Below, one piece after another: positions 1 through 56,104 of a stretch of DNA of 56,104 nt. The number at the start of each line of letters is the position of its first letter. The first letter of the stretch is position 1. The translations under genes were made by a program, and so were the position numbers. Origin of the DNA: Prorocentrum cordatum (taxonomy: Eukaryota); the NCBI GenBank assembly GCA_963575745.1, contig CAUYUJ010000112.1, positions 62,001-118,104 on the forward strand. The letters are read 5' to 3'. The notes under the pieces were generated by a model that worked only from the letters and a program-made list of their open reading frames with translations, was not told where the DNA came from and did not search any database.

Positions 1-783
1 GAGGCTGAAGCTGAAGCAGGCTGAGGCTGAGGCTGAGGCAGGCTGAGGCTGAGGCTTAGGCAAGCTGATACTGAGGCAGACTGAGGCTGAGGCTGAGGCA
101 GGCTGAGGCTGAGGCAGGCTGAGGCTGTGGCTGAGGCTGAGGCTTGAGGCTGAGGCTGAGGCTGAGGATGAGGCAGGTGAGGCAGACGCTGAGGCAGGCT
201 GAGGCTGAGGCTGTGGCAGGCTGATGCTGAGGCAGGCTGGGCTGAGGCTGAGGCTGATGCAGGCTGAGGCTGAGGCAGGCTGAGGCTGAGGCCGAGGCTG
301 AAGGCAGACTGAGGCTGAGGCTGAAGCAGGCTGAGGCTGAGGCTGAGGCAGGCTGAGGCTGAGGCAGGCTGATGCTGAGGCAGGCTGAGGCTGAGGCTGA
401 GGCTGATGCAGGCTGAGGCTGAGGCAGGCTGAGGCTGAGGCCGAGGCTGAAGGCAGACTGAGGCTGAGGCTGAAGCAGGCTGAGGCTGAGGCTGAGGCAG
501 GCTGAGGCTGAGGCAGGCTGAGCTGAGGAAAAGGTTGAGGCTGAGGCTGAGGCAGGCTGAGGCTGAGGCTGAGGCAGGCTGAGGCTGAGGCTGAGGCTGG
601 GCTGAGGCAGGCTGAGGCTGAGGCCGAGGCTGACGCTGAGGCTGAGGATGCAGGCTGAGGCTGAGGCTGAGGCTGAAGGCTGAGGCTGTGGCTGAGGCTG
701 AGGCTGAGGAGGCTGAGGCTGAGGCAGGCTGAGGCTGAGGCTGAGGCAGGCTGATACTGAGGCAGGCTGAGGCTGAGGCTGTG
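1..783 (+). repeat. (GAGGCT)n / GAGGCAGGCT degenerate microsatellite
   Basis: Continuous gaggct/gaggcaggct units; the same array recurs at 4363-4663. Confidence 0.95.
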
Positions 784-915
784 ACTGTGACTGCCGTTGC
801 CACTGCGACTGTCATCGCGAATGCGACTGCGACTGCGAGAACAGGAGAATTCTACAACTGGATTCTCATCTGGATCTTAAGGGGAATGTTTCCATATATG
901 CTTCTACACATCGCT
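781..915 (+). repeat. ~135-bp dispersed repeat following the GAGGCT array
   Basis: gtgactgtgactgccgttgcc...ctacacatcgct recurs at about 4664-4798; its 3' part also occurs at about 3679-3735. Confidence 0.85.
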
Positions 916-1245
916 ACATAGCGTGCTGCCTGCTCCTGCAGCGCCACCAGCGTGCCTTGCAGCGCTTGCATCATTCGGACTGGAGCGATGTCATGCACTG
1001 GATCCACTGCAACTGTGAACTCTGCCACATTCTCATGCAGGTAGGCCATGTCAGGCTGTTCTGCTGCTTCTCCGTCTTTGTCTGTCTCTTTCTCCTCGTC
1101 AGACTCGTCTCCCGCCTCGTCGTCTCTGCCCACTTCCGGCGCCCTGGATGCTGGCCCCAACAGACGTACCGGGGCTTTGTCCGCACCGTCCACTGGTTGC
1201 AGACAGGCTTGGATGTGGTCTGGCACGCCGTCATTGTCCAGGCCC
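916..1245 (-). pseudogene. Truncated exon-like coding fragment, possibly Helitron Rep-associated
   Basis: Minus-strand frame reads GLDNDGVPDHIQACLQPVDGADKAPVRLLGPASRAP, an acidic tract, then helical MMQALQGTLVALQEQAAR. Protein-like and cut off by the repeat at 915. Helitron resemblance is from memory only. Confidence 0.3.
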
Positions 1246-1888
1246 CTTCATAATCATCCATTCATCATCCATTTCGTTGTCCGTGCCTCTGTATGCTCAA
1301 CCCACTTTTCTGTTCTGTATATTGAATGCGCTGCTTCACCACGCCCCGCGGTGCTTCTCAGCCTGCCTAGTCATTTACGGTTCTTTCAGCCAACTAGCGA
1401 TGGTCAAGAAATTGGTTTTCAAAAAAAAATCTGTGACCAAAAGGTATCGACCCGCGCTGGTCCCTGGCATGGAGAAGAAAGACTTGGCCACTCCGAGGAG
1501 TGCAACTCTTCATTCGCTTCGCTCACTCCGCCGGCCCATGTTGTAGCATCGCTGGCGCTTGCTTCCGTACTCGGGCGCGGGCGTCTGAACGGCCTCCTCG
1601 GGCCGCTTCGGGGTTCTGAGGAGCTCCTTCGGAGCCTTCTGAGGGGTTCTGACGAGCCTCTGAGGGCCCTTCTGGGGAAACCTCTTCGGTCCTCCTGAGC
1701 CTCTGGGAAATCTCTTCGCCTTTCTTGGGACTCCCTGGCGGGCCTCGGGGCCGCGCCCAAAGGGAAAACCATTGTGGATTAACGCGCCTCAGCTCCATTT
1801 CGGCCAGCGAACTTCAGGTCGCCGCCGTGCTGCGAGGAGAACGGCAAGGCGCTCCGGGTGCAGACGTGGTTGCAAAGTTACGCTTCAG

Positions 1889-2974
1889 ATGAATGTCATA
1901 TCTTCACTGTTAGTTGGTGCAAAAAACCCAACAAGCAGATATGAGCGCTTCTTGTACAATCATGCCCTTGTTCGCTGTCGCATTTGCAGTGCTCCTCAAT
2001 CTTCGAATGCAGAACTGCATTTCGCATGTGGGGCATGTGCAGCTAAGCAGGCTCGGGATTGTATATGTTCAGGCATCGCATCTCTGCATGGCAATGTGAA
2101 TTTAAAGCTCTTGTCAGAATTCGTTTCAGGTATCCGATCGCCAGAAAACCCTGTGCACCAACCATTTGACCCCGAGGATCAACGCAAACTGCAGGAATCC
2201 CTGGAGAAAGGTGCTGCGGTGCTTCTCAGCCTGCGGACTTCGCGCAGCACGAGTGTTTTGGTTCGTTCCCGCCACCTCGTGCGTCTGATCTACATTGCTG
2301 CCATGACGGGCTTGGCAGCGACCGTGGATGCTGCAGCGCCATACCTAGCTCAAAACGACTTGAAAGGTTCCAGGCATTACCTCGACACCGCGGAGGTCGT
2401 GCACCGTGGCGGCCAGCACCCGGGGAAGATCTGTCGCGGCAACATTGCAGCGCAGCTTGTTGAGTTCATGCGCGTCGTCGGCAACAAGATGGCGCAACTG
2501 CTCTCCTCATGCACGCCCTCCCTGCAGACGGCCCAGCGGCGACAGGTGCTGCTCAGCCTTGCTCAAGTAGTTTTCCAAATGGCAAGCAAGCGCGAATTCA
2601 AGGTCGATGGATGCGGGGCATACAAGTGCAAACGAATCCTGGAAATCACCATGCTGGCTGGGCTCAGTTCCAAACTGACAGTGCCGCGTTTGCTGCCTGG
2701 TGACCTCTTGGCTTTGTCTGGTCGGTGGCCGGTTCCACGCGGATCGCGCCTTGCCTTGCGAAAGATCATGCCCGGCATGACCACGAAACTTCGCGATCAG
2801 CAGGCTTTGAAAGCGATCTCTTTGACACTGGGCTCCGGCGGTAATGGCAAGTCGGTTCCTGTCTGCACGATATCCGCAATGTTGTGCTTCTGGAATGAGC
2901 ACAAGAATAACGTGTTGCAGCGGGTGCAGGAGTGGGTGCCCAAGATGCTGTCGCGGCAGGCGGCGAGCCGCTGA
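1889..2974 (+). CDS. Orphan hypothetical protein (ORF open from 1772), Cys-rich N-part, possible helix-hairpin-helix C-part
   Basis: 400-codon stop-free ORF in non-repetitive DNA; CxxC..CxxC..CxC cluster; VDGCGAYKCKRILE and ISAMLCFW motifs. Confidence 0.6.
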   Translation: MNVISSLLVGAKNPTSRYERFLYNHALVRCRICSAPQSSNAELHFACGACAAKQARDCICSGIASLHGNVNLKLLSEFVSGIRSPENPVHQPFDPEDQRKLQESLEKGAAVLLSLRTSRSTSVLVRSRHLVRLIYIAAMTGLAATVDAAAPYLAQNDLKGSRHYLDTAEVVHRGGQHPGKICRGNIAAQLVEFMRVVGNKMAQLLSSCTPSLQTAQRRQVLLSLAQVVFQMASKREFKVDGCGAYKCKRILEITMLAGLSSKLTVPRLLPGDLLALSGRWPVPRGSRLALRKIMPGMTTKLRDQQALKAISLTLGSGGNGKSVPVCTISAMLCFWNEHKNNVLQRVQEWVPKMLSRQAASR

Positions 2975-3438
2975 AGCGTTTGCCCACTTTTGCCCGCGGT
3001 ACTTCTCAGCCCGCGGTGCCTCTCAGCCCGCGGTGCTTCTCAGCCCGCGGTTGCTTTTCTAGACGCGTCTGTGCTGATGGGGCAGCACTGTTTTCTTCGC
3101 ATGCACTTCGAGCTTTTCTAGACACGTCGGTGCTGATGGGGCAGCGCTGTCTTCTGTGCAGACACTTCGACTCTTCTGGGCCGTGACTCCCTGCCAGAAA
3201 AATCATACATTGATGCCAGATTCTCGTCTTCACCCACGTCCACTGTTCCCTTCGATCATCAACGCGGACATGAACAGTATAGCACAGAGCACGCACAGCA
3301 CACAGCACACACACAGTGCCGCAGCACATAGCACGCACACACAGTGCCGCAGCACATCACAAAACAACATGGCACACCACACAGCATACACAGCACACCC
3401 ATACACACACGCACATAACACAAGGGGGTGCGCTGCGG

Positions 3439-3636
3439 GCGTTGATAGCAGTGTCTCGTTTGGACATATATCCATTCAAATTCCTTGCGTTGATAGCAGT
3501 GTCCCGTTTGGACATACATCCATTCAAGCTCCGTGCGTTGATAGCAGTGTCTTGTTTGGACACACATCCATTCAAATTCCGTGCGTTGATAGCAGTGTCT
3601 CGTTTGGACACACATCCATTCAAATTCCGTGCGTTG
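3439..3636 (+). repeat. 48-bp tandem repeat x4
   Basis: gttgatagca at 3441, 3489, 3537 and 3585; partial copy at 3633. Confidence 0.95.
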
Positions 3637-3859
3637 CTTTCTTATTGCTACTATTACTGTGACTGTTACTGCTGCTGCATGCCTCCAGCTATGCTTCTAC
3701 ACATCGCTGTTAGGTTGCTTTGCCGGGATAATTTGCTTGTTTTTGTTACCTAACAGCTTGTTCTGATAGGTTTCTAGCGGGGTCAAAAGAGAGCAGCAGA
3801 TGACTCCACAGGGGGGTCTGGGCGGGTGCCGGACAGGGTGCCGCAGAAGTCGTTTTAAG

Positions 3860-4365
3860 CCAACAGTCACACACTTCGTGCTCTTCGACCTCCCAGAACT
3901 CCATTCCCGGGCCACATTCTGTGTGCCCGGAGCCAACTGTAAGCCACTTCGTGCTCTTCGAGTCCCCAGAATTCCATTCCCGGGCCACATTTTGAATGCC
4001 CGGAGCCAACTGTAGGCCACTTCGTGGTCTTCGAGTCCCCAGAACTCTATTCCCGGGCCACATTTTGAATGCCCGGAGCCAACTGTAGGCCACTTCGTGC
4101 TCTTCGACTTCCCAGAACTCCATTCCCGGGCCACATTTTGGATGCCCGGGGCCAACTGTAGGCCACTTCGTGCTCTTCGAGGTTCCCAGAACTCCATTCT
4201 CGGGCCACATTTTGGATGCCCAGAGCCAACTGTAGGCCACTTCGTGGTCTTCGAGTTCCCAGAACTCCATTCCTGGGCATGATTTTGAATGCCCGGAGCC
4301 AACTGTAGGCCACTTCGTGTTCTTCGAGTTCCCAGAACTCCATTCCCGGGCCACATTTTGAATGC
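3860..4365 (+). repeat. 73-bp tandem repeat x~7
   Basis: cacttcgtg at 3872, 3945, 4018, 4091, 4164, 4238 and 4311. Confidence 0.95.
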
Positions 4366-4663
4366 TGAGGCAGGCTGATGCTGAGGCTGAGGCAGGCTGA
4401 GGCTGAGGCAGGCTGAGGCTGAGGCCGAGGCTGAAGGCAGACTGAGGCTGAGGCTGAAGCAGGCTGAGGCTGAGGCTGAGGCAGGCTGAGGCTGAGGCTG
4501 AGGCAGGCTGATGCTGAGGCAGGCTGAGGCTGAGGCTGAGGCTGATGCAGGCTGAGGCTGAGGCAGCCTGAGGCTGACGCCGAGGCTGAAGGCAGACTGA
4601 GCTGAGGCTGAAGCAGGCTGAGGCTGAGGCTGAGGCAGGCTGAGGCTGAGGCAGGCTGAGGCT
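4363..4663 (+). repeat. (GAGGCT)n microsatellite, second array
   Basis: Same units as 1-783. Confidence 0.95.
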
Positions 4664-4820
4664 GTGACTGTGACTGCCGTTGCCACTGCGACTGTCATCG
4701 CGAATGCGACTACGACTGCGAGAACAACAGAATTCTACAACTGGATTCTCATCTGAATCTTAAGGAGAATGCTTCCAGATATGCTCCTACACATCGCTGT
4801 TAGGTTGCTTTGCCGGGATA

Positions 4821-5260
4821 ATTTGTTTTCGCTTGTCCGTCGGCTGCACTGGTCGCGCCAGGCCCGCCCGCCGCCGTCCGGTCGCTCGGCCCCTCGGCTG
4901 GCCCAATTCACTGGTTTTGTTTGTTTATGTTTGGTTTCGCTTGTCCGTCGGCTGCACTGGTCGCCCTGCGCGCACCCGCAGCCTTTCGGTCGCTCGGCCC
5001 CTCGGCTGGCCCCATTCTTTGGCTTTCTTTGTTTCTGTTTGTTTTCGCTTGTCCGTCGGCTGCACTGGTCGCCTCAAGCTCGCCCGCCGCCCCGCGGTCG
5101 CTCGGCCCCTCGGCTGGCCAAATGCATTGGTTTTGTTTGTTTTCGTTTGTTTTCGCTTGTCCATCGGCTGCGCTGGTCGCCCCAGGCCCGCCCGCCGCCG
5201 TTCGGTCGCTCGGCCCCTCGGCTGGCCCAACTCATTCGTTTTGTTTGTTTTTGTTTGTTT
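4821..5260 (+). repeat. 108-bp satellite, left of the retroelement
   Basis: gcttgtcc at 4831, 4939, 5047 and 5155; a GC-rich core alternates with a T-rich tract. Confidence 0.95.
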
Positions 5261-5423
5261 TAGGATGTTTGGTAAAACTGATGGATCTCACCGTTTCCAG
5301 AACTGGCGCGGGCTTCCACTTGCGGCCCCCTTGCTCCTGCCCTTGCCTCCTTGCTTGCCCTTTCCCGCTTCTTCCCCTCTCTCAGCCGCTTGGCGGCTCG
5401 AGCCTTTTCAAAGGCCAAGCTGG
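5261..5423 (+). repeat. Split direct repeat A1
   Basis: 163 bp; about 7 mismatches to 49377-49539. Confidence 0.95.
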
Positions 5424-5520
5424 GGGTCGGCCTCAGTTGGCCTAAGGCCGGGCCCCGGGGCCGGGGCCAGAAGACTTTCGGGACCTGGGACCAGACCCGA
5501 AAGGGGGCGCCCGCGGCCGC

Positions 5521-8027
5521 ATGATGCCGCGCCTGGCGCCGCGCGGCTGGGGGCGGCGGCGACGCTGCCTGCGGGCGCGCAGCTGCGCGGCGGCGGGGGG
5601 CCCGGGCGCCGAGCGGCGCCGGCCCATGCCAGCCGCGGAGCACCCGAGGGCGAGGGGGCAGCCGCCGAGGCACGGCCGCCGCCCACCCCCGCCGAGCTGG
5701 CGGCCAGGCGCGGGCCCGCGCCGGCGCCGGCTCGATGCCAGGCGAGGGCGGCAGAGCGCGCGCGCGCGCGCCGGGGCCCGCCTGGAGGAGCTGCCCGGGG
5801 CCTCGGCGCCGCCGCCAGCCTGCGGGCGCCACAGCCGCGCTGCAGCTCTGCTGCTGATCCTCGTGGCGACGCTTGAGACCGCAGACGCCGGGCCCATGCT
5901 TTGGCGGACGGCTCCCGACCACGAGACCGAGTACATGTACTACGACGACACGTCGGACGTGGACATGAAGGCGTTCTGGCTCGACGGCACCGTGGCCCCC
6001 TCCCCGCGCGAGGACGCGCTGCCGATCGGGGCGCGCCCCGCGAGCGAGCACATTGCTACCGCGGGAGGTGCCGGAGGGGGTCCGCCGCGCGAGCGCTTCG
6101 CGCCGCCGGCCGACCCACCTCCCCAGGGCCCGACCCGCACCCCCCCCCCGACCCCTCCGACTCGGACCCGTCGTCCTGGATCAGGGGTTGGGGTCTTTTC
6201 GGCAACAGTTGGAAAGACATCGGCAACCGCACGCGCCGGTTCGCCGAGGGGATGGGCGGGGGCACTTTCAGGGCTGTTGGGAGCTTCAGGTCTGCCTTTT
6301 CGACTCGTGAGGCAGGAGGTGGTTGGCTGAGCTCAGACGGCGGCTGGGTGCTGTACATGGCCGACCAAGTGGGCCTCTACCTGTTCGGCTCCGCGTGGCC
6401 GCTAGTCGTCGGGCTCGCGGCGATCCTCTCCGGCACTGGCGTGATCGCGCTCCTGGCCCACAGCCTGAGGACGCTTTGCCTCCGCGGCTTGGACATGCGG
6501 TCTGGTGCTGGCATGCTGCCCCTGCCCAAGGCGCAAGACGCCTGGCGAGGCCAAGCTTGACATGCTGGTCCCGCCGGCGGCCCCGCCCCTCACCGACGTG
6601 GTATGGCATGGCCCGCCAGTGGGCGCGGACCCGACCACCGATTGGCATCGCAAGAGCATCAAGGAGGGCAGGGGCTCCAAGCGTGGCCAGAACGACCTCC
6701 TGATCAGGGTCGACTACCGAGTCGCGCGGCTCAAGCTCAACATGAAGTCCCCGGAGCGCATCAACCGCCAAGGACTGTGGGTCGAGTGCGACTCCGTGAA
6801 GGGCGCGAGCGACAAGGGCTTCCGGCGCGAGCTCGAGCAGCGCGACCCGCGCTGGCTCCACCTGCGCCGCTCCGCCGGCTGCACTGGGTGCAAGGGGCGC
6901 GAGAACGAGCTGCACTGCAAGGAGTACGCCGCCCTCGACAACGAGGCTATCGTGGACCTCGGCGACTACTCGAAGTTCACTCCATGCCGGATCTTCGTCT
7001 GGCTCTGGCGGTGGTTGGGCTTGACCTACAAGCTGCTGCTGTGCGTCATCTCATGGCTTTCGTGCTACGGGGCGTGCATCTGCCGCCGGCGACGCCGCCG
7101 TCGCAAGACTGGCGATGCGGAGCCTGGTGTGCAGGGGTCTGTGGCGAGGCTGCTCGACCAGGAGTCCGAGTCCGAGGTGGACGTCGAGGACAACCTCTGC
7201 GAGGCGGTGAAGGTGGGGCTCATGATCAAAGGCAAGATGCGCCCACTGGCGCCTGGAGGCTGTCGCGATGCCGCCCGCGGTGAGCCGACCGTGCTGTTGG
7301 TGGAGGACGGCCGAGCTTCGGACCTCACGCCCCCCAGTGAGGGGAATGCGACGGCTTGCCTATGCGAGCACCACAAGCAGATCTACATGGTCCTACGCTA
7401 TGGCGAGAAGTGCTCTCAGGTAACGTGCTTCCGCGAAGCGGTGGGCATGGCCTCAGGGGTTCCACTCTGCCTGCAGCACCTCGGCGGCGACGCTGCCAAA
7501 GCGATCAACGACGCTCCCACAAGTGGCGGGTTCTTCGCAGGTTTGCGGCGTCGGACCCGGAGGAGCCCTGCCCCGCGGAGCCGCGCGCCAGAGCGTGCCG
7601 CTGCCGCTCCAGCCCGGAGCCGCACTCCAGAGCGCTCCACCCCGGCGGTCCCTGCCCCGGAGGCACCCACCAGCCCGGGCGATCCTGTCCCCGCGCCTGC
7701 GGGACCACCGAGCGTGCGGTTTGAGGCGCCGCCGGTCCCAGAGTTCCCCAAGCCGCCCACGCCGCCGCCCATGCCGCTCGGGCAGCATTTCATCGTTCGG
7801 GCGAAGGTGCAGTGGCCAGAACGGGCGCAGTGGATGATTTTCAGGGGAAGGGCAGCCGATGCCGCCGCAGCCAGCGCGGTCGCCGAGTACCTTGACGGCG
7901 CGATGGCCCTCGAGGTGGAGGATCCGACAGGCACCGTCATCCGTTTTCTGGTGAAGCCTGACGGCGTCATCCGTGCACCTGCTCCGGGGCCCTCGGGGCG
8001 CCTGCCCGCAGAGTTCACCGAGGAGAT
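5521..8027 (+). pseudogene. 5' part of the retroelement polyprotein (signal-like and TM segments, Cys-rich region, Pro-rich linker)
   Basis: Overlapping ORFs 5521-6330, 5901-6560 and 6505-8055 join through frameshifts; reading continues in frame at 23428 once the insertion is removed (EFTEE|MLHHAP). Confidence 0.75.
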
Positions 8028-8512
8028 TCATATAGTTCAACGACTACAAAATTGAATTACCTACGAATTGAAAAACCAAGTAACATGTTACTTGATTTTT
8101 TTGAATTCGCATGTAATTCAAAAAGAAAATTGACGTTCATGAAGGGCTGCGCGAGGCGAGGGCGCCGAGGATACGTGGCGCGGATTTGAGCCAGGGAAGA
8201 GACGATTGAGAATTATGACGGGCAAGATGGAAGTTGGAAGAGAGGGGGAAGGACGGTGATGACGGTCGGCATCGATGGAGTGGCGCGTGGGAACCACGCC
8301 CGCCTCATTTCGCAACGAGCAACTGCGGCAACGTCGCACGTCGAGGCTGCATGTGGTTCAGTCTCGTCCGTGAAGTTTCGAACTTTGCGTGAGGCCACGC
8401 CATCGTCATACCAATCCTGAACATCCCGTGGGCTGCGGAAAAACAGATATCAAAAAGCCATACCATGGGCGCGGGCACCTCCCCCCATTCGCCCTCCCTA
8501 GGTAACAGAGCA

Positions 8513-11225
8513 CAGTCGGCCTTGATGGCGCAGGACGCGCGACAAGACACAATAATCTTCCGACGGCGACATTACGTCCAAAACCACAGGACACAAGGGT
8601 GCCCTGCCAAGGCTGCGACAGCGGCCGACGGTGGCCGACCCGCGGCCTCGCCAAAGGGGGCGCGCGCCAGACTGGACACAAGGGCACCCAACTGGCCGCG
8701 CCACCTATCACGTAGAAAGCGCCTCGCGTCGCGCCGCCCCCGCTCGCTCCCAGAGGCGCGATCGCTCGACCCGTCGCCATGGCCGAGGACCAGAGAACAA
8801 CGGCGCGGGCGACGACGTCGCAAACGAGAGGGCACGCATACCACCCTCCCGCGGCAAAGCGAACTATGGCCATGGCAAAAGACCAGAGAGCAAAAGCGCG
8901 GGCGACGACGTCGCAAACGAGAGGACACGCAAATCACCGTCACGCGGCAGAGAAACGTGTCGCCCTCGCAAAGCACAAAAAACAAAGGCGCGGCCGACGA
9001 CGTCAAAAACGAGAGAACACGCAGACCACCCTTCCGCGGCAAAGCGACTTGCGGCCACGGCAAAGGACCAGAGAACAAGGGTGCAAGCGACGACGTCGCA
9101 AACGAGAGGACACGCATAACACCATCCGCGGCAAAACAACTTCTCGCCACCGCAGAACACACGGGCGCCCCCCCCGGCCGGTCACGCTTGCTATGACGAC
9201 CTATACAATGGGAGTGATGTAGAATCGAACGCCAAATCCTGAAGACCCAAATGCAAAACTTCATTATCAGGTGGGGAGAAGCTGCCATATCAGTCCGCAA
9301 TATACGAAATTGCATACTCAAGGCAACCCACGCGCGCGGCGCGCGCACCGACTGGCAACGCTTGGTATGACGTTTTATACAATGGAAGTGATGTTAAATC
9401 GAAAACCAAACTGTGAAAACCAAATGTAGCACTTCATTCTCCGATCGGAAGAAGCTGTCATCTCAGTGAGCAATACAGAAAATGTTCAATGCAACCCACG
9501 CGCGCGCCCCCCCCCGCCCGACCCGCCACGACAGCGTATGACGTTTTATCACACGAGAGCGATGTTACATGAAAAACCAACTGGTGAACACCAAGTTTAA
9601 AATTCTCAGATCCGAAGAAGCTGACATCGCAGCGTGCAATATACGGAATTGTATAATCAAGGCAACCCACGCGCGCGCGCCCCGACCAGCCACGCTTGGA
9701 CGTTCTATACACTGGGAGTGATGTTAACCGAAAACCGAATTCTGAAAAAAATATGGTCAGATCGGAAGAAGCTGTCATCTCAGTGAGCAATATACGAAGC
9801 TGTATTTTCAGTGCAATCCACGCGCGCGCCTACCTACCGACCACGCTTGGTACTACGTTTTATACAACGGGAACGGTGTTAACTCGAAAACCAAATCGTG
9901 AAAACCAAATGTGCAATTTCATTCTCACATCGGAAAAGCTGCCACATCAATCTGCAATATACGAAACTGTATACTCAGTGCGGCCAACGCGCGCGCACCG
10001 CCCCCGATCCGCCACGCCTTTGTATGACGACCTATACAATGGGAGCGATGTTAGCTCGAAAACCAAATCGTGAAAACCCCATGTAAGATTTCATTATCAG
10101 ATCGGAGGAAGCTATCATCTCAATGTGAAGAATACGAACCTGTATATTCAGCGCAGCCCACGCGCGCGCGCGACCCCGACCGGCCTCGCTTTGCAAGACG
10201 TTCTATACCATGGGAGCGATTCTAAATTGCATACAAAATCGTGAATTCAAATGTAAATTTCATCCTCAGATCGGAAACTGTCATATCAGTGTGCAATATA
10301 CGAAACTGTACATTCAGTGCAGCCCACGCGCGCGCGCGCGCGCCCCCCCCCCCCCCGCCTCCGCCACGCCTGTGCGTGGCTTGTTATACAATGGGAGTGA
10401 TCTTAAATCAAAAACCGAATTGTGAAAACCCATCATAAAACTTCATTCTCTGATCGGAAGAAGCTGTCATCTCAGTGTGCAGTATACGAGATTGTTCACT
10501 CAGTGCAGCCCGCGAGCTATGTGAGGGGCGTGCCGACATGGATGGCGCGGACGCGTGCGCGTTGTGCCATGTGGGCCATCGGTGGAAGTCCCATATGCGG
10601 CCGCGGGCCGCGCGAGGGGCGCGCCGGGGCGGGTGGCGCGCGGAGGGCAGAGGCAGGGGGGGGGAAGAGGAAGGATTGGGACGAGGAGAAGAGGAGACGC
10701 GGAGCACAGTTTCTTCCAAACGAGGACCCAACACCACAGGATGGTTGGGAAACAAAAGCAGCCAATGCAGAGGGCACGAGGGTACCCTTTGCGCGCCCCG
10801 CGCCCTCTGCCCGAATGCGACGATGAATGAAATTGCGGGGCTCGACAAGTACATGGCGCGCGAAGTGCCCTGCTGCGCGGGGGCGACCCCGAATCAACGC
10901 GTCGTTCGTTCACAAGAGGCGCGGCCGCACTGAGAGGGCGTCGCAGAGCGTGGCACCACGGGCGCGGCGCTGGAACCGTAATCCTACGTAGAAACGAAAC
11001 TGGCCACCCAAACCTGAGGGGACACAAAGGCACCCTGGACCAAGGCCATGACCTCCTCACGGCGCGACGCGCCCAGTACGCCGCGGACCAAGCCCCGGGC
11101 ACGCGCATGCATCACAGGGCGCAAGGGTACCCTTGCCTGCAAATGCAAATGACACGACGCGCGATGTACAGGACTCAGGGGTACCATTGATTTGGCAGGG
11201 TCGGCCTACTCATCAAGGCCGATTG
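8513..11225 (+). mobile_element. Non-autonomous Tc1/mariner-like element, copy 1
   Basis: Termini CAGTCGGCCTTGATG ... CATCAAGGCCGATTG, followed by TA; interior made of tandem repeats. Confidence 0.7.
9190..10520 (+). repeat. ~160-180-bp degenerate tandem repeat x~8 inside copy 1
   Basis: Recurring tatacaatgggagtgatg...gatcggaagaagctgtcatctc...cccacgcgcgcg. Confidence 0.85.
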
Positions 11226-11919
11226 TAGACTGCGAGCGCAGCACCGCTGCACCATGTACAAAATAAGCATCCAGCAAGGTACTGATACGCGTCATATCTC
11301 AACAACTTGGATGTAATCTCTATGGGTAGGAGTGGAACAAAGAAGAAAAGAGAGCGAGAGTATGACTCAAGAAGGCTTGTTCTAGCCATACGGAAAGTGA
11401 ATCGAATGCGACTGACCCCTGAGAAACGAAGCGCAAAACCCGCGTGAGTACCGACGAGTATTCCAGGACAGGAACGAGTCATGTGAGACCAGTGTGCGGC
11501 ATGTGGTCGCAGGGTGGCGTAGAGCTGTTACATAATCATCGTAAGAGCCACGCCATGCGCCATTCGGACCGCAGCACTTGTGAACACCGTCTTCAATGGA
11601 GCCTCCTACTGGGCCGCACATCGGCAGGTGTCACTGGTACTTTCCTTTCAGCTCCCCATGCGGCCGCGAAGCGTGCGTGGGATGCGCCATAATGTGTGTG
11701 GTCTGTGTGTTGGAGTGTGTGTGTGTGTGTGTTGGTGTGTGCGTGCTGTGTTGGTGTGGTGCTGGTGGTGGTGGGTGGTGGGTGGCGACGGTGGCGGCGG
11801 CGGCGTTGGTCTGTGCGTGCGCGCGCGAGTGTGCGCGTTGGTGCCGGCGGTCGCGGTGGTTGGGTGGGCGGAGTGAATGGGTGGGCGCGGGGGAAGGGGG
11901 GGGCGGGGGGGGGCGTGCT

Positions 11920-12810
11920 AACGTCGTCACTCGGGCATTAGATGGGGCTCCTCATGGACCGCGAGCCGTCTGAGGGGGCGCGTCGTACTGGGTGACGCGG
12001 GCGCATGTAAACGTTGCCGATGGGGCTTAAGCGGGGCTGCCGGTGGGGCCACGGACCGCGGGGGCGTTGCGCCGTGATGCGCGGCGCGCGTGCGCGCAGA
12101 GGTCGTCAGTGGGGCAATAGGTGGAGCTCCCTACGCGGCCACGGACCGCGTGAACGGCGTGCCCTTATTGGAGGCGCGGGGGCGTGCATACATCGGCACT
12201 GCGGCCTTGCGTGAACCTCCCCATGGAGCCGCGGACCGCGCGAAATGTGCGCCGGAATGAATGGCGCGAGCGCGCGTGCACGTCGCAATTTGGCCCTTTG
12301 GTGGCGCTCGCTTTGGGCCCACGAACGCTGTCAAAGGCGCGCCGTCATGGGCGGCTCAAGCGCATGCAAACATCGCCACTGGCGCCGTGCAGGGAGCTCG
12401 TTGCGCGGCCGCGAACGGCGCGCGGGTGCGCTGTCATGGGCTTCGCGCGGGCGCGCGTAAACGCCGCCGCGAGGCCTTCGGCGGGGCGCCTTATACGGAG
12501 CGCTGACGCGCGTGACATCGCCACTGCGGTCTTAGGTGGGGCCCCACATGACGGCGCGAAACGTGCGAGGGGTGCGCCGTTATATGGCGCGGACGCATGT
12601 GGACGTCGCAACTGGGTGGATTTGGTGGAGCCCCCTTATGGGGCTGCGGGCGGTGTGAGGGGTGCGTCGCCATGGGTGGCGCCGACGTATGTCAACGTCG
12701 CCACGGGGGCTTTAAGTGGGGATCCTTAAGGCGCCATGAAGCGCGTGATGGGCGCGCCGTACTGGGCGGCGCGGGCGCATGCAAACGTCGCCACTGGTCC
12801 CTCAGATGAA
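11920..12810 (+). repeat. ~90-bp degenerate GC-rich tandem repeat preceded by a (GT)n-rich tract
   Basis: Recurring gtcgccactggggcc...ggcgcggacgcatg; a related block lies at about 19930-20990. Confidence 0.7.
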
Positions 12811-13725
12811 CAGAAATTCCCTCATCGGTCAAGAAGCGCGTGGAGGGTGCGCCGAAATTGACGCGCGGAGCGCAGGGCAGGGGCGGGATGATAGGGTGGA
12901 TGTGGGAGGACGGGGGGCGAGGTGACGCGCGGCGCTGTCGCTTCAAACCGAAGGCCCCGCAACGCAGAATTGCCTTGGGAACTGACGCAGCGGGGGGTGC
13001 AGCGGCGCTAGGAAAGCAGGAAAGCAGAGGGCATACCAGGAGCACCCAAATCTGTCGGAGCGAGGGACGGGGTAGGCCAGACGCACAGCGGCCCTGGGTT
13101 CGCGCGATCGCGGCGTAGGCCGCGTGGGCCGACAAGCAACCCGACGCTTCCCAAGCAACGACGCAACGTTGTAGGAAGCTGCGCCGCGGCGCGTCAACGA
13201 CGCGCCCCAGCGCTGAAGTTGCAGTCGGGGCCCATCGCTGCAGAATGGCGAAAGTAGAGCGGGAGGGGCGCCCGATCCGGGCATGGGATGCATTGGCAGG
13301 GCAAGGGCAAACTAGACTCCCCCCCTCATCTCCCCCCCTCTCCCGCACGCGCCCCTCCCATCCCCCCTTCCCGTTCGCAGCGCCCCGCCCGCGGCCGCCC
13401 CGCTTCTCCCCGGCGGTCCACCGCCGCTCCCCCGCGGCCGCGCCCGCGCGCCATCGGGCCCTGTCGGCCACAGGCCAAGCCCAACCATCCACTCCATCGC
13501 CCCTTGCCGCTCGCCCGCGGCGCCCGCCCGTTGTATCTGCAATCGTTCGCTGTCCCCATCTCCATCTGTATTTCCACGTCGGGCATGCTCGGGGTCGGCC
13601 ATCGGGCGGCGTCGCCGCCCCGGAAGGCCCCGCGCCCTCGAACAACCAGCCCGGCGCAAAATGCGCAACCGCTTGCGCGCCGCAGCCGCCCGCTCGCCCG
13701 CGCATCATGGGGGGGGGCGCGGCGG

Positions 13726-13756
<31 letters not shown>

Positions 13757-14529
13757 CGCGGGCGCCGGGCGCGCGCGCCTGATCTGCCGCCAAGGTTCGC
13801 CAATGACAGATATTGCGGAAGGGGCCGCTCCTCCGCAATCGGGGGAGAGGGGGGTGGAAGGGGGTGGGGGGGGGGCGAACGATCGCGAAGGGGCAAGGAG
13901 CAAGGAGGGGGGATCGTTTTAAAATCGAAAAGCCAAGGGGTGGGAAGGAGGGGGGGGGGGCAAAAAATCGTAAGGGCGGAGGTAAGAAGGCGGAGGGAGG
14001 GGGGGGGGGTCTTGCAAAAATCTGAAATACGGGGGCGGGGAGGGCGAAGAGGAGCGGGGGGGGTGCAAAACTCGGAAGGGCGGGCGGGGGGAGGGCGATT
14101 GGAGGGGGGGGGGGGGGGCGGGGGCTCTGCAAATATCGGCAAGACGAATCGAATTTGGGAGATATCTAAAAAAGCGGGCAGGGGGGGAGGACTTTGCATT
14201 CGTCGGACTAGGAGGGAGAGGGACTTTGCAAAGGGGCTCACCATTCGGAATAGGCGGGGAACTTGCGCAGAAATCGGAAGGGCGGGGGGGGGGGGGCGCT
14301 GCAAACATCGGATGCGCGGGCTGGGAGGAAGGGGGGGATCACTTCTGCAAAAATCTGAAGGGCGGGGGCGGGAAGCGGGGGGGGGATCTTGCAAACATCT
14401 GCACTGGGAGGTGGGGCGAGGACTTCGCGACAATCGGGGGGGGGGGGGCAGCGGGGGAGGGGGGGGGCCTTTGCGAACGAAACAAAAGGAGGGGGTGCTT
14501 TGCGAAATATCTGACGCGTTCGAATCACA

Positions 14530-15695
14530 ATTCGTAGCAACAGCTTGCTGGACAACTTGTGGACAACTTGCTTAAAGCTTGCTTGGTGTCGCAACATGTT
14601 GCTAGAATGCTGATTACATTTTGCTTCGCGTAGCAAAGTTCTGCTAAACACAATGCTTAAGTCTTGCTTCGCGTAGCAACATGTTGCTAGACATGCGCTT
14701 AACATTTGCTCGGCGCTGCCCTCTCCCGCCCCCCCCCCCCCCCCCCCCCCCCCCCCGCGCAAAAAAAATGCCGCCGCAATCGGCGCGAACGCGTGAGATG
14801 CTGAAAAATGTTGCTAGCAATGTGCTTAAAGTTTGCTTCGCGCTGCAAAATGCTGCTAGAAAGTTGCTTAAATGTTGCTTCGCGTAGCAAGAGTTTGCTA
14901 GACATGTGCTTGCATTTTGCTTGGCGCTGCCCCCCCCCCACTCCCCCGCGCAAGTAAAATGCTACCGCCATCGATGTGAACGGGTAAACTGTGGCAGGTT
15001 CGAGGCAACACGTTGCTAGACTGTTGTTCAAATTTTGTTTCGCGCGGCAAAATGTTGCTAGACATGTGCTGAAAGTTTGATTGGCGCGGCCCTCTCCCTC
15101 CCCCCGCGCAGATAACATGCCGCCGATGTCGATGTGAACGGTCAAGGATGCTGGAGGCGCGAAGCAAACTGCTGCTAGAAAATTGCTTAAATTTTGCTTC
15201 GCGTAGCAAAATGTTGCTAGACATTTGCTTAAATGTTGCTTCGCGTGGCAAAATGTTGCTGGACATGTGCTGAAATTTTGCTTCGCGTAGCAAGATTTTG
15301 CTAGAAAGTTGTTTAGAATTTGCTCGGCGCTGCCCCTAAGTAAATCAAGCCATTTTTGTGTCGCTACGCCCCTTTCACGACCTATGCGTTCGCATCGATG
15401 GCGGCAGTGGCCATGGAGGACCACGGCCGCCATCGATGCTTGGCGCAGCCGGCCGAAGCAAGATTTGCTTCGAATTTACCTTCGCGGGCCGCGCCAAGCA
15501 ACATTCAAACTAAGTTTTGCTTGTCAGGCAAAATTCAAGCAAAATTTTGCTTGCCAAGCAAAATTCAAGCAAAAATTTGCTTGCCAGGCAAAATTCAAGC
15601 AAAATTTTGCTTGCCAAGCTAAATTCAAGCAAAATTTTGCTTGCCGGGCAAAATTGAAGCAAATTTTCAAATTCTACTATCGGAAAGCATTTTTT

Positions 15696-15734
<39 letters not shown>

Positions 15735-15800
15735 GCCCCCCAAGTAAAATTCAAGCAGAATCCAAGCAAATTTCAAGCAAATTTAAACAAAATGTTGCTT
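14530..15800 (+). repeat. ~42-bp (ttgcttcgcgtagcaa...ttgctag) and 30-bp (aaaattcaagcaaaattttgcttgcc) tandem repeats plus a poly-A run
   Basis: Direct inspection; 30-bp units at about 15510-15670; A-run at about 15697-15732. Confidence 0.85.
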
Positions 15801-16665
15801 GAATCGCGCCGTCGTGCGCCGTCGTGCGCCGTCGCGCGGCGCGCTTCGTCGTAATCTGGCGGCGCTGACGGTCGGGGCGGCGCATGCGGCGCGGGCGCCC
15901 GACCAGCCCCCCCCCCTGCCAACCGCTGGCGGGATGCGCGCGCCAGGCGCGCGGCCCGGTGCTCGGGCGACGTAGGTGGACAGAACGCTCACCGCGACGC
16001 CCCTGCGATTCTCTCCGCTGCGACGCACCATGCTCGCTCGCATCTTCGATGGCAGAACGCCGCCCCCCTCCGGATCTTTGGCGAGCCGGCCCAGCGCCCC
16101 AGTCGCAGCGCAATGCTCGCCCAGCCGCGACGCGCTGCCCAGTGCCACCGAGCGGCCCATTGTCGCATCCTCGGGTGGAAGCCACTAGTTGGCGCATGGG
16201 CGGCGCGAGCCCCTTCGAAGACATGGGCAGCTGCGCCAGAAACGCGCCCAGACGCGGCGCCCCCGGTTGGGGCTGGCAAAGTGCCGCTTAACGCTGCGCG
16301 CCATCAGCGGCCCCGACAGACAGAGCCACCCCCTTTTCCCCCCCCCCCATGGGCAAGATGACTGCAGCGAGTGCCAGGCGACGCCGCCGCGGAATGCTCG
16401 GGCTCACGGGGCTCCCTGTTCTGCGAGCGAGCGCGCGATGCCCCGACTAGGGCCAGGGCGAGCGCGAAGAGGCCAAGGGTTGCCTTCCCAGAGGGTGGCC
16501 CAACACTAGAGATCGCCCGCGCACGGCCAGGATGGCAGAGGCGCGTGCTCGAGGGCACCCGTAGAATCGCAAAACGTGCCTGAGTGGAACTCAACTACCT
16601 GCACCTCACAATGAATATGGCCACCAATTTCCCCAAATTGGCAGGGCGCGCTATCTCGCGACCTA

Positions 16666-19600
16666 CAGTCGGCCTTGATGACTAGGTCGACCCTGCCAAA
16701 TCAAGGGTGCCCTTGTGTCCTGTACATCGCGCGTCGTGTCCTCCGCAATTGCGGGCAAGGGTGCCCTTGTGCCCTGCGATGTTTGCGCATGCCCGGGGCT
16801 TGGTCCGCGGCGTTCTAAGCGCGTCGCGCCGCGAGGAGGTCATGGCCTGGGTCTAGAGCACCCTTGCCCTCTCAGGTTTTCTTTTGGGGGGGGCATTTTC
16901 GCTTCCACGTGGGATTGCGGTCCCCGCGCCGCGCCCGCGGCGCCGCGCTCTGCGACTGTCTCCGAGTGCGGCCGCGGCTCTTGTGAACGAACGACGCAAT
17001 GATTCGGCGTCGCCCCCGCGCAGCCGGGCACTCCGCGCGCCTTGTGCTTGCCGGGCCCCGCAATTCCATTCATCGTCGCAGTCGGGCAGAGGGCGCGGGG
17101 CGCGCCGAGGGCACGCTCGCGCCCTCTGCATTGGATGCTTTGGCGTCCCAACCATCCTGTGGCGTTGGGTCCTGGTTTTGAAGAAGCGGTGCCCCGCGTC
17201 TCCTCTTCTCCTCGCCCCCCCCCATCCTCTGCCTCTGCCCTCCGCGCGTCGCCCGCCCGAGCGCGCTCCTCGCGCGGCCTGGGGGCGCATGTGGGACTTA
17301 CACCGAAGGCTCCGATGGCGCAGTTTGCATGCGTCCGCGCCATCCACGTCGGCACGCCCCCCGCGCAGTTCGCGGGCTGCACTGAGCATACAGCTTCGTA
17401 TATTACACATTGGGATGACAGCCTCTTCCGATATGAAAATGTGTTTTGTTGCATGATGTTTGTACCCGTAGATTTTGATGTACTATCGCTCCGATTGCAT
17501 GACGCGTCATACACTGGAGTGGCGGATCGGCGAGGGGGGTCGGGCGGGGTGGTGGTGGTGGTGGGGGCTCTGCGGTGGTGGTGGTGGCGCGTGCGTGTGT
17601 GCGCGTGCGTGTGTGCGTGCGTGCGTGGGGGGGTGGGGGGGAGGGGGGCGGGGCGCGCGCGCGTGCGCGCGCGTGCGTGGGCTGCACTGAGTATAAAGCT
17701 TCGTATATTGCATATTGAGATGACAGCTTCTTCCGATACGAGAATGAGTGTTTGCTTTTGTTTTCCACCATTTGGTATTGAATTTAACATCGCTCCCATT
17801 GTATACACCATCGTACTAAGCGTGGCCGGTAGGGGCGCGCGCGCGTGGGCTGCGCTGAGTATAGAGTCTCGTATGCTGCACATTGAGATGACAGCTTCTT
17901 CCGAACTGAAAATGAAAGTTAAAATTGGGTTGCCGCAGTTTGGTTTTCGAAGTAACATCACTCCCAGTGTATAGAACGCCATGCCAAGCGATGCCGCTCG
18001 GGGCGCGTGCGCGGGCGGGCGCGCGCACGCGCGCGGGCACCACTGCGCATACAGTCTTGCATACTGCACATTGAGATGACAGCTTCTTCCGATCTGAGAA
18101 TGAATTATTACATCGGGTTTTCACATGTTGGTTTTCGATGTAACATCTCTCCCATTCAATACAACGTCATGCACAGGCGTGGCACATCGGGGGGGGGGCG
18201 CGCGCGTGGGCTGAACTGAGTATACAGTTTCGTATATTGCATATTGAAATGGCAGCTTCTTCCGATCTGAAAATGAAACTTTACCTTGGCTTTCACCATT
18301 TGGCTTTCGACTTGCGCTCCACTTGTAAAGAGCGTCACAACAAGCGTGGCCAGCCGGGGCGCGCGCGCACGTGGGCTGCACTGCGTAAACAGTCTCGTAT
18401 ATTGCACATTGAGATGACAGCTTCTCCCGATCTGAGAATGCATTGGGTTTTCCACCATGTGGTTTTCGATGCAACATCACTCCCATGGTATACAACTTCA
18501 TACCAAGCGTGGCCGGTTAGGGCGCGCGCTTGGGTTGCGCTGAGTATCCAATTTCGTAGATCGCACATTGAGACGAGAGCTTCTTCCGACCTGAGAATGA
18601 TTTTTTAAATCTGGTTTTCACTGCTTGGCGTCTGGCGTCAAATCACTCCAATTGTGGAGCACGTCTTTCGCAGGGGAGAGGATTGGGGAGGTGCGCGCGA
18701 GGGCACGTGGGCTGCACTGAGTATGCAGTTTCTTATACTGCTCCTAGAGATGACAGCTCCTTCCAATATGAGAATGAATTTTTACACTGGGTTGCCACCA
18801 TCTGGTTTTCGATTTAACATCACTCCAGATATGGAGCGTCATGCACCGGCGTGGCGGATCGGGGGCGGGGGGGGGGGGGGGGCGCGCGCGCGCGGGCGCC
18901 GCGCGCCTGGGGTGCGCTGAGTATACAGTTTCGCACACTGCACATTGAGACGACAGCTTCTGCCGATCTGAGAATGATTTGTTCTACATTGGGTTTTTCA
19001 CAATTTGGTTTTCGACTCAACATCACTCCTATTTCGTAGAGCGCCATGACAAGCGTGGCCTGTCGGGGGAGGCGCCCGCGTGCTCTGAGGTGGCGACAGG
19101 TCGTTTTGCCGCGGGAGGGTGGTCTGCGTGTCCTCTCGTTTGCGACGTCGTCGCCCGCGCCTTTGTTCTCTGGTCTTTTGCCGTGGCCACTTGTCGCTGT
19201 GCCGCGGACGGGCTGTCTGCGCGTTCTCTCGTTTGCGACGTCGTCGGCAGCGCTTCTTTTCTCTTGTGCTCTGCGGTGGCGACAGGTCGCTTTGCCGAGG
19301 GGGGCGGTCTGCGCATCCTCTCGTTTGCGACGTCGTCGCCCGCGCCTTTGCTTTTGCCGTGGCCACAGGTCGCTTTGCCGCTGAGAGGGCGGTCTGCGTG
19401 TTCACTCATTTGCGACGTCGTCGCCCGCGCCCTTGTTCTTTGGCCCCCTGCCACGGCGACAGGTCGCGCGATCGCGCCTCGGGGGGCGAGCGGGGCGGCG
19501 CGACGCGCTGCGCTTTCTACGCGATCGGTGGCGCGGCCAATTGGCGCGCGCTCCCTTTGGCGAGGCCGCGGGTCGTCCGCGGGTCGGCCGCGGTCGCGGC

Positions 19601-19700
19601 CCGGGCAAGGCGCCCTTGTGCCCCGTGGTTGTTGGGGACAACGTTACCGTCGGAAGAGTCTTGCGTCCTGTCGCGCGTCCTGCGCCATCAAGGCCGACTG
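16666..19700 (-). mobile_element. Non-autonomous Tc1/mariner-like element, copy 2 (inverted)
   Basis: TA|CAGTCGGCCTTGATG at 16664-16680 and CATCAAGGCCGACTG ending at 19700; reverse-complement homologue of 8513-11225. Confidence 0.7.
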
Positions 19701-22179
19701 CGTGACTCCCCATCCTTTGCCCCTGACTCTGCCTTGCTCTGCCCAGCTGATGTTCCCCCCCCCGCCAGCCCACGTTAGACGGGCGGGGAACGTCGTTTCT
19801 CTTTTTTGGGGGGGGGCGGAAAGGGGGGGGGATGGGGGGGGGGAAGGCGCGGGGCTGGAGTTTCACGCACCTTGGGCACGAGGTCAATCATGCGCAACTG
19901 TGAGCACCGCGATTGTGGATAAGCACATGCGCGTCTCACTGGGGCGTTCCGCGGGGCTCCCTGTGGGGCCGCGAACCGTGTAGGTGCGCAGTGATGCGTG
20001 TGTGTGTGGTGTGTGTGTGTGTGTTTGTTGTGGTGGTGTGTGTCGTGTTGGCGTGTTGGTCGTGGTGGTTGATGGTTGGTGGTGGTGGCGGTGGTGGCGC
20101 GTGGGGGGCGCGCATGGGGGCGGCGGTGGTCGCGGTGGGCGGGCGGGTTGGAGGTGGTTGGGGTCGAGCTGGGCGGGGGTCTCTAGGTGGGTGGGCGGGC
20201 CATGGGCGGCGCAAGCGCCATGGGCGTCGCACGCGCGCGCGCGCGCGCCGTCGTGGGCGGCCAAACGCAAGCACGCGTCGCTTGGAGCTCCCCATGGGCC
20301 CGCGAATGGCGCGGGCAGCGGTCGCCATTCGGGCCTTGCGCGGGGCTCTTCGCGCGGCCGCGGACCGCGCGAAGGGCGCGCCGCAATGGGCGGCGCGGGC
20401 GGTTGCAAGACGGCGCCGCCGCGGGGACCTCAGGCGAAACTCCCGACGCGGCCGCGGGCCGCGCGAGGCGCGCGCCGCAATGGATTGCGCGCGCGTGAAC
20501 CTTCGCCACTGGGGCCCTAAGTGGAACTCTTTCTGAGGCAACGGGCCGCGCGATGGAGCGCGTCGCCAAAGTTGGGCCGGGCACGCGCGCACGTCGCCAA
20601 AGAAACTTCTCGTTGAAATCCTTCTGGGGCCACGAACCGCGCGAGGGCGCGCCGCGACGGGTGGCCCAGGCGCGCGCGACCGTCGCCGCGGGGGCCTTCG
20701 GTGGAGTTCCATGCGGGGCCGCGAACCGCGCGATGGGGCGCGCCGTGGTGGGTGGCGCGGTCGCGTGTCCACGTCGCCACAGGCGCCTCAGGTGGAGCCC
20801 CCTATTGGGCCGCGGTCCGCGCGAGGGCGCGGCGTCATGCGTGGCGCGGACGCATATGAGCGTCGCTACTGAGGCCTTAGGTGCACTGCCATACGCGGCC
20901 ACGAACCGCGGGGAAGGCGCGCCGGGACTTTCGCGTTGGCGTCGCAAGTGCGCGCGGCGCGCCGACGTGGCGCATGGACATTCGCGCGCGGACGCCACGC
21001 GCGGGCGCTGCCGCGCACGGGCGCTGCGCAAAGAGGCGGGGGGGGGGGCGCGAACAGGGGGGGGTCGCGATGGAGTGGGGTGGGCTGGGATGGAGGGTGG
21101 GCGGGCGGCGGGCGGGCGGGTGGGCGCGCGCGCGGAGGGGGCGGGGGGGGGGGGCGGGGGGGGGCGATGGGGGGGGGTAAACTGCGTAATGCAGGCGCGC
21201 CGCGAAGTACGCGTCGGATGAATGCATTAAAGCATATGACGGCCCACATCAACATAGCAATGACGACTTTAAACCAGTTGCGAAAAAAGAGGATCCGCGC
21301 TGGCTGTGCGTTGGACAGCCTAACGAGGTACATTGCAAGGGCGCACAAGACTGGTAAATAGCTCCAGAAACCCGTGTAGAGCAAAGCATGATGGGGGGAG
21401 CGGGCATTGGACTGATCGGGTAGGGAATGTGCACGTGGTCTGCACATGCGGATTGGGCGTGGCACTGCGCTGTGCTACCGCGGTGACATTTGCGTCGTGG
21501 ACGCCGCCATGGCGACAGCGTGCGTTACTTTATGTACGCGTCGAACCCTGAGGAGACGCCCGCGTCGAACTCGGTCGCGCCACCCTCTGCACCACCGTTG
21601 CATGTGGACAGCGTCTGGTTGGCGTTTGAACATGCCAGGGTGGCGTGGGATAAGCTTTGGGGTAGGTTTGCGGACCACGCTAATGCTACGAATCGTACGC
21701 CACAGGATAGTCGCAGAGATACTGTTGACCTTGGTCACAGTATGTGTTGGAGCAGGGTTCGATAAAGGCGTGGTCAGGCACGGTCGCGCAGAGTTGAATA
21801 TGCATGCGTTGAATATGAATCTAAACGATGCCAGCGCAGTGTCTAGATAGGGCTGCATGTAATAGAACATAGAGCTTTCAACGTGGCTGCAGGGCAGGGG
21901 CCCGTTGAGTGCGACATGGGCGGTGGTAGCGTAGCGTGGCAAACTCACAAACACAAATTGCGTTAATAGCTTTTCTGGCAAACTGCGCGCTGGGGGGCGG
22001 CGGAGCAGTGACCGACAAAGAGACGGAGCGCACTTACTGAGACGTTGCTAACCCTATAGCACGCGGCCGACCAGCGTGGAAAACAATGTAAAGAACGAAA
22101 CGGTACGACATGCATGACATTATCAGGTGACGAACTAGATGTGGCCTCCTGGATGACGCGCACCACGGCGAAAGCCCCC

Positions 22180-22530
22180 TGAGGAAAACCAGTTGTGCAT
22201 TTTTGATTTGGGGCGCCAGCTTGAGCCGAGGAAGCCTCAGGAAGGCAGCGGGTGGCACGTGTCACCGCGAAATCCGCTTGCGGAAACCAATTGCGCGCGT
22301 TTGATTGCGGGCGCCAGCATGAGCCAAATGAGCTTCAGAAGGGCAGCTGGCGACACGTGTCACCGCGGAAACCGCTTAAAGAAAACGCATTGACAGGGTT
22401 TGATTCTGGACGCCAACATGAGCCAAGTAAGCCTCACAAGAGCAGCGGGCGAGACGTGTCACCGCGCAAACCGTTTGAGGACAACCAATTGAACACGTTT
22501 GATTCTGGACGCCAGCACGGGCCACACCAC
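22180..22530 (+). repeat. ~98-bp tandem repeat x~3.5
   Basis: gtgtcaccgcg at about 22259, 22357 and 22456. Confidence 0.85.
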
Positions 22531-23427
22531 GCGGAAGAGACGCGGTTGACAAGCTCCCGCGGAGGAGCACGGGGTGGGAAGGGGGGGGGGGGGGGGCAAG
22601 GGGGAACGGGGGATGTGAAGACATGTCTTTGCCAGGTCGCAACTGGCAAAATATCGGGGAGAAAGCGCCGATCGAAAGATCGGCAAGGATGCCCAAGAAG
22701 GCCGCGCAACGCCATCGCGCGGCAAGAAAAGCGCGAGGACCCGCCCGCCCAACCGATAACATGGGCAAGGATGCCGAGGGATCCCCAAGGGTACCCTTGC
22801 TTCCCCCATCCTTGCGACGCCGCCGCGCAATGGGCTTCAACCCCCGACGGCAAGGGCGAACGTTCCACCAAGGGTACATTTGGGCGGCCGAGACCGCAGC
22901 CAGGCACGCCTGGGAAGGATGACGGCTTGACGTGGGCGCGTTAACCCCGCTAGTGGGGGAACTTTCCTGATGGCACCAGCTTTGAATGCACGATTGGCGA
23001 TCGCGTCTGTCGCGGTCGCGTTTCAATTTGTTTGTGGGCGGGCACCGCCACTTGCAAGTCAGAACCTGCGGCGCAGATTCGTGACATTGAGGTCCGGTGG
23101 GATTTGCCAAGTCCTGAACCGTTTTTAACAAGTCTTGTCCTGCCCCACGACCCACGTCCCAGTGGTGGCGACGCACGCGGCCTGTAGCTGGGGAGCGTGG
23201 CGAGGGCCGACAACGCGAGACAAAACCCGATCCCGAACTGACTACGCATGCTTGGCGTGTGTATCATTATCGCAATGTTGCTTGGGTCGAACATTGGAAT
23301 GCCCCTGCGCCCGTCCGATCAGGCTACTCCCCTATGGCGCGCGCACATTCAAGATTTCTAGTAAAATTTTACTTGGCGGTTCAATTCTTGGGTAAATCAA
23401 TTTCGTAGTGATGCAGCGGTATAAGAG

Positions 23428-26010
23428 ATGCTCCACCACGCGCCTTTGGGTTGCGAGGAGCTCGGCATCAGCGTCCTGGCGACCAACATGCCAGAGAAAG
23501 TCTGGCGCAAGTTGGCTGCGTGGCACGGGCTCCCCGTGGGCGGCCGCGCCGGGCCACTCAGCGAGGCCCGCTGGCAGCTGCTCCGCGAGAAGGTGGCCAG
23601 CTTAGTCTGGTGGCACCCTGAAGGGGGAGTGGCACCCAGCCCGAGCTTCGAGGCGAGAGCTACCGAGGCAGACGCCAGATTGCGCAGCCACTGGCAACGG
23701 CTGGACCGTAGCAGCTCGCCCAAGCCGCCAGCTGGTTCTGCCCGGCGAGGTTCGCGCTCCCCGTCAGCCGAGGGCGGGCGCGCAGCTAGTTCCGAGGCAC
23801 CCGCATCGGGAGAGAGCCATCAGGAGGATGACGGCGGGGATATGATGGCATGCTACTTGGAGGAGAAGGCCCGGGGATCGAGCGACGCAGCGGCGGTGCA
23901 GAGTGCGGCCGCCGGCTTCGGCGAGGAGGCCCACCAGGTGCTCGCCGACCTCATCCGCTACGCCCAGCACCTCAGGCAGCAGACGACCGAGCCTGAGGAG
24001 CTCGCACGGCTCGATGGGCACATTGGCAGCTGGGAGGCGCTGCAGCAGGTGCCTTCACGGCCTCAGACCCCGGAGGCAGCGCCGAGCAGCCTGCAGGGTC
24101 TGCTCAAGCTCCCGCCCGAGCGCCACCGCTCGCAAGGGCCGCTGGCCACCCAGGCCGATAGCGCGCCCTTGATCGAGACGCGGCCGCCCCGCTCGCCAGC
24201 AGCGCCTGCACCGGCACTTGCACTTGGGCTGCGGGACACCGGCCCCCTGCCGGCCGCGGCTGGGCTCGCCCCCGTCGTTCGCCCACAGGCTCCAAACGTT
24301 GGGGCCCTATTCCGCTACGACCATCACATCAGCGACTTGGGTTTGCCCCCAGGTCTGACTACAGCTCCGGCGCGCTATGCCGCGGGAGCCCCAGAGGAAG
24401 GCGGAGGAAGCGACCCGTTTGGCCTCGTGCAGCCCGGAGCACCCTTGGATGCGAACACCGCACGGATGTTGCACGCCCTGGAGGGGGTCGCTAGCGCCCG
24501 CCAAGGCGACAAGGCGGCCCAGCGCGGGACAGTGGCGGCATTGGGAAGAGCGGAGGAGTTGGACGTCTACTTGGCGCGCGGGTGCGGCCAGCTGACGGTG
24601 GAGGTCTGCGACGAGGTCCTTGGGCGCGAGCTGTTCTATGCTCTGCGCCGGACCTGCGAGCAGAACAAGGCCCTGATGCTCGCGGTCGAAGCGCCCACGA
24701 CGGTGTCCAATCGGATCGCGATGGCCTGCGCCTCGCTCAGCTTCGGCGGCAGCAGCCTGGACAACCTGGCTCCGTGGTCTGCCTCAGCGGCGGACTTCCC
24801 GACATGCCAGACGGTCGCGTTCGACAAGTACAGCGCGCCGCACGACGCCAAGCTGGAGCCCAGGCCCAGGGCGCCAGTGGTCTTTGACCAGTGGAAGCGA
24901 CAGGCCTAGAACATGACCAAGTTCTTCGGGCTCGTCTTCGGACGGGAGCACGTCAAAGAGCGTCTGGACTGCCTGGAGATCCTTGCGCGGGAGTGCGAGA
25001 AGGACGACCACGCCTTCCCGCCCAAGTTCGTATATGAACTATGGGAGGAGCTGTGGTCGACCTGGTGCGAGCGCCTCCGAGAGAAGAAGCGAGGCCTCCT
25101 GCGCGTGCTGCAGACGGACAACCCCCGGAAGGAGGACCTCAAGATGGTGGCCTTCGCTCCCAAGGCGGATGGCCGCCCGGCGTTCGTCTTCCCCAACGTC
25201 TTTGACCTAGAGTCCCCCACGGGCTACTACCAAGAGGTCGTGCGCCCTCGCCAGCAGCGCTACCTGCAGACCGTCCTCAACGACTCGATGCACGGGGTGC
25301 GCGGCGTCCCGGGCAAGGCAGGAGAAGTCGGAGAAAGGGGGCGAACCGGCTGCTGAGCTGCAAGATCAGCGAGCAGGAGCAGCGCCCAAGAGGAAGCCCA
25401 CCGGCCGAAAGCCACCTCAGCGCGCGCCGCCTACCCCGCTGGCAAGCGGCTGAACGCACAGGAGATCAAGCTCTCCGTCCGGCACGCGCCCTGCGACAAG
25501 CAGGGCAAGCCGCTTTGCTGGGACAACTCGACCTGGATCGGCTGCAAGAAGGGCGCTCATGGGTGCTCGCATTCACACGAGCTCATCAAGGGCCTGAAGG
25601 ATGTGCACTGGACCGTGCAGTGCCAGCTGCTCAGGCGAGGCGGGCCCCGCAACGCCGCCAAGATCGACCCAGCTTCGGTCAATGGGAGGATCGCGCAGCT
25701 GCGGGCCCAAGCCAAGACAGAAGCGGACAGCAAGCGGGCAGCAGGCGCGGGGGCGACGGAGAACCAGCCGACCAAGACGGGCTGGGCACCACCCGACGAG
25801 TACGCCGAGGTTCAGTGCACCGAGCTGGAGTCCGAGCTCCGCGAGGCTGCCCAGGGACCCGACGCCACCTGGCTGGAGGACCCGCGCGCTGACAGCCCCG
25901 CCCTGACTGGGGCGAGCGTCTGCACAGACGCGGGGGCCTTGGCCCAGCAGAAGCTGCTCGTTGCTGTCCAGGAGAGCGGAGTGCTCGACCCCTGTGAGCC
26001 ACGCCAGTGA
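23428..26010 (+). pseudogene. Gag-like region of the retroelement polyprotein with CCCH zinc finger
   Basis: One frame throughout with stops at 24907 and 25354; C-x8-C-x6-C-x3-H (CWDNSTWIGCKKGAHGCSHSH) at 25516-25578. Confidence 0.7.
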
Positions 26011-26149
26011 CTACCTACGGTCACATGTCTTGGCCCGCCTTGCCTGTGCCCGTGGGCGCGGGGAAAAGCTCTCAGTCGAGCAGGTACTCCTTGAGGCAAC
26101 GCGCCACGGGGGCCCCACCTTGGCTGCCGAGGCTAGCGAGCTCCTGGAC

Positions 26150-26900
26150 CGCATCGGGGCGAAAGCCGGCAACCTGGGGGCCGACCCAGACGTCATCATC
26201 ACCCCAGTGCGGTGGAACGCGGAGAAGTCGGTGGGCCAGGGTTCCGTCACCGTGCAGGGCCAGACTTGGCATTACCTTGACTACCAGGACCAGCTGCCCC
26301 TCGACGAGTGCATCGCGAAGCGTCTGCATGTGCCCACCGGAGTTTCGGAAGAACGCCAACGTCTCCCACTCCATCTGGCGGCAGCCAAGCTTTGGGTGCA
26401 GCTCGAGGCACCACCTGACGCCCAGCAGGTCAAGGACTTGGCCCTCGAGATCCGCAGGGACCTCTTGGAGAAGGCGACCGGCGCTGCTGCGGGCCTCGCT
26501 GACGCCCCACCCTGGATATCTCCCAGGGAGGCCGAGGTCCGGATGCACATCCACGACGCGGTGCACCGCGACCACGACAAGGATTTCAGGTGTGTCGCCC
26601 TTTTCCCGTGCGAGGCGCTGGACGAAGTGGTGGTCAGAGTCTGGCGGGCAGATCACTGGGGTCATTTGGATATTGACACAGTCCTTCCAGCGGGGGAACC
26701 CAAGCAGGAGTGCCACGTGATCACCCATCGCGGGCACATGCGTGTCCTTCACCCTCCGTCCGGCGCCGAGGGCCGACGGGTGGCCGACGAGCTGATTCGC
26801 ACCTGGGCCACGAGCGGGAAGGACCTCAAGGAGCTCCCCACCATGGGCTGGGAGACATACCTCGCTTCCGAGGAGGAGGGCAGCCCGGTGGTGTCCAGCA
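26150..26900 (+). pseudogene. Putative papain/OTU-like cysteine protease domain (Cys codon mutated)
   Basis: EERQ[R]LPLHLAAA (CGT at 26360, one transition from TGT) and HVITHRGHMRVL (His at 26735); inference only. Confidence 0.3.
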
Positions 26901-27059
26901 AACCCCCACCGTGCCAACACTGCAGGGCACGTGCAGCACAGCAGCAGCAGCGTGGGAGAGCCGCCGGCGGCGCACCCGCCGTGGTCGAGCTCCCCACCGA
27001 GGTGGCCTGCCCAGACTTTAAGGACCTGGCGCCTTTGCGCTCTCGGCCCGCCTTCGCAT

Positions 27060-28215
27060 GGGGGCTCAGGACGCGGGAGATCTTCGCCGGCACAGGGCGC
27101 TGGACACAGGCCATGAAGAACGCGGGCATCGCCACCAGCGATCCGTCGAGTACTACGGGCAGCCAGGACCCCAGGCCGCAGTTCGACATCCGCGACCCGC
27201 TAGTGCGCGAGCGCCTGTACCAGGAGTTCAGTGCGCCTCCAGGCCCGGACGAAGCCAATGTGCTACAGTTCGCTCCTCCCTGCGTGAGCCACTGCCCCTG
27301 GCAGTTGGCAGCAGGAGGGGCGAGCACCTTCGAGTGCCCAGATGGGACTGGTGAGCGTCAAGTCGAGATCGATGGCAACGTGTTCGGGGAGTTCGCGTGC
27401 ATAGGGGCAAAGCGGGGCTACGAGGCAGGACGAGAGTTTCTCATCGAGTCCTCAGCACGGGGCGGCAGGTACCCCAAGCTTTGGGATCGACCCTGCATGA
27501 GAGCTCTAGTGCACGCGACTGGGGCCCGGGTCCTCGCCATGGACATGTGCGAGTGGGGACTCGGACCCCCGGACGAGCCCCAGTATCGGTACCAGAAGCG
27601 AACCTGGTGGCTGGTATCACTCGGGCTCTACCCTTACGCTCTGATCTTGGCCAGGCGGTGCTCGGGCAAGCACGCGCACCGCACGTTAGAGGGCGGCCTG
27701 CCGCACGACTTGACGGACGCCCAGGTGTAAGCCTACAACCTCGACGCACGCACGCGGCTCAGCAAGGCCGAGGCAAGCGAGCTGATCAACCTCAGCACCA
27801 AGTTGGGTGAGGCCAGCGGGTGCTATGGCCTCGACAAGGACGGCGTCACAGTCAGGCTGTCCCCGGACGACAAGCTGCTCCGCGTGAACCAGCTCATCGC
27901 GCGGGCCGCCCCAGACAACTTCCACTGGGCGCGGGTGGACTTCCGCACCAAGCGGCACTACTCCGCTCTGTCCGAGAACCAGTGGGCCCTCTACTTCGGA
28001 AAGACCCCCGAGGGCGAGCTCCGCTTCACCATCAGCACGCAAGCCCCGCCCAACATGGAGGGTGGAGGGCGCGTCCCCAGCGGCACCCCCCAGCTCAGTG
28101 CTGCAGTGAAGGGGGAGCTGGGAAGCGCCGGCTTCGGGCTGGGGCTGCGGGGCATGCGGAGGACCCAGCACGCGGGGCAGTATGCGCCGCGGCTGTGCGC
28201 TGCCTGGGCAGTCGT
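27060..28215 (+). pseudogene. C5 cytosine DNA methyltransferase domain 1
   Basis: Motif I EIFAGTG (27077), IV FAPPC (27269-27283), VI LIE, VIII-like DMCEWG..YQKRTW, X-like RTQHAGQYAPRLCAAWA; in-frame TAA at 27728. Confidence 0.85.
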
Positions 28216-29005
28216 GCTGAAAGCAGCGGCTGCAGGCACCGCTCCCGAGCAGCTGGAACAGCAGATTGCGGCGATGGACGCCGAGGCGCGGGCTTTGGAG
28301 GAGAAGTTGGAAAGCAAGGTGGCGCGGGCCGAGCGTTTTGACGCCCTGGAACAAGACCCCCCTCCTTCATCGCGCCCGTCAGCCTGTGCGGCAGAGGGCG
28401 CCGCGACCGAGGGCGGGACCATCAGCGAGCATGGCGAGAAGAGCGGCAGCTTGAGGAGGAGCGCCATCACTGGTAAAGCAGAGGAGGATCGGAACAGGTG
28501 CAGTTGCAGCTACGACGACAGCTGGCTTGAGGCCCCCCTCAGCTGCTGCGGCGTCTCGGACTGCCTACCCCACCCGAAACTGAGAGGCTCAACGGAGGTC
28601 AGGGTTGACGAGAGCTCAAAGGGCCCCCGTGGGGGCGGTCGTTCAAAGGACGGCTGCCCGGAGAGAGACGTGGCGGAGGAGGACGGCGGGAGCTTACAGG
28701 GCGAACGCCAAGGTGAGGACGAGGTGGAGGTGGAGACCGGCGGTGAGCCGATCGTGATCGAGTGCGGTGGCGACGAAAAGCGGGGCGGCAAGCGGGGCGG
28801 CAAGCGAGGGGGCTGGAAGCGCAATAAAGCGCGCAAGCGTGAGGCGCGTGAAGCTGCCGCTCGAGGTGGAGGCGGACCTGGCGGAGATGGTGATGGTGAC
28901 GACGACGGGGGTGAGAGCCCCGACAAGGATGAGGAGGAGGAAGAGGAGAACCGCCGCCAGAAGAAGGCGAGGGAAGCCGAGAATGAAGCATCCCGAGCCA
29001 GCCCA

Positions 29006-29250
29006 GTGCGAGTCTTTGTCCCGCAGCAGGGCGACCAGTGGGTGCTGCTCAAGGGGGCCGTTCGAGGCAGGAGAGGTCAAAGCGAAGCTGAGGGTCTCAG
29101 ATGCGCTGTCCGGGTGCATCTTCGACGAGGACCAGCTGTACCTCTTCGAGTACACGGAGGACGAGGACACGGCAGGCGCACATGGGCCACCTCTCGACGA
29201 CGAGGAGTCGGTGCGCCCTGGAGAGAAGCTGCTGCTGTGGGCCACGCTGA
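29006..29250 (+). pseudogene. Putative ubiquitin-like domain
   Basis: After removing one G from the G-run near 29053-29057: VRVFVP..WVLL..VKAKLRVSDALSG..EDQLYLF..PLDDEESVRPGEKLLLW, which follows the beta-grasp pattern. Confidence 0.4.
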
Positions 29251-30899
29251 AGCCGCCGAAGGATTGGACCAGCTGGAGCCCCCGGTGGGATCGAGATCAG
29301 CAACCAGCACCTGGCGCCACAGCCCAAGCCGGCCAGCGGAGGGTCACAGCCAGGGTTGCTGACCGGGCTTCAGCCGCAGCGGCAGCTGCACGATCAGGCG
29401 GGGCCGCAGCAAGCTCAGCAGCCAGCAGCAGCCGCATGCCAGCACCGACGTTCAGCGAAGTGGCCGCAGCAGTAGGAGGCGAAAGGGCAAGCTCAGTCCC
29501 CCCGTCCAGCGGGGGCACTTCGAGGAGCTCAGGCGCCCTGAGACGAGTGGAGGAGCAGCTCGCCAAGGCCCAGGGGCGCCACGCCCGCCTAGCGGGCGAG
29601 GGCAGCGACCAGGAGCGGAGCGCCGCACGTGCAGTCGGGCAGCTGGAGGTCAGGCGCAACGAGGTACAGGCCCGCCGCGCCGCCCGACTCGAGCGCGAGG
29701 CGCGCCGGAAGGAGCGCGAGGACCAGAGGGCCATGAGTGCCCCCCCGAGGCCTCAGAGTCCGCAGGAGTTCCCAGGAGCCCCCCCTCCACCGGAGGCTGA
29801 GGGGGACCAAAGAGGCCACCTCCGATGAGGCAGGACGCAGGGCCACCGAGACGCACCCGGGGGTAGCCTGCCGCGGGGGGGTCCACAAGTGCAATGCAGC
29901 ACGGCGCTTCGTCAAGAACTTCAATGACGTACGGAGGGGCGGCAAGAGCAACGACCTCCAGCACGCGGATATCTTGTACCTGAACGGGATCGGGCAGAAC
30001 AGCGACGTGTTGATGCAAGAGTAGCCTGGGGCGGATCCGACGGATCCGACCCTGGCGCCAGAACCTCGCCAGCTCGGCGAGATCCTGGCGCGCTACGTGG
30101 AGGAGCACGAAGCGCTGAAGGTCAAGATGAAAAGCCTCGGCATCCCGCGGGACGAGCACGCCGGAGGAGGGATCCTGGGCCCCATATACGTCGAGACCGA
30201 GAAGACCTACATCGAGGAATACGAGGGCCAGGGCATTCCTAGCGCCCGCAGCCGCAGCCGCAGTCGGGGTGCGGGGACGGCCCCCCACGAGAGAGAGCGA
30301 GGTCCTCCGGAGGGGTGCACGATGGCTCAGAGTCGTCCGCCTCCGAGACGATGGCCCCCATTGCAAGAGGCAGACTGCGAGCGAGGTCGCCGCCGGACGA
30401 GAGCCGCGGGCGCAGTGCCGCCCCTGACCCAAGGGACCCAGGGCGTAGATGCGGAGGCCCCGAGGTGCCGCCGGCGCATGTCCGCCCGGGCGCGCACCAT
30501 GAGAGCAGAGCGGAGGCACGCCAGAGCGAGCGTCCAACAGCGCCGCCGGCTGCCTCTCGCCCTGGAGCCCCTGAGGCTAAGGAATACCTGGCTTGGTGCC
30601 TGGAGCGCGCAGGGTTCGCCCCGGAGCTGGTGAAGGAGGTGACGGACTTGGGGAATCGTCTGCTCCTCGCCGCGGGGAGCGTGGAAGCCGCCGCGGCGCG
30701 GCTTCACGAGGAGCGGGAGCGCGTCCTCGGGAATCCGCTCGGAGGGGTGCTCGACCCTGAGTTCGGCGCGGCCCTGGAAGAGGACCACAAGCAGTACCTC
30801 CGCGAGATGGCCACCAAGGGTGTCCCCGTCCGGAGGCAGCGGCCCAGGCGGCGCACCGTGGCCAAGCCCCACGCCTCAGCACGGGACCACGCCCTGGAG

Positions 30900-31720
30900 A
30901 TGTACGCCAAGGCCTGGAAGGACACCTCCTACGGCGCCGTGCTTTGGGCCACCCCAGAGGCCGAGGACGCTCTGTCTGCATCGGAGCTCATCGAGAGCCC
31001 GTCCGGGCGAGTACCCAAGATGCTGCCCGACCGCGCGGTGAGCAGCGAAGGGCGCCCTATACACGACATGCGCGCCGCCAACGGGGACTCGCCCAAGGAG
31101 CTGCGCCCGCCGGCTCTTCAACCGAAGCACGAGGCCCTCGTGCGCCTCTCCCTTTGGTGGTCAGCGCGCCACCCCGGGGTGCCGCAGGTGATAGCCAAGA
31201 GGGACGTCTCGAGGGCCTTCAAGTGGCACTGGGTGCGCGACGAGGACGTAGCCGAGTTGAGTTCGGCACCTCCCTCCCAGGCGAGGCTGTGGACATGGCC
31301 ACGCGCGTGATCATGATCCACTGCGTAATGGTCTTCGGGTGGTCGGGGTCCCCGGGCGAGTATACGGCGTTCGCCTGGAGCGCCAAGTGGGACCACGAGC
31401 GGCGCAGGCCGCCGGACCCCGCAGTCAACGACACGGTGCGCTGGTCGTCCAAGTGGTTGATGGACGACGGCGTCCTGGTCGAGCCGCTGGTCGGCCTCAG
31501 GCCCTGGCTCAGCGCAGCCGACTGCGACGCGAGCATGAGGCGTGTCTGGGGCAGCGAGGCGATCAACGTTGACAAGATGGCGGAGGAGGGTACCTTCCAG
31601 GCAGAGCAGTTGGTCTGGGGCCTCTATCTGGACGTTGACAAGCAGCGCTCGAGGCTCCCGGAGCCCAAATGCGTGAAGGCCGCCCACCTCCTGGCGATCA
31701 ACGAGCTGCACTATGGGTGC
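30900..31720 (+). pseudogene. Reverse transcriptase domain (DIRS type)
   Basis: SGRVPK..GRPIHDMR, KRDVSRAFK, MVFGWSGSPG, WLMDD, LVWGLYLD; frameshifted by a GAGTT duplication at 31254-31263. Confidence 0.93.
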
Positions 31721-32029
31721 CGCCGGGTTCCCATCAAGGTCGCCCAGGAGCTGAGGGGCTCCGCGCAGTTCTGGGTGGCCACGCAGCCGGCTATCAAGCC
31801 TGAGCTGCCGGTCATCGACCGCCTCCTTGGTGGCGGGCTCGGAGCAGCCTGGGCGGAGCCCAAAGGGAGCGCGGAGGAGGTTGCCCTCGCCTGGGACGAG
31901 TGGGATCAGACCCTCGAGCTGTTGCGAGTGCTCTTCGACGCGCCCGAAGCCTGGGCGCCCACCTTCGAAGCAAGCTTCATCTCCTGCTTGGGGCCGCGCG
32001 AGCGCCTAGCATTACCAGGTGCCACCGCC

Positions 32030-32460
32030 CGGGCGAGGTGGACGGGGGGAGATGCTACCACGACGACCATCGGCAGCATAGACTGGGGGCGCGCAGTGGC
32101 AGGCAGCAAGGCGGCGCCACCACACTATATGGCCGTGGATGCCGCCCCGCTCCTCCGCCAGCTGGAGGACGTGCTGAGCCACCCGGGGGCCGAGAAGGAC
32201 TGGGCTATAGCTATCGTCGAGCTGCTCGCATTCGTGGCCTTGGCCGCAGCGAGGGGCGACGAGTGGCAGGGCGAGCTTGTCTTCTACGTCACTGACAACA
32301 TGAACGTGCGGTCGTGGATTTCCAAGAGGCGTCCCAAGCATCCGCTTGCGAGGCACCTCGCCCGCCTCATTCAGCGCTTGGAAGCCTGCCACGGGTTCAG
32401 CACCACCGCACTGTACATCCGCACCTACCACAACGACATCGCGGACTGGCTGTCGCGAGA
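32030..32460 (+). CDS. RNase H domain of the retroelement polyprotein
   Basis: GGDAT, IVELLA, VTDNMNV and HNDIADWLSR give the D-E-D-D residues. Confidence 0.92.
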
Positions 32461-32649
32461 GGAGGCCAAGAAGGTCCACTCCGAGCTCCTGCGCAAGGGG
32501 TGGACCCGTATCGAACCGCCCGAGGCGTGGGGGAAGATGCTGGCGGAGGCGAAGGAGCATCTCTTGCGGCTGCCTGGGGAGGAAGGGCCCATTGCGGAGT
32601 CTGCGCTCCGACATCGGGCGCTGAGGACCCCCGCAGCGGTACCGCGCAA

Positions 32650-33490
32650 CCTGGCCCTCAAGGGGTGCCGAGGGCTGGAGCTCGGGAGCCCGCTGGGCAC
32701 CTACGGGCGCGCCTGGGAACGGCTAGGTGGGGAGCTGACGACGAGCAACTCAACGGAGGTGGACTGGATCATGTGTACCTTGACCCTGGACCCGAAGGGT
32801 TTCGAGGTCGAGAAGCTGGTGTCCGCGGTCACCCGAGCAAGGCCGCAGATCGTCGTGGTCGATGCCCCCGGCAAGCTCGACCTGGCCCGCGTCGTCAAAG
32901 CGCCGCGCAGGATGGGATATCGCACGTACGACCTGGAGGTCGTCTGCACCCACTACGGCGACATGACGGCCCGGGCTCGAAGCCTGCTCGTAGCGGGCCG
33001 AGGACCAGCAGGCGCTAGCCTGGCGAGCGTGCGCACGCCGCCGGCGCGCCGCTGTCCACACGGGGTGAAGCACGCGCTGAAGGACAAGCTCAGCGAAGGC
33101 GGCCACCACTGGCTCGACGACGAGGGGAACGTCACGTGGGACCCAGCAGCCCGGAGCGGCTCCGACGCCATGCTGCCCAAGGGAATCGGCCACATCAAGC
33201 TCGCCGACACGAAGCACCTGGTCTGCTCGATCGACGGCCCGACCGGCACGGTTCGCTGGCCCACAGAGGGCCCGGGCGGACCGGGAGGGACGTTGGCCCA
33301 CATCCCGGGGAGCTGCGACGGGCGCATCCGAGCGCTGTCGCCCGAGGAAATCTGGATCGTGCAAGGGGGCGACGAGGCGGCTTGGGTGGCGAGGCGGGCC
33401 CAGGGCGACGCCGTGGATGCCCAGATGCGGGAAGCTGCGAGGTCCTTGCCGCCAGAGACGGCGAGAGCTGTCCTGGGCGCCGTCGCGGAC
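32650..33490 (+). CDS. Second, catalytically degenerate C5-MTase-like domain
   Basis: RPQIVVVDAP (VI-like), MGYRTYDLEVVCTHYGDMTARARSLLVAGR (VIII-like), IRALSPEEIWIVQG (IX-like), QMREAARSLPP (X-like); no PC dyad. Confidence 0.65.
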
Positions 33491-33949
33491 GCGACGTTGC
33501 AGACCACCCAGCGGGCAGGCGGCTGCCGCGACCCCGCGGAGTCCGCCGCCTGGGAGACGACCCGGAGGTGGCTCAGGGCTTGGGCGCAGGGCGAGCTCCG
33601 CGTGAAGGCCGAGGCCGCAGGGGACGACCGACACGCGGGAGTGCTAAGCGACGATGTTCACAAAGCGAGGCGCAAGAGCCAAGGCGTCCGCTTCAGAGCG
33701 ATCGAGGAGGACCTCGTGCGGGGGCCCGAGCCCCCACCTGACGCCAAGGAGGTGGACCTGAATGCGGTTGTCGACACGCCCAAGAGGCGACGGAGGCGGA
33801 GCCCCAACAGGGGCAAGAAGGTGGAGACCCAGAGGCTAGTCAAGCCGATCGCGCTGGGCCAAGCTCGGGCTGCCATCGCCTGGCCGGACCGCCCGACCCT
33901 GGGAGGGGAGGACTACGGCAGGTGGATCGAGGAGCAGAAGCGCGAGGCG

Positions 33950-34172
33950 CTGATGCTGCGGCTGTCTGAGGGGACCCGCGCCGGCTATGAGACCGGCTGG
34001 CGACAGTGGCAGGGCTTCAGGTCAGCCCAGGGCGAGTCGCCCTGGCTCGAGGGGCGCGACCGCGAGGAGCGCTACGCCAACGAGGAAGCGTTGCTGGGAT
34101 TCGTCGTTGTGTTGGCCAAGGTGCTGAAGCGCACAGAGGGTACGATCAAACAGAAGTTGTTTGTTGTGCGTT
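33950..34172 (+). pseudogene. Tyrosine recombinase N-terminal (core-binding) part
   Basis: LSEGTRAGYETGWRQW..GTIKQKLFVVR rejoins FAHLVVGYPDP at 47133 after removing the insertion. Confidence 0.88.
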
Positions 34173-34604
34173 CCCAGAGCATCCGAACAGAATAAAAAGA
34201 AGGAGCTGATCGTTAGAAAGAAGAAAACGAAAAAAAAGAAGAGTAGATGTACGACGTGTCAATATGTCATAAAAAAAGAAGTTTATCATATAATAAGAAT
34301 AACAAGAAATAAATGAAATAATTCATTTTGAAATGAATTAATTCATTTCCAAATGAATAATTCAGAACATGCATGTTATACTATGTACACAATATTAGAG
34401 CTATTGCATGTCAAGTGTATATGTTGTCAATGTGTGCGAGTGTGTATATATGGTGCGTGCGCCTAGATGATATATAGGTTTGGGCGGATTGAGGTATTAT
34501 GGGGAACTCACATAGCCTGGTGGATCCACTGGATTCGGCGGATATATAAGGGGTGGGGGGGGATGCGCTGTTGCACCCGAGCCACGCAGGCCCAAGCATT
34601 ACAT

Positions 34605-37600
34605 ATGGTGCGCGCGAAGTGTTGGACCGCCGAGGATGCGCCCGAGTCCTCGGCAGCTGAAGTTTTGGGGCCGTGCGTGCAGTTAGCCCTCCCCCACATC
34701 ATCAGCACGAAGCTCTACCCCAGCAACGACATGAAAACTGGCATTGACCAGGATTTCGTTTGGAAATCTACCCCTCCTCCTCCTCCTCCTCCTCCTCCTC
34801 CTCCTCCCCCTCCTCCTCCTCCTCCTCCTCCCCCTCCCATTCTTCCTCCTCATCCTCGCTCCACCTACTTCTCCTCTCCTTTCCTTCTCCACCTCTTCCT
34901 CGGATATTCCTCATCCTTCCCGCCCTCCCCCCCCCTCCTCAAGGACTACTTGGCGCAGGCGGCCCCCGCGCTCAAGGCGCTCTTCGAGGTAGACCCTCGC
35001 GGGGCCTATTTCACGCAGGACGACGTCCGCGCGGGCTGCGCGAAGGTGTTGCAGGACACCGGCCTCTAAGATGGAAAAGGAATGGTGAGGAGGAGGAGAA
35101 GGAACAGGAGAAACGAGCAGGAGGAGGAGGAGGAGGAGGAGGAGGAGGAGGAGGAGGAGGTAGGGAGAGCGAGAGGAGGGAGTGGAGGAGGAGGAGGAGG
35201 AGGAGGAAAAGGAGGAGGAGGGAGGAGGAGGAAGAGGAGGAGGAAGAGAGGGAGGGGGAGGTAGGGAGAGGAGGAGGATGAGGATGAGGAGGAGGGGGGG
35301 GGGAAACGAAACTCCAAGGGGATCGTCCGACTCTGGATTTTCGTAGGTTTGGGGGCGTTTGATTTTCTAGAACTCCGACCTCGATTAGTGTTTTTTACGC
35401 TCCTGCCTGAGAACCCCGAGATGAAGCATGCCCTTCAGAAGTTCGCGTTTATGGGGAACTTCTCGGAGTCGGAGGCGGTGGAGAGAATCAGCTACAGCTT
35501 CAGGGTGATGTGCTCCCACGTGCGGATCAAATACGACATCACGCAGGCCGCGAATGTCGCATTTGTTCCCGTCTCCCTCCTCCTATTCCACCCCATGTCG
35601 TCCATCGTCCTCTTCCTGCTCCTGTTCCGCCTCCAGGCGTCAGCTGGCAGGGGCGCGGAGTGCGCGATCCCAGACGAACTGGCCGACATCTTTACGGCGA
35701 CCTGCCGCGTTGTCTTCCTCTTCCTGCTCCTCGTCCTTCCTCCTGCTGTTCGGCCTCCTTCTCCTCCTCTCCTCCTCCGTCGGCATCCTCCTTCTCCTCC
35801 TCCTCCTCATCCGCCTCCTCCTCCTCCTCCTCCTCCTCCTCCTCCTCCTCCTCCTCCTCCCCCTCGGGGCTGCGGAGGTCTCTCCTCCTCCTTCTCCTTC
35901 TCCTCCTCCTCCTCCTTATCCTCGGGGTTCGCATCCGTTCGAATTAAGTGCTCTCCGCCACAGGTGATCCACAGGCACCACGCAGGCAAGTTCCCCCTGG
36001 GCAGCCCCATCTCGGACCACGGGGGCGCGGGCAGGCGGAACCAGAGGCAATCGCGAGGGAACAAAGAGGAGGGGGATGGAGAGGAGGAGGAGGAGGAGGA
36101 GGTCCTAGTATGAGGAGAAGGAGGGGGAGGAGGAGGAGGAGGAGGAGGAGGAGGAGGAGGAGGAGGAGGAGGAGGACGAGGACGAGGACGAGGGGGAGGA
36201 AGAGGAGGAAGAGGAGGAAGAGGAGGAGAATGAGGAGGAAGAAGACGGGGGCTCGCAAAGCCCTTCCTACTCGCGTCCCCTTATAGGTGTAATCTCGCTC
36301 ACGCCACTCCATCATTCCTTGAGAAATGATGGAGCTGTGATGAGGAGAGGTTGCACTTGATGGAACGCGTTCAAGCTTTACGCTGATCAAGCGAGGCCTG
36401 AGAAGCCGAACCCATTCGCCGCGTTCCGTGATCCTGTGCCAGCTGCTGCTGAGGTTGAGGACACCCCCGCGGCCGAGGAGGCCGAGGCCGAGACCGCCGC
36501 CGACCCCGACGAAGCGATCGTGGTGGCGCGCTGGTTTGACGGCATGAAGGCCAACTCTTCTTCGATCCTCCTCCTCCTCCTCATTCTCCTCCGTCTCCTC
36601 CTCCTCCTCCTCCTCCTCCTCCTCCACCTCATTCGAATACCATCGTCAAATTAGCTCAGGCGACCACCTTATGGGCGAACGGCACGTTGACCCACGCGAC
36701 GCTCGCCCGAGGAGAGAGAGGCTGCGTTGTGGCCGAACACTCGGATGGGGTAAAAGTGGAGCTCGATATTTCCAACGATTTGCTGAATCCAGATGGTGCG
36801 GCACGGAAGTTGCGCGTGCCAGTGAGCAAAGCACGACAGCCCATGAAACGCCCAGCAGCTTGCAAGCGCCCAGCAGCAGCTGCACCTGCAGCCCCTGCAC
36901 TCAAGCGACCTGCTGCAGCTGTGGCCCCCAAACTTGTCAAGAAGCCAGATCCCGTGGAGGCGGCCCTGGATCCCGACGATGAATTCGAGAACTCCGAGGC
37001 CGCAGAGGAATGCCCAGATGAGTTCGAGAACTCGGAGCCCGCAGAGGAATGGCCCGATGAGGAGCAGGAGCCCGCAGAAGATCCCGTAGAAGAGTCACAA
37101 GAGCCCGAAGAAGCCCAGGAGGGCGATGACGGCCCTGTACCGGATGGCCCCACCCCCGTCTTGAAAATCGCCAACGGCCACAATGGGGCCTTGTGCATCT
37201 TCCTGGTGACTTCAGGCAAGGACAAGTGCCAGATCCTACAGGTCAATCCAACTGGTGCGTTTGCTAACGGCATCCAGGACCCTATGTTATAACAGTCGCC
37301 TTCCCAAACCATTTCCCCCTCAAACGTGTCAAGAATCCTCTTCGAACGTGCTAGCCTTCCTAGAATGTCACGCTTCCCCCCTCGTTTCTACCTGCCTCCA
37401 TCCCGTCGCTCGCACGCAGGACAAGGTGGAGGAGATTATGCAGTGCTTGGAGATGCACGTGGCAGATTTGCCGAAGGGGCGCGTGAAGGACTGTCACATT
37501 AAACTGCAGTCCCCCTCCTCCTCCTCCTCCTCCTCCTCCTCCTCCTCCTCCTCCTCCTCCTCCCATGGCACTCCTCCTCCTCCTCCTCCTCCTCCTCCTC

Positions 37601-37800
37601 CTCCTCCTCCTCCTCCTCCTCCTCCTCCCCTCCTCGTTCTCCTCCCCTCGCTGCTCCCTCTGGAGCTCAGATGCTCCTCCTGATCCTCCTCCTGATCCTC
37701 CTCCTCCTCCACCCCCGTCGACGAGCCCCAGGACCTCCCTGTCGCCGTGATCCGTCACCTGAGGACGCAGGCCCAGGAGCATCGCCAGCTGTATACCAGC
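34605..37800 (+). CDS. Multi-exon accessory gene A of the EnSpm-like element, function unknown
   Basis: Exons MVRAKCW..IDQ / DYLAQAAPAL.. / MKHALQKF..RIKYD / ..WFDGMK / ATTLWANG..MKRPAA..GIQ / DKVEEIM are separated by GA/GC-AG introns; 3' end approximate. Confidence 0.6.
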
Positions 37801-37999
37801 GATGAGTAGATTGATTAATCCAGGCGAAAGTTTTCAAGGTCCCAGATCCACCTCGGGGCCTGCCAACAAATCGTTTCGGTAAACCATCGGGCATGTCGCG
37901 ATTAGATCGCCGTGAAGATGTTTCTGCGCTGGTCGAGCCGCGCTGTGAAAACAACAGCCGCCCCCTCCTCCTCCTCAATCATTGCAGGGGTCGGGCTCC

Positions 38000-39846
38000 A
38001 TGGGGGCGTGTGATATCTCGGCTCGGGATCTCTGCATTATGGCAGCGTTCGGTTTACATGTAGGCCGCTGGGTCGAAGCCGTGTTCCCCCCAGGTTGGAT
38101 ACCGCCCTGGGTCGGTCCCGTGGATCCGCGTGCAAACGATGCCCCTGTGTCGTGGCCCAGCGGCACGTTTTCGATCCCCTCTGATGCCATGTCTCTTGAC
38201 ACCACGAGCCATGAAGTGGAACCTGCTCCTCCAATGCCAGATGGTGATATCGATGCAGACGACGCCTCTTGAGGCCACGCTCACGGCGAGGATAAGGGGG
38301 AGGAAGGATCGACGACGCTCCCAGGAGGGGGGTTGGAGGGGGGGGAGAGGGAGGGAGAGGAGGGGGAGGAGGAAGCAAGAGGAAGGAGAACCCCCCTCGC
38401 CCCTCCCTCTTCTCCTCCTCATCCTCCTCCTCCTCCCCACCTCCTCTTCATATGTTCCTCCTCCTCCTCCCCCTCCTCCACCTCCTCCTCCTCCCCCCTC
38501 CCAGTCGGCGAAGCTGACCGCGTGTCGCAGCCGCGACTCGATGCTCGCGTCCGCGGATCGCGATCCCGACTTGCGCCAGCGCGAGGTTTTCTTCCTCCTC
38601 CTCCTCCTCGTCCTCCTCTTCCTCCCCTCCTCCCATTCTCCCTCCTCCTCCTTCTCCTTCTCCTCCTCCTCCTCCTCCTCATCCTCCCCATCCTCATCTT
38701 CCGCCTCCTCCTCCTTCTCCAACGCGCGTTCATTCTCCTGCTCCGTGTGCCTCCTCATCCGCCTCCTCGCCCCAGCCGTGCTCCCTCTTCATCCCCGAGC
38801 TCCTCGCACTCCTCCCCCCCTCTTCCCCCTATCTCCTCCATCCTCCTCCTTCTCCCCCTCCTCCTCCTCCTCCTCCTCCTCCTCCTCCTCCTCCTAGGGC
38901 CTCCCCCCCGAGAGCCTAGCCCATGGGCTCCCCCCCAGAGAGCCGACTGGCCTCCTAGGGCCTCCCCCCCCCCCAGACTCCTAGAGCCCATGGACTCCTA
39001 GAGCCTGGCCCATGGACCCCCCCCCCCAGAGAGCCGACCATGGCCCAAGGAGGGCCTCCTCCTAGGGCCCCCCCCCCCCCAGAGAGCCGACTGGCAGCCA
39101 TGGACGAGACCGCCGAGTTGTCAGCTGGCGAGTTGCAGGCCCTGCGGGGCATCGTGGCAGCGCAGCACGGGGAGGTCGCGGGCTTGCTGGGCTCGCAGGC
39201 AGTTATCACCCCCCTCCTCCTCCCCCTCCAGTGAGCACCCCTATCTCCGCCCGCCTTGAGGTGCGCAATGCCGAGATGCTCCCCGAGGAGATCGGGATGA
39301 CCCCCGAGCAGAGGTTGCAGTTCAGGGACGCTCTCTACGAACTTGGTGATGATTTGCGAAATGGCCCGCCTACTGTATCTGGCCTTCGTATTGGATGCCG
39401 CCAGGAAATGTTACGTCGACCCCTCTTCTCCAGCTCCTGCCTCATCCTACCTCGTCCTTCTCCTCCTCCCCCTCCTCCCCCTCCTCCTCATATTCCTCCT
39501 TCTCCCTCCTCCTCTTCCTCCCCCTTCTCCTCCTCATGCGCAGGATATGACGCCAGAACAAGTTGAGTTCGAGGCGAACCGTCTCGAGGTCATCAGGAAC
39601 TCCCGAGAAAACCCCATCGAGGTCGAAGAGAGCCCGACTGCTGGTGCGACCGAGCCCGACGGCGAACGCAACCATCAGAGCCCGCTTCCTACAACACCTG
39701 AGTTTCAAGGCCCCGACCGATGCCCTAGTGATTCTTGGGACGAGAAGGGTCAGAGCCCCTACGTGTCTGACATCGAGTGCGATAACGCCGACCTCGAGGA
39801 GCCCGATAGCAAGCGCAGCCGCAAAGACGAGGCCACCGATCGATGA
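38000..39846 (+). CDS. Multi-exon accessory gene B, function unknown
   Basis: Protein-like blocks at about 38000-38270, 39040-39200, 39260-39415 and 39544-39846 between (CCT)n tracts; boundaries approximate. Confidence 0.4.
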
Positions 39847-41064
39847 ACATATCTCACACTCCCTCGGTGAAATACACGATTAGGAGGATCGGAAAGGGAG
39901 GGGGGAGGAGGGAGGAGAGAGGAGGGATGGGGGAGGGGTAAGGCGGGAGGCAGGTTACATGCACCTCTATAGGCCTCACAAGAACCAGCTTCACCAGATC
40001 TTCATGGTACACCTTCTTCTAGTCGCAGCCAGAGCCTGGACCGATCGAGCTAGCCAACTCAACCCTCCATCAAGGTATGCTGGATGCAATGTTGATTGCA
40101 AAGCGATTGCAATCATCATGGTTTCAGCATCCTCGTCGATCGAACTTCTATTGCACCCCCCCTCGAGGACCACGAGGACATCGCGAGCCTGATCAGCGCG
40201 GGCCGTTTGGCGCCGAGGGCTGTCGAGAGCCCCAGCCCTGAGCGCGAGAACCCCTCCCTCGCGTTCAGGTCGAGGTGCAGCCCGCGGCGCAATTCTCAGG
40301 CCTAGGACGCATGCTATCAAAGGTTGGCGGCGCCAGGCGCCAAGAAAAACTGTCGTCTGGAAAGCTCGTGGTGCCGCACTTGAGCACGCCCTAGGGGGGC
40401 GACAGGGGGCCCGAGGCTTCCCTGGAGCTTCCCCGAAGCTTCGAAGGGGGGAAGGTCGAGACATTTTTTCCCGGCATTTCAAAATGAAAGGAAATCTGAA
40501 AATCTTATGTTTATATATATATATATGGTTTCCTTGGGGTTTCGATGTTTTCCCGGCATTTGTGAAAATGAAAGGAAGTGAGTTTTCATTGATTTTTTAT
40601 ATGTTTTCAATGAAATAATTCATTTTAAAATGAAATATTTCATTTCAAAATGAAATAATTCATTTTAAAATGAAATATTTTCTGTTTTTCATATATATAT
40701 ATATATGTTTTCAGTGAAATATTTCATTTTTCCCGGCATTTTTCCCGGCATTTGGAATCTCGGTGAGCCAGCTCAGCCTTTCAACCGGCACCAGGGGCCC
40801 CGATCTCTCGAGCTCGAGCCTAGCACAACGCACCAGAAGGGTGAGGACGAGGAGGAGGAGGGCAAGGGAGGACAGGGCGAGGAGGAGGAGGCGGACGAGG
40901 AGGAGGAAGGACAATAACTAGGAGGAGAAGGAGGGGTGTGGAGGAGGAGGGCGAGCAGGGAGAAGGAGGATTTTAATAGGTGACGTCGTTCGAACCGCAG
41001 TATCCGCGGCTCGAGGCTTGAGCGTCATCGATTCGGAGACAGGTGGAGATCCCTAGGCCGTGCA

Positions 41065-43121
41065 ATGGCGAAGACTGCGAAGGCGAAGGCTGCAGCTGCG
41101 GCTGCATCTGCAGCTGCAGGATCCCGCGGTTTCAACCTTGGGCAAACTCGATGGTCCAAGGGGCGATGTTCACTCGAATTATTTCGGGCTTTCTCTCGGG
41201 CATGCCTCGTCTTCGTAGAGCGTTCTCCATTTCGTTTCCCAGGAGCTACCTCAGCTGCTGACGCTGTCGTGAAGATCCCCAAGGCTGTTTATAATTCGTC
41301 GGGGTCGTGCCCATTCGGAGGGGGCTAGGACGAGGAGGAAGAGGAGGAGGGGGAGGGGGAGGAGGAGGAGGAGGAGGAGGAGGAGCTCGGGGAGGCAGCG
41401 ATTGTCCTGGATACCCTCAGCCACCAGGCTGTGGCGAAGGTCCGCGCGGAGCTGCTCCAGAAGGGCATGAAGCTCGAGGAGATCAGCGAGGCCGACATCA
41501 AGAAGCTACCGCACGATCAGAGGAACTCGCTCTTCTCGTGCCTGCGAGGCGTCCTGCAGGAGAAGTCCATGAATGACGAATACAAGCGAGATTGCAAGAC
41601 CGATGTAGATCGGCGCGCCTGGCTTGCTCGCTTCATCGTGGACCCAGCCTCTGGGGGCAACACGTGCTCCACGAAGACGATCGTTTCAAAGGAGGAGGAG
41701 GACCCGGAGGGCGCTCAGTGGCTTACCGAAGAACAATTGGCAGGACCTACTTGGTTAAATTCTTCATCACACGCGAGGATTCTCGTCGAGAGTGGGGATC
41801 TCGAGGAGCGCGCACATGAATATCGCTCACTTCGCCAAGCTGGCGTTAGACAGTACAAGTTCAGCTGGGCAATCTACACGAAGCTGGAGAAGTTGGCAGA
41901 GGCGTCCACCGTGAAGACGACCAGCGACATGACTTCTAAGCAACTGGAGGAGGTCCGCGAGGCCATGCAGGGTTCCATGAAGAGGATGGGCGATAGCACG
42001 TCCGCGCCAGCTGCATCGAGGCCGAGGCATGCGCCTGGCTAACAAAAAAAAGAGGGAGCACGAGGGAGGAGCGAGGGAGAGGATGAGAGGGAGGAGAGGG
42101 AGGAGAGGAAAAGGAAGTGGAAGAGGAACTATACTCCCGTTCCCCCCCCTCCCAACCTCCTGAGCCCAGGCGCGAGGCGAACAAGATTGAGGAACCGCCC
42201 CCGCTTGCGGACGACCCCGACCCCGAGGCGCTGGCCAAAACGGAGAACAAGAAGAGAATCTTAGAGAAGGACAAGGCGATCAACAAACACCAGACCTACA
42301 TCAATAGCGTGAAAAACAAGCTCGATCAATTGCCATTCGTGACTGCTGGCCTCGAGAAAAGGAACTTCCCGCAAGAGATGATCGCCTACATGAGGGCCCA
42401 GGTCATCCCTTATCTTCCTCATTCCTCCGCCTCTTCCTTCTCCTCACCCATCCTGCCATCATCCACCCGTCCTTCAGCAGGTGCAGAACCAGCTGAAGCG
42501 CCTGGATACCTACCAGAATGAGATCTACAAGTGGAAGGGTACAGCGCAGCCCGAGTGGAGCCAGCTCCAGGAGCGATTGCGCTGGAAATCACAACTGCAG
42601 CGGCCTCGAGGAGGAAGGGCGATGAGAGGGGTGGGTGAGGAGTAGTAGGGAGGAGGAGGAGGAGGAGGAGAATGAGGAGGAGGAGGAGGAGGAAGAGGAA
42701 GATGAATAAAGAGGGAATGGGTGGGAGAAGGACAACGAGGAGCGGAGAGCAGGAGGGGAGAAGGAGGGAGGACGATGAGGGGGATCGAGGGAGTGAGGAG
42801 AGGGAGGAGGGAGGAAGGCCCGCCCTCCTCTCTCCTCCCCCCTCCCCTCCTCCTCCGTCCTCCTTCTCTTCTCCTCCTCCTCCTCCTCCTCCTTCTCCTC
42901 CTCCTCCTCCTCCTCCTCATCGGCCTCCTCCCCCTGCTCGAGCCCCATGCCTCTGCTCCACTCCGCGTGGCGCCCTCTCCCAGGTGGATCAGTGCAAGGA
43001 GGCGATGGACAATTGCCAGAAAACCTTCAACACCGCCGATGGGGCTGCTGTCGGATACACGAGTTTCCTGTCGACGTGGAACGACATGGTGCGGATGTCG
43101 AAACCTGTAGGCGAGGCGTAG
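41065..43121 (+). CDS. Multi-exon accessory gene C, helical/coiled-coil, function unknown
   Basis: MAKTAKAK.. / AVAKVRAELL..WLARFIVDP..WLTEEQL..RQYKF / ..AYMRAQ / VQNQLKRL.. / VDQCKEAM..VGEA stop. Confidence 0.6.
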
Positions 43122-43607
43122 ATCGATCGACATCGAGATTTCGAAGCCCTGAACAAGTTTTGCTGTTCGGTCACCGCGGGGCCCTGGCTTCTGGGTAACG
43201 GGTTTGCGACTGCACGGTGCAGTCATCGCCATCTTCAGGGGTGCCCGCACAACAGTTTCTGCTTAATCCTACTCGCCCTTCCAACTTCATAAATTCCAGC
43301 TCGTCCTCTCCGTCTGCCTCGCTGCTGCTGCCATTTGTGCCCAAAGCCTAATATCTTTTGCCGCACATGGGGAAACGCGGCACTTTACGAGAACGCCTCG
43401 GATTTTCAGACACCCATGGGCCCCCAGCGAAGCTGCCTAGGCTATGGGAACCGCCAGGCAGCCATGGGACCCCAGCGGCGAAACAGAAGAGGTCCACTGG
43501 GGCCAAATCCAAACCAACGACTCCCACCCACCCGAAACGAATCTGGATCACCCATCCCTTTTTATCCCTGGACCATTGACACCCCCCCCCCTCGATAGTT
43601 TGGGTGC

Positions 43608-44339
43608 ATGGGGCGACCCATTAGGTCTCACACCGAGGAGTTCTTAGGCGGCCTGTTTAACCGTGGCAAGGTTCATGCCACCACTGTTCTACAAGGCGCT
43701 CGCGCTGCTGCGCTTGACAATCCTGATGTACAGTCTCAGTTTTTAGGCAACGCTGCGAGGGTTGACAAGTTCTCTGCGAACATGCAGAATGCACATCGGC
43801 ATTCGGAGGGGCTAACATATGTTACCTCACACCACCCCGACCTCCTGGGCCCAAGCAAATCTCGTAGACTTGTCAACCCTCGCTCTCAGGGACTTGATTC
43901 GGCGCTTGGGAAAGTCCGCTACTATGCCTCAGACCTACTTGGCAGATATGCCATTTTGGGACAATCTGGCGGGGAGGCAGTTCACGGGAAAGGTCAGTTT
44001 CTTGCTCCCCCACGAAATGCTGAGCAACATCGTACCCCCTGGTAGAGAGGAGTCTTTTGCAACGTTTGCCCAAGATAGACTTGGGATGGAATCCACACTG
44101 GCAGATGCTATTCGGGACCTGGGCATTAGCGTTAACGACGGCCCCCCTATCGCTGGAATCGGCATATGGGGGGACTCCGCCCCCTATGCGAACAGGGACA
44201 GCATCTACCTGATGCTTTGGAACTGCCTATCTGGACCCGTGCACAATCGTTTCTGGATGTGCGCTTTCCCCAAGAACTACGTCTGCAGATGCGGCTGCCA
44301 AGGGCGTTGCACTTTTAAGGCGCTGCTCCTGGGGCGTCC

Positions 44340-44385
<46 letters not shown>

Positions 44386-44406
44386 TCCCCTCTCTCTCTC
44401 TCTATC

Positions 44407-44501
<95 letters not shown>

Positions 44502-45798
44502 GCTCTATCCTTCCCTCCCGAATGCCTTCCATCGTCTTTCCACCCAATCCCTCCTCCTCCTCCTCCTCCACTTTTCATTCCGTCTCCTGTGCATAGGTTG
44601 TATGGGACGTCTTGCGCTGGAGCGTTCTCTGTTGGCTTCGCGGGGTGATGCCCGACGCGCGCCACGACGGCGTCAAGTTCTCAGATTCGTCGAGGAAAGG
44701 GGACTCCACGAGAGCTCAAGTGGCAGGGAAACCACTCCATATCAGAGCATTGGTGATCCAATGCCGTGGGGACTGGGCGCGGTTGAAACAAGGTCTGGGG
44801 CTTACGGGGTGGAGAGGCGGCAGAGGTAGGAGGATTTGCTTTAAGTGCAAGTGTACAACTGAACAGATGATGCTTTGTGGCGTCGACGCCCCGTGGAGAC
44901 ATCAGTTGGAGTCCCGCTCGTCGTTTCTCGATGACGTGATTCGCCACAACAAGTACTTGTGTGGCCTGTTCCTGATACCAGGCTTCCGAATCGAGATGGT
45001 AACTGCAGACCTGATGCACTGCAGCTGCTTAGGTATTCTCCAGTATGCCCTAGGGAACGCGATGTGGGAACTGTTCTTGTATATGGGGGGGAAGTTCAAG
45101 AAGGCCGATGAGACATGCGGGAAGTTAGTCGGGATGATCAAGTTGATGAGCAAACACTTGGGGGTTCAGCCGCCGCTCAACAACCTGACAATCACGATGG
45201 TGAGGGGGGCCGAGCACAAGAAACCGAAGCTGAAACTCAAGGTTCATTCGGGATCCAATCCAGCTTTGAAATGCATTAGCCTCATTTTGTCTTGCCTTCC
45301 CCTCCCCGTCTCGTTCGGGGGGGGGTGTAGGATGGGAGGGGGCTCTAGTGTGTGATTCCGGAGGCGGCGGAGGGCCGCCGCATGCTGAAAGTGATGGTAG
45401 GTATGCTGCGCCACATGTTCCCTCTTGAGAGCGAGCACGAACGTCTCAGGCATGATTGTCTGGACGCGCTCGCCCGAGTTTACCGAGAAGCGGAAGAGTG
45501 GAATCACGAGACTTCGCCAGTAGACATCGGCAAGTACGCGCGGCAGCACGTCAGTCTCTATGTAAGTCTCAGCGTGAGGGCCCTCGAAGAGCATGGCTGT
45601 GATGAATACTGGAGCTTTTACCCAAAGCACCACGTGTTCCTCCATTGCTGTGAAGATCAGATAGGTGGTCACGATAATCCTCGAATGTACTGGGCGTATG
45701 GGGACGAGGATGCAATCGGAGACTGTTCGGACCTGGCCGCTTCCATGCACCCGAGGTCGTTGAGCGTTGGTCTGCTCGAGCGCTACCGTTTGCGTTAG
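43608..45798 (+). CDS. EnSpm/CACTA-type DDE transposase; exons 43608-43798, 43890-44319, 44597-45241 and 45364-45798 give 566 aa (possible extra 5' exon from 43367)
   Basis: Stop-free spliced frame; NAHRDL, IWGD (D1), RGDW (D2), CFKC, DLMH, KAAE, PKHH..H and YGDE (E) motifs. Confidence 0.88.
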
Positions 45799-47132
45799 TT
45801 TCAAGTTTCGCTCTGGCCCAGCTTAGCTTTTAAAGCCATGGGGAAATGGCTTAACACTCGTGAGCTGGATTGCAAATCCGTTCGCACTCCTCATCCTCAC
45901 ATTCTCAAGCTCCTCTCATTCTCATTGTCGTTTGAATGCACGCGTATACGTGTGCAGAAATGTTGTGATGTTGCCGAAACCTCTGTCGCATTGGTGGTGC
46001 CAAATCGTTATTGTCACAGCTTATCCTCCGCCGTCCGTTTCACCGCCCATCCCTCCTTCCCTTTCGCTCGCCTCACCTCTTTCCCTCTCCTCTCTCCCTC
46101 CCTCCCTCCCTCTCCTTCCCTCTCCCTCCCTCTCCCTCTCCCACTCCCTCTCCCTCTTCCACCCGCAATCCGTACCATCGATTTCCAAAGTCGAATGGCG
46201 AAGTTCCCCCCTCCCCAGCTCGGATCGGCAGCTGAGTTGCATCGCAAACGCTTCGCGACGACCTCCCCACGCCTGCCTTACAAAGGCTTGCGCCGTCACC
46301 GCCGAAAAACCACAAAAATAACAAATCAGATGGTAAGTTCCGAACTCGCGACCCTGGTCGATTTTCCGATAGCCGCGGCCCAACGGCCTACGACTGGAAT
46401 TCGGAATAGGAGGGGGGATCAGGAGGAGGTGGAGGAGGAGGAGGAGGAGGAGGAGGAGGAGGAGGAGAGGGAGGGGGAGGATGAAGAGACGGAGGAGGAG
46501 GATGAGGAAACGGAGGAGGAGGATGAGCTCGGAGGAGGAGCGGGAGGAGGAGGAAGAGGAGGAGATGGAGCAACAGGAGGAGCAGCAGGAGGAGGAGGAG
46601 CAGCAGCAGCAGGAGAAGGAGGAGAGGAGGAGGAGGGAGGAGGAGGAGGAGGAGGAGGAGGAGGAAGAAGAGGAGGAGCAGAGGAAGAGGGGGAGAGGAG
46701 GAGGAGGAGGAGGAGGAGGAGGAGGAGGAGGAGGAGGAGGAGGGGGAGGAGGAGGAGGAGGAACAGGAAAAGGAGGCGGAGTATCAGAGGTTTTTGGTGA
46801 ACGCAACTGGCGCGCATATGCCACTAAGCCTCGGCTAACGCCTGGCAACTGGGCCATGGGCCTACAACGGACGGCGCGCGTCCTCATGAGCGCACGCAGA
46901 AACGTAAAACAAAACAATACAAAAAGAACGCACTTGCATAAAATAAGGAGATCTGCAATAATCATATGCATTTACGAAGAGAAACCATAAAAAAAGAAGA
47001 TATTCCAAAGAAAAGAAGATAACTCAAAAAAAAGAAGATCAGCGAAATAACAAGAAGGCGATTCATAAAAAAAGGAGATTCGCAGAAATGAAGAAGATAT
47101 CTTTGATTTATTCTGATAGGATGGTGTGGGTT

Positions 47133-48751
47133 TTGCCCACCTCGTAGTCGGCTACCCTGACCCTCTACTCCACCGCGGCCGCCTCTGGTCCACGCTCGCC
47201 GGCCTCAAGAGGGGCCAAGGGCCGAGCGGGCGGAAGCGGCCTGTGACACCGCGCATGCTCTTGTGGCTCCACGGCTTCCTGAAAAACCAGACCGACCTCC
47301 CCGCGACGGATGCCGCGGTCCTGTGGGCCGCCGTGGTTGTGGCTTTCTTCTTCATGTTGAGGGCGTCCGAGTACTTGATCCAGCCTGGAAAAACGTGGAG
47401 CCAGGAGCGCGTCGTGCGCGGCGTGGACATCACGGGCCGCGACAGCAACAACCAGCCCTGCGCCTTCAGAGACGCAGTGGAGGTGGTGCTCCACATCACC
47501 TCTTCGAAGACGGATCAATATAATGTGGGGTGTGTGAGGAACCAGTACGAGACGGGCACATCGCTGTGCCCGGTGGCCGCTATCCGCCAGCTGGAGCAGC
47601 GCTACCCGCAGAGGCTGCGAGGCAGCGAGGAGGAGCTCCCACTCTTCCGCTGGGCGAACGGTGCACCCATCCGCCGCGAGGAGGTGCAGCACTACTTGAC
47701 AGTGGCAGGGCTGGCCGCCGGGCTGAGGAAGGAGGAGATCGGCTCACGCAGCCCCCACATAGGAGGCGCAACGGCGATGTGCCATGCCGTGGACGACCTG
47801 CAGCGCGTCAAGCGCTTCGGGCGCTGGGCCTCCGACAGCTTCCATGGGTACCTGTGGGGGGGCCACGAACCCATGCGCGGCATCTCGACCGACATGGCGA
47901 CAGACACGTCCGAGCTCACGGCGCCGCCGGCCCACGCGGCCGAGAGCGAGCGCCGCGCGGGCAAGGGCCCGACCCCGCTATGGCCCGGAGCTGTGCTGGC
48001 CGCGACGACGCTCTCCTCCACAGCTGGCGGGGCGGACGGCTACGTGATCAAGGTCGACCCGGCGGAGAGCCAGAACCTACTGATCTTCGTGCTCCCGGTC
48101 AGCTTGAGGACGTGGGCAGTGGCAGCGGGGATGCTGCTAGCGGCGGTGCTGCTGGGAGCTGTTTGGCAGCACAGGCGGCAGCGAAGGAGTGGGCGGGCAG
48201 CCAGCGGGCGCAGCAGCAACCGCAGGGCCCGCAACCCCCGGGCGAGCCTGCCGTGCGCAGCGCTAATGGCAACGGCGCTCGCAACGGCAGCGGGGGAGAC
48301 ACAGGGCCAGGAGATGGCGGCGGTCGACGACAAGACCCAGGGGGTGATACTTCGCTGGGAGCCGCAGATGAGCACGGTGGCGATCGTCTTCCCGGTGGAG
48401 ACGGCGCTGAAGGTGGCGGCCATGATCGCAGTGCTGTTCGCAGCGGGCATCGGGGTGCTTTGCTGCTGCTGCTGCGGGATGGCCAAGAGAAGCGGGAAGG
48501 TGCCGGAGCACGAAACACAGCGGGCCGTAGTGCAGCCGACGCCCAAGGCGCCCAAGCTCCCCAAGCAGCCGCAGAAGACGTACTGCGACGCGGGAGTGAT
48601 GGGCCAGGTGCATTACAACGGCGTGAGGTACGCGCACGAGACCCAGGGCTTCCGCCGGGCCAATGAGGTGACACGGGAAGTGGCCCCGCCAGGGCACCGC
48701 GGGCCGCCAGAATGGTCCCGGGGAGGAGAACCGAGGCCGCATCGTGACTGA
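47133..48751 (+). pseudogene. Tyrosine recombinase catalytic domain plus transmembrane C-terminal tail
   Basis: FMLRASEY (R), SSKTDQ (K), RSPHIGGAT (decayed HSLRIGGAT, 47747-47758), GRWASDSFHGY (W, Y). Confidence 0.92.
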
Positions 48752-49177
48752 GGTGCGGAGGTCCGCCGCCGGCGCCCGCCGCGCGAGCGGCCGCGCGGCG
48801 CCGGCTGAGTTCAGCCCGGCGCTCGCGATCAGTTTTGCGCTTGCGAGCAGCTGGGCGCGGAGCGGCAGCAGCTGGCGCCTGAGGGCAAGAGCGCCGCGCC
48901 GGCCTGGCAACCGGCAGCGCCGTCAAGGGGGGGCGGCGGCGGCGGCTACGAGGGGGGCGCAGGCGGCTGGCCCAGCCAGGGCTGCCGCACAGGGCGCATG
49001 AAGAACCACCGCGGGCGGCGGCGGCGCGCCGCCCTGCGCCTGCGGACCCACCTTGCTGGGCAAACGTGGCATCGTGCCGCGGATGCCAGGACTGTTGAGT
49101 TCCACGCCGAGAGGACCGGCGGCTACGTGACCCACTACGGCCAGCTCGGCGCGGCGGTGCATTCACAGGAGGAGGTT

Positions 49178-49376
49178 GGCGGCGTGGCCCGCGACGCGCG
49201 GCCCAAGACAGGCGCCGGCGCGCCAGGCGCCAGGCGCCAGAGGAGCAGCACGGCTCCTTGGCAAAAAGGGTGCACGCTCATCGTCATCATCGTCTGAGCG
49301 CCACTTCCTCCTCTTGAGCCTCACCTCACTAGGCTCAAGTTGTTTTTAGTTTACCAGTGCTGCTTGAGGGGGTATC
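49178..49376 (+). repeat. Split direct repeat B1
   Basis: 199 bp; about 5 mismatches to 49618-49816. Confidence 0.95.
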
Positions 49377-49539
49377 TAGGATGTTTGGTAAAACTGATGG
49401 ATCTCCCCGTTTCCAGAACTGGCGCGGGCTTCCACTTGCGGTCCCCTTGCTCCTGCCCTTGCCTCCTTGCTTGCCCTTTCCCGCTTCTTCCCCTCTCTCC
49501 GCCGCTCGGCGGCCCAAGCCTTTTCGAAGGCCAAGCTGG
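49377..49539 (+). repeat. Split direct repeat A2
   Basis: Copy of 5261-5423, directly abutting B1. Confidence 0.95.
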
Positions 49540-49617
49540 CCCACCCTGGGGGCCTACAGGCCCCCTTCCCGCCCTGTTCTGGACTTTTTCGGCGCCGCCG
49601 AGGCGCTCGGGCGCTTC

Positions 49618-49816
49618 GGCGGCGCGGCCCGCGACGCGTGGCCCAAGACAGGCGCCGGCGCGCCAGGCGCCAGGCGCCAGAGGAGCAGCACGGCTCCTTG
49701 GCAAAAAGGGTGCACGCTCATCGTCATCATCGTCTGAGCGCCACTTCCTCCTCTTGAGCCTCACCTCGCTAGGCTCAAGTTGTTTTTAGTTTACTAGTGC
49801 TGCTTGAGGGGATATC
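49618..49816 (+). repeat. Split direct repeat B2
   Basis: Copy of B1 at +440; the satellite resumes at 49817. Confidence 0.95.
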
Positions 49817-52800
49817 TCGCTTGTCCGTCGGCTGCGCTGGTCGCCCTGCGCGCGCCCGCCGCCTTTCGGTCGCTCGGCCCCTCGCCTGGCCCCATTCCCT
49901 GGCTTTCTCTGTTCTTGTTTTTTTCGCTTGTCCGTCGGCTGCACTGGTCGCCTCAAGCTCGCCCGCCGCCCCGCGGTCGCTCGCCCCCTCGGCTGGCCAA
50001 ATGCATTGGTTTTGTTTGTTTGAGTTTGTTTTCGCTTGTCCGTCGGCTGCGCTGGCCGCCCCAGGCCCGCCCGCCGCCGCTCGGTCGCTCGGCCCCTCGG
50101 CCGGCCCAATTCACTGGTTGCGTTTGTTTGTGTTTGTTTTCGCTTGTCCGTCGGCTGCACTGGTCGCCCTGCGCGCGCCCGCCGCCTTTCGGTCGCTCGG
50201 CCCCCCGGCTGGCCCCATTCCCTGGCTTTCATTGTTTCTGTTTGTTTTCGCTGTCCGTCGGCTGCAACAGGAACGGGGTTACTGGTCGCCTCAGGCTCCC
50301 CGCCGCTCCGCGGTCGCACGGCCCCTACGGCTGCCAAATGCAATTGGTTTTTGTTTGTTTTGCGTATTTTTCGCTTGTCCGTCGGCTGGCATTAGGCGCT
50401 GGTCGCACCCCAGGCCCTCCTGTCCCCCCGCCGCTCGAGTCGCCTCGGCCCCTCGGCTGGCCCAATTCAATGGTTTGTTTGTTTTTGGTTTGTTTCGCAT
50501 TGTCACGCGGCTGCACTGTCGCCCTGCATGTCCAGGCTCCCCGCCTCCCTTCGGTCGCTCGGCCCCTCGGCTGGCCCCTTTCCACTGTTTAGTTTGTTTT
50601 TGTTTGTTTTCGCTTGTCCGTCGGCTGCGCTGGTCGCCCCAGGCTCGCCCGCCGCCCCGCGGGCGCTCGGCCCCTCGGCTGGCCCAATTCATTGGTTTTG
50701 TTTGTTTTTTTGTTTGTTTTCGCTTGTCCGTCGGCTGCGCTGGTCGCCCCAGGCTCGCCCGCCGCCCCGCGGGCGCTCGGCCCCTCGGCTGGCCCAATTC
50801 ATTGGTTTTGTTTGTTTTTGTTTGTTTTCGCTTGTCCGTCGGCTGCACTGGTCGCCCCCGGCCCGCCCGCCGCCGTTCGGTCGCTCGGCCCCTCGGCTGG
50901 CCCCACTCCCTGGCATGATTTGTTTCTGTTTGTTTTCGCTTGTCCGTCGGCTGCACTGGTCGCCTCAGGCTCGCCCGCCGCACCGCGGTCGCTCGGCCCC
51001 TCGGCAGGCCAAATGCACTGGTTTTGTTTGCTTTTGTTTGTTGTTGTATTGTTTCGCTTGTCCGTCGGGCTGCGCTGTCGCCCCAGACGCCCGCCCGCGC
51101 CCGTTCGGTCACCGCCCCCCGCTCGGCCCCTCGCTGGCCCAATTCAACTGGATTTTGCTTGTTTTTTGTTGTTGTTCGCTTGTCCGTCGGCTGCACTGGG
51201 GTTCGCCCTCGCCACGCCGCCGCCTTTCGGCCGCTCGGCCCCTCGGCTGGCCCCATTCGCTGGCTTTCTGTGTTTCTGTTTGTTTTCGCTTGTCCGTCGG
51301 CTGCACTGGTCGCCTCAGGCTCGCCCGCTTCCCCGCGGTCGCTCGGCCCCTCGGCTGGCCCAATTCATTGGTTTTGTTTGTTTTTGTTTGTGTTCGCTTG
51401 TCCGTCGGCTGCGCTGGTCGCCCTGCGCGCGCCCGCCGCCTTTCGATCGCTCGGCCTCTCGGCTGGCCCCATTCCCTGGCTTTCTCTGTTCTTGTTTTTT
51501 TCGCTTGTCCGTCGGCTGCACTGGTCGCCTCGGGCTCGCCCGCCGCCCCGCGGTCGCTTGGCCCCTCGGCTGGCCAAATGCATTGGTTTTGTTTGTTTTT
51601 GTTTGTTTTCGCTTGTCCGTCGGCTGCGCTGGTCGCCCCAGGCCCGCGCGCCGCCGTTCGGTCGCTCGGCCCCTCGGCCGGCCCAATCCGCTAGTTTTGT
51701 TATTTTTTGTTTGTGTTCGCTTGTCCTTGGGCTGCACTGGTAACCCTGCGCGCGCCCGCCGCCTCTCGGTCGCTCGGCCCCTCGGATGGCCCCATTCCCT
51801 TGCATTCTTTGATTCTGTTTGTTTTCGCTTGTCCGTCGGCTGCACCGGTCGCCTCAGGCTCGCCCGCCGCCCCGCGGTCGCTCGGCCCCTCGGCTGGCCA
51901 AATGTATTGGTTTTGTTTGTTTTTGTTTGTTTTCGCTTGTCCGTCGGCTGCGCCGTTCGCCCCAGGCTCGCCCGCCGCCTTTCGGTCGCTCGGCCCCTCG
52001 GGTGGCCAAATGCATTGGTTCTGTTTGTTTTTGTTTGTTTTCGCTCGTCCGTCGGCTGCACTGGTCGCCCCAGGTTCGCCCGCCGCCCCGCGGGCGCTCG
52101 GCCCCTCGGCTGGCCCAATTCACGGGTTTTGTTTGTTTTTTTGTTTGTTTTCGCTTGTCCGTCGGCTGCACTGGTCGCCCCGGGCCCGCCCGCCGCCGTT
52201 CGGTCGCTCGGCCCATCGGCTGGCCCAATTCACTGGTTTTGTTTGTTTTTGTTTGTTTTCGCTTGTCCGTCGGCTGCGCTGGTCGCCTCAGGCTCGCCCG
52301 CCGCCGTTCGGTCGCTCGGCCCCCCGGCTGGCCAAATGCATTGGTTTTGATTGTTTTTGTTTGTGTTCGCTTGTCCGTCGGCTGCGCTGGTCGCCCTGCG
52401 CACGCCCGCCGCCTTTCGGTCGCTCGGCCCCTCGGCTGGCCCCATTCCCTGGCTTTCTTCGTTTATGTTCGTTGTCGCTTGTCCGTCGGCTGCACTGGTC
52501 GCCTCGAGCTCGCCCGCCGCCCCGCGGTCGCTCGGCCCCTCGGCTGGCCAAATGCATTGGCATTGTTTGTTTTTCTGCGTTTTCGCTTGTCCGTCGGCTG
52601 CACTGGTCGCCCCAGGCCCGCCCGCCGCCGTTCGGTCGCTCGGCCGGCCCCTCGGCTGGCCCAATTCACTGGTTTTGTTTGTGTGTTTGTTTGTTTTCGC
52701 TCGTCCGTCGGCTGCACTGGTCGCCCTGCGCACGCCCGCCGCCTTTCGGTCGCCCGGCCCTTCGGCTGGCCCCATTCCCTGGCTTTCTTTGTTTCTGTTT

Positions 52801-53013
52801 GTTTTCGCTTGTCCGTCGGCCGCACTGGCCGCCTCAAGCCCGCCCGCCGCCGTTCGGTCGCTCGCCCCCTCGGCTGGCCAAATGCATTGTTTTTGTTTGT
52901 TTTTGTGTGTTTTCGCTTGTCCGTCGGCTGCGCTGGTCGCCCCAGGCCCGCCCGCCGCCGCTCGGTCGCTCGGCCCCTCGGCTGGCCCAATTCACTGGTT
53001 TTGTTTGTTTTCC
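49817..53013 (+). repeat. 108-bp satellite array (~29 units)
   Basis: Same monomer as 4821-5260. Confidence 0.96.
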
Positions 53014-53099
53014 CCATATCCTAAGATGGGGTTCTTGTTATTACTTGGACGCCTCCTACTCCTCCTCCTTCCTCCTCCTCTTTTCTCCTCCCCTCCTGT

Positions 53100-53310
53100 C
53101 GGACATACTCAGACTTGCTCATACACAGACTTACTCATACTCAGACTTACTCATACTCAGACCTACTCATACTCAGACTTACTCACACTCAGACATACTC
53201 AAACACAGACTTACTCATACACAGACTTACTCACACCCAGACGTACTCATACACAGACTCACTCATACCCAGACTTACTCATACACAGTATTAGTCATAC
53301 TCAGACTTCG
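53100..53310 (+). repeat. 16-bp minisatellite (agacttactcatactc)n
   Basis: Direct inspection. Confidence 0.9.
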
Positions 53311-53313
53311 ATT

Positions 53314-53860
53314 GGAGAGCAGATTGTGAGGATGTCTCAGGCGGGGCGCTGGTTTCAGCACCCCTAAGGGGAGCCGCCGGGAGTGTTTGCACGGGCTCGT
53401 TCGCGGCCATTTGGTGGGGATGTCTCAGGCGGTTTGCTTGTTTCCGGGCCCAACATCCTTCGCTTGGAGAGCAGATTGTGAGGATGTCTCAGGCGGGGCG
53501 CTGGTTTCAGCACCCCTGAGGGGAGCCGCCAGGGGTGGTTGCACGGGCTCGTTCGCGGCCATTTTGTGGGGATGTCCCAAGCGGTTTGCCTGTTTCCGGG
53601 CCCAACATCCTTCGCTTTCGGAGCAGAGTTGGGGGATGTCTCGAGCGAGGCGCTCATTTCAGCACCCCTAAGGGGAGCCGCCAGGGGTGGTTGCACGGGC
53701 TCGTTCGCTGCCATTTTGTGGGGATGTCTCAGGCGGTTTGCTTGTTTCTGGGCCCAACATCCTTCGTTGTCGGAGCCGATTTGGAGGACGTCTCGAGCGA
53801 GGCGCTGATTTTCACCTCCCAGGTGGGCCAGATTTTGAGGATGTCTCAATCGGTTTGCTT
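53314..53860 (+). repeat. ~152-bp tandem repeat x~3.5
   Basis: ggagagcagattgtgaggatgtctc at 53314 and 53466; diverged copies near 53619 and 53772. Confidence 0.88.
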
Positions 53861-53889
53861 GTTTTGGTGGCCAGGCTCGCGGGCGCAGA

Positions 53890-54530
53890 TTCTTCTCAGG
53901 ATGCCCCAGGAGGCTCCAACAGGCTCCAGGAGGCCCCAGGAGACCACATGAGGTCCCAGGAGGCATCAGGAGGCCACAGAAAGACTCAAGAGGCCACAGG
54001 ATGTCCCAAGAGGCTCCAGGAGGCCCCAGGAAGCTCCAGAAGGCCTCAGGAAACCACAGGAGACCCCAGGAGGCAACAGGAAGCGCCAGGAGGCCTCGGA
54101 AGGCAACAAGAGGCCCCGGGAGGCCCCAGGAGCAGGAGGCCTCAGAAGGCAACAGGAGTGGCTCCAATCCCATGTGTTTTACGTATGCTCCTATCGATTG
54201 GGCCTCACCTGGAGCACGATTCTTTCATGTTCTACGTATGTTTCTATAGATGGTCCTTCTCCTGTGTACACAATCCTAAATGTGTTACTCATGTTCCTAT
54301 GTTTTGGGCCTCTCCTGGGGCACGAGTCCTTGGTGTTTTACGCGTGTTCCTATAGATTGCCCTTCTCCTGTGGCTCTAAACCGCAATGCTTTATGTACGT
54401 CTGTTGCTATAGATTGCGCCTCTCCTGGGGCACGAAACCTTCCTAGGAGGTCCCAGGAGGTCCCAAGAGGCCCCTGGAGACCCCAGGAAGCCCCAGTAGG
54501 TTTCAGGAGGCCCCAGGAGGCCCCAGGCTC
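53890..54530 (+). repeat. 10-bp (ccccaggagg)-like arrays flanking short degenerate repeats
   Basis: Direct inspection. Confidence 0.75.
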
Positions 54531-54721
54531 ATGCACAGAGACGCGCTCGTACTACTGAGGCTCATTCACACTCCAATTCATTCGCAGTTAGATTGATGTC
54601 CAGACCGTCACAACTGAAGCCCGTGAATATTCGAAAGCTCTTGCGCCTACGAAACAGACATTTCACTGCGGACAGGCCCATGCTGTAATGCACAAATGGG
54701 GAGGCCCCACGCAGTGAATAA

Positions 54722-56104
54722 TTTTGTTTGTTTTCGCTTGTCCGTCGGCTGCGCTGGTCGCCCCGCGCGCGCCCGCCGCCTTTCGGTCGCTCGGCCCCTC
54801 GGCCGGCCCCAGTCCCTGGCTTTCTTTGTTTCTGTTTGCGTTCGCTTGTCCGTCGGCTGCACTGGTCGCCTCAGGCTCGCCCGCCGCCGTTCGGTCGCTC
54901 GGCCCCTCGGCTGGCCCAATTCACTGGTCTGGTTTGTTTTTGTTTGTTTTCGCTTGTCCGTCGGCTGCACTGGCCGCTCCAAGCCCGCCCGCCGCCGTTC
55001 GGTCGCTCGGCCCCTCGGCTGGCCCAATTCAGTGGTTTTGTGTGATTTTCGTTTGTTTTCGCTTGCCCGCCGGCCGCGCTGGTCGCCCTGCGCGCGCCCG
55101 CCGCCTTTCGGCCGCTCGGCCCCTCGGATGGCCTCATTCCCTGGCTTTCTTTGTTTCTGTTTGTTTTCGCTTGTCCGTCGGCTGCGCTGGTCGCCTCAGG
55201 CTCGCCCGCCGCCCCGCGGTCGCTCGGCCCCTCGGCTGGCCAAATGCATTTGTTTTGTTTGTTTTTGGGGTGGGGGTTCTTTCCCGGTTGTCCGTCGGCT
55301 GCACTGGCCGCTCCAAGCCCGCCCGCCGCCGTTCGGTCGCTCGGCCCCTCGGCTGGCCCAATTCAGTGGTTTTGTGTGATTTTCGTTTGTTTTCGCTTGC
55401 CCGCCGGCCGCGCTGGTCGCCCTGCGCGCGCCCGCCGCCTTTCGGCCGCTCGGCCCCTCGGATGGCCTCATTCCCTGGCTTTCTTTGTTTCTGTTTGTTT
55501 TCGCTTGTCCGTCGGCTGCGCTGGTCGCCTCAGGCTCGCCCGCCGCCCCGCGGTCGCTCGGCCCCTCGGCTGGCCAAATGCATTTGTTTTGTTTGTTTTT
55601 GTTTGTTTTCGCTTGTCCGTCGGCTGCGCTGGTCGCCCCGGGCTCGCCTGCCGCCCCGCGGGCGCTCGGCCCCTCGGCTGGCCCCATTCACTAGTTTTGT
55701 TTGTTTTTGTTTGTTTTTGCTTGTCCGTCGGCTGCACTGGTCGCCCCGGGTTCACCCGCCGCCCTTCGGTCGCTCGGCCCCTCGGATGGCCTCATTCCCT
55801 TGCTTTCTTTGTTTCTGTTTGTTTTCGCCTGTCCGTCGGCTGCGCTGGTCGCGTCAAGCTCGCCCGCCGCCCCGCGGTCGCTCGGCCTCTCGGCTGGCCA
55901 AATGCATTGGTTTTGATTGTTTTTGTTTGTTTTCGCTTGCCCGTCGGCTGCGCCGTTCGCCCCGGGCTCGCCCGCCGCCCCGCGGTCGCTCGGCCCCTCG
56001 GCTGGCCAAATGCATTGGTTTGGTCTGTTTTTGTGTGTTTTCGCTTGTCCGTCGGCTGCGCTGGTCGCCCCGGGCCCGCTCGCCGCCGTTCGGTCGCTCG
56101 GCCC
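54722..56104 (+). repeat. 108-bp satellite array, continuing to the window end
   Basis: Same monomer. Confidence 0.96.

Follow-up and report, generated by a model that had tools for sequence, protein, structure and literature searches.

The OTU fold belongs to the papain-like clan, and the Cys motif of OTU enzymes reads D-G-N-C, with Asn preceding the Cys. OTU enzymes recognise the end of ubiquitin (...RLRGG), and the OTU-like proteases of tymoviruses and arteriviruses double as deubiquitinases. To our knowledge, how the long proteins of tyrosine-recombinase retroelements mature is an open point. A passage of PMC3783388 states that these retroelements lack a protease, in agreement with the premise of a preliminary description of the DNA studied here, that elements of the DIRS order have no aspartic protease. 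OTU domains were known before from viral polyproteins and from Ginger1 and Helitron DNA transposons (PMC2836005); in the transposons, as the relevant passages of that paper present them, they are not known to process polyproteins. Neither "protease" nor "OTU" occurs in the main text of the paper on the dinoflagellate element SymbioDIRS-Dnmt3 (PMC5890265), and both words are absent from a 2026 preprint on retrotransposon methyltransferases. The literature searched, which lies outside subscription journals and Repbase reports, contains no report of a protease or OTU domain in DIRS-like elements.

Here we describe, in a window of 56,104 nucleotides (the whole stretch of Prorocentrum cordatum DNA that was analysed), a copy of a domain from a previously undescribed, highly divergent OTU-fold family that sequence models miss, an assignment that is well supported. 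The preliminary description had proposed a papain- or OTU-like processing protease here, and the candidate is borne out by the OTU fold of the models and by an invariant Cys and His in the homologues. We regard it as reasonably probable that the window holds the dead, divergent OTU protease domain of a DIRS-like, gag-pol-like protein, and that the intact enzyme cuts its own polyprotein after Gly.

Searches of the window by tblastn with long homologues recovered the coding pieces of one element at 6288-7527, 24424-27700, 30453-34186 and 47126-47899 (Table 1), in DNA that is GC-rich (55-70%) and in which many open frames overlap. Gaps of about 17 kb and about 13 kb of other DNA lie between the pieces. 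The first interruption (7528-24423) contains long inverted repeats (8767-11236 against 16655-19289, 77-85% complementary), which suggest a nested insertion with inverted ends, and the roughly 13 kb between the pol part and the recombinase part (34187-47125) is CT/CCT-rich low-complexity DNA. A 108-nt tandem satellite is present on both sides of the element, at 4709-5338 and 49804-55100, possibly an array that the element inserted into. The preliminary description had placed eight K/R-small-residue-Gly sites in a single element; since the pieces all match one long dinoflagellate protein by tblastn, these sites do belong to one element.

Pfam assigned no family at E<=0.1 to any element frame of the window. 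Neither RT nor RNase H was found there by Pfam, the LMDDG motif and the homology to long dinoflagellate polyproteins being present nonetheless, and the RT of the Symbiodinium DIRS elements is likewise missed by Pfam, as stated in PMC5890265. The recombinase piece (47126-47899) has no Pfam match itself, though it is homologous to the recombinase region of the long homologue P0150. In the conserved N-terminal module (6288-7527), also without a Pfam match, one can recognise a stretch resembling GRG..R..DLL...ARLRHGT, a hydrophobic run rich in Cys with poly-Arg after it, an acidic stretch resembling SETESE and an end rich in Cys and His. About 2.7 kb of sequence rich in repeats of Gly, Arg and Glu (GGKRGG, poly-E) separate the methyltransferase-like domain from the RT homology (27731-30450); in the metagenome locus L002 the corresponding spacer is only about 170 residues long.

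Within 23425-26010, TAG at 24907-24909 and TGA at 25354-25356 interrupt the gag-like frame, and three related contigs (from runs X1 and X3, see below) have one letter fewer at 25993, beside the frame change of the window copy. The window copy has Arg in place of the Cys, its frame is closed by two stops and shifted at least once, and two large interruptions split it; it cannot be active and is a dead relic.

Table 1. Features of the element in the window and candidate Gly sites, with positions in the homologue profile where a site was aligned.
Feature	Window position	Strand	Profile position	Basis or conservation
N-terminal conserved part, Cys-rich with a basic stretch; holds KTG 7105	6288..7527	+		tblastn of P0077, P0023, P0024
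Gag-like part, frame 1, with KAG 25315-25323 (GG[KR]AG in homologues)	24424..25356	+		tblastn, site alignment
GG[KR]AG	KAG 25315		337	kept 36/74 (49%)
Cys/His knuckle (CWDN...C...C.H.H) ending in LLRRGG	25516..25644	+		[KR]xG in 70/75 homologues
LLRRGG (not in the preliminary description)	25627-25644		438	[KR]xG kept 70/75 (93%)
KTG, candidate cleavage site in a variable linker ([KR]VG in the profile)	25774..25782	+	500	[KR][VA]G in 35/80 rows (44%)
Frame change, frame 1 to frame 2, in the window copy	25983..26012	+		tblastn frames
Three-helix bundle ahead of the protease core	25997..26161	+		domain HMM on P0001 residues 31-330; P0008 model helices 4-56
KAG, candidate cleavage site at the border of helix bundle and OTU core	26162..26170	+	633	[KR][AV]G in 74/98 homologues (76%)
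OTU-fold cysteine protease core (predicted), inactive in the window copy	26186..26761	+		
CGT, Arg at the position of the candidate catalytic Cys	26360..26362	+		first residue of helix 71-85 (model); Cys in homologues
HD....HDKD[YF]R motif, near-invariant	26552..26590	+		helix end plus loop; homologue alignment
CAC, His of GHM, candidate catalytic His	26735..26737	+		first residue of strand 196-201 (model); His in 88/88 rows
C-terminal extension (GWE..L, CxxC 26912-26923), then RAAG 26957-26968	26843..26968	+		[KR]xG after CxxC in 49/55 rows
[KR]xG after CxxC	next to RAAG 26957		884	kept 49/55 (89%)
QKIGG	no window site		905	kept 24/43
Rossmann-like, methyltransferase-like domain (FAGTGR ... 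PPC)	27083..27700	+		sequence; no Pfam match
Pol part: putative RT (LMDDG) and RNase H, further domain, N-terminal part of putative recombinase	30453..34186	+		holds RAGG 33512 and RHAG 33629
Putative tyrosine-recombinase part	47126..47899	+		tblastn of P0150 residues 2169-2427 and P0077 residues 3072-3269

Read in the frame of the domain, 26150-26899 gives a stop-free translation in which the CGT codon encodes Arg71, within EERQRLPLHLAAA (wider context ...VSEERQRLPLHLAAAKLW), and the CAC codon encodes His196, within RGHMRVL (ITHRGHMRVLHP). The spacing from Arg71 to His196 is 125 codons, so that the CGT at 26360 and the GHM His at 26735, about 125 codons apart in the preliminary description, both appear in the translation as described there.

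To place these residues in a family, we collected 20 homologues from word-index searches, and a profile search of 1.84 billion representatives returned 3990 at E<=1e-3, 272 of them at E<=1e-30. The named source among cluster members (at most two) was "unnamed protein product, partial [Polarella glacialis]", and the family is taken to be dinoflagellate because the named members come from this species. A further word-index search for close relatives of the window domain (137-438 residues) found none. About 100 homologues retain the motifs at 25-50% identity. All homologues that span the site in the first alignment have E-x-R-Q-C-[LF]-x-L-H, against E-E-R-Q-R-L-P-L-H in the window, and the closest homologue, P0091 (50% identity), reads ESRQCLVLH. 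The domain profile alignment comprises 125 rows besides the window's two, with n for each column being the rows that span it. At the column of the window's Arg, Cys is present in 98/99 rows, the remaining row (P0039) being a gap, and only the window has another residue. Directly before the Cys stands Gln (96/99 rows), at -4 Glu (97/99), and upstream of it Asp D98 in the numbering of the domain profile (95/99). The His of GHM is present in 88/88 rows and is followed two residues later by Arg (H-M-R) in 64/87. In the segment H-D-x5-H-D-K-D-Y-R, the first His is kept in 97/100 rows and its Asp in 100/100, the second His in 99/101, the following Asp in 100/101 and the Arg in 101/101. Loci from a 13-sequence alignment had been selected by patterns containing the Cys motif itself, and they were left out of the Cys evidence. 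PF26692, annotated on three homologues, appears to fall in the gag-like N-terminal part, outside the OTU-like domain. Judged from these alignments, the Cys/His pattern is far beyond chance across the homologues.

The same position was compared at the DNA level in Logan contigs at least 80% alike over 25900-27700, drawn from four public runs (X1-X4). T was found at 26360 in each: at a depth of 171.6/171.6 in X1 (4 contigs), 5.5/8.37 in X2 (2 contigs), 13.4/13.4 in X3 (2 contigs) and 4.05/4.05 in X4 (1 contig). The related contigs of all four runs read TGT (Cys) at this codon, which the preliminary description had noted to be one T>C change from Cys, and they agree in this with the homologue rows. 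The Arg is therefore private to the window copy or rare.

An AlphaFold2 model of the intact homologue P0008, built from a 70-sequence alignment, has a mean pLDDT of 85.7; in it Cys126 opens helix 126-140 and His253 opens strand 253-258. The model of the window's own 250 residues (pLDDT 94.9, pTM 0.91) places Arg71 and His196 in the same way, at the start of helix 71-85 and of strand 196-201. In the family, the Cys stands at the N-terminus of the central helix, a place held by Arg in the window copy, and in both models the His lies on a beta-strand towards the C-terminus of the core. In Foldseek searches of the PDB with the two models, the matches listed were OTU enzymes, all but one in one search and all in the other, among them nairovirus vOTUs, otubains, OTUD1, DUBA, Cezanne and a Wolbachia OTU; nothing in the PDB reached E<=1e-3 (best E 3.4e-3 and 3.5e-3). 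VIA-align, which is independent of Foldseek and with which each model was compared to 48,161 chains, also gave the OTU fold, and its rows 33-36 hold further viral cysteine proteases or deubiquitinases, PRRSV PLP2 among them. A viral structure library yielded three matches at E<=1e-3, with a viral polyprotein and a protein of a giant virus among them; next came nairovirus L and giant-virus entries named "OTU-like cysteine protease". The predicted fold of 26150-26900 is thus OTU, within the papain-like clan, by two independent structure aligners, and a non-papain fold, which the preliminary description named as an outcome against its reading, did not materialise.

Searches by sequence gave no such assignment: at E<=1 none of the 70 members scanned matched a Pfam family here, whether OTU or another peptidase family, a profile search of PDB sequences returned chance rows only, and the ESM Atlas was uninformative (best score 0.81). 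The acidic residue that usually stands two places after the His of OTU enzymes is absent in the family, which has H-M-R. The position of the HD....HDKDYR segment in the models would allow it to form the variable loop of the OTU active site or to provide the acidic partner. A reading of HD....HDKD as an HD-type phosphohydrolase was set aside because both models fold as OTU. In our estimate, the intact copies are very probably OTU-fold Cys/His hydrolases.

Locus L002 contains, at 92-5857, one uninterrupted frame of 1921 residues (P0203), in which LLRRGG, a linker, the helix bundle, the OTU-like domain (RQC 314, CHM 443), the methyltransferase-like domain (PCT 628, ENPL 677), RT (LMDD 1138) and RNase H follow one another; recombinase homology lies further downstream of this frame. 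In L002 the protease-like domain therefore shares a frame with the candidate released domains, and since this single frame holds both, the protease-like domain is made within the long replication-enzyme protein. In P0150 (2430 residues) the OTU-like domain occupies 96-330 and a weak Phage_integrase match lies at 2343-2414 (E 1.9e-5; 25 bits against a Pfam cut-off of 27.1, hence below it); a Phage_integrase match in the frame of locus L005 (E 4.2e-4) is likewise below the Pfam cut-off. We regard the domain as a regular component of the long gag-pol-like protein that dinoflagellate DIRS-like retroelements encode.

The frame changes seen in L002, in L003 and L005, in L004 and in the window differ in position and direction, and L001 has none. 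For this reason a programmed frameshift separating gag from the protease was dropped as an explanation. L003 (10222-10291) and L005 (10252-10300), which are about 46% and 70% identical to P0008, have a -1 frame change at the same place in the protein, before the protease core; as other loci shift elsewhere or not at all, we take the shared change to be decay. An RNA 2'-phosphotransferase domain (Tpt1/KptA, PF01885; E to 2e-24), an unusual accessory enzyme for a retroelement, was seen in or after pol in L005 (12527-16558), L002 (5853-7859), P0026 and P0039. It was not detected in the window copy.

All the K/R-small-residue-Gly strings listed in the preliminary description are present, namely KTG 7105, KAG 25315, KTG 25774, KAG 26162, RAAG 26957 and RRAG 47951 and, in the pol frame, RAGG 33512 (as QRAGG) and RHAG 33629 (as DRHAG). 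Its caveat that R, A and G are common in GC-rich open frames is right for the window alone, where the element frames contain 16 [KR][AGSTV]G in 3632 residues against 16.3 +/- 3.8 expected from 2000 shuffles. Conservation of the Gly sites within otherwise variable linkers, a check that it proposed, was found for KAG 25315, KTG 25774, KAG 26162, RAGG 33512 and a site next to RAAG 26957, and is limited for three others: KTG 7105 is kept in 3/14 homologues, RHAG 33629 in 1/2 (only as SRKAG of P0150), and RRAG 47951 lies past the end of the homologous region. QRAGG aligns with DKAGG of P0077 and KKAG of P0150, the two homologues that cover it, and matches DKAG in L002.

Among 200 class-x-residue patterns, 15 conserved triplet "islands" were found in variable flanks, of which four are [KR]xG and every other pattern accounts for at most one, in a test that is exploratory, with thresholds chosen after seeing the data. 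P0203 has 10 copies of [KR][AVIT]G where 4.8 +/- 2.1 are expected (P 0.02); all but one of them are inter-domain (118, 251, 502, 524, 778, 796, 1558, 1849 and 1881). Enrichment at P<0.05 was obtained for six of nine proteins (P0203, P0150, P0024, P0009, P0015 and P0020; P 0.06-0.23 for the other three), and it is only about twofold in proteins that are related, so that the tests are not independent. In the P0008 model, KVG 61-63, RLG 311-313 and KIG 331-333 lie in low-pLDDT linkers on either side of the protease; KVG 61-63, the counterpart of window KAG 26162, sits in the pLDDT dip (blocks of 73 and 64), and the segment matching the post-CxxC extension has a pLDDT below 50. A conserved site motif recurs in the inter-domain linkers, as seen in an exploratory analysis of related homologues and with no excess in the window alone. 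None of the three outcomes that the preliminary description listed as contrary to its reading was observed, and the reading withstood each computational check put forward with it.

These observations can be combined in a model of maturation. In the intact element the long protein would be translated as one chain, in which the invariant Cys of E-x-R-Q-C, at a helix N-terminus, would act as the nucleophile and the invariant His of G-H-M, which opens a beta-strand about 125 residues further on, as the general base. The OTU-fold domain would cut after the Gly of [K/R]-[A/V/T/I]-G and of LLRRGG in flexible inter-domain linkers, conserved acidic residues of the domain perhaps holding the P3 Lys or Arg, and the cuts would free the gag-like/zinc-knuckle part, the helix bundle, the protease, the methyltransferase-like domain, RT-RNase H and the recombinase. 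It would thereby stand in for the aspartic protease of LTR elements. What we infer in this scheme is catalysis, the cleavage sites, the order of the cuts and their mode, in cis or in trans; the processing of the polyprotein by the putative protease is moderately supported. Like related viral OTU proteases, the domain might in addition strip off ubiquitin-like modifiers, and such a second activity on ubiquitin-like conjugates is plausible because a basic P3 and a Gly P1 resemble the ubiquitin end. Only tentatively do we extend the model to its fullest form, in which dinoflagellate DIRS-like elements would have recruited an OTU enzyme that both matures the gag-to-recombinase polyprotein at [K/R]-x-Gly and acts, via LLRRGG, on ubiquitin-like conjugates.

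Other readings share parts of this evidence. The domain might be an OTU deubiquitinase, or a remover of ubiquitin-like modifiers, that acts against host restriction or in chromatin or DNA-repair steps and processes no polyprotein, the K/R-x-G motifs serving otherwise or having no function. All top structural neighbours are deubiquitinases, the K/R-x-G enrichment is modest in the homologues and absent in the window, and the OTU domains of Ginger1 and Helitron are parts of single proteins for which processing is unnecessary, as the relevant passages of PMC2836005 have it; we nevertheless judge this reading rather unlikely. That the OTU-like shape lacks hydrolase activity altogether, forming a structural or a nucleic-acid- or metal-binding gag module in which HD....HDKDYR and the Cys/His bind metal, would account for the unusual cluster of invariant His and Asp residues, for the failure of OTU sequence models to match and for the missing canonical acidic residue after the His. 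However, the invariant Cys and His lie exactly where OTU enzymes have their nucleophile and base, at the helix N-terminus and the strand start, an amide residue (Gln) precedes the Cys almost throughout the family, and pseudo-enzymes usually lose catalytic residues, so we hold such a module to be improbable. A further reading takes R...GHM and the Gly sites for functionless chance features of a GC-rich frame, and the number of K/R-small-residue-Gly sites in the window does equal the expectation from composition. Yet about 100 divergent homologues keep the motifs, and the fold is predicted with high confidence; chance is already refuted by this conservation and this fold, and we give it practically no weight.

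The processing model, on the other hand, offers a testable answer: an OTU-fold Cys/His domain together with inter-domain Gly sites could explain maturation in a very large dinoflagellate family. It would add a retroelement to the mobile elements and viruses that carry OTU enzymes, and the domain family defined here is one that annotation pipelines currently miss.

Compared with OTU deubiquitinases (PF02338; OTUD3 4bou, TRABID 3zrh, Cezanne 5lru, A20 3dkb and yeast Otu1 3by4), the element domain has the same fold by two aligners, a Cys at a helix N-terminus after a loop, a His on a strand close to where the core ends, and an amide residue directly before the Cys, which is Gln in the element domain and Asn in the OTU motif. 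Unlike these enzymes, it has E-x-R-Q-C, a His followed by M-R instead of x-D/N, the invariant HD....HDKDYR, an N-terminal beta-hairpin plus three-helix bundle and a C-terminal CxxC extension; it gives no detectable sequence match, and it is embedded in a retroelement polyprotein. LLRRGG, which follows the Cys/His knuckle, resembles the C-terminal tail of ubiquitin. To SymbioDIRS-Dnmt3, as presented in the main text of PMC5890265, the element is alike in being dinoflagellate and DIRS-like, in its divergent, putative RT missed by Pfam, and in its putative RNase H, tyrosine recombinase and methyltransferase-like domains. With the OTU domains of Ginger1 and Helitron it has in common a cysteine protease of the OTU kind on a mobile element, but those domains, in the relevant passages of PMC2836005, are matched by Pfam and sit at the end of the transposase, whereas the element domain is unrecognisable by sequence and lies between the gag-like part and pol. 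The aspartic protease of LTR retrotransposons and retroviruses has the role proposed here, cutting gag-pol, with an unrelated fold and chemistry. We found no sequence similarity to the viral OTU-like polyprotein proteases (TYMV proteinase 4a5u, marafivirus protease 7mia, arterivirus PLP2 8ehn and nairovirus vOTU 3phu), which belong to RNA viruses whereas the element is a tyrosine-recombinase retroelement of a protist; if the dual model is true, the element domain would be the retroelement counterpart of the tymovirus and arterivirus enzymes that are protease and deubiquitinase in one.

What the first reader, a model, noticed from the sequence alone, without database searches (positions are those of the whole stretch)
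27060..33490. Two different C5-DNA methyltransferase domains in one retrotransposon, one active-type and one catalytically dead
Seen: MTase 1 upstream of RT keeps FAGTG and PPC. MTase 2, between RNase H and YR, keeps motif VI/VIII/IX/X-like spacing of HhaI/Dcm-style enzymes but lacks FxGxG and PC, yet its frame is unbroken. Known: DNMT-carrying retrotransposons, including DIRS, are reported in Symbiodiniaceae. Inference: two independent captures; the dead copy may be kept as a DNA-binding or targeting module, or as a DNMT3L-like partner, while MTase 1 methylates the cDNA.
Basis: partly seen in the sequence, partly recalled or inferred. Interest (0 to 1): 0.8.

Follow-up and report, generated by a model that had tools for sequence, protein, structure and literature searches.

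The report
Retrotransposon with live-type and dead methyltransferase
A decayed copy of a DIRS-like retrotransposon carries two cytosine-methyltransferase-derived domains, one keeping the catalytic motifs and one a conserved enzyme-dead version, a new twist on a known theme.

Summary
Domain 2 (32600-33560, between RNase H and the tyrosine recombinase) models at pLDDT 85.7. It superposes on M.HhaI at Z 25.8, rmsd 2.9 Å, 272 of 327 residues.

The whole family of domain 2 (104 representative hits) lacks:
- FxGxG;
- the motif II-III strands;
- the 13-residue Pro-Cys catalytic loop;
- ENV.

It keeps D-x-P, (K/R)-x-R, the motif IX residues and the TRD. An intact 1691-aa relative shows the same dead motifs.

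Domain 1 (27035-~28230, upstream ORF) keeps FAGTG, PPC and the motif VI Glu. It matches a canonical C5-MTase profile at 95% probability, against 0.2-0.4% for controls. Its fold was not modelled, and Pfam sees neither domain.

This copy is dead: domain 1 has a TAA stop and a frameshifted patch, the RT a 5-nt insertion, and the recombinase a 12.9-kb insertion.

The element spans 5262-49817. It has A…B-A-B repeats and sits in a satellite without a target duplication.

Still untested: independent capture of the two domains, a DNMT3L-like partnership, and the Symbiodiniaceae host. I file it as a new variant of a known kind.

The parts
5262..5423 (+). Left terminal repeat A1, directly after a 108-bp satellite (4822-5261)
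   Evidence: 95.7% identical to 49378-49539.
25907..27034 (+). N-terminal, Cys/His-rich part of the upstream ORF; function unknown
   Evidence: Translation. It is conserved in relatives P0112 and P0113 and in the sequence of P0153 (read by eye). Pfam finds nothing.
27035..28230 (+). MT1: a divergent C5-MTase-type domain. Motif I FAGTG at 27077, motif IV PPC at 27269, motif VI E-S-S at 27440, motif X-like stretch at 28160-28207, with a ~150-aa insert between motifs VIII and X
   Evidence: hhalign against canonical C5 enzymes: 95.0%, E 4.1e-8, with controls at 0.2-0.4%. A relative, P0113, hits the C5 family phrog_363 weakly at 6.5e-4. The Atlas's nearest cluster is auto-named C5-MTase, score 0.96.
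27141..27164 (+). Frameshifted patch in MT1 of this copy: 1 nt and 11 nt are missing relative to other copies
   Evidence: read-laying table 4 and the loose ends. The sequence was read directly and aligned to P0112 and P0113.
27728..27730 (+). In-frame TAA stop inside MT1 of this copy
   Evidence: The relative P0114 has Glu here.
28231..30242 (+). Low-complexity acidic/basic spacer with frame changes between the upstream ORF and Pol
   Evidence: Translations. Indel variants among copies are seen at 29052 and 29809.
30243..32599 (+). Pol: reverse transcriptase (MDDGVL at 31460) and RNase H (YVTDNMN at 32285). This copy has a 5-nt insertion at 31254 that shifts the frame
   Evidence: tblastn with P0068, P0032 and P0029. 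P0120 reads through the site. Contigs of all 4 runs laid lack the 5 nt. Sequence.
32600..33560 (+). MT2: a complete C5-MTase fold including the TRD. It lacks the G-loop, the motif II-III strands, the Pro-Cys catalytic loop and ENV; a conserved pseudoenzyme
   Evidence: Model at pLDDT 85.7. M.HhaI at Z 25.8 with 272 residues aligned. Foldseek. hhalign 95.0%. Family statistics.
33561..34170 (+). Linker and N-terminal (core-binding) part of the tyrosine recombinase, cut off by an insertion
   Evidence: P0007 residues 2-379 match 33038-34171. Junction.
34171..47115 (.). Nested insertion of about 12.9 kb with lower GC (0.57), splitting the recombinase. The ends are approximate to a few bases
   Evidence: tblastn of P0007, P0029 and P0032 resumes at 47126. 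Junctions, composition. No informative Pfam hit in its ORFs.
47116..48748 (+). Catalytic part and C-terminal extension of the tyrosine recombinase. Where relatives read H-S-L-R-I-G-G, this copy reads R-S-P-H-I-G-G
   Evidence: The relative P0007 carries PF00589 in the precomputed table.
49178..49817 (+). Right terminal repeats: B1 (49178-49377), A2 (49378-49617) and B2 (49618-49817). The same satellite then resumes in phase
   Evidence: B1 and B2 are 97.5% identical, and A2 matches A1 at 95.7%. Satellite position 49817 aligns with 4937, 5045 and 5153, so it continues from 5261.

Best explanation
The window holds one decayed, 44.6-kb copy (5262-49817, swollen by nested insertions) of a DIRS-like tyrosine-recombinase retrotransposon. 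Its family encodes two unrelated C5-cytosine-methyltransferase-derived domains.

MT1 lies in the ORF upstream of Pol. It is a very divergent C5-MTase that keeps the SAM loop (FxGxG), the Pro-Cys nucleophile and the motif VI Glu. Inference: in intact copies it is a working cytosine methyltransferase acting on the element's cDNA or neighbouring DNA.

MT2 is fused between RNase H and the recombinase in the Pol polyprotein. It is a full HhaI-type fold. It has lost everything needed to bind SAM and to attack C5, but keeps the DNA-facing motifs (the motif VI acid as D-x-P, motif VIII K/R-x-R, motif IX, the TRD).

Shown: MT2 is a pseudoenzyme conserved across a deep family.

Inferred: it is kept as a SAM-independent nucleic-acid-binding or base-recognising module. 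This would serve Pol and the recombinase (substrate handling or target choice), at the place where classical DIRS1 elements carry their own MT domain of unknown function.
For: - Fold of MT2: (Z 25.8 to M.HhaI; all 50 listed rows of each search are C5-MTases).
- Profile match of both domains to 35 canonical C5 enzymes, with negative controls.
- Dead motifs are family-wide: PC at the motif IV place in 0 of 42, EN[VIL] in 0 of 56. There is a 13-column gap at the catalytic loop and a gap of about 39 columns at motifs II-III.
- Conserved DNA-side residues: P90 72/72; D88 52/62, plus 5 Glu; G120 62/65; K/R125 57/70; K/R127 66/71; R244 69/75; E250 68/78; W252 70/80; G256 87/89.
- Breadth: 104 representative clusters at E<=1e-3, two of them spurious repeat proteins. 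One carries an Amphidinium carterae label.
- Intact long ORFs carry the same dead MT2: P0120 at 1691 aa and P0158 at 1832 aa.
- MT1 keeps its motifs in the relatives that cover them: P0112, P0113, P0153 and P0118.
- MT1 and MT2 also lie together in a divergent relative. Gene model P0040 holds an MT1 piece at 38% identity, plus RNase H and MT2.
- DIRS-type ends and insertion without duplication.
- Literature (passages seen). DIRS1 Pol is RT-RH-MT with MT function unknown (PMC3266345). The DIRS1 MT is argued to be an inactive N6A-type domain that may only bind nucleic acid (PMC4738411).
Against: - No binding, SAM-affinity or methylation data exist; the function is inference only.
- MT2 evolves faster than the enzymatic domains. 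Median pairwise identity is 23.6% (43 pairs), against 35.2% for RNase H (26 pairs) and about 41% for the recombinase (3 pairs). That is close to the 22.3% of the aligned linker (12 pairs). Against the close relative P0120 the figures are 66% for MT2 and 80-81% for RT and RNase H. Constraint is therefore weak.
- dN/dS could not be computed, because no DNA of relatives could be fetched.
- The MT1 fold was not modelled (cap reached). Pfam, the PDB profile search and two other hhalign templates saw nothing for MT1.
- MT1 lacks a clear QxRxR. One relative has Lys for the motif VI Glu (P0115) and one has FAGYA for FxGxG (P0117).
- Co-occurrence of MT1 and MT2 beyond this window rests on a single gene model.
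Confidence: 0.55

Rival explanations
1. MT2 is a DNMT3L-like or METTL14-like regulatory partner. It would dimerise with MT1 and stimulate or aim it, so that the element encodes a writer plus pseudo-writer pair.
For: An inactive C5 fold sits beside a motif-bearing C5 domain in one element. Both are present in a divergent relative (P0040). The precedents DNMT3A/3L and METTL3/14 are recalled; the METTL14 case is also in PMC4738411 (passage).
Against: The two domains lie in different ORFs or far apart. MT2 keeps the DNA-side motifs and a full TRD, which, as I recall, DNMT3L lacks. Long MT2-bearing ORFs such as P0068 and P0158 contain no MT1. No test of an interface could be run.
Confidence: 0.15
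2. MT2 is a functionless relic of a once-active DNMT, drifting neutrally inside the polyprotein.
For: It is the fastest-evolving named domain, with identity close to that of the linker. All catalytic motifs are gone.
Against: It is kept in frame in ORFs of 1000-1800 aa across lineages that share only 17-39% identity. Some columns are invariant or nearly so (P90 72/72, G256 87/89). The co-variation signal is strong enough for a pLDDT 85.7 model.
Confidence: 0.08
3. MT2 is the ordinary Dam-like (N6-adenine) MT domain of DIRS1 elements, merely diverged.
For: It holds the same place in Pol, after RNase H (PMC3266345, passage). It has a conserved D-x-P that recalls (D/N)PP(Y/F).
Against: All 50 listed structural matches in each are C5-MTases. 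The match runs from motif I to the C-terminal motifs IX-X and through the TRD. No Pfam Dam family matched at E<=1, nor at E<=0.01 in 30 relatives. The aromatic residue after D-x-P is not conserved.
Confidence: 0.02
4. MT1 is also not an active enzyme. It would be a second binding module or a non-methyltransferase, so the family encodes no working DNMT.
For: - Pfam, the PDB profile search and a single-template hhalign fail for MT1.
- It has no QxRxR.
- Motif VI is E-S-S, not ENV.
- An odd C-S-G-x-H-x-H stretch follows motif VIII.
- The published SymbioLINE DNMT failed to methylate in yeast (PMC5890265, discussion passage).
Against: FxGxG, Pro-Cys and the motif VI Glu are kept in register in most relatives that cover them.
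Confidence: 0.2

Closest known systems
SymbioDIRS-Dnmt3 retrotransposons (de Mendoza et al. 2018, PMC5890265)
   Same: A DIRS-like element with A-coding-B-A-B repeats, a tyrosine recombinase, a divergent RT that Pfam misses, and a cytosine-MTase-type domain in the coding region. The paper describes both DNMT positions (before RT, and after RNase H) in two separate families.
   Different: The published DNMT is PF00145-detectable, Dnmt3-like, keeps the key residues, and occurs once per element. Here neither domain reaches Pfam, both positions are filled in one element, and the downstream one is a dead HhaI-type fold with a large TRD. By a PF00145 screen this family would count among the paper's 'DIRS lacking DNMTs'. 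I could not read the paper's main supplementary PDF (too large), so degenerate DNMTs may be shown there.
MT domain of classical DIRS1 elements (Pol = RT-RH-MT)
   Same: An MTase-fold domain directly after RNase H, of unknown function. Iyer et al. 2015 (PMC4738411, passage) argue that it is catalytically inactive and perhaps only binds nucleic acid.
   Different: That domain is of the N6-adenine type (Dam-like or PCIF1-like), which is unrelated in motif order. A 2026 preprint (10.64898/2026.05.21.726589, passages) argues that its active-site triplet is conserved. MT2 is a C5-type fold.
M.HhaI and related bacterial or phage C5-MTases
   Same: The whole fold, including the TRD: Z 25.8 with 272 of 327 residues aligned. 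Motif order VI-VIII-TRD-IX-X is the same.
   Different: MT2 has no G-loop, no motif II-III strands, no catalytic loop and no ENV. About 15% identity.
DNMT3L (catalytically dead C5-MTase paralogue)
   Same: A C5-MTase fold without catalytic residues, kept by selection beside an active enzyme.
   Different: MT2 is part of a transposon polyprotein and has a full TRD. No interaction with an active partner has been shown.

Membership tests
C5 DNA methyltransferase (PF00145): MT1 | Homology to the catalytic domain | tested here: met
   hhalign against 35 canonical enzymes gives 95.0% (E 4.1e-8), or 90.8% with a complete relative placed first. Controls give 0.2-0.4%. The fold itself was not modelled.
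C5 DNA methyltransferase (PF00145): MT1 | Pfam gathering score | tested here: not met
   No hit at E<=1 for the window ORF. No hit at E<=10 for 4 relatives.
C5 DNA methyltransferase (PF00145): MT1 | Motif I FxGxG and motif IV Pro-Cys | tested here: met
   FAGTG at 27077 and PPC at 27269, aligned to the canonical motifs. P0117 is an exception, with FAGYA.
C5 DNA methyltransferase (PF00145): MT1 | Motif VI ENV and motif VIII QxRxR | tested here: inconclusive
   The Glu is kept, as E-S-S here and E-N-P in P0117 and P0118. No QxRxR was found, only K-R.
C5 DNA methyltransferase (PF00145): MT1 | Methyl transfer to cytosine C5 | not testable with these tools
   This needs an assay. This copy is in any case broken.
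C5 DNA methyltransferase (PF00145): MT2 | Two-lobed C5-MTase fold with TRD | tested here: met
C5 DNA methyltransferase (PF00145): MT2 | FxGxG, Pro-Cys loop and ENV | tested here: not met
   PC at the motif IV place in 0 of 42, EN[VIL] in 0 of 56. The loop is a 13-column gap and motifs II-III a gap of about 39 columns. No canonical FxGxG in the 13 family rows that cover motif I, read by eye.
C5 DNA methyltransferase (PF00145): MT2 | Pfam gathering score | tested here: not met
   No PF00145 hit in the window ORF or in 30 relatives.
DIRS-like tyrosine-recombinase retrotransposon | RT plus RNase H plus tyrosine recombinase, with no DDE integrase | tested here: met
   Colinear tblastn matches to relatives. 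PF00589 is on record for P0007 and is a weak hit in P0029. No integrase or protease family appears in any ORF scanned. Pfam itself does not see the RT.
DIRS-like tyrosine-recombinase retrotransposon | Split direct repeats (A…B-A-B) and no target-site duplication | tested here: met
   A1 at 5262-5423; B1-A2-B2 at 49178-49817; the satellite resumes in phase.
DIRS1 group proper | Dam-like N6A MT domain after RNase H | tested here: not met
   The domain at that place is a C5 fold. No Dam family appears in Pfam scans.
SymbioDIRS-Dnmt3 | PF00145-detectable Dnmt3-type DNMT with conserved key residues | tested here: not met
   In MT2's ranking the best matches are HhaI, MpeI, HaeIII and DNMT1, and no DNMT3 entry is among the 50 rows listed. 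That last point is inconclusive on its own.
DNMT3L-like pseudo-methyltransferase partner | Binds and regulates an active C5-MTase | not testable with these tools

The most novel reading that the evidence does not exclude
DIRS-type retrotransposons need an MTase-fold, catalysis-free nucleic-acid clamp between RNase H and the recombinase. Different lineages would have filled that slot with non-homologous folds: N6A-type in DIRS1, and an HhaI-type C5 fold in this algal or dinoflagellate family. Here the dead clamp would additionally work with a cis-encoded, Pfam-invisible cytosine methyltransferase (MT1). That would make a transposon-borne writer and pseudo-writer pair, analogous to DNMT3A/3L.
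Probability: 0.2. Interest if true: 0.8.

Novelty: new variant of a known kind. Interest (0 to 1): 0.6.

Why it matters
DNMT-bearing retrotransposons are known, and a possibly inactive MT domain in DIRS1 is known. What is new here has three parts:
1. A C5-fold pseudoenzyme is conserved in at least a hundred sequence clusters at the DIRS MT slot.
2. A second C5-type domain with intact catalytic motifs lies in the same element.
3. Both are invisible to PF00145.

Elements scored as 'DIRS without DNMT' in PF00145-based surveys may therefore still carry methyltransferase-derived modules. That would change counts of DNMT capture events. It also offers a natural system for asking what a dead DNA methyltransferase does for a mobile element.

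In my searches I found no paper describing such a domain. 'SymbioDIRS' occurs in only 2 papers of the library.

Tried and rejected
Searches and models that gave nothing:
- The single-sequence fold of MT2 was useless (pLDDT 36.9).
- phmmer of both domains against PDB sequences gave only chance hits.
- hmmsearch of the MT2 family against the PDB gave only E>=0.5 hits, to SGNH thioesterases, which I take as chance.
- hmmsearch of the MT1 family against the PDB gave 0 hits.
- hhalign of MT1 against one phage C5-MTase, and against 81 members of that atypical subfamily, gave no signal. Only a canonical 35-sequence template worked.
- hhalign of MT1 against MT2 showed no relation.
- tblastn of MT2 against phages: the best two hits are annotated C5 methylases, but at E 0.4 and 4.

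Attempts to fetch related DNA:
- Metagenome scans with MT1 returned nothing.
- With P0120 they returned one 1.9-kb recombinase fragment, L137.
- The viral contig scan returned nothing.

- No whole genome is held for this window.
- Complex prediction for MT1 with MT2 was not available.
- Earlier findings of this scan: nothing.

Sequencing runs:
- No RNA holder was listed, so nothing can be said on expression.
- Read laying printed only 40 of 1156 variant places. Those shown are mostly places where the laid contigs all or nearly all read another letter than this copy (likely private changes). No dN/dS-like test was possible from them.

Other checks:
- CpG observed/expected is 0.84-1.04 in the element, with no clear depletion.
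- Pfam on 41 other ORFs of the window gave nothing informative.

Full report
**What is there.** The + strand from about 23.4 kb onward is GC-rich (0.66-0.71). It reads as a chain of long open frames.
- An upstream ORF runs from 25907 to 29359. Its second half holds the first methyltransferase-like domain (MT1).
- A low-complexity spacer follows.
- Then comes a Pol frame with reverse transcriptase, RNase H and the second methyltransferase-like domain (MT2, 32600-33560).
- The Pol frame ends with the beginning of a tyrosine recombinase.

Pfam recognises none of this, even at E<=1. That fits the published remark that the RTs of such elements escape the Pfam models (PMC5890265, methods passage).

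**The element as a whole.** tblastn with relatives shows that the recombinase does not end at 34170. It resumes at 47126 in the same frame. A stretch of about 12.9 kb with lower GC has been inserted into it.

The true ends came from self-comparison:
- A 108-bp satellite runs up to 5261.
- Repeat A1 (5262-5423) follows it.
- At the far end lie B1 (49178-49377), A2 (49378-49617, whose first 162 bp are 95.7% identical to A1) and B2 (49618-49817, 97.5% identical to B1).
- The same satellite resumes at 49817, in phase with 5261.

This is the A-internal-B-A-B arrangement of DIRS-like elements, as drawn for SymbioDIRS-Dnmt3 (PMC5890265, legend of Fig. 1e). No target duplication is visible, as expected for a recombinase-made insertion. 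The element is 44.6 kb long only because other sequences are nested inside it.

**This copy is dead.**
- MT1 carries a TAA stop at 27728, where relative P0114 has Glu.
- MT1 also has a patch at 27141-27164 that is read out of frame. One base and eleven bases are missing relative to other copies.
- The RT has a 5-nt insertion at 31254. Contigs from all 4 runs laid lack it.
- The recombinase is split by the insertion. Its H-x-x-R box reads R-S-P-H where relatives read H-S-L-R.

The unbroken frame over MT2 is therefore no evidence by itself. The family is highly repeated: one run gave 1401 contig pieces on the 7.3-kb stretch laid.

**MT2 is a complete but dead C5-methyltransferase.**

A search of 1.84 billion representative proteins with MT2 found 104 hits at E<=1e-3, 28 of them at E<=1e-10. 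Two (P0027, P0072) are spurious repeat proteins, which I dropped. None of the 30 hits I scanned with Pfam carries PF00145.

Structure:
- Folded alone, MT2 gave nothing (pLDDT 36.9).
- Folded with the 104-row alignment it gave pLDDT 85.7 and pTM 0.83.
- In Foldseek against the PDB all 50 listed matches are C5-MTases, led by M.HhaI at E 1.2e-12 and TM 0.64-0.69.
- VIA-align gives Z 25.8, rmsd 2.9 Å and 272 of 327 HhaI residues aligned. M.MpeI (Z 21.6), M.HaeIII (19.8), DNMT1, DIM2 and ZMET2 follow.
- Among 50 listed viral predicted structures, 29 of the 32 named rows are cytosine methyltransferases, including the best match.

Profile comparison against 35 canonical PF00145 enzymes taken from bacterial genomes gives 95.0% probability, E 4e-8, over 264 columns from motif I to motif X. 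Reading that alignment:
- The G-loop F-x-G-x-G is G-S-P-L-G here.
- About 39 columns covering motifs II-III (strands 2 and 3, the ribose and adenine contacts) are absent.
- The 13-residue catalytic loop that starts with Pro-Cys is a gap.
- E-N-V is D-A-P.
- Q-x-R-x-R is T-A-R-A-R.
- Motif IX R-x-L-x-x-x-E is kept.
- G-N-A-V-P is A-R-S-L-P.

These losses hold across the family:
- Pro-Cys at the motif IV place in 0 of 42 sequences. One has a PC upstream of the strand.
- EN[VIL] in 0 of 56.

The retained positions are strongly conserved: P90 72/72; D88 52/62, with 5 Glu; G120 62/65; K/R125 57/70; K/R127 66/71; R244 69/75; L246 69/78; E250 68/78; W252 70/80; G256 87/89.

The closest long relative, P0120, is one intact ORF of 1691 aa with RT, RNase H, MT2 and recombinase. 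It has the same dead motifs. So does the 1832-aa P0158 from another branch.

**How constrained is MT2?** It is less constrained than the enzymes. In an alignment of ten long family members, median pairwise identities are:

| Region | Median identity | Pairs |
|---|---|---|
| MT2 | 23.6% | 43 |
| RNase H | 35.2% | 26 |
| Recombinase | 40.8% | 3 |
| RT | 36.7% | 2 |
| Aligned parts of the linker after MT2 | 22.3% | 12 |

Two near-identical pairs were left out of these medians. Against P0120 this copy shows 80% identity in RT, 81% in RNase H and 66% in MT2. This speaks for weak constraint, typical of a binding scaffold rather than an enzyme.

The in-frame retention, the invariant columns and the co-variation that supports the model speak against a neutral relic. 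A proper dN/dS test could not be run, because no DNA of relatives could be fetched.

**MT1 is a divergent C5-type domain with catalytic motifs.**

Few relatives were found: four fragments, a 281-aa member (P0153), and two long Pol proteins of another retroelement type. Those two (P0117, P0118) carry an MT1-like domain at their C-terminus.

Negative results:
- Pfam finds nothing.
- A PDB profile search finds nothing.
- Comparison with an atypical phage C5 enzyme and its subfamily finds nothing.

Positive results:
- Against the canonical 35-enzyme template, hhalign gives 95.0% (E 4.1e-8, 164 columns). Placing the complete P0118 domain first gives 90.8%.
- In those alignments FAGTG falls on FxGxG, D-I on motif III, PPC on PCQ, E-S-S on ENV, and the Gly of motif VIII is in register.
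- Reversed alignments and the RT-RNase H block score 0.2-0.4%.

Weaker leads agree. Relative P0113 hits phrog_363 at 6.5e-4, in register with a true C5 methylase that hits the same family at 2.7e-35. The protein atlas puts MT1 nearest a cluster auto-named C5-methyltransferase, score 0.96.

Against an active enzyme:
- There is no QxRxR.
- Motif VI is not ENV.
- An unusual C-S-G-x-H-x-H stretch follows motif VIII.

**Do the two belong together?** They lie on one strand inside one pair of element ends here. A gene model from a divergent relative (P0040) joins an MT1 piece that includes its Pro-Cys with RNase H and MT2. Identity to this copy is 38% in MT1 and 21-24% in MT2. That is thin support, but it points to an old association. 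The two domains are not detectably related to each other.

**Comparison with what is known.**
- SymbioDIRS-Dnmt3 elements carry one PF00145-detectable Dnmt3 domain with conserved key residues. It lies either before RT or after RNase H, in two separate families. The paper also reports 'DIRS lacking DNMTs' (PMC5890265, sections 6 and 7). The present family would fall in that last class in a PF00145 screen, yet both positions are occupied by C5-derived domains.
- Classical DIRS1 Pol is RT-RH-MT, with the MT of unknown function (PMC3266345, passages).
- That MT is of the N6-adenine type and has been argued to be inactive (PMC4738411, passage). A 2026 preprint argues that its active-site triplet is conserved (10.64898/2026.05.21.726589, passages).
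- MT2 thus repeats the theme of a probably non-catalytic MTase fold at this slot, but with a different, non-homologous fold.
- I found no paper describing this. The main supplementary PDF of PMC5890265 could not be read and may show degenerate DNMT domains.

**Host.** No genome is held for the window. The closest named relatives carry EukProt labels Pyramimonas sp. CCMP1952 (P0114 at 84% identity; also P0119 and P0013). A distant one is labelled Amphidinium carterae (P0068). Such transcriptome sets can be contaminated (recalled), so I leave the host open.

**Verdict.** The identity of both domains is well supported, MT2 very strongly and MT1 by profile only. The functional readings remain inference: DNA-binding or targeting module, DNMT3L-like partner, cDNA methylation by MT1. 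This is a new variant of a known kind, of moderate to good interest.

Noticed in passing
window 34171-47115: A nested insertion of about 12.9 kb, with lower GC (0.57), splits the recombinase gene. Its ends are A-rich. The flank GTGCGTT is nearly repeated as GTGGGTT at its right end, a possible short target duplication. No informative Pfam hit in its ORFs.
   Followed up: partly
window 4822-5261, 49817-53011, 54722-56104: Arrays of a 108-bp satellite. The DIRS-like element sits inside one array, and the satellite resumes in phase after it, so no target-site duplication is visible.
   Followed up: yes
window 8513-11228 and 16663-19700: Two long inverted arms (79-83% identical) that themselves hold tandem repeats. 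They flank a 5.4-kb centre with ORFs of about 410 aa on both strands. This is probably another nested mobile element inside the 5' part of the DIRS-like element. No Pfam hit.
   Followed up: no
window 25907-27034: The N-terminal part of the upstream ORF is rich in Cys and His. It is conserved in relatives P0112, P0113 and P0153, and no family was found for it.
   Followed up: no
proteins P0117 and P0118 (no window coordinates); they match window 27017-27709: A different retroelement Pol (YIDDH-type RT, RNase H) ends in an MT1-like domain with FPCGSFS and LENP. Its 90% clusters have 37 and 32 members, on contigs up to 1.9 Mb. The MT1-type module is therefore used by more than one retroelement class, and Pfam does not see it.
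   Followed up: partly
window about 27640-27670 (MT1, after motif VIII): A C-S-G-x-H-x-H stretch is conserved in the MT1 family and in P0117 and P0118. It may be a metal site and is not a feature of canonical C5-MTases.
   Followed up: no
window 48170-48748: After its catalytic part the recombinase has a long C-terminal extension, with hydrophobic stretches and a conserved end shared with P0007 and P0120. Purpose unknown.
   Followed up: no
whole window: GC is 0.55-0.70, and the closest named relatives carry a Pyramimonas sp. CCMP1952 label. The host may not be a Symbiodiniaceae.
   Followed up: partly
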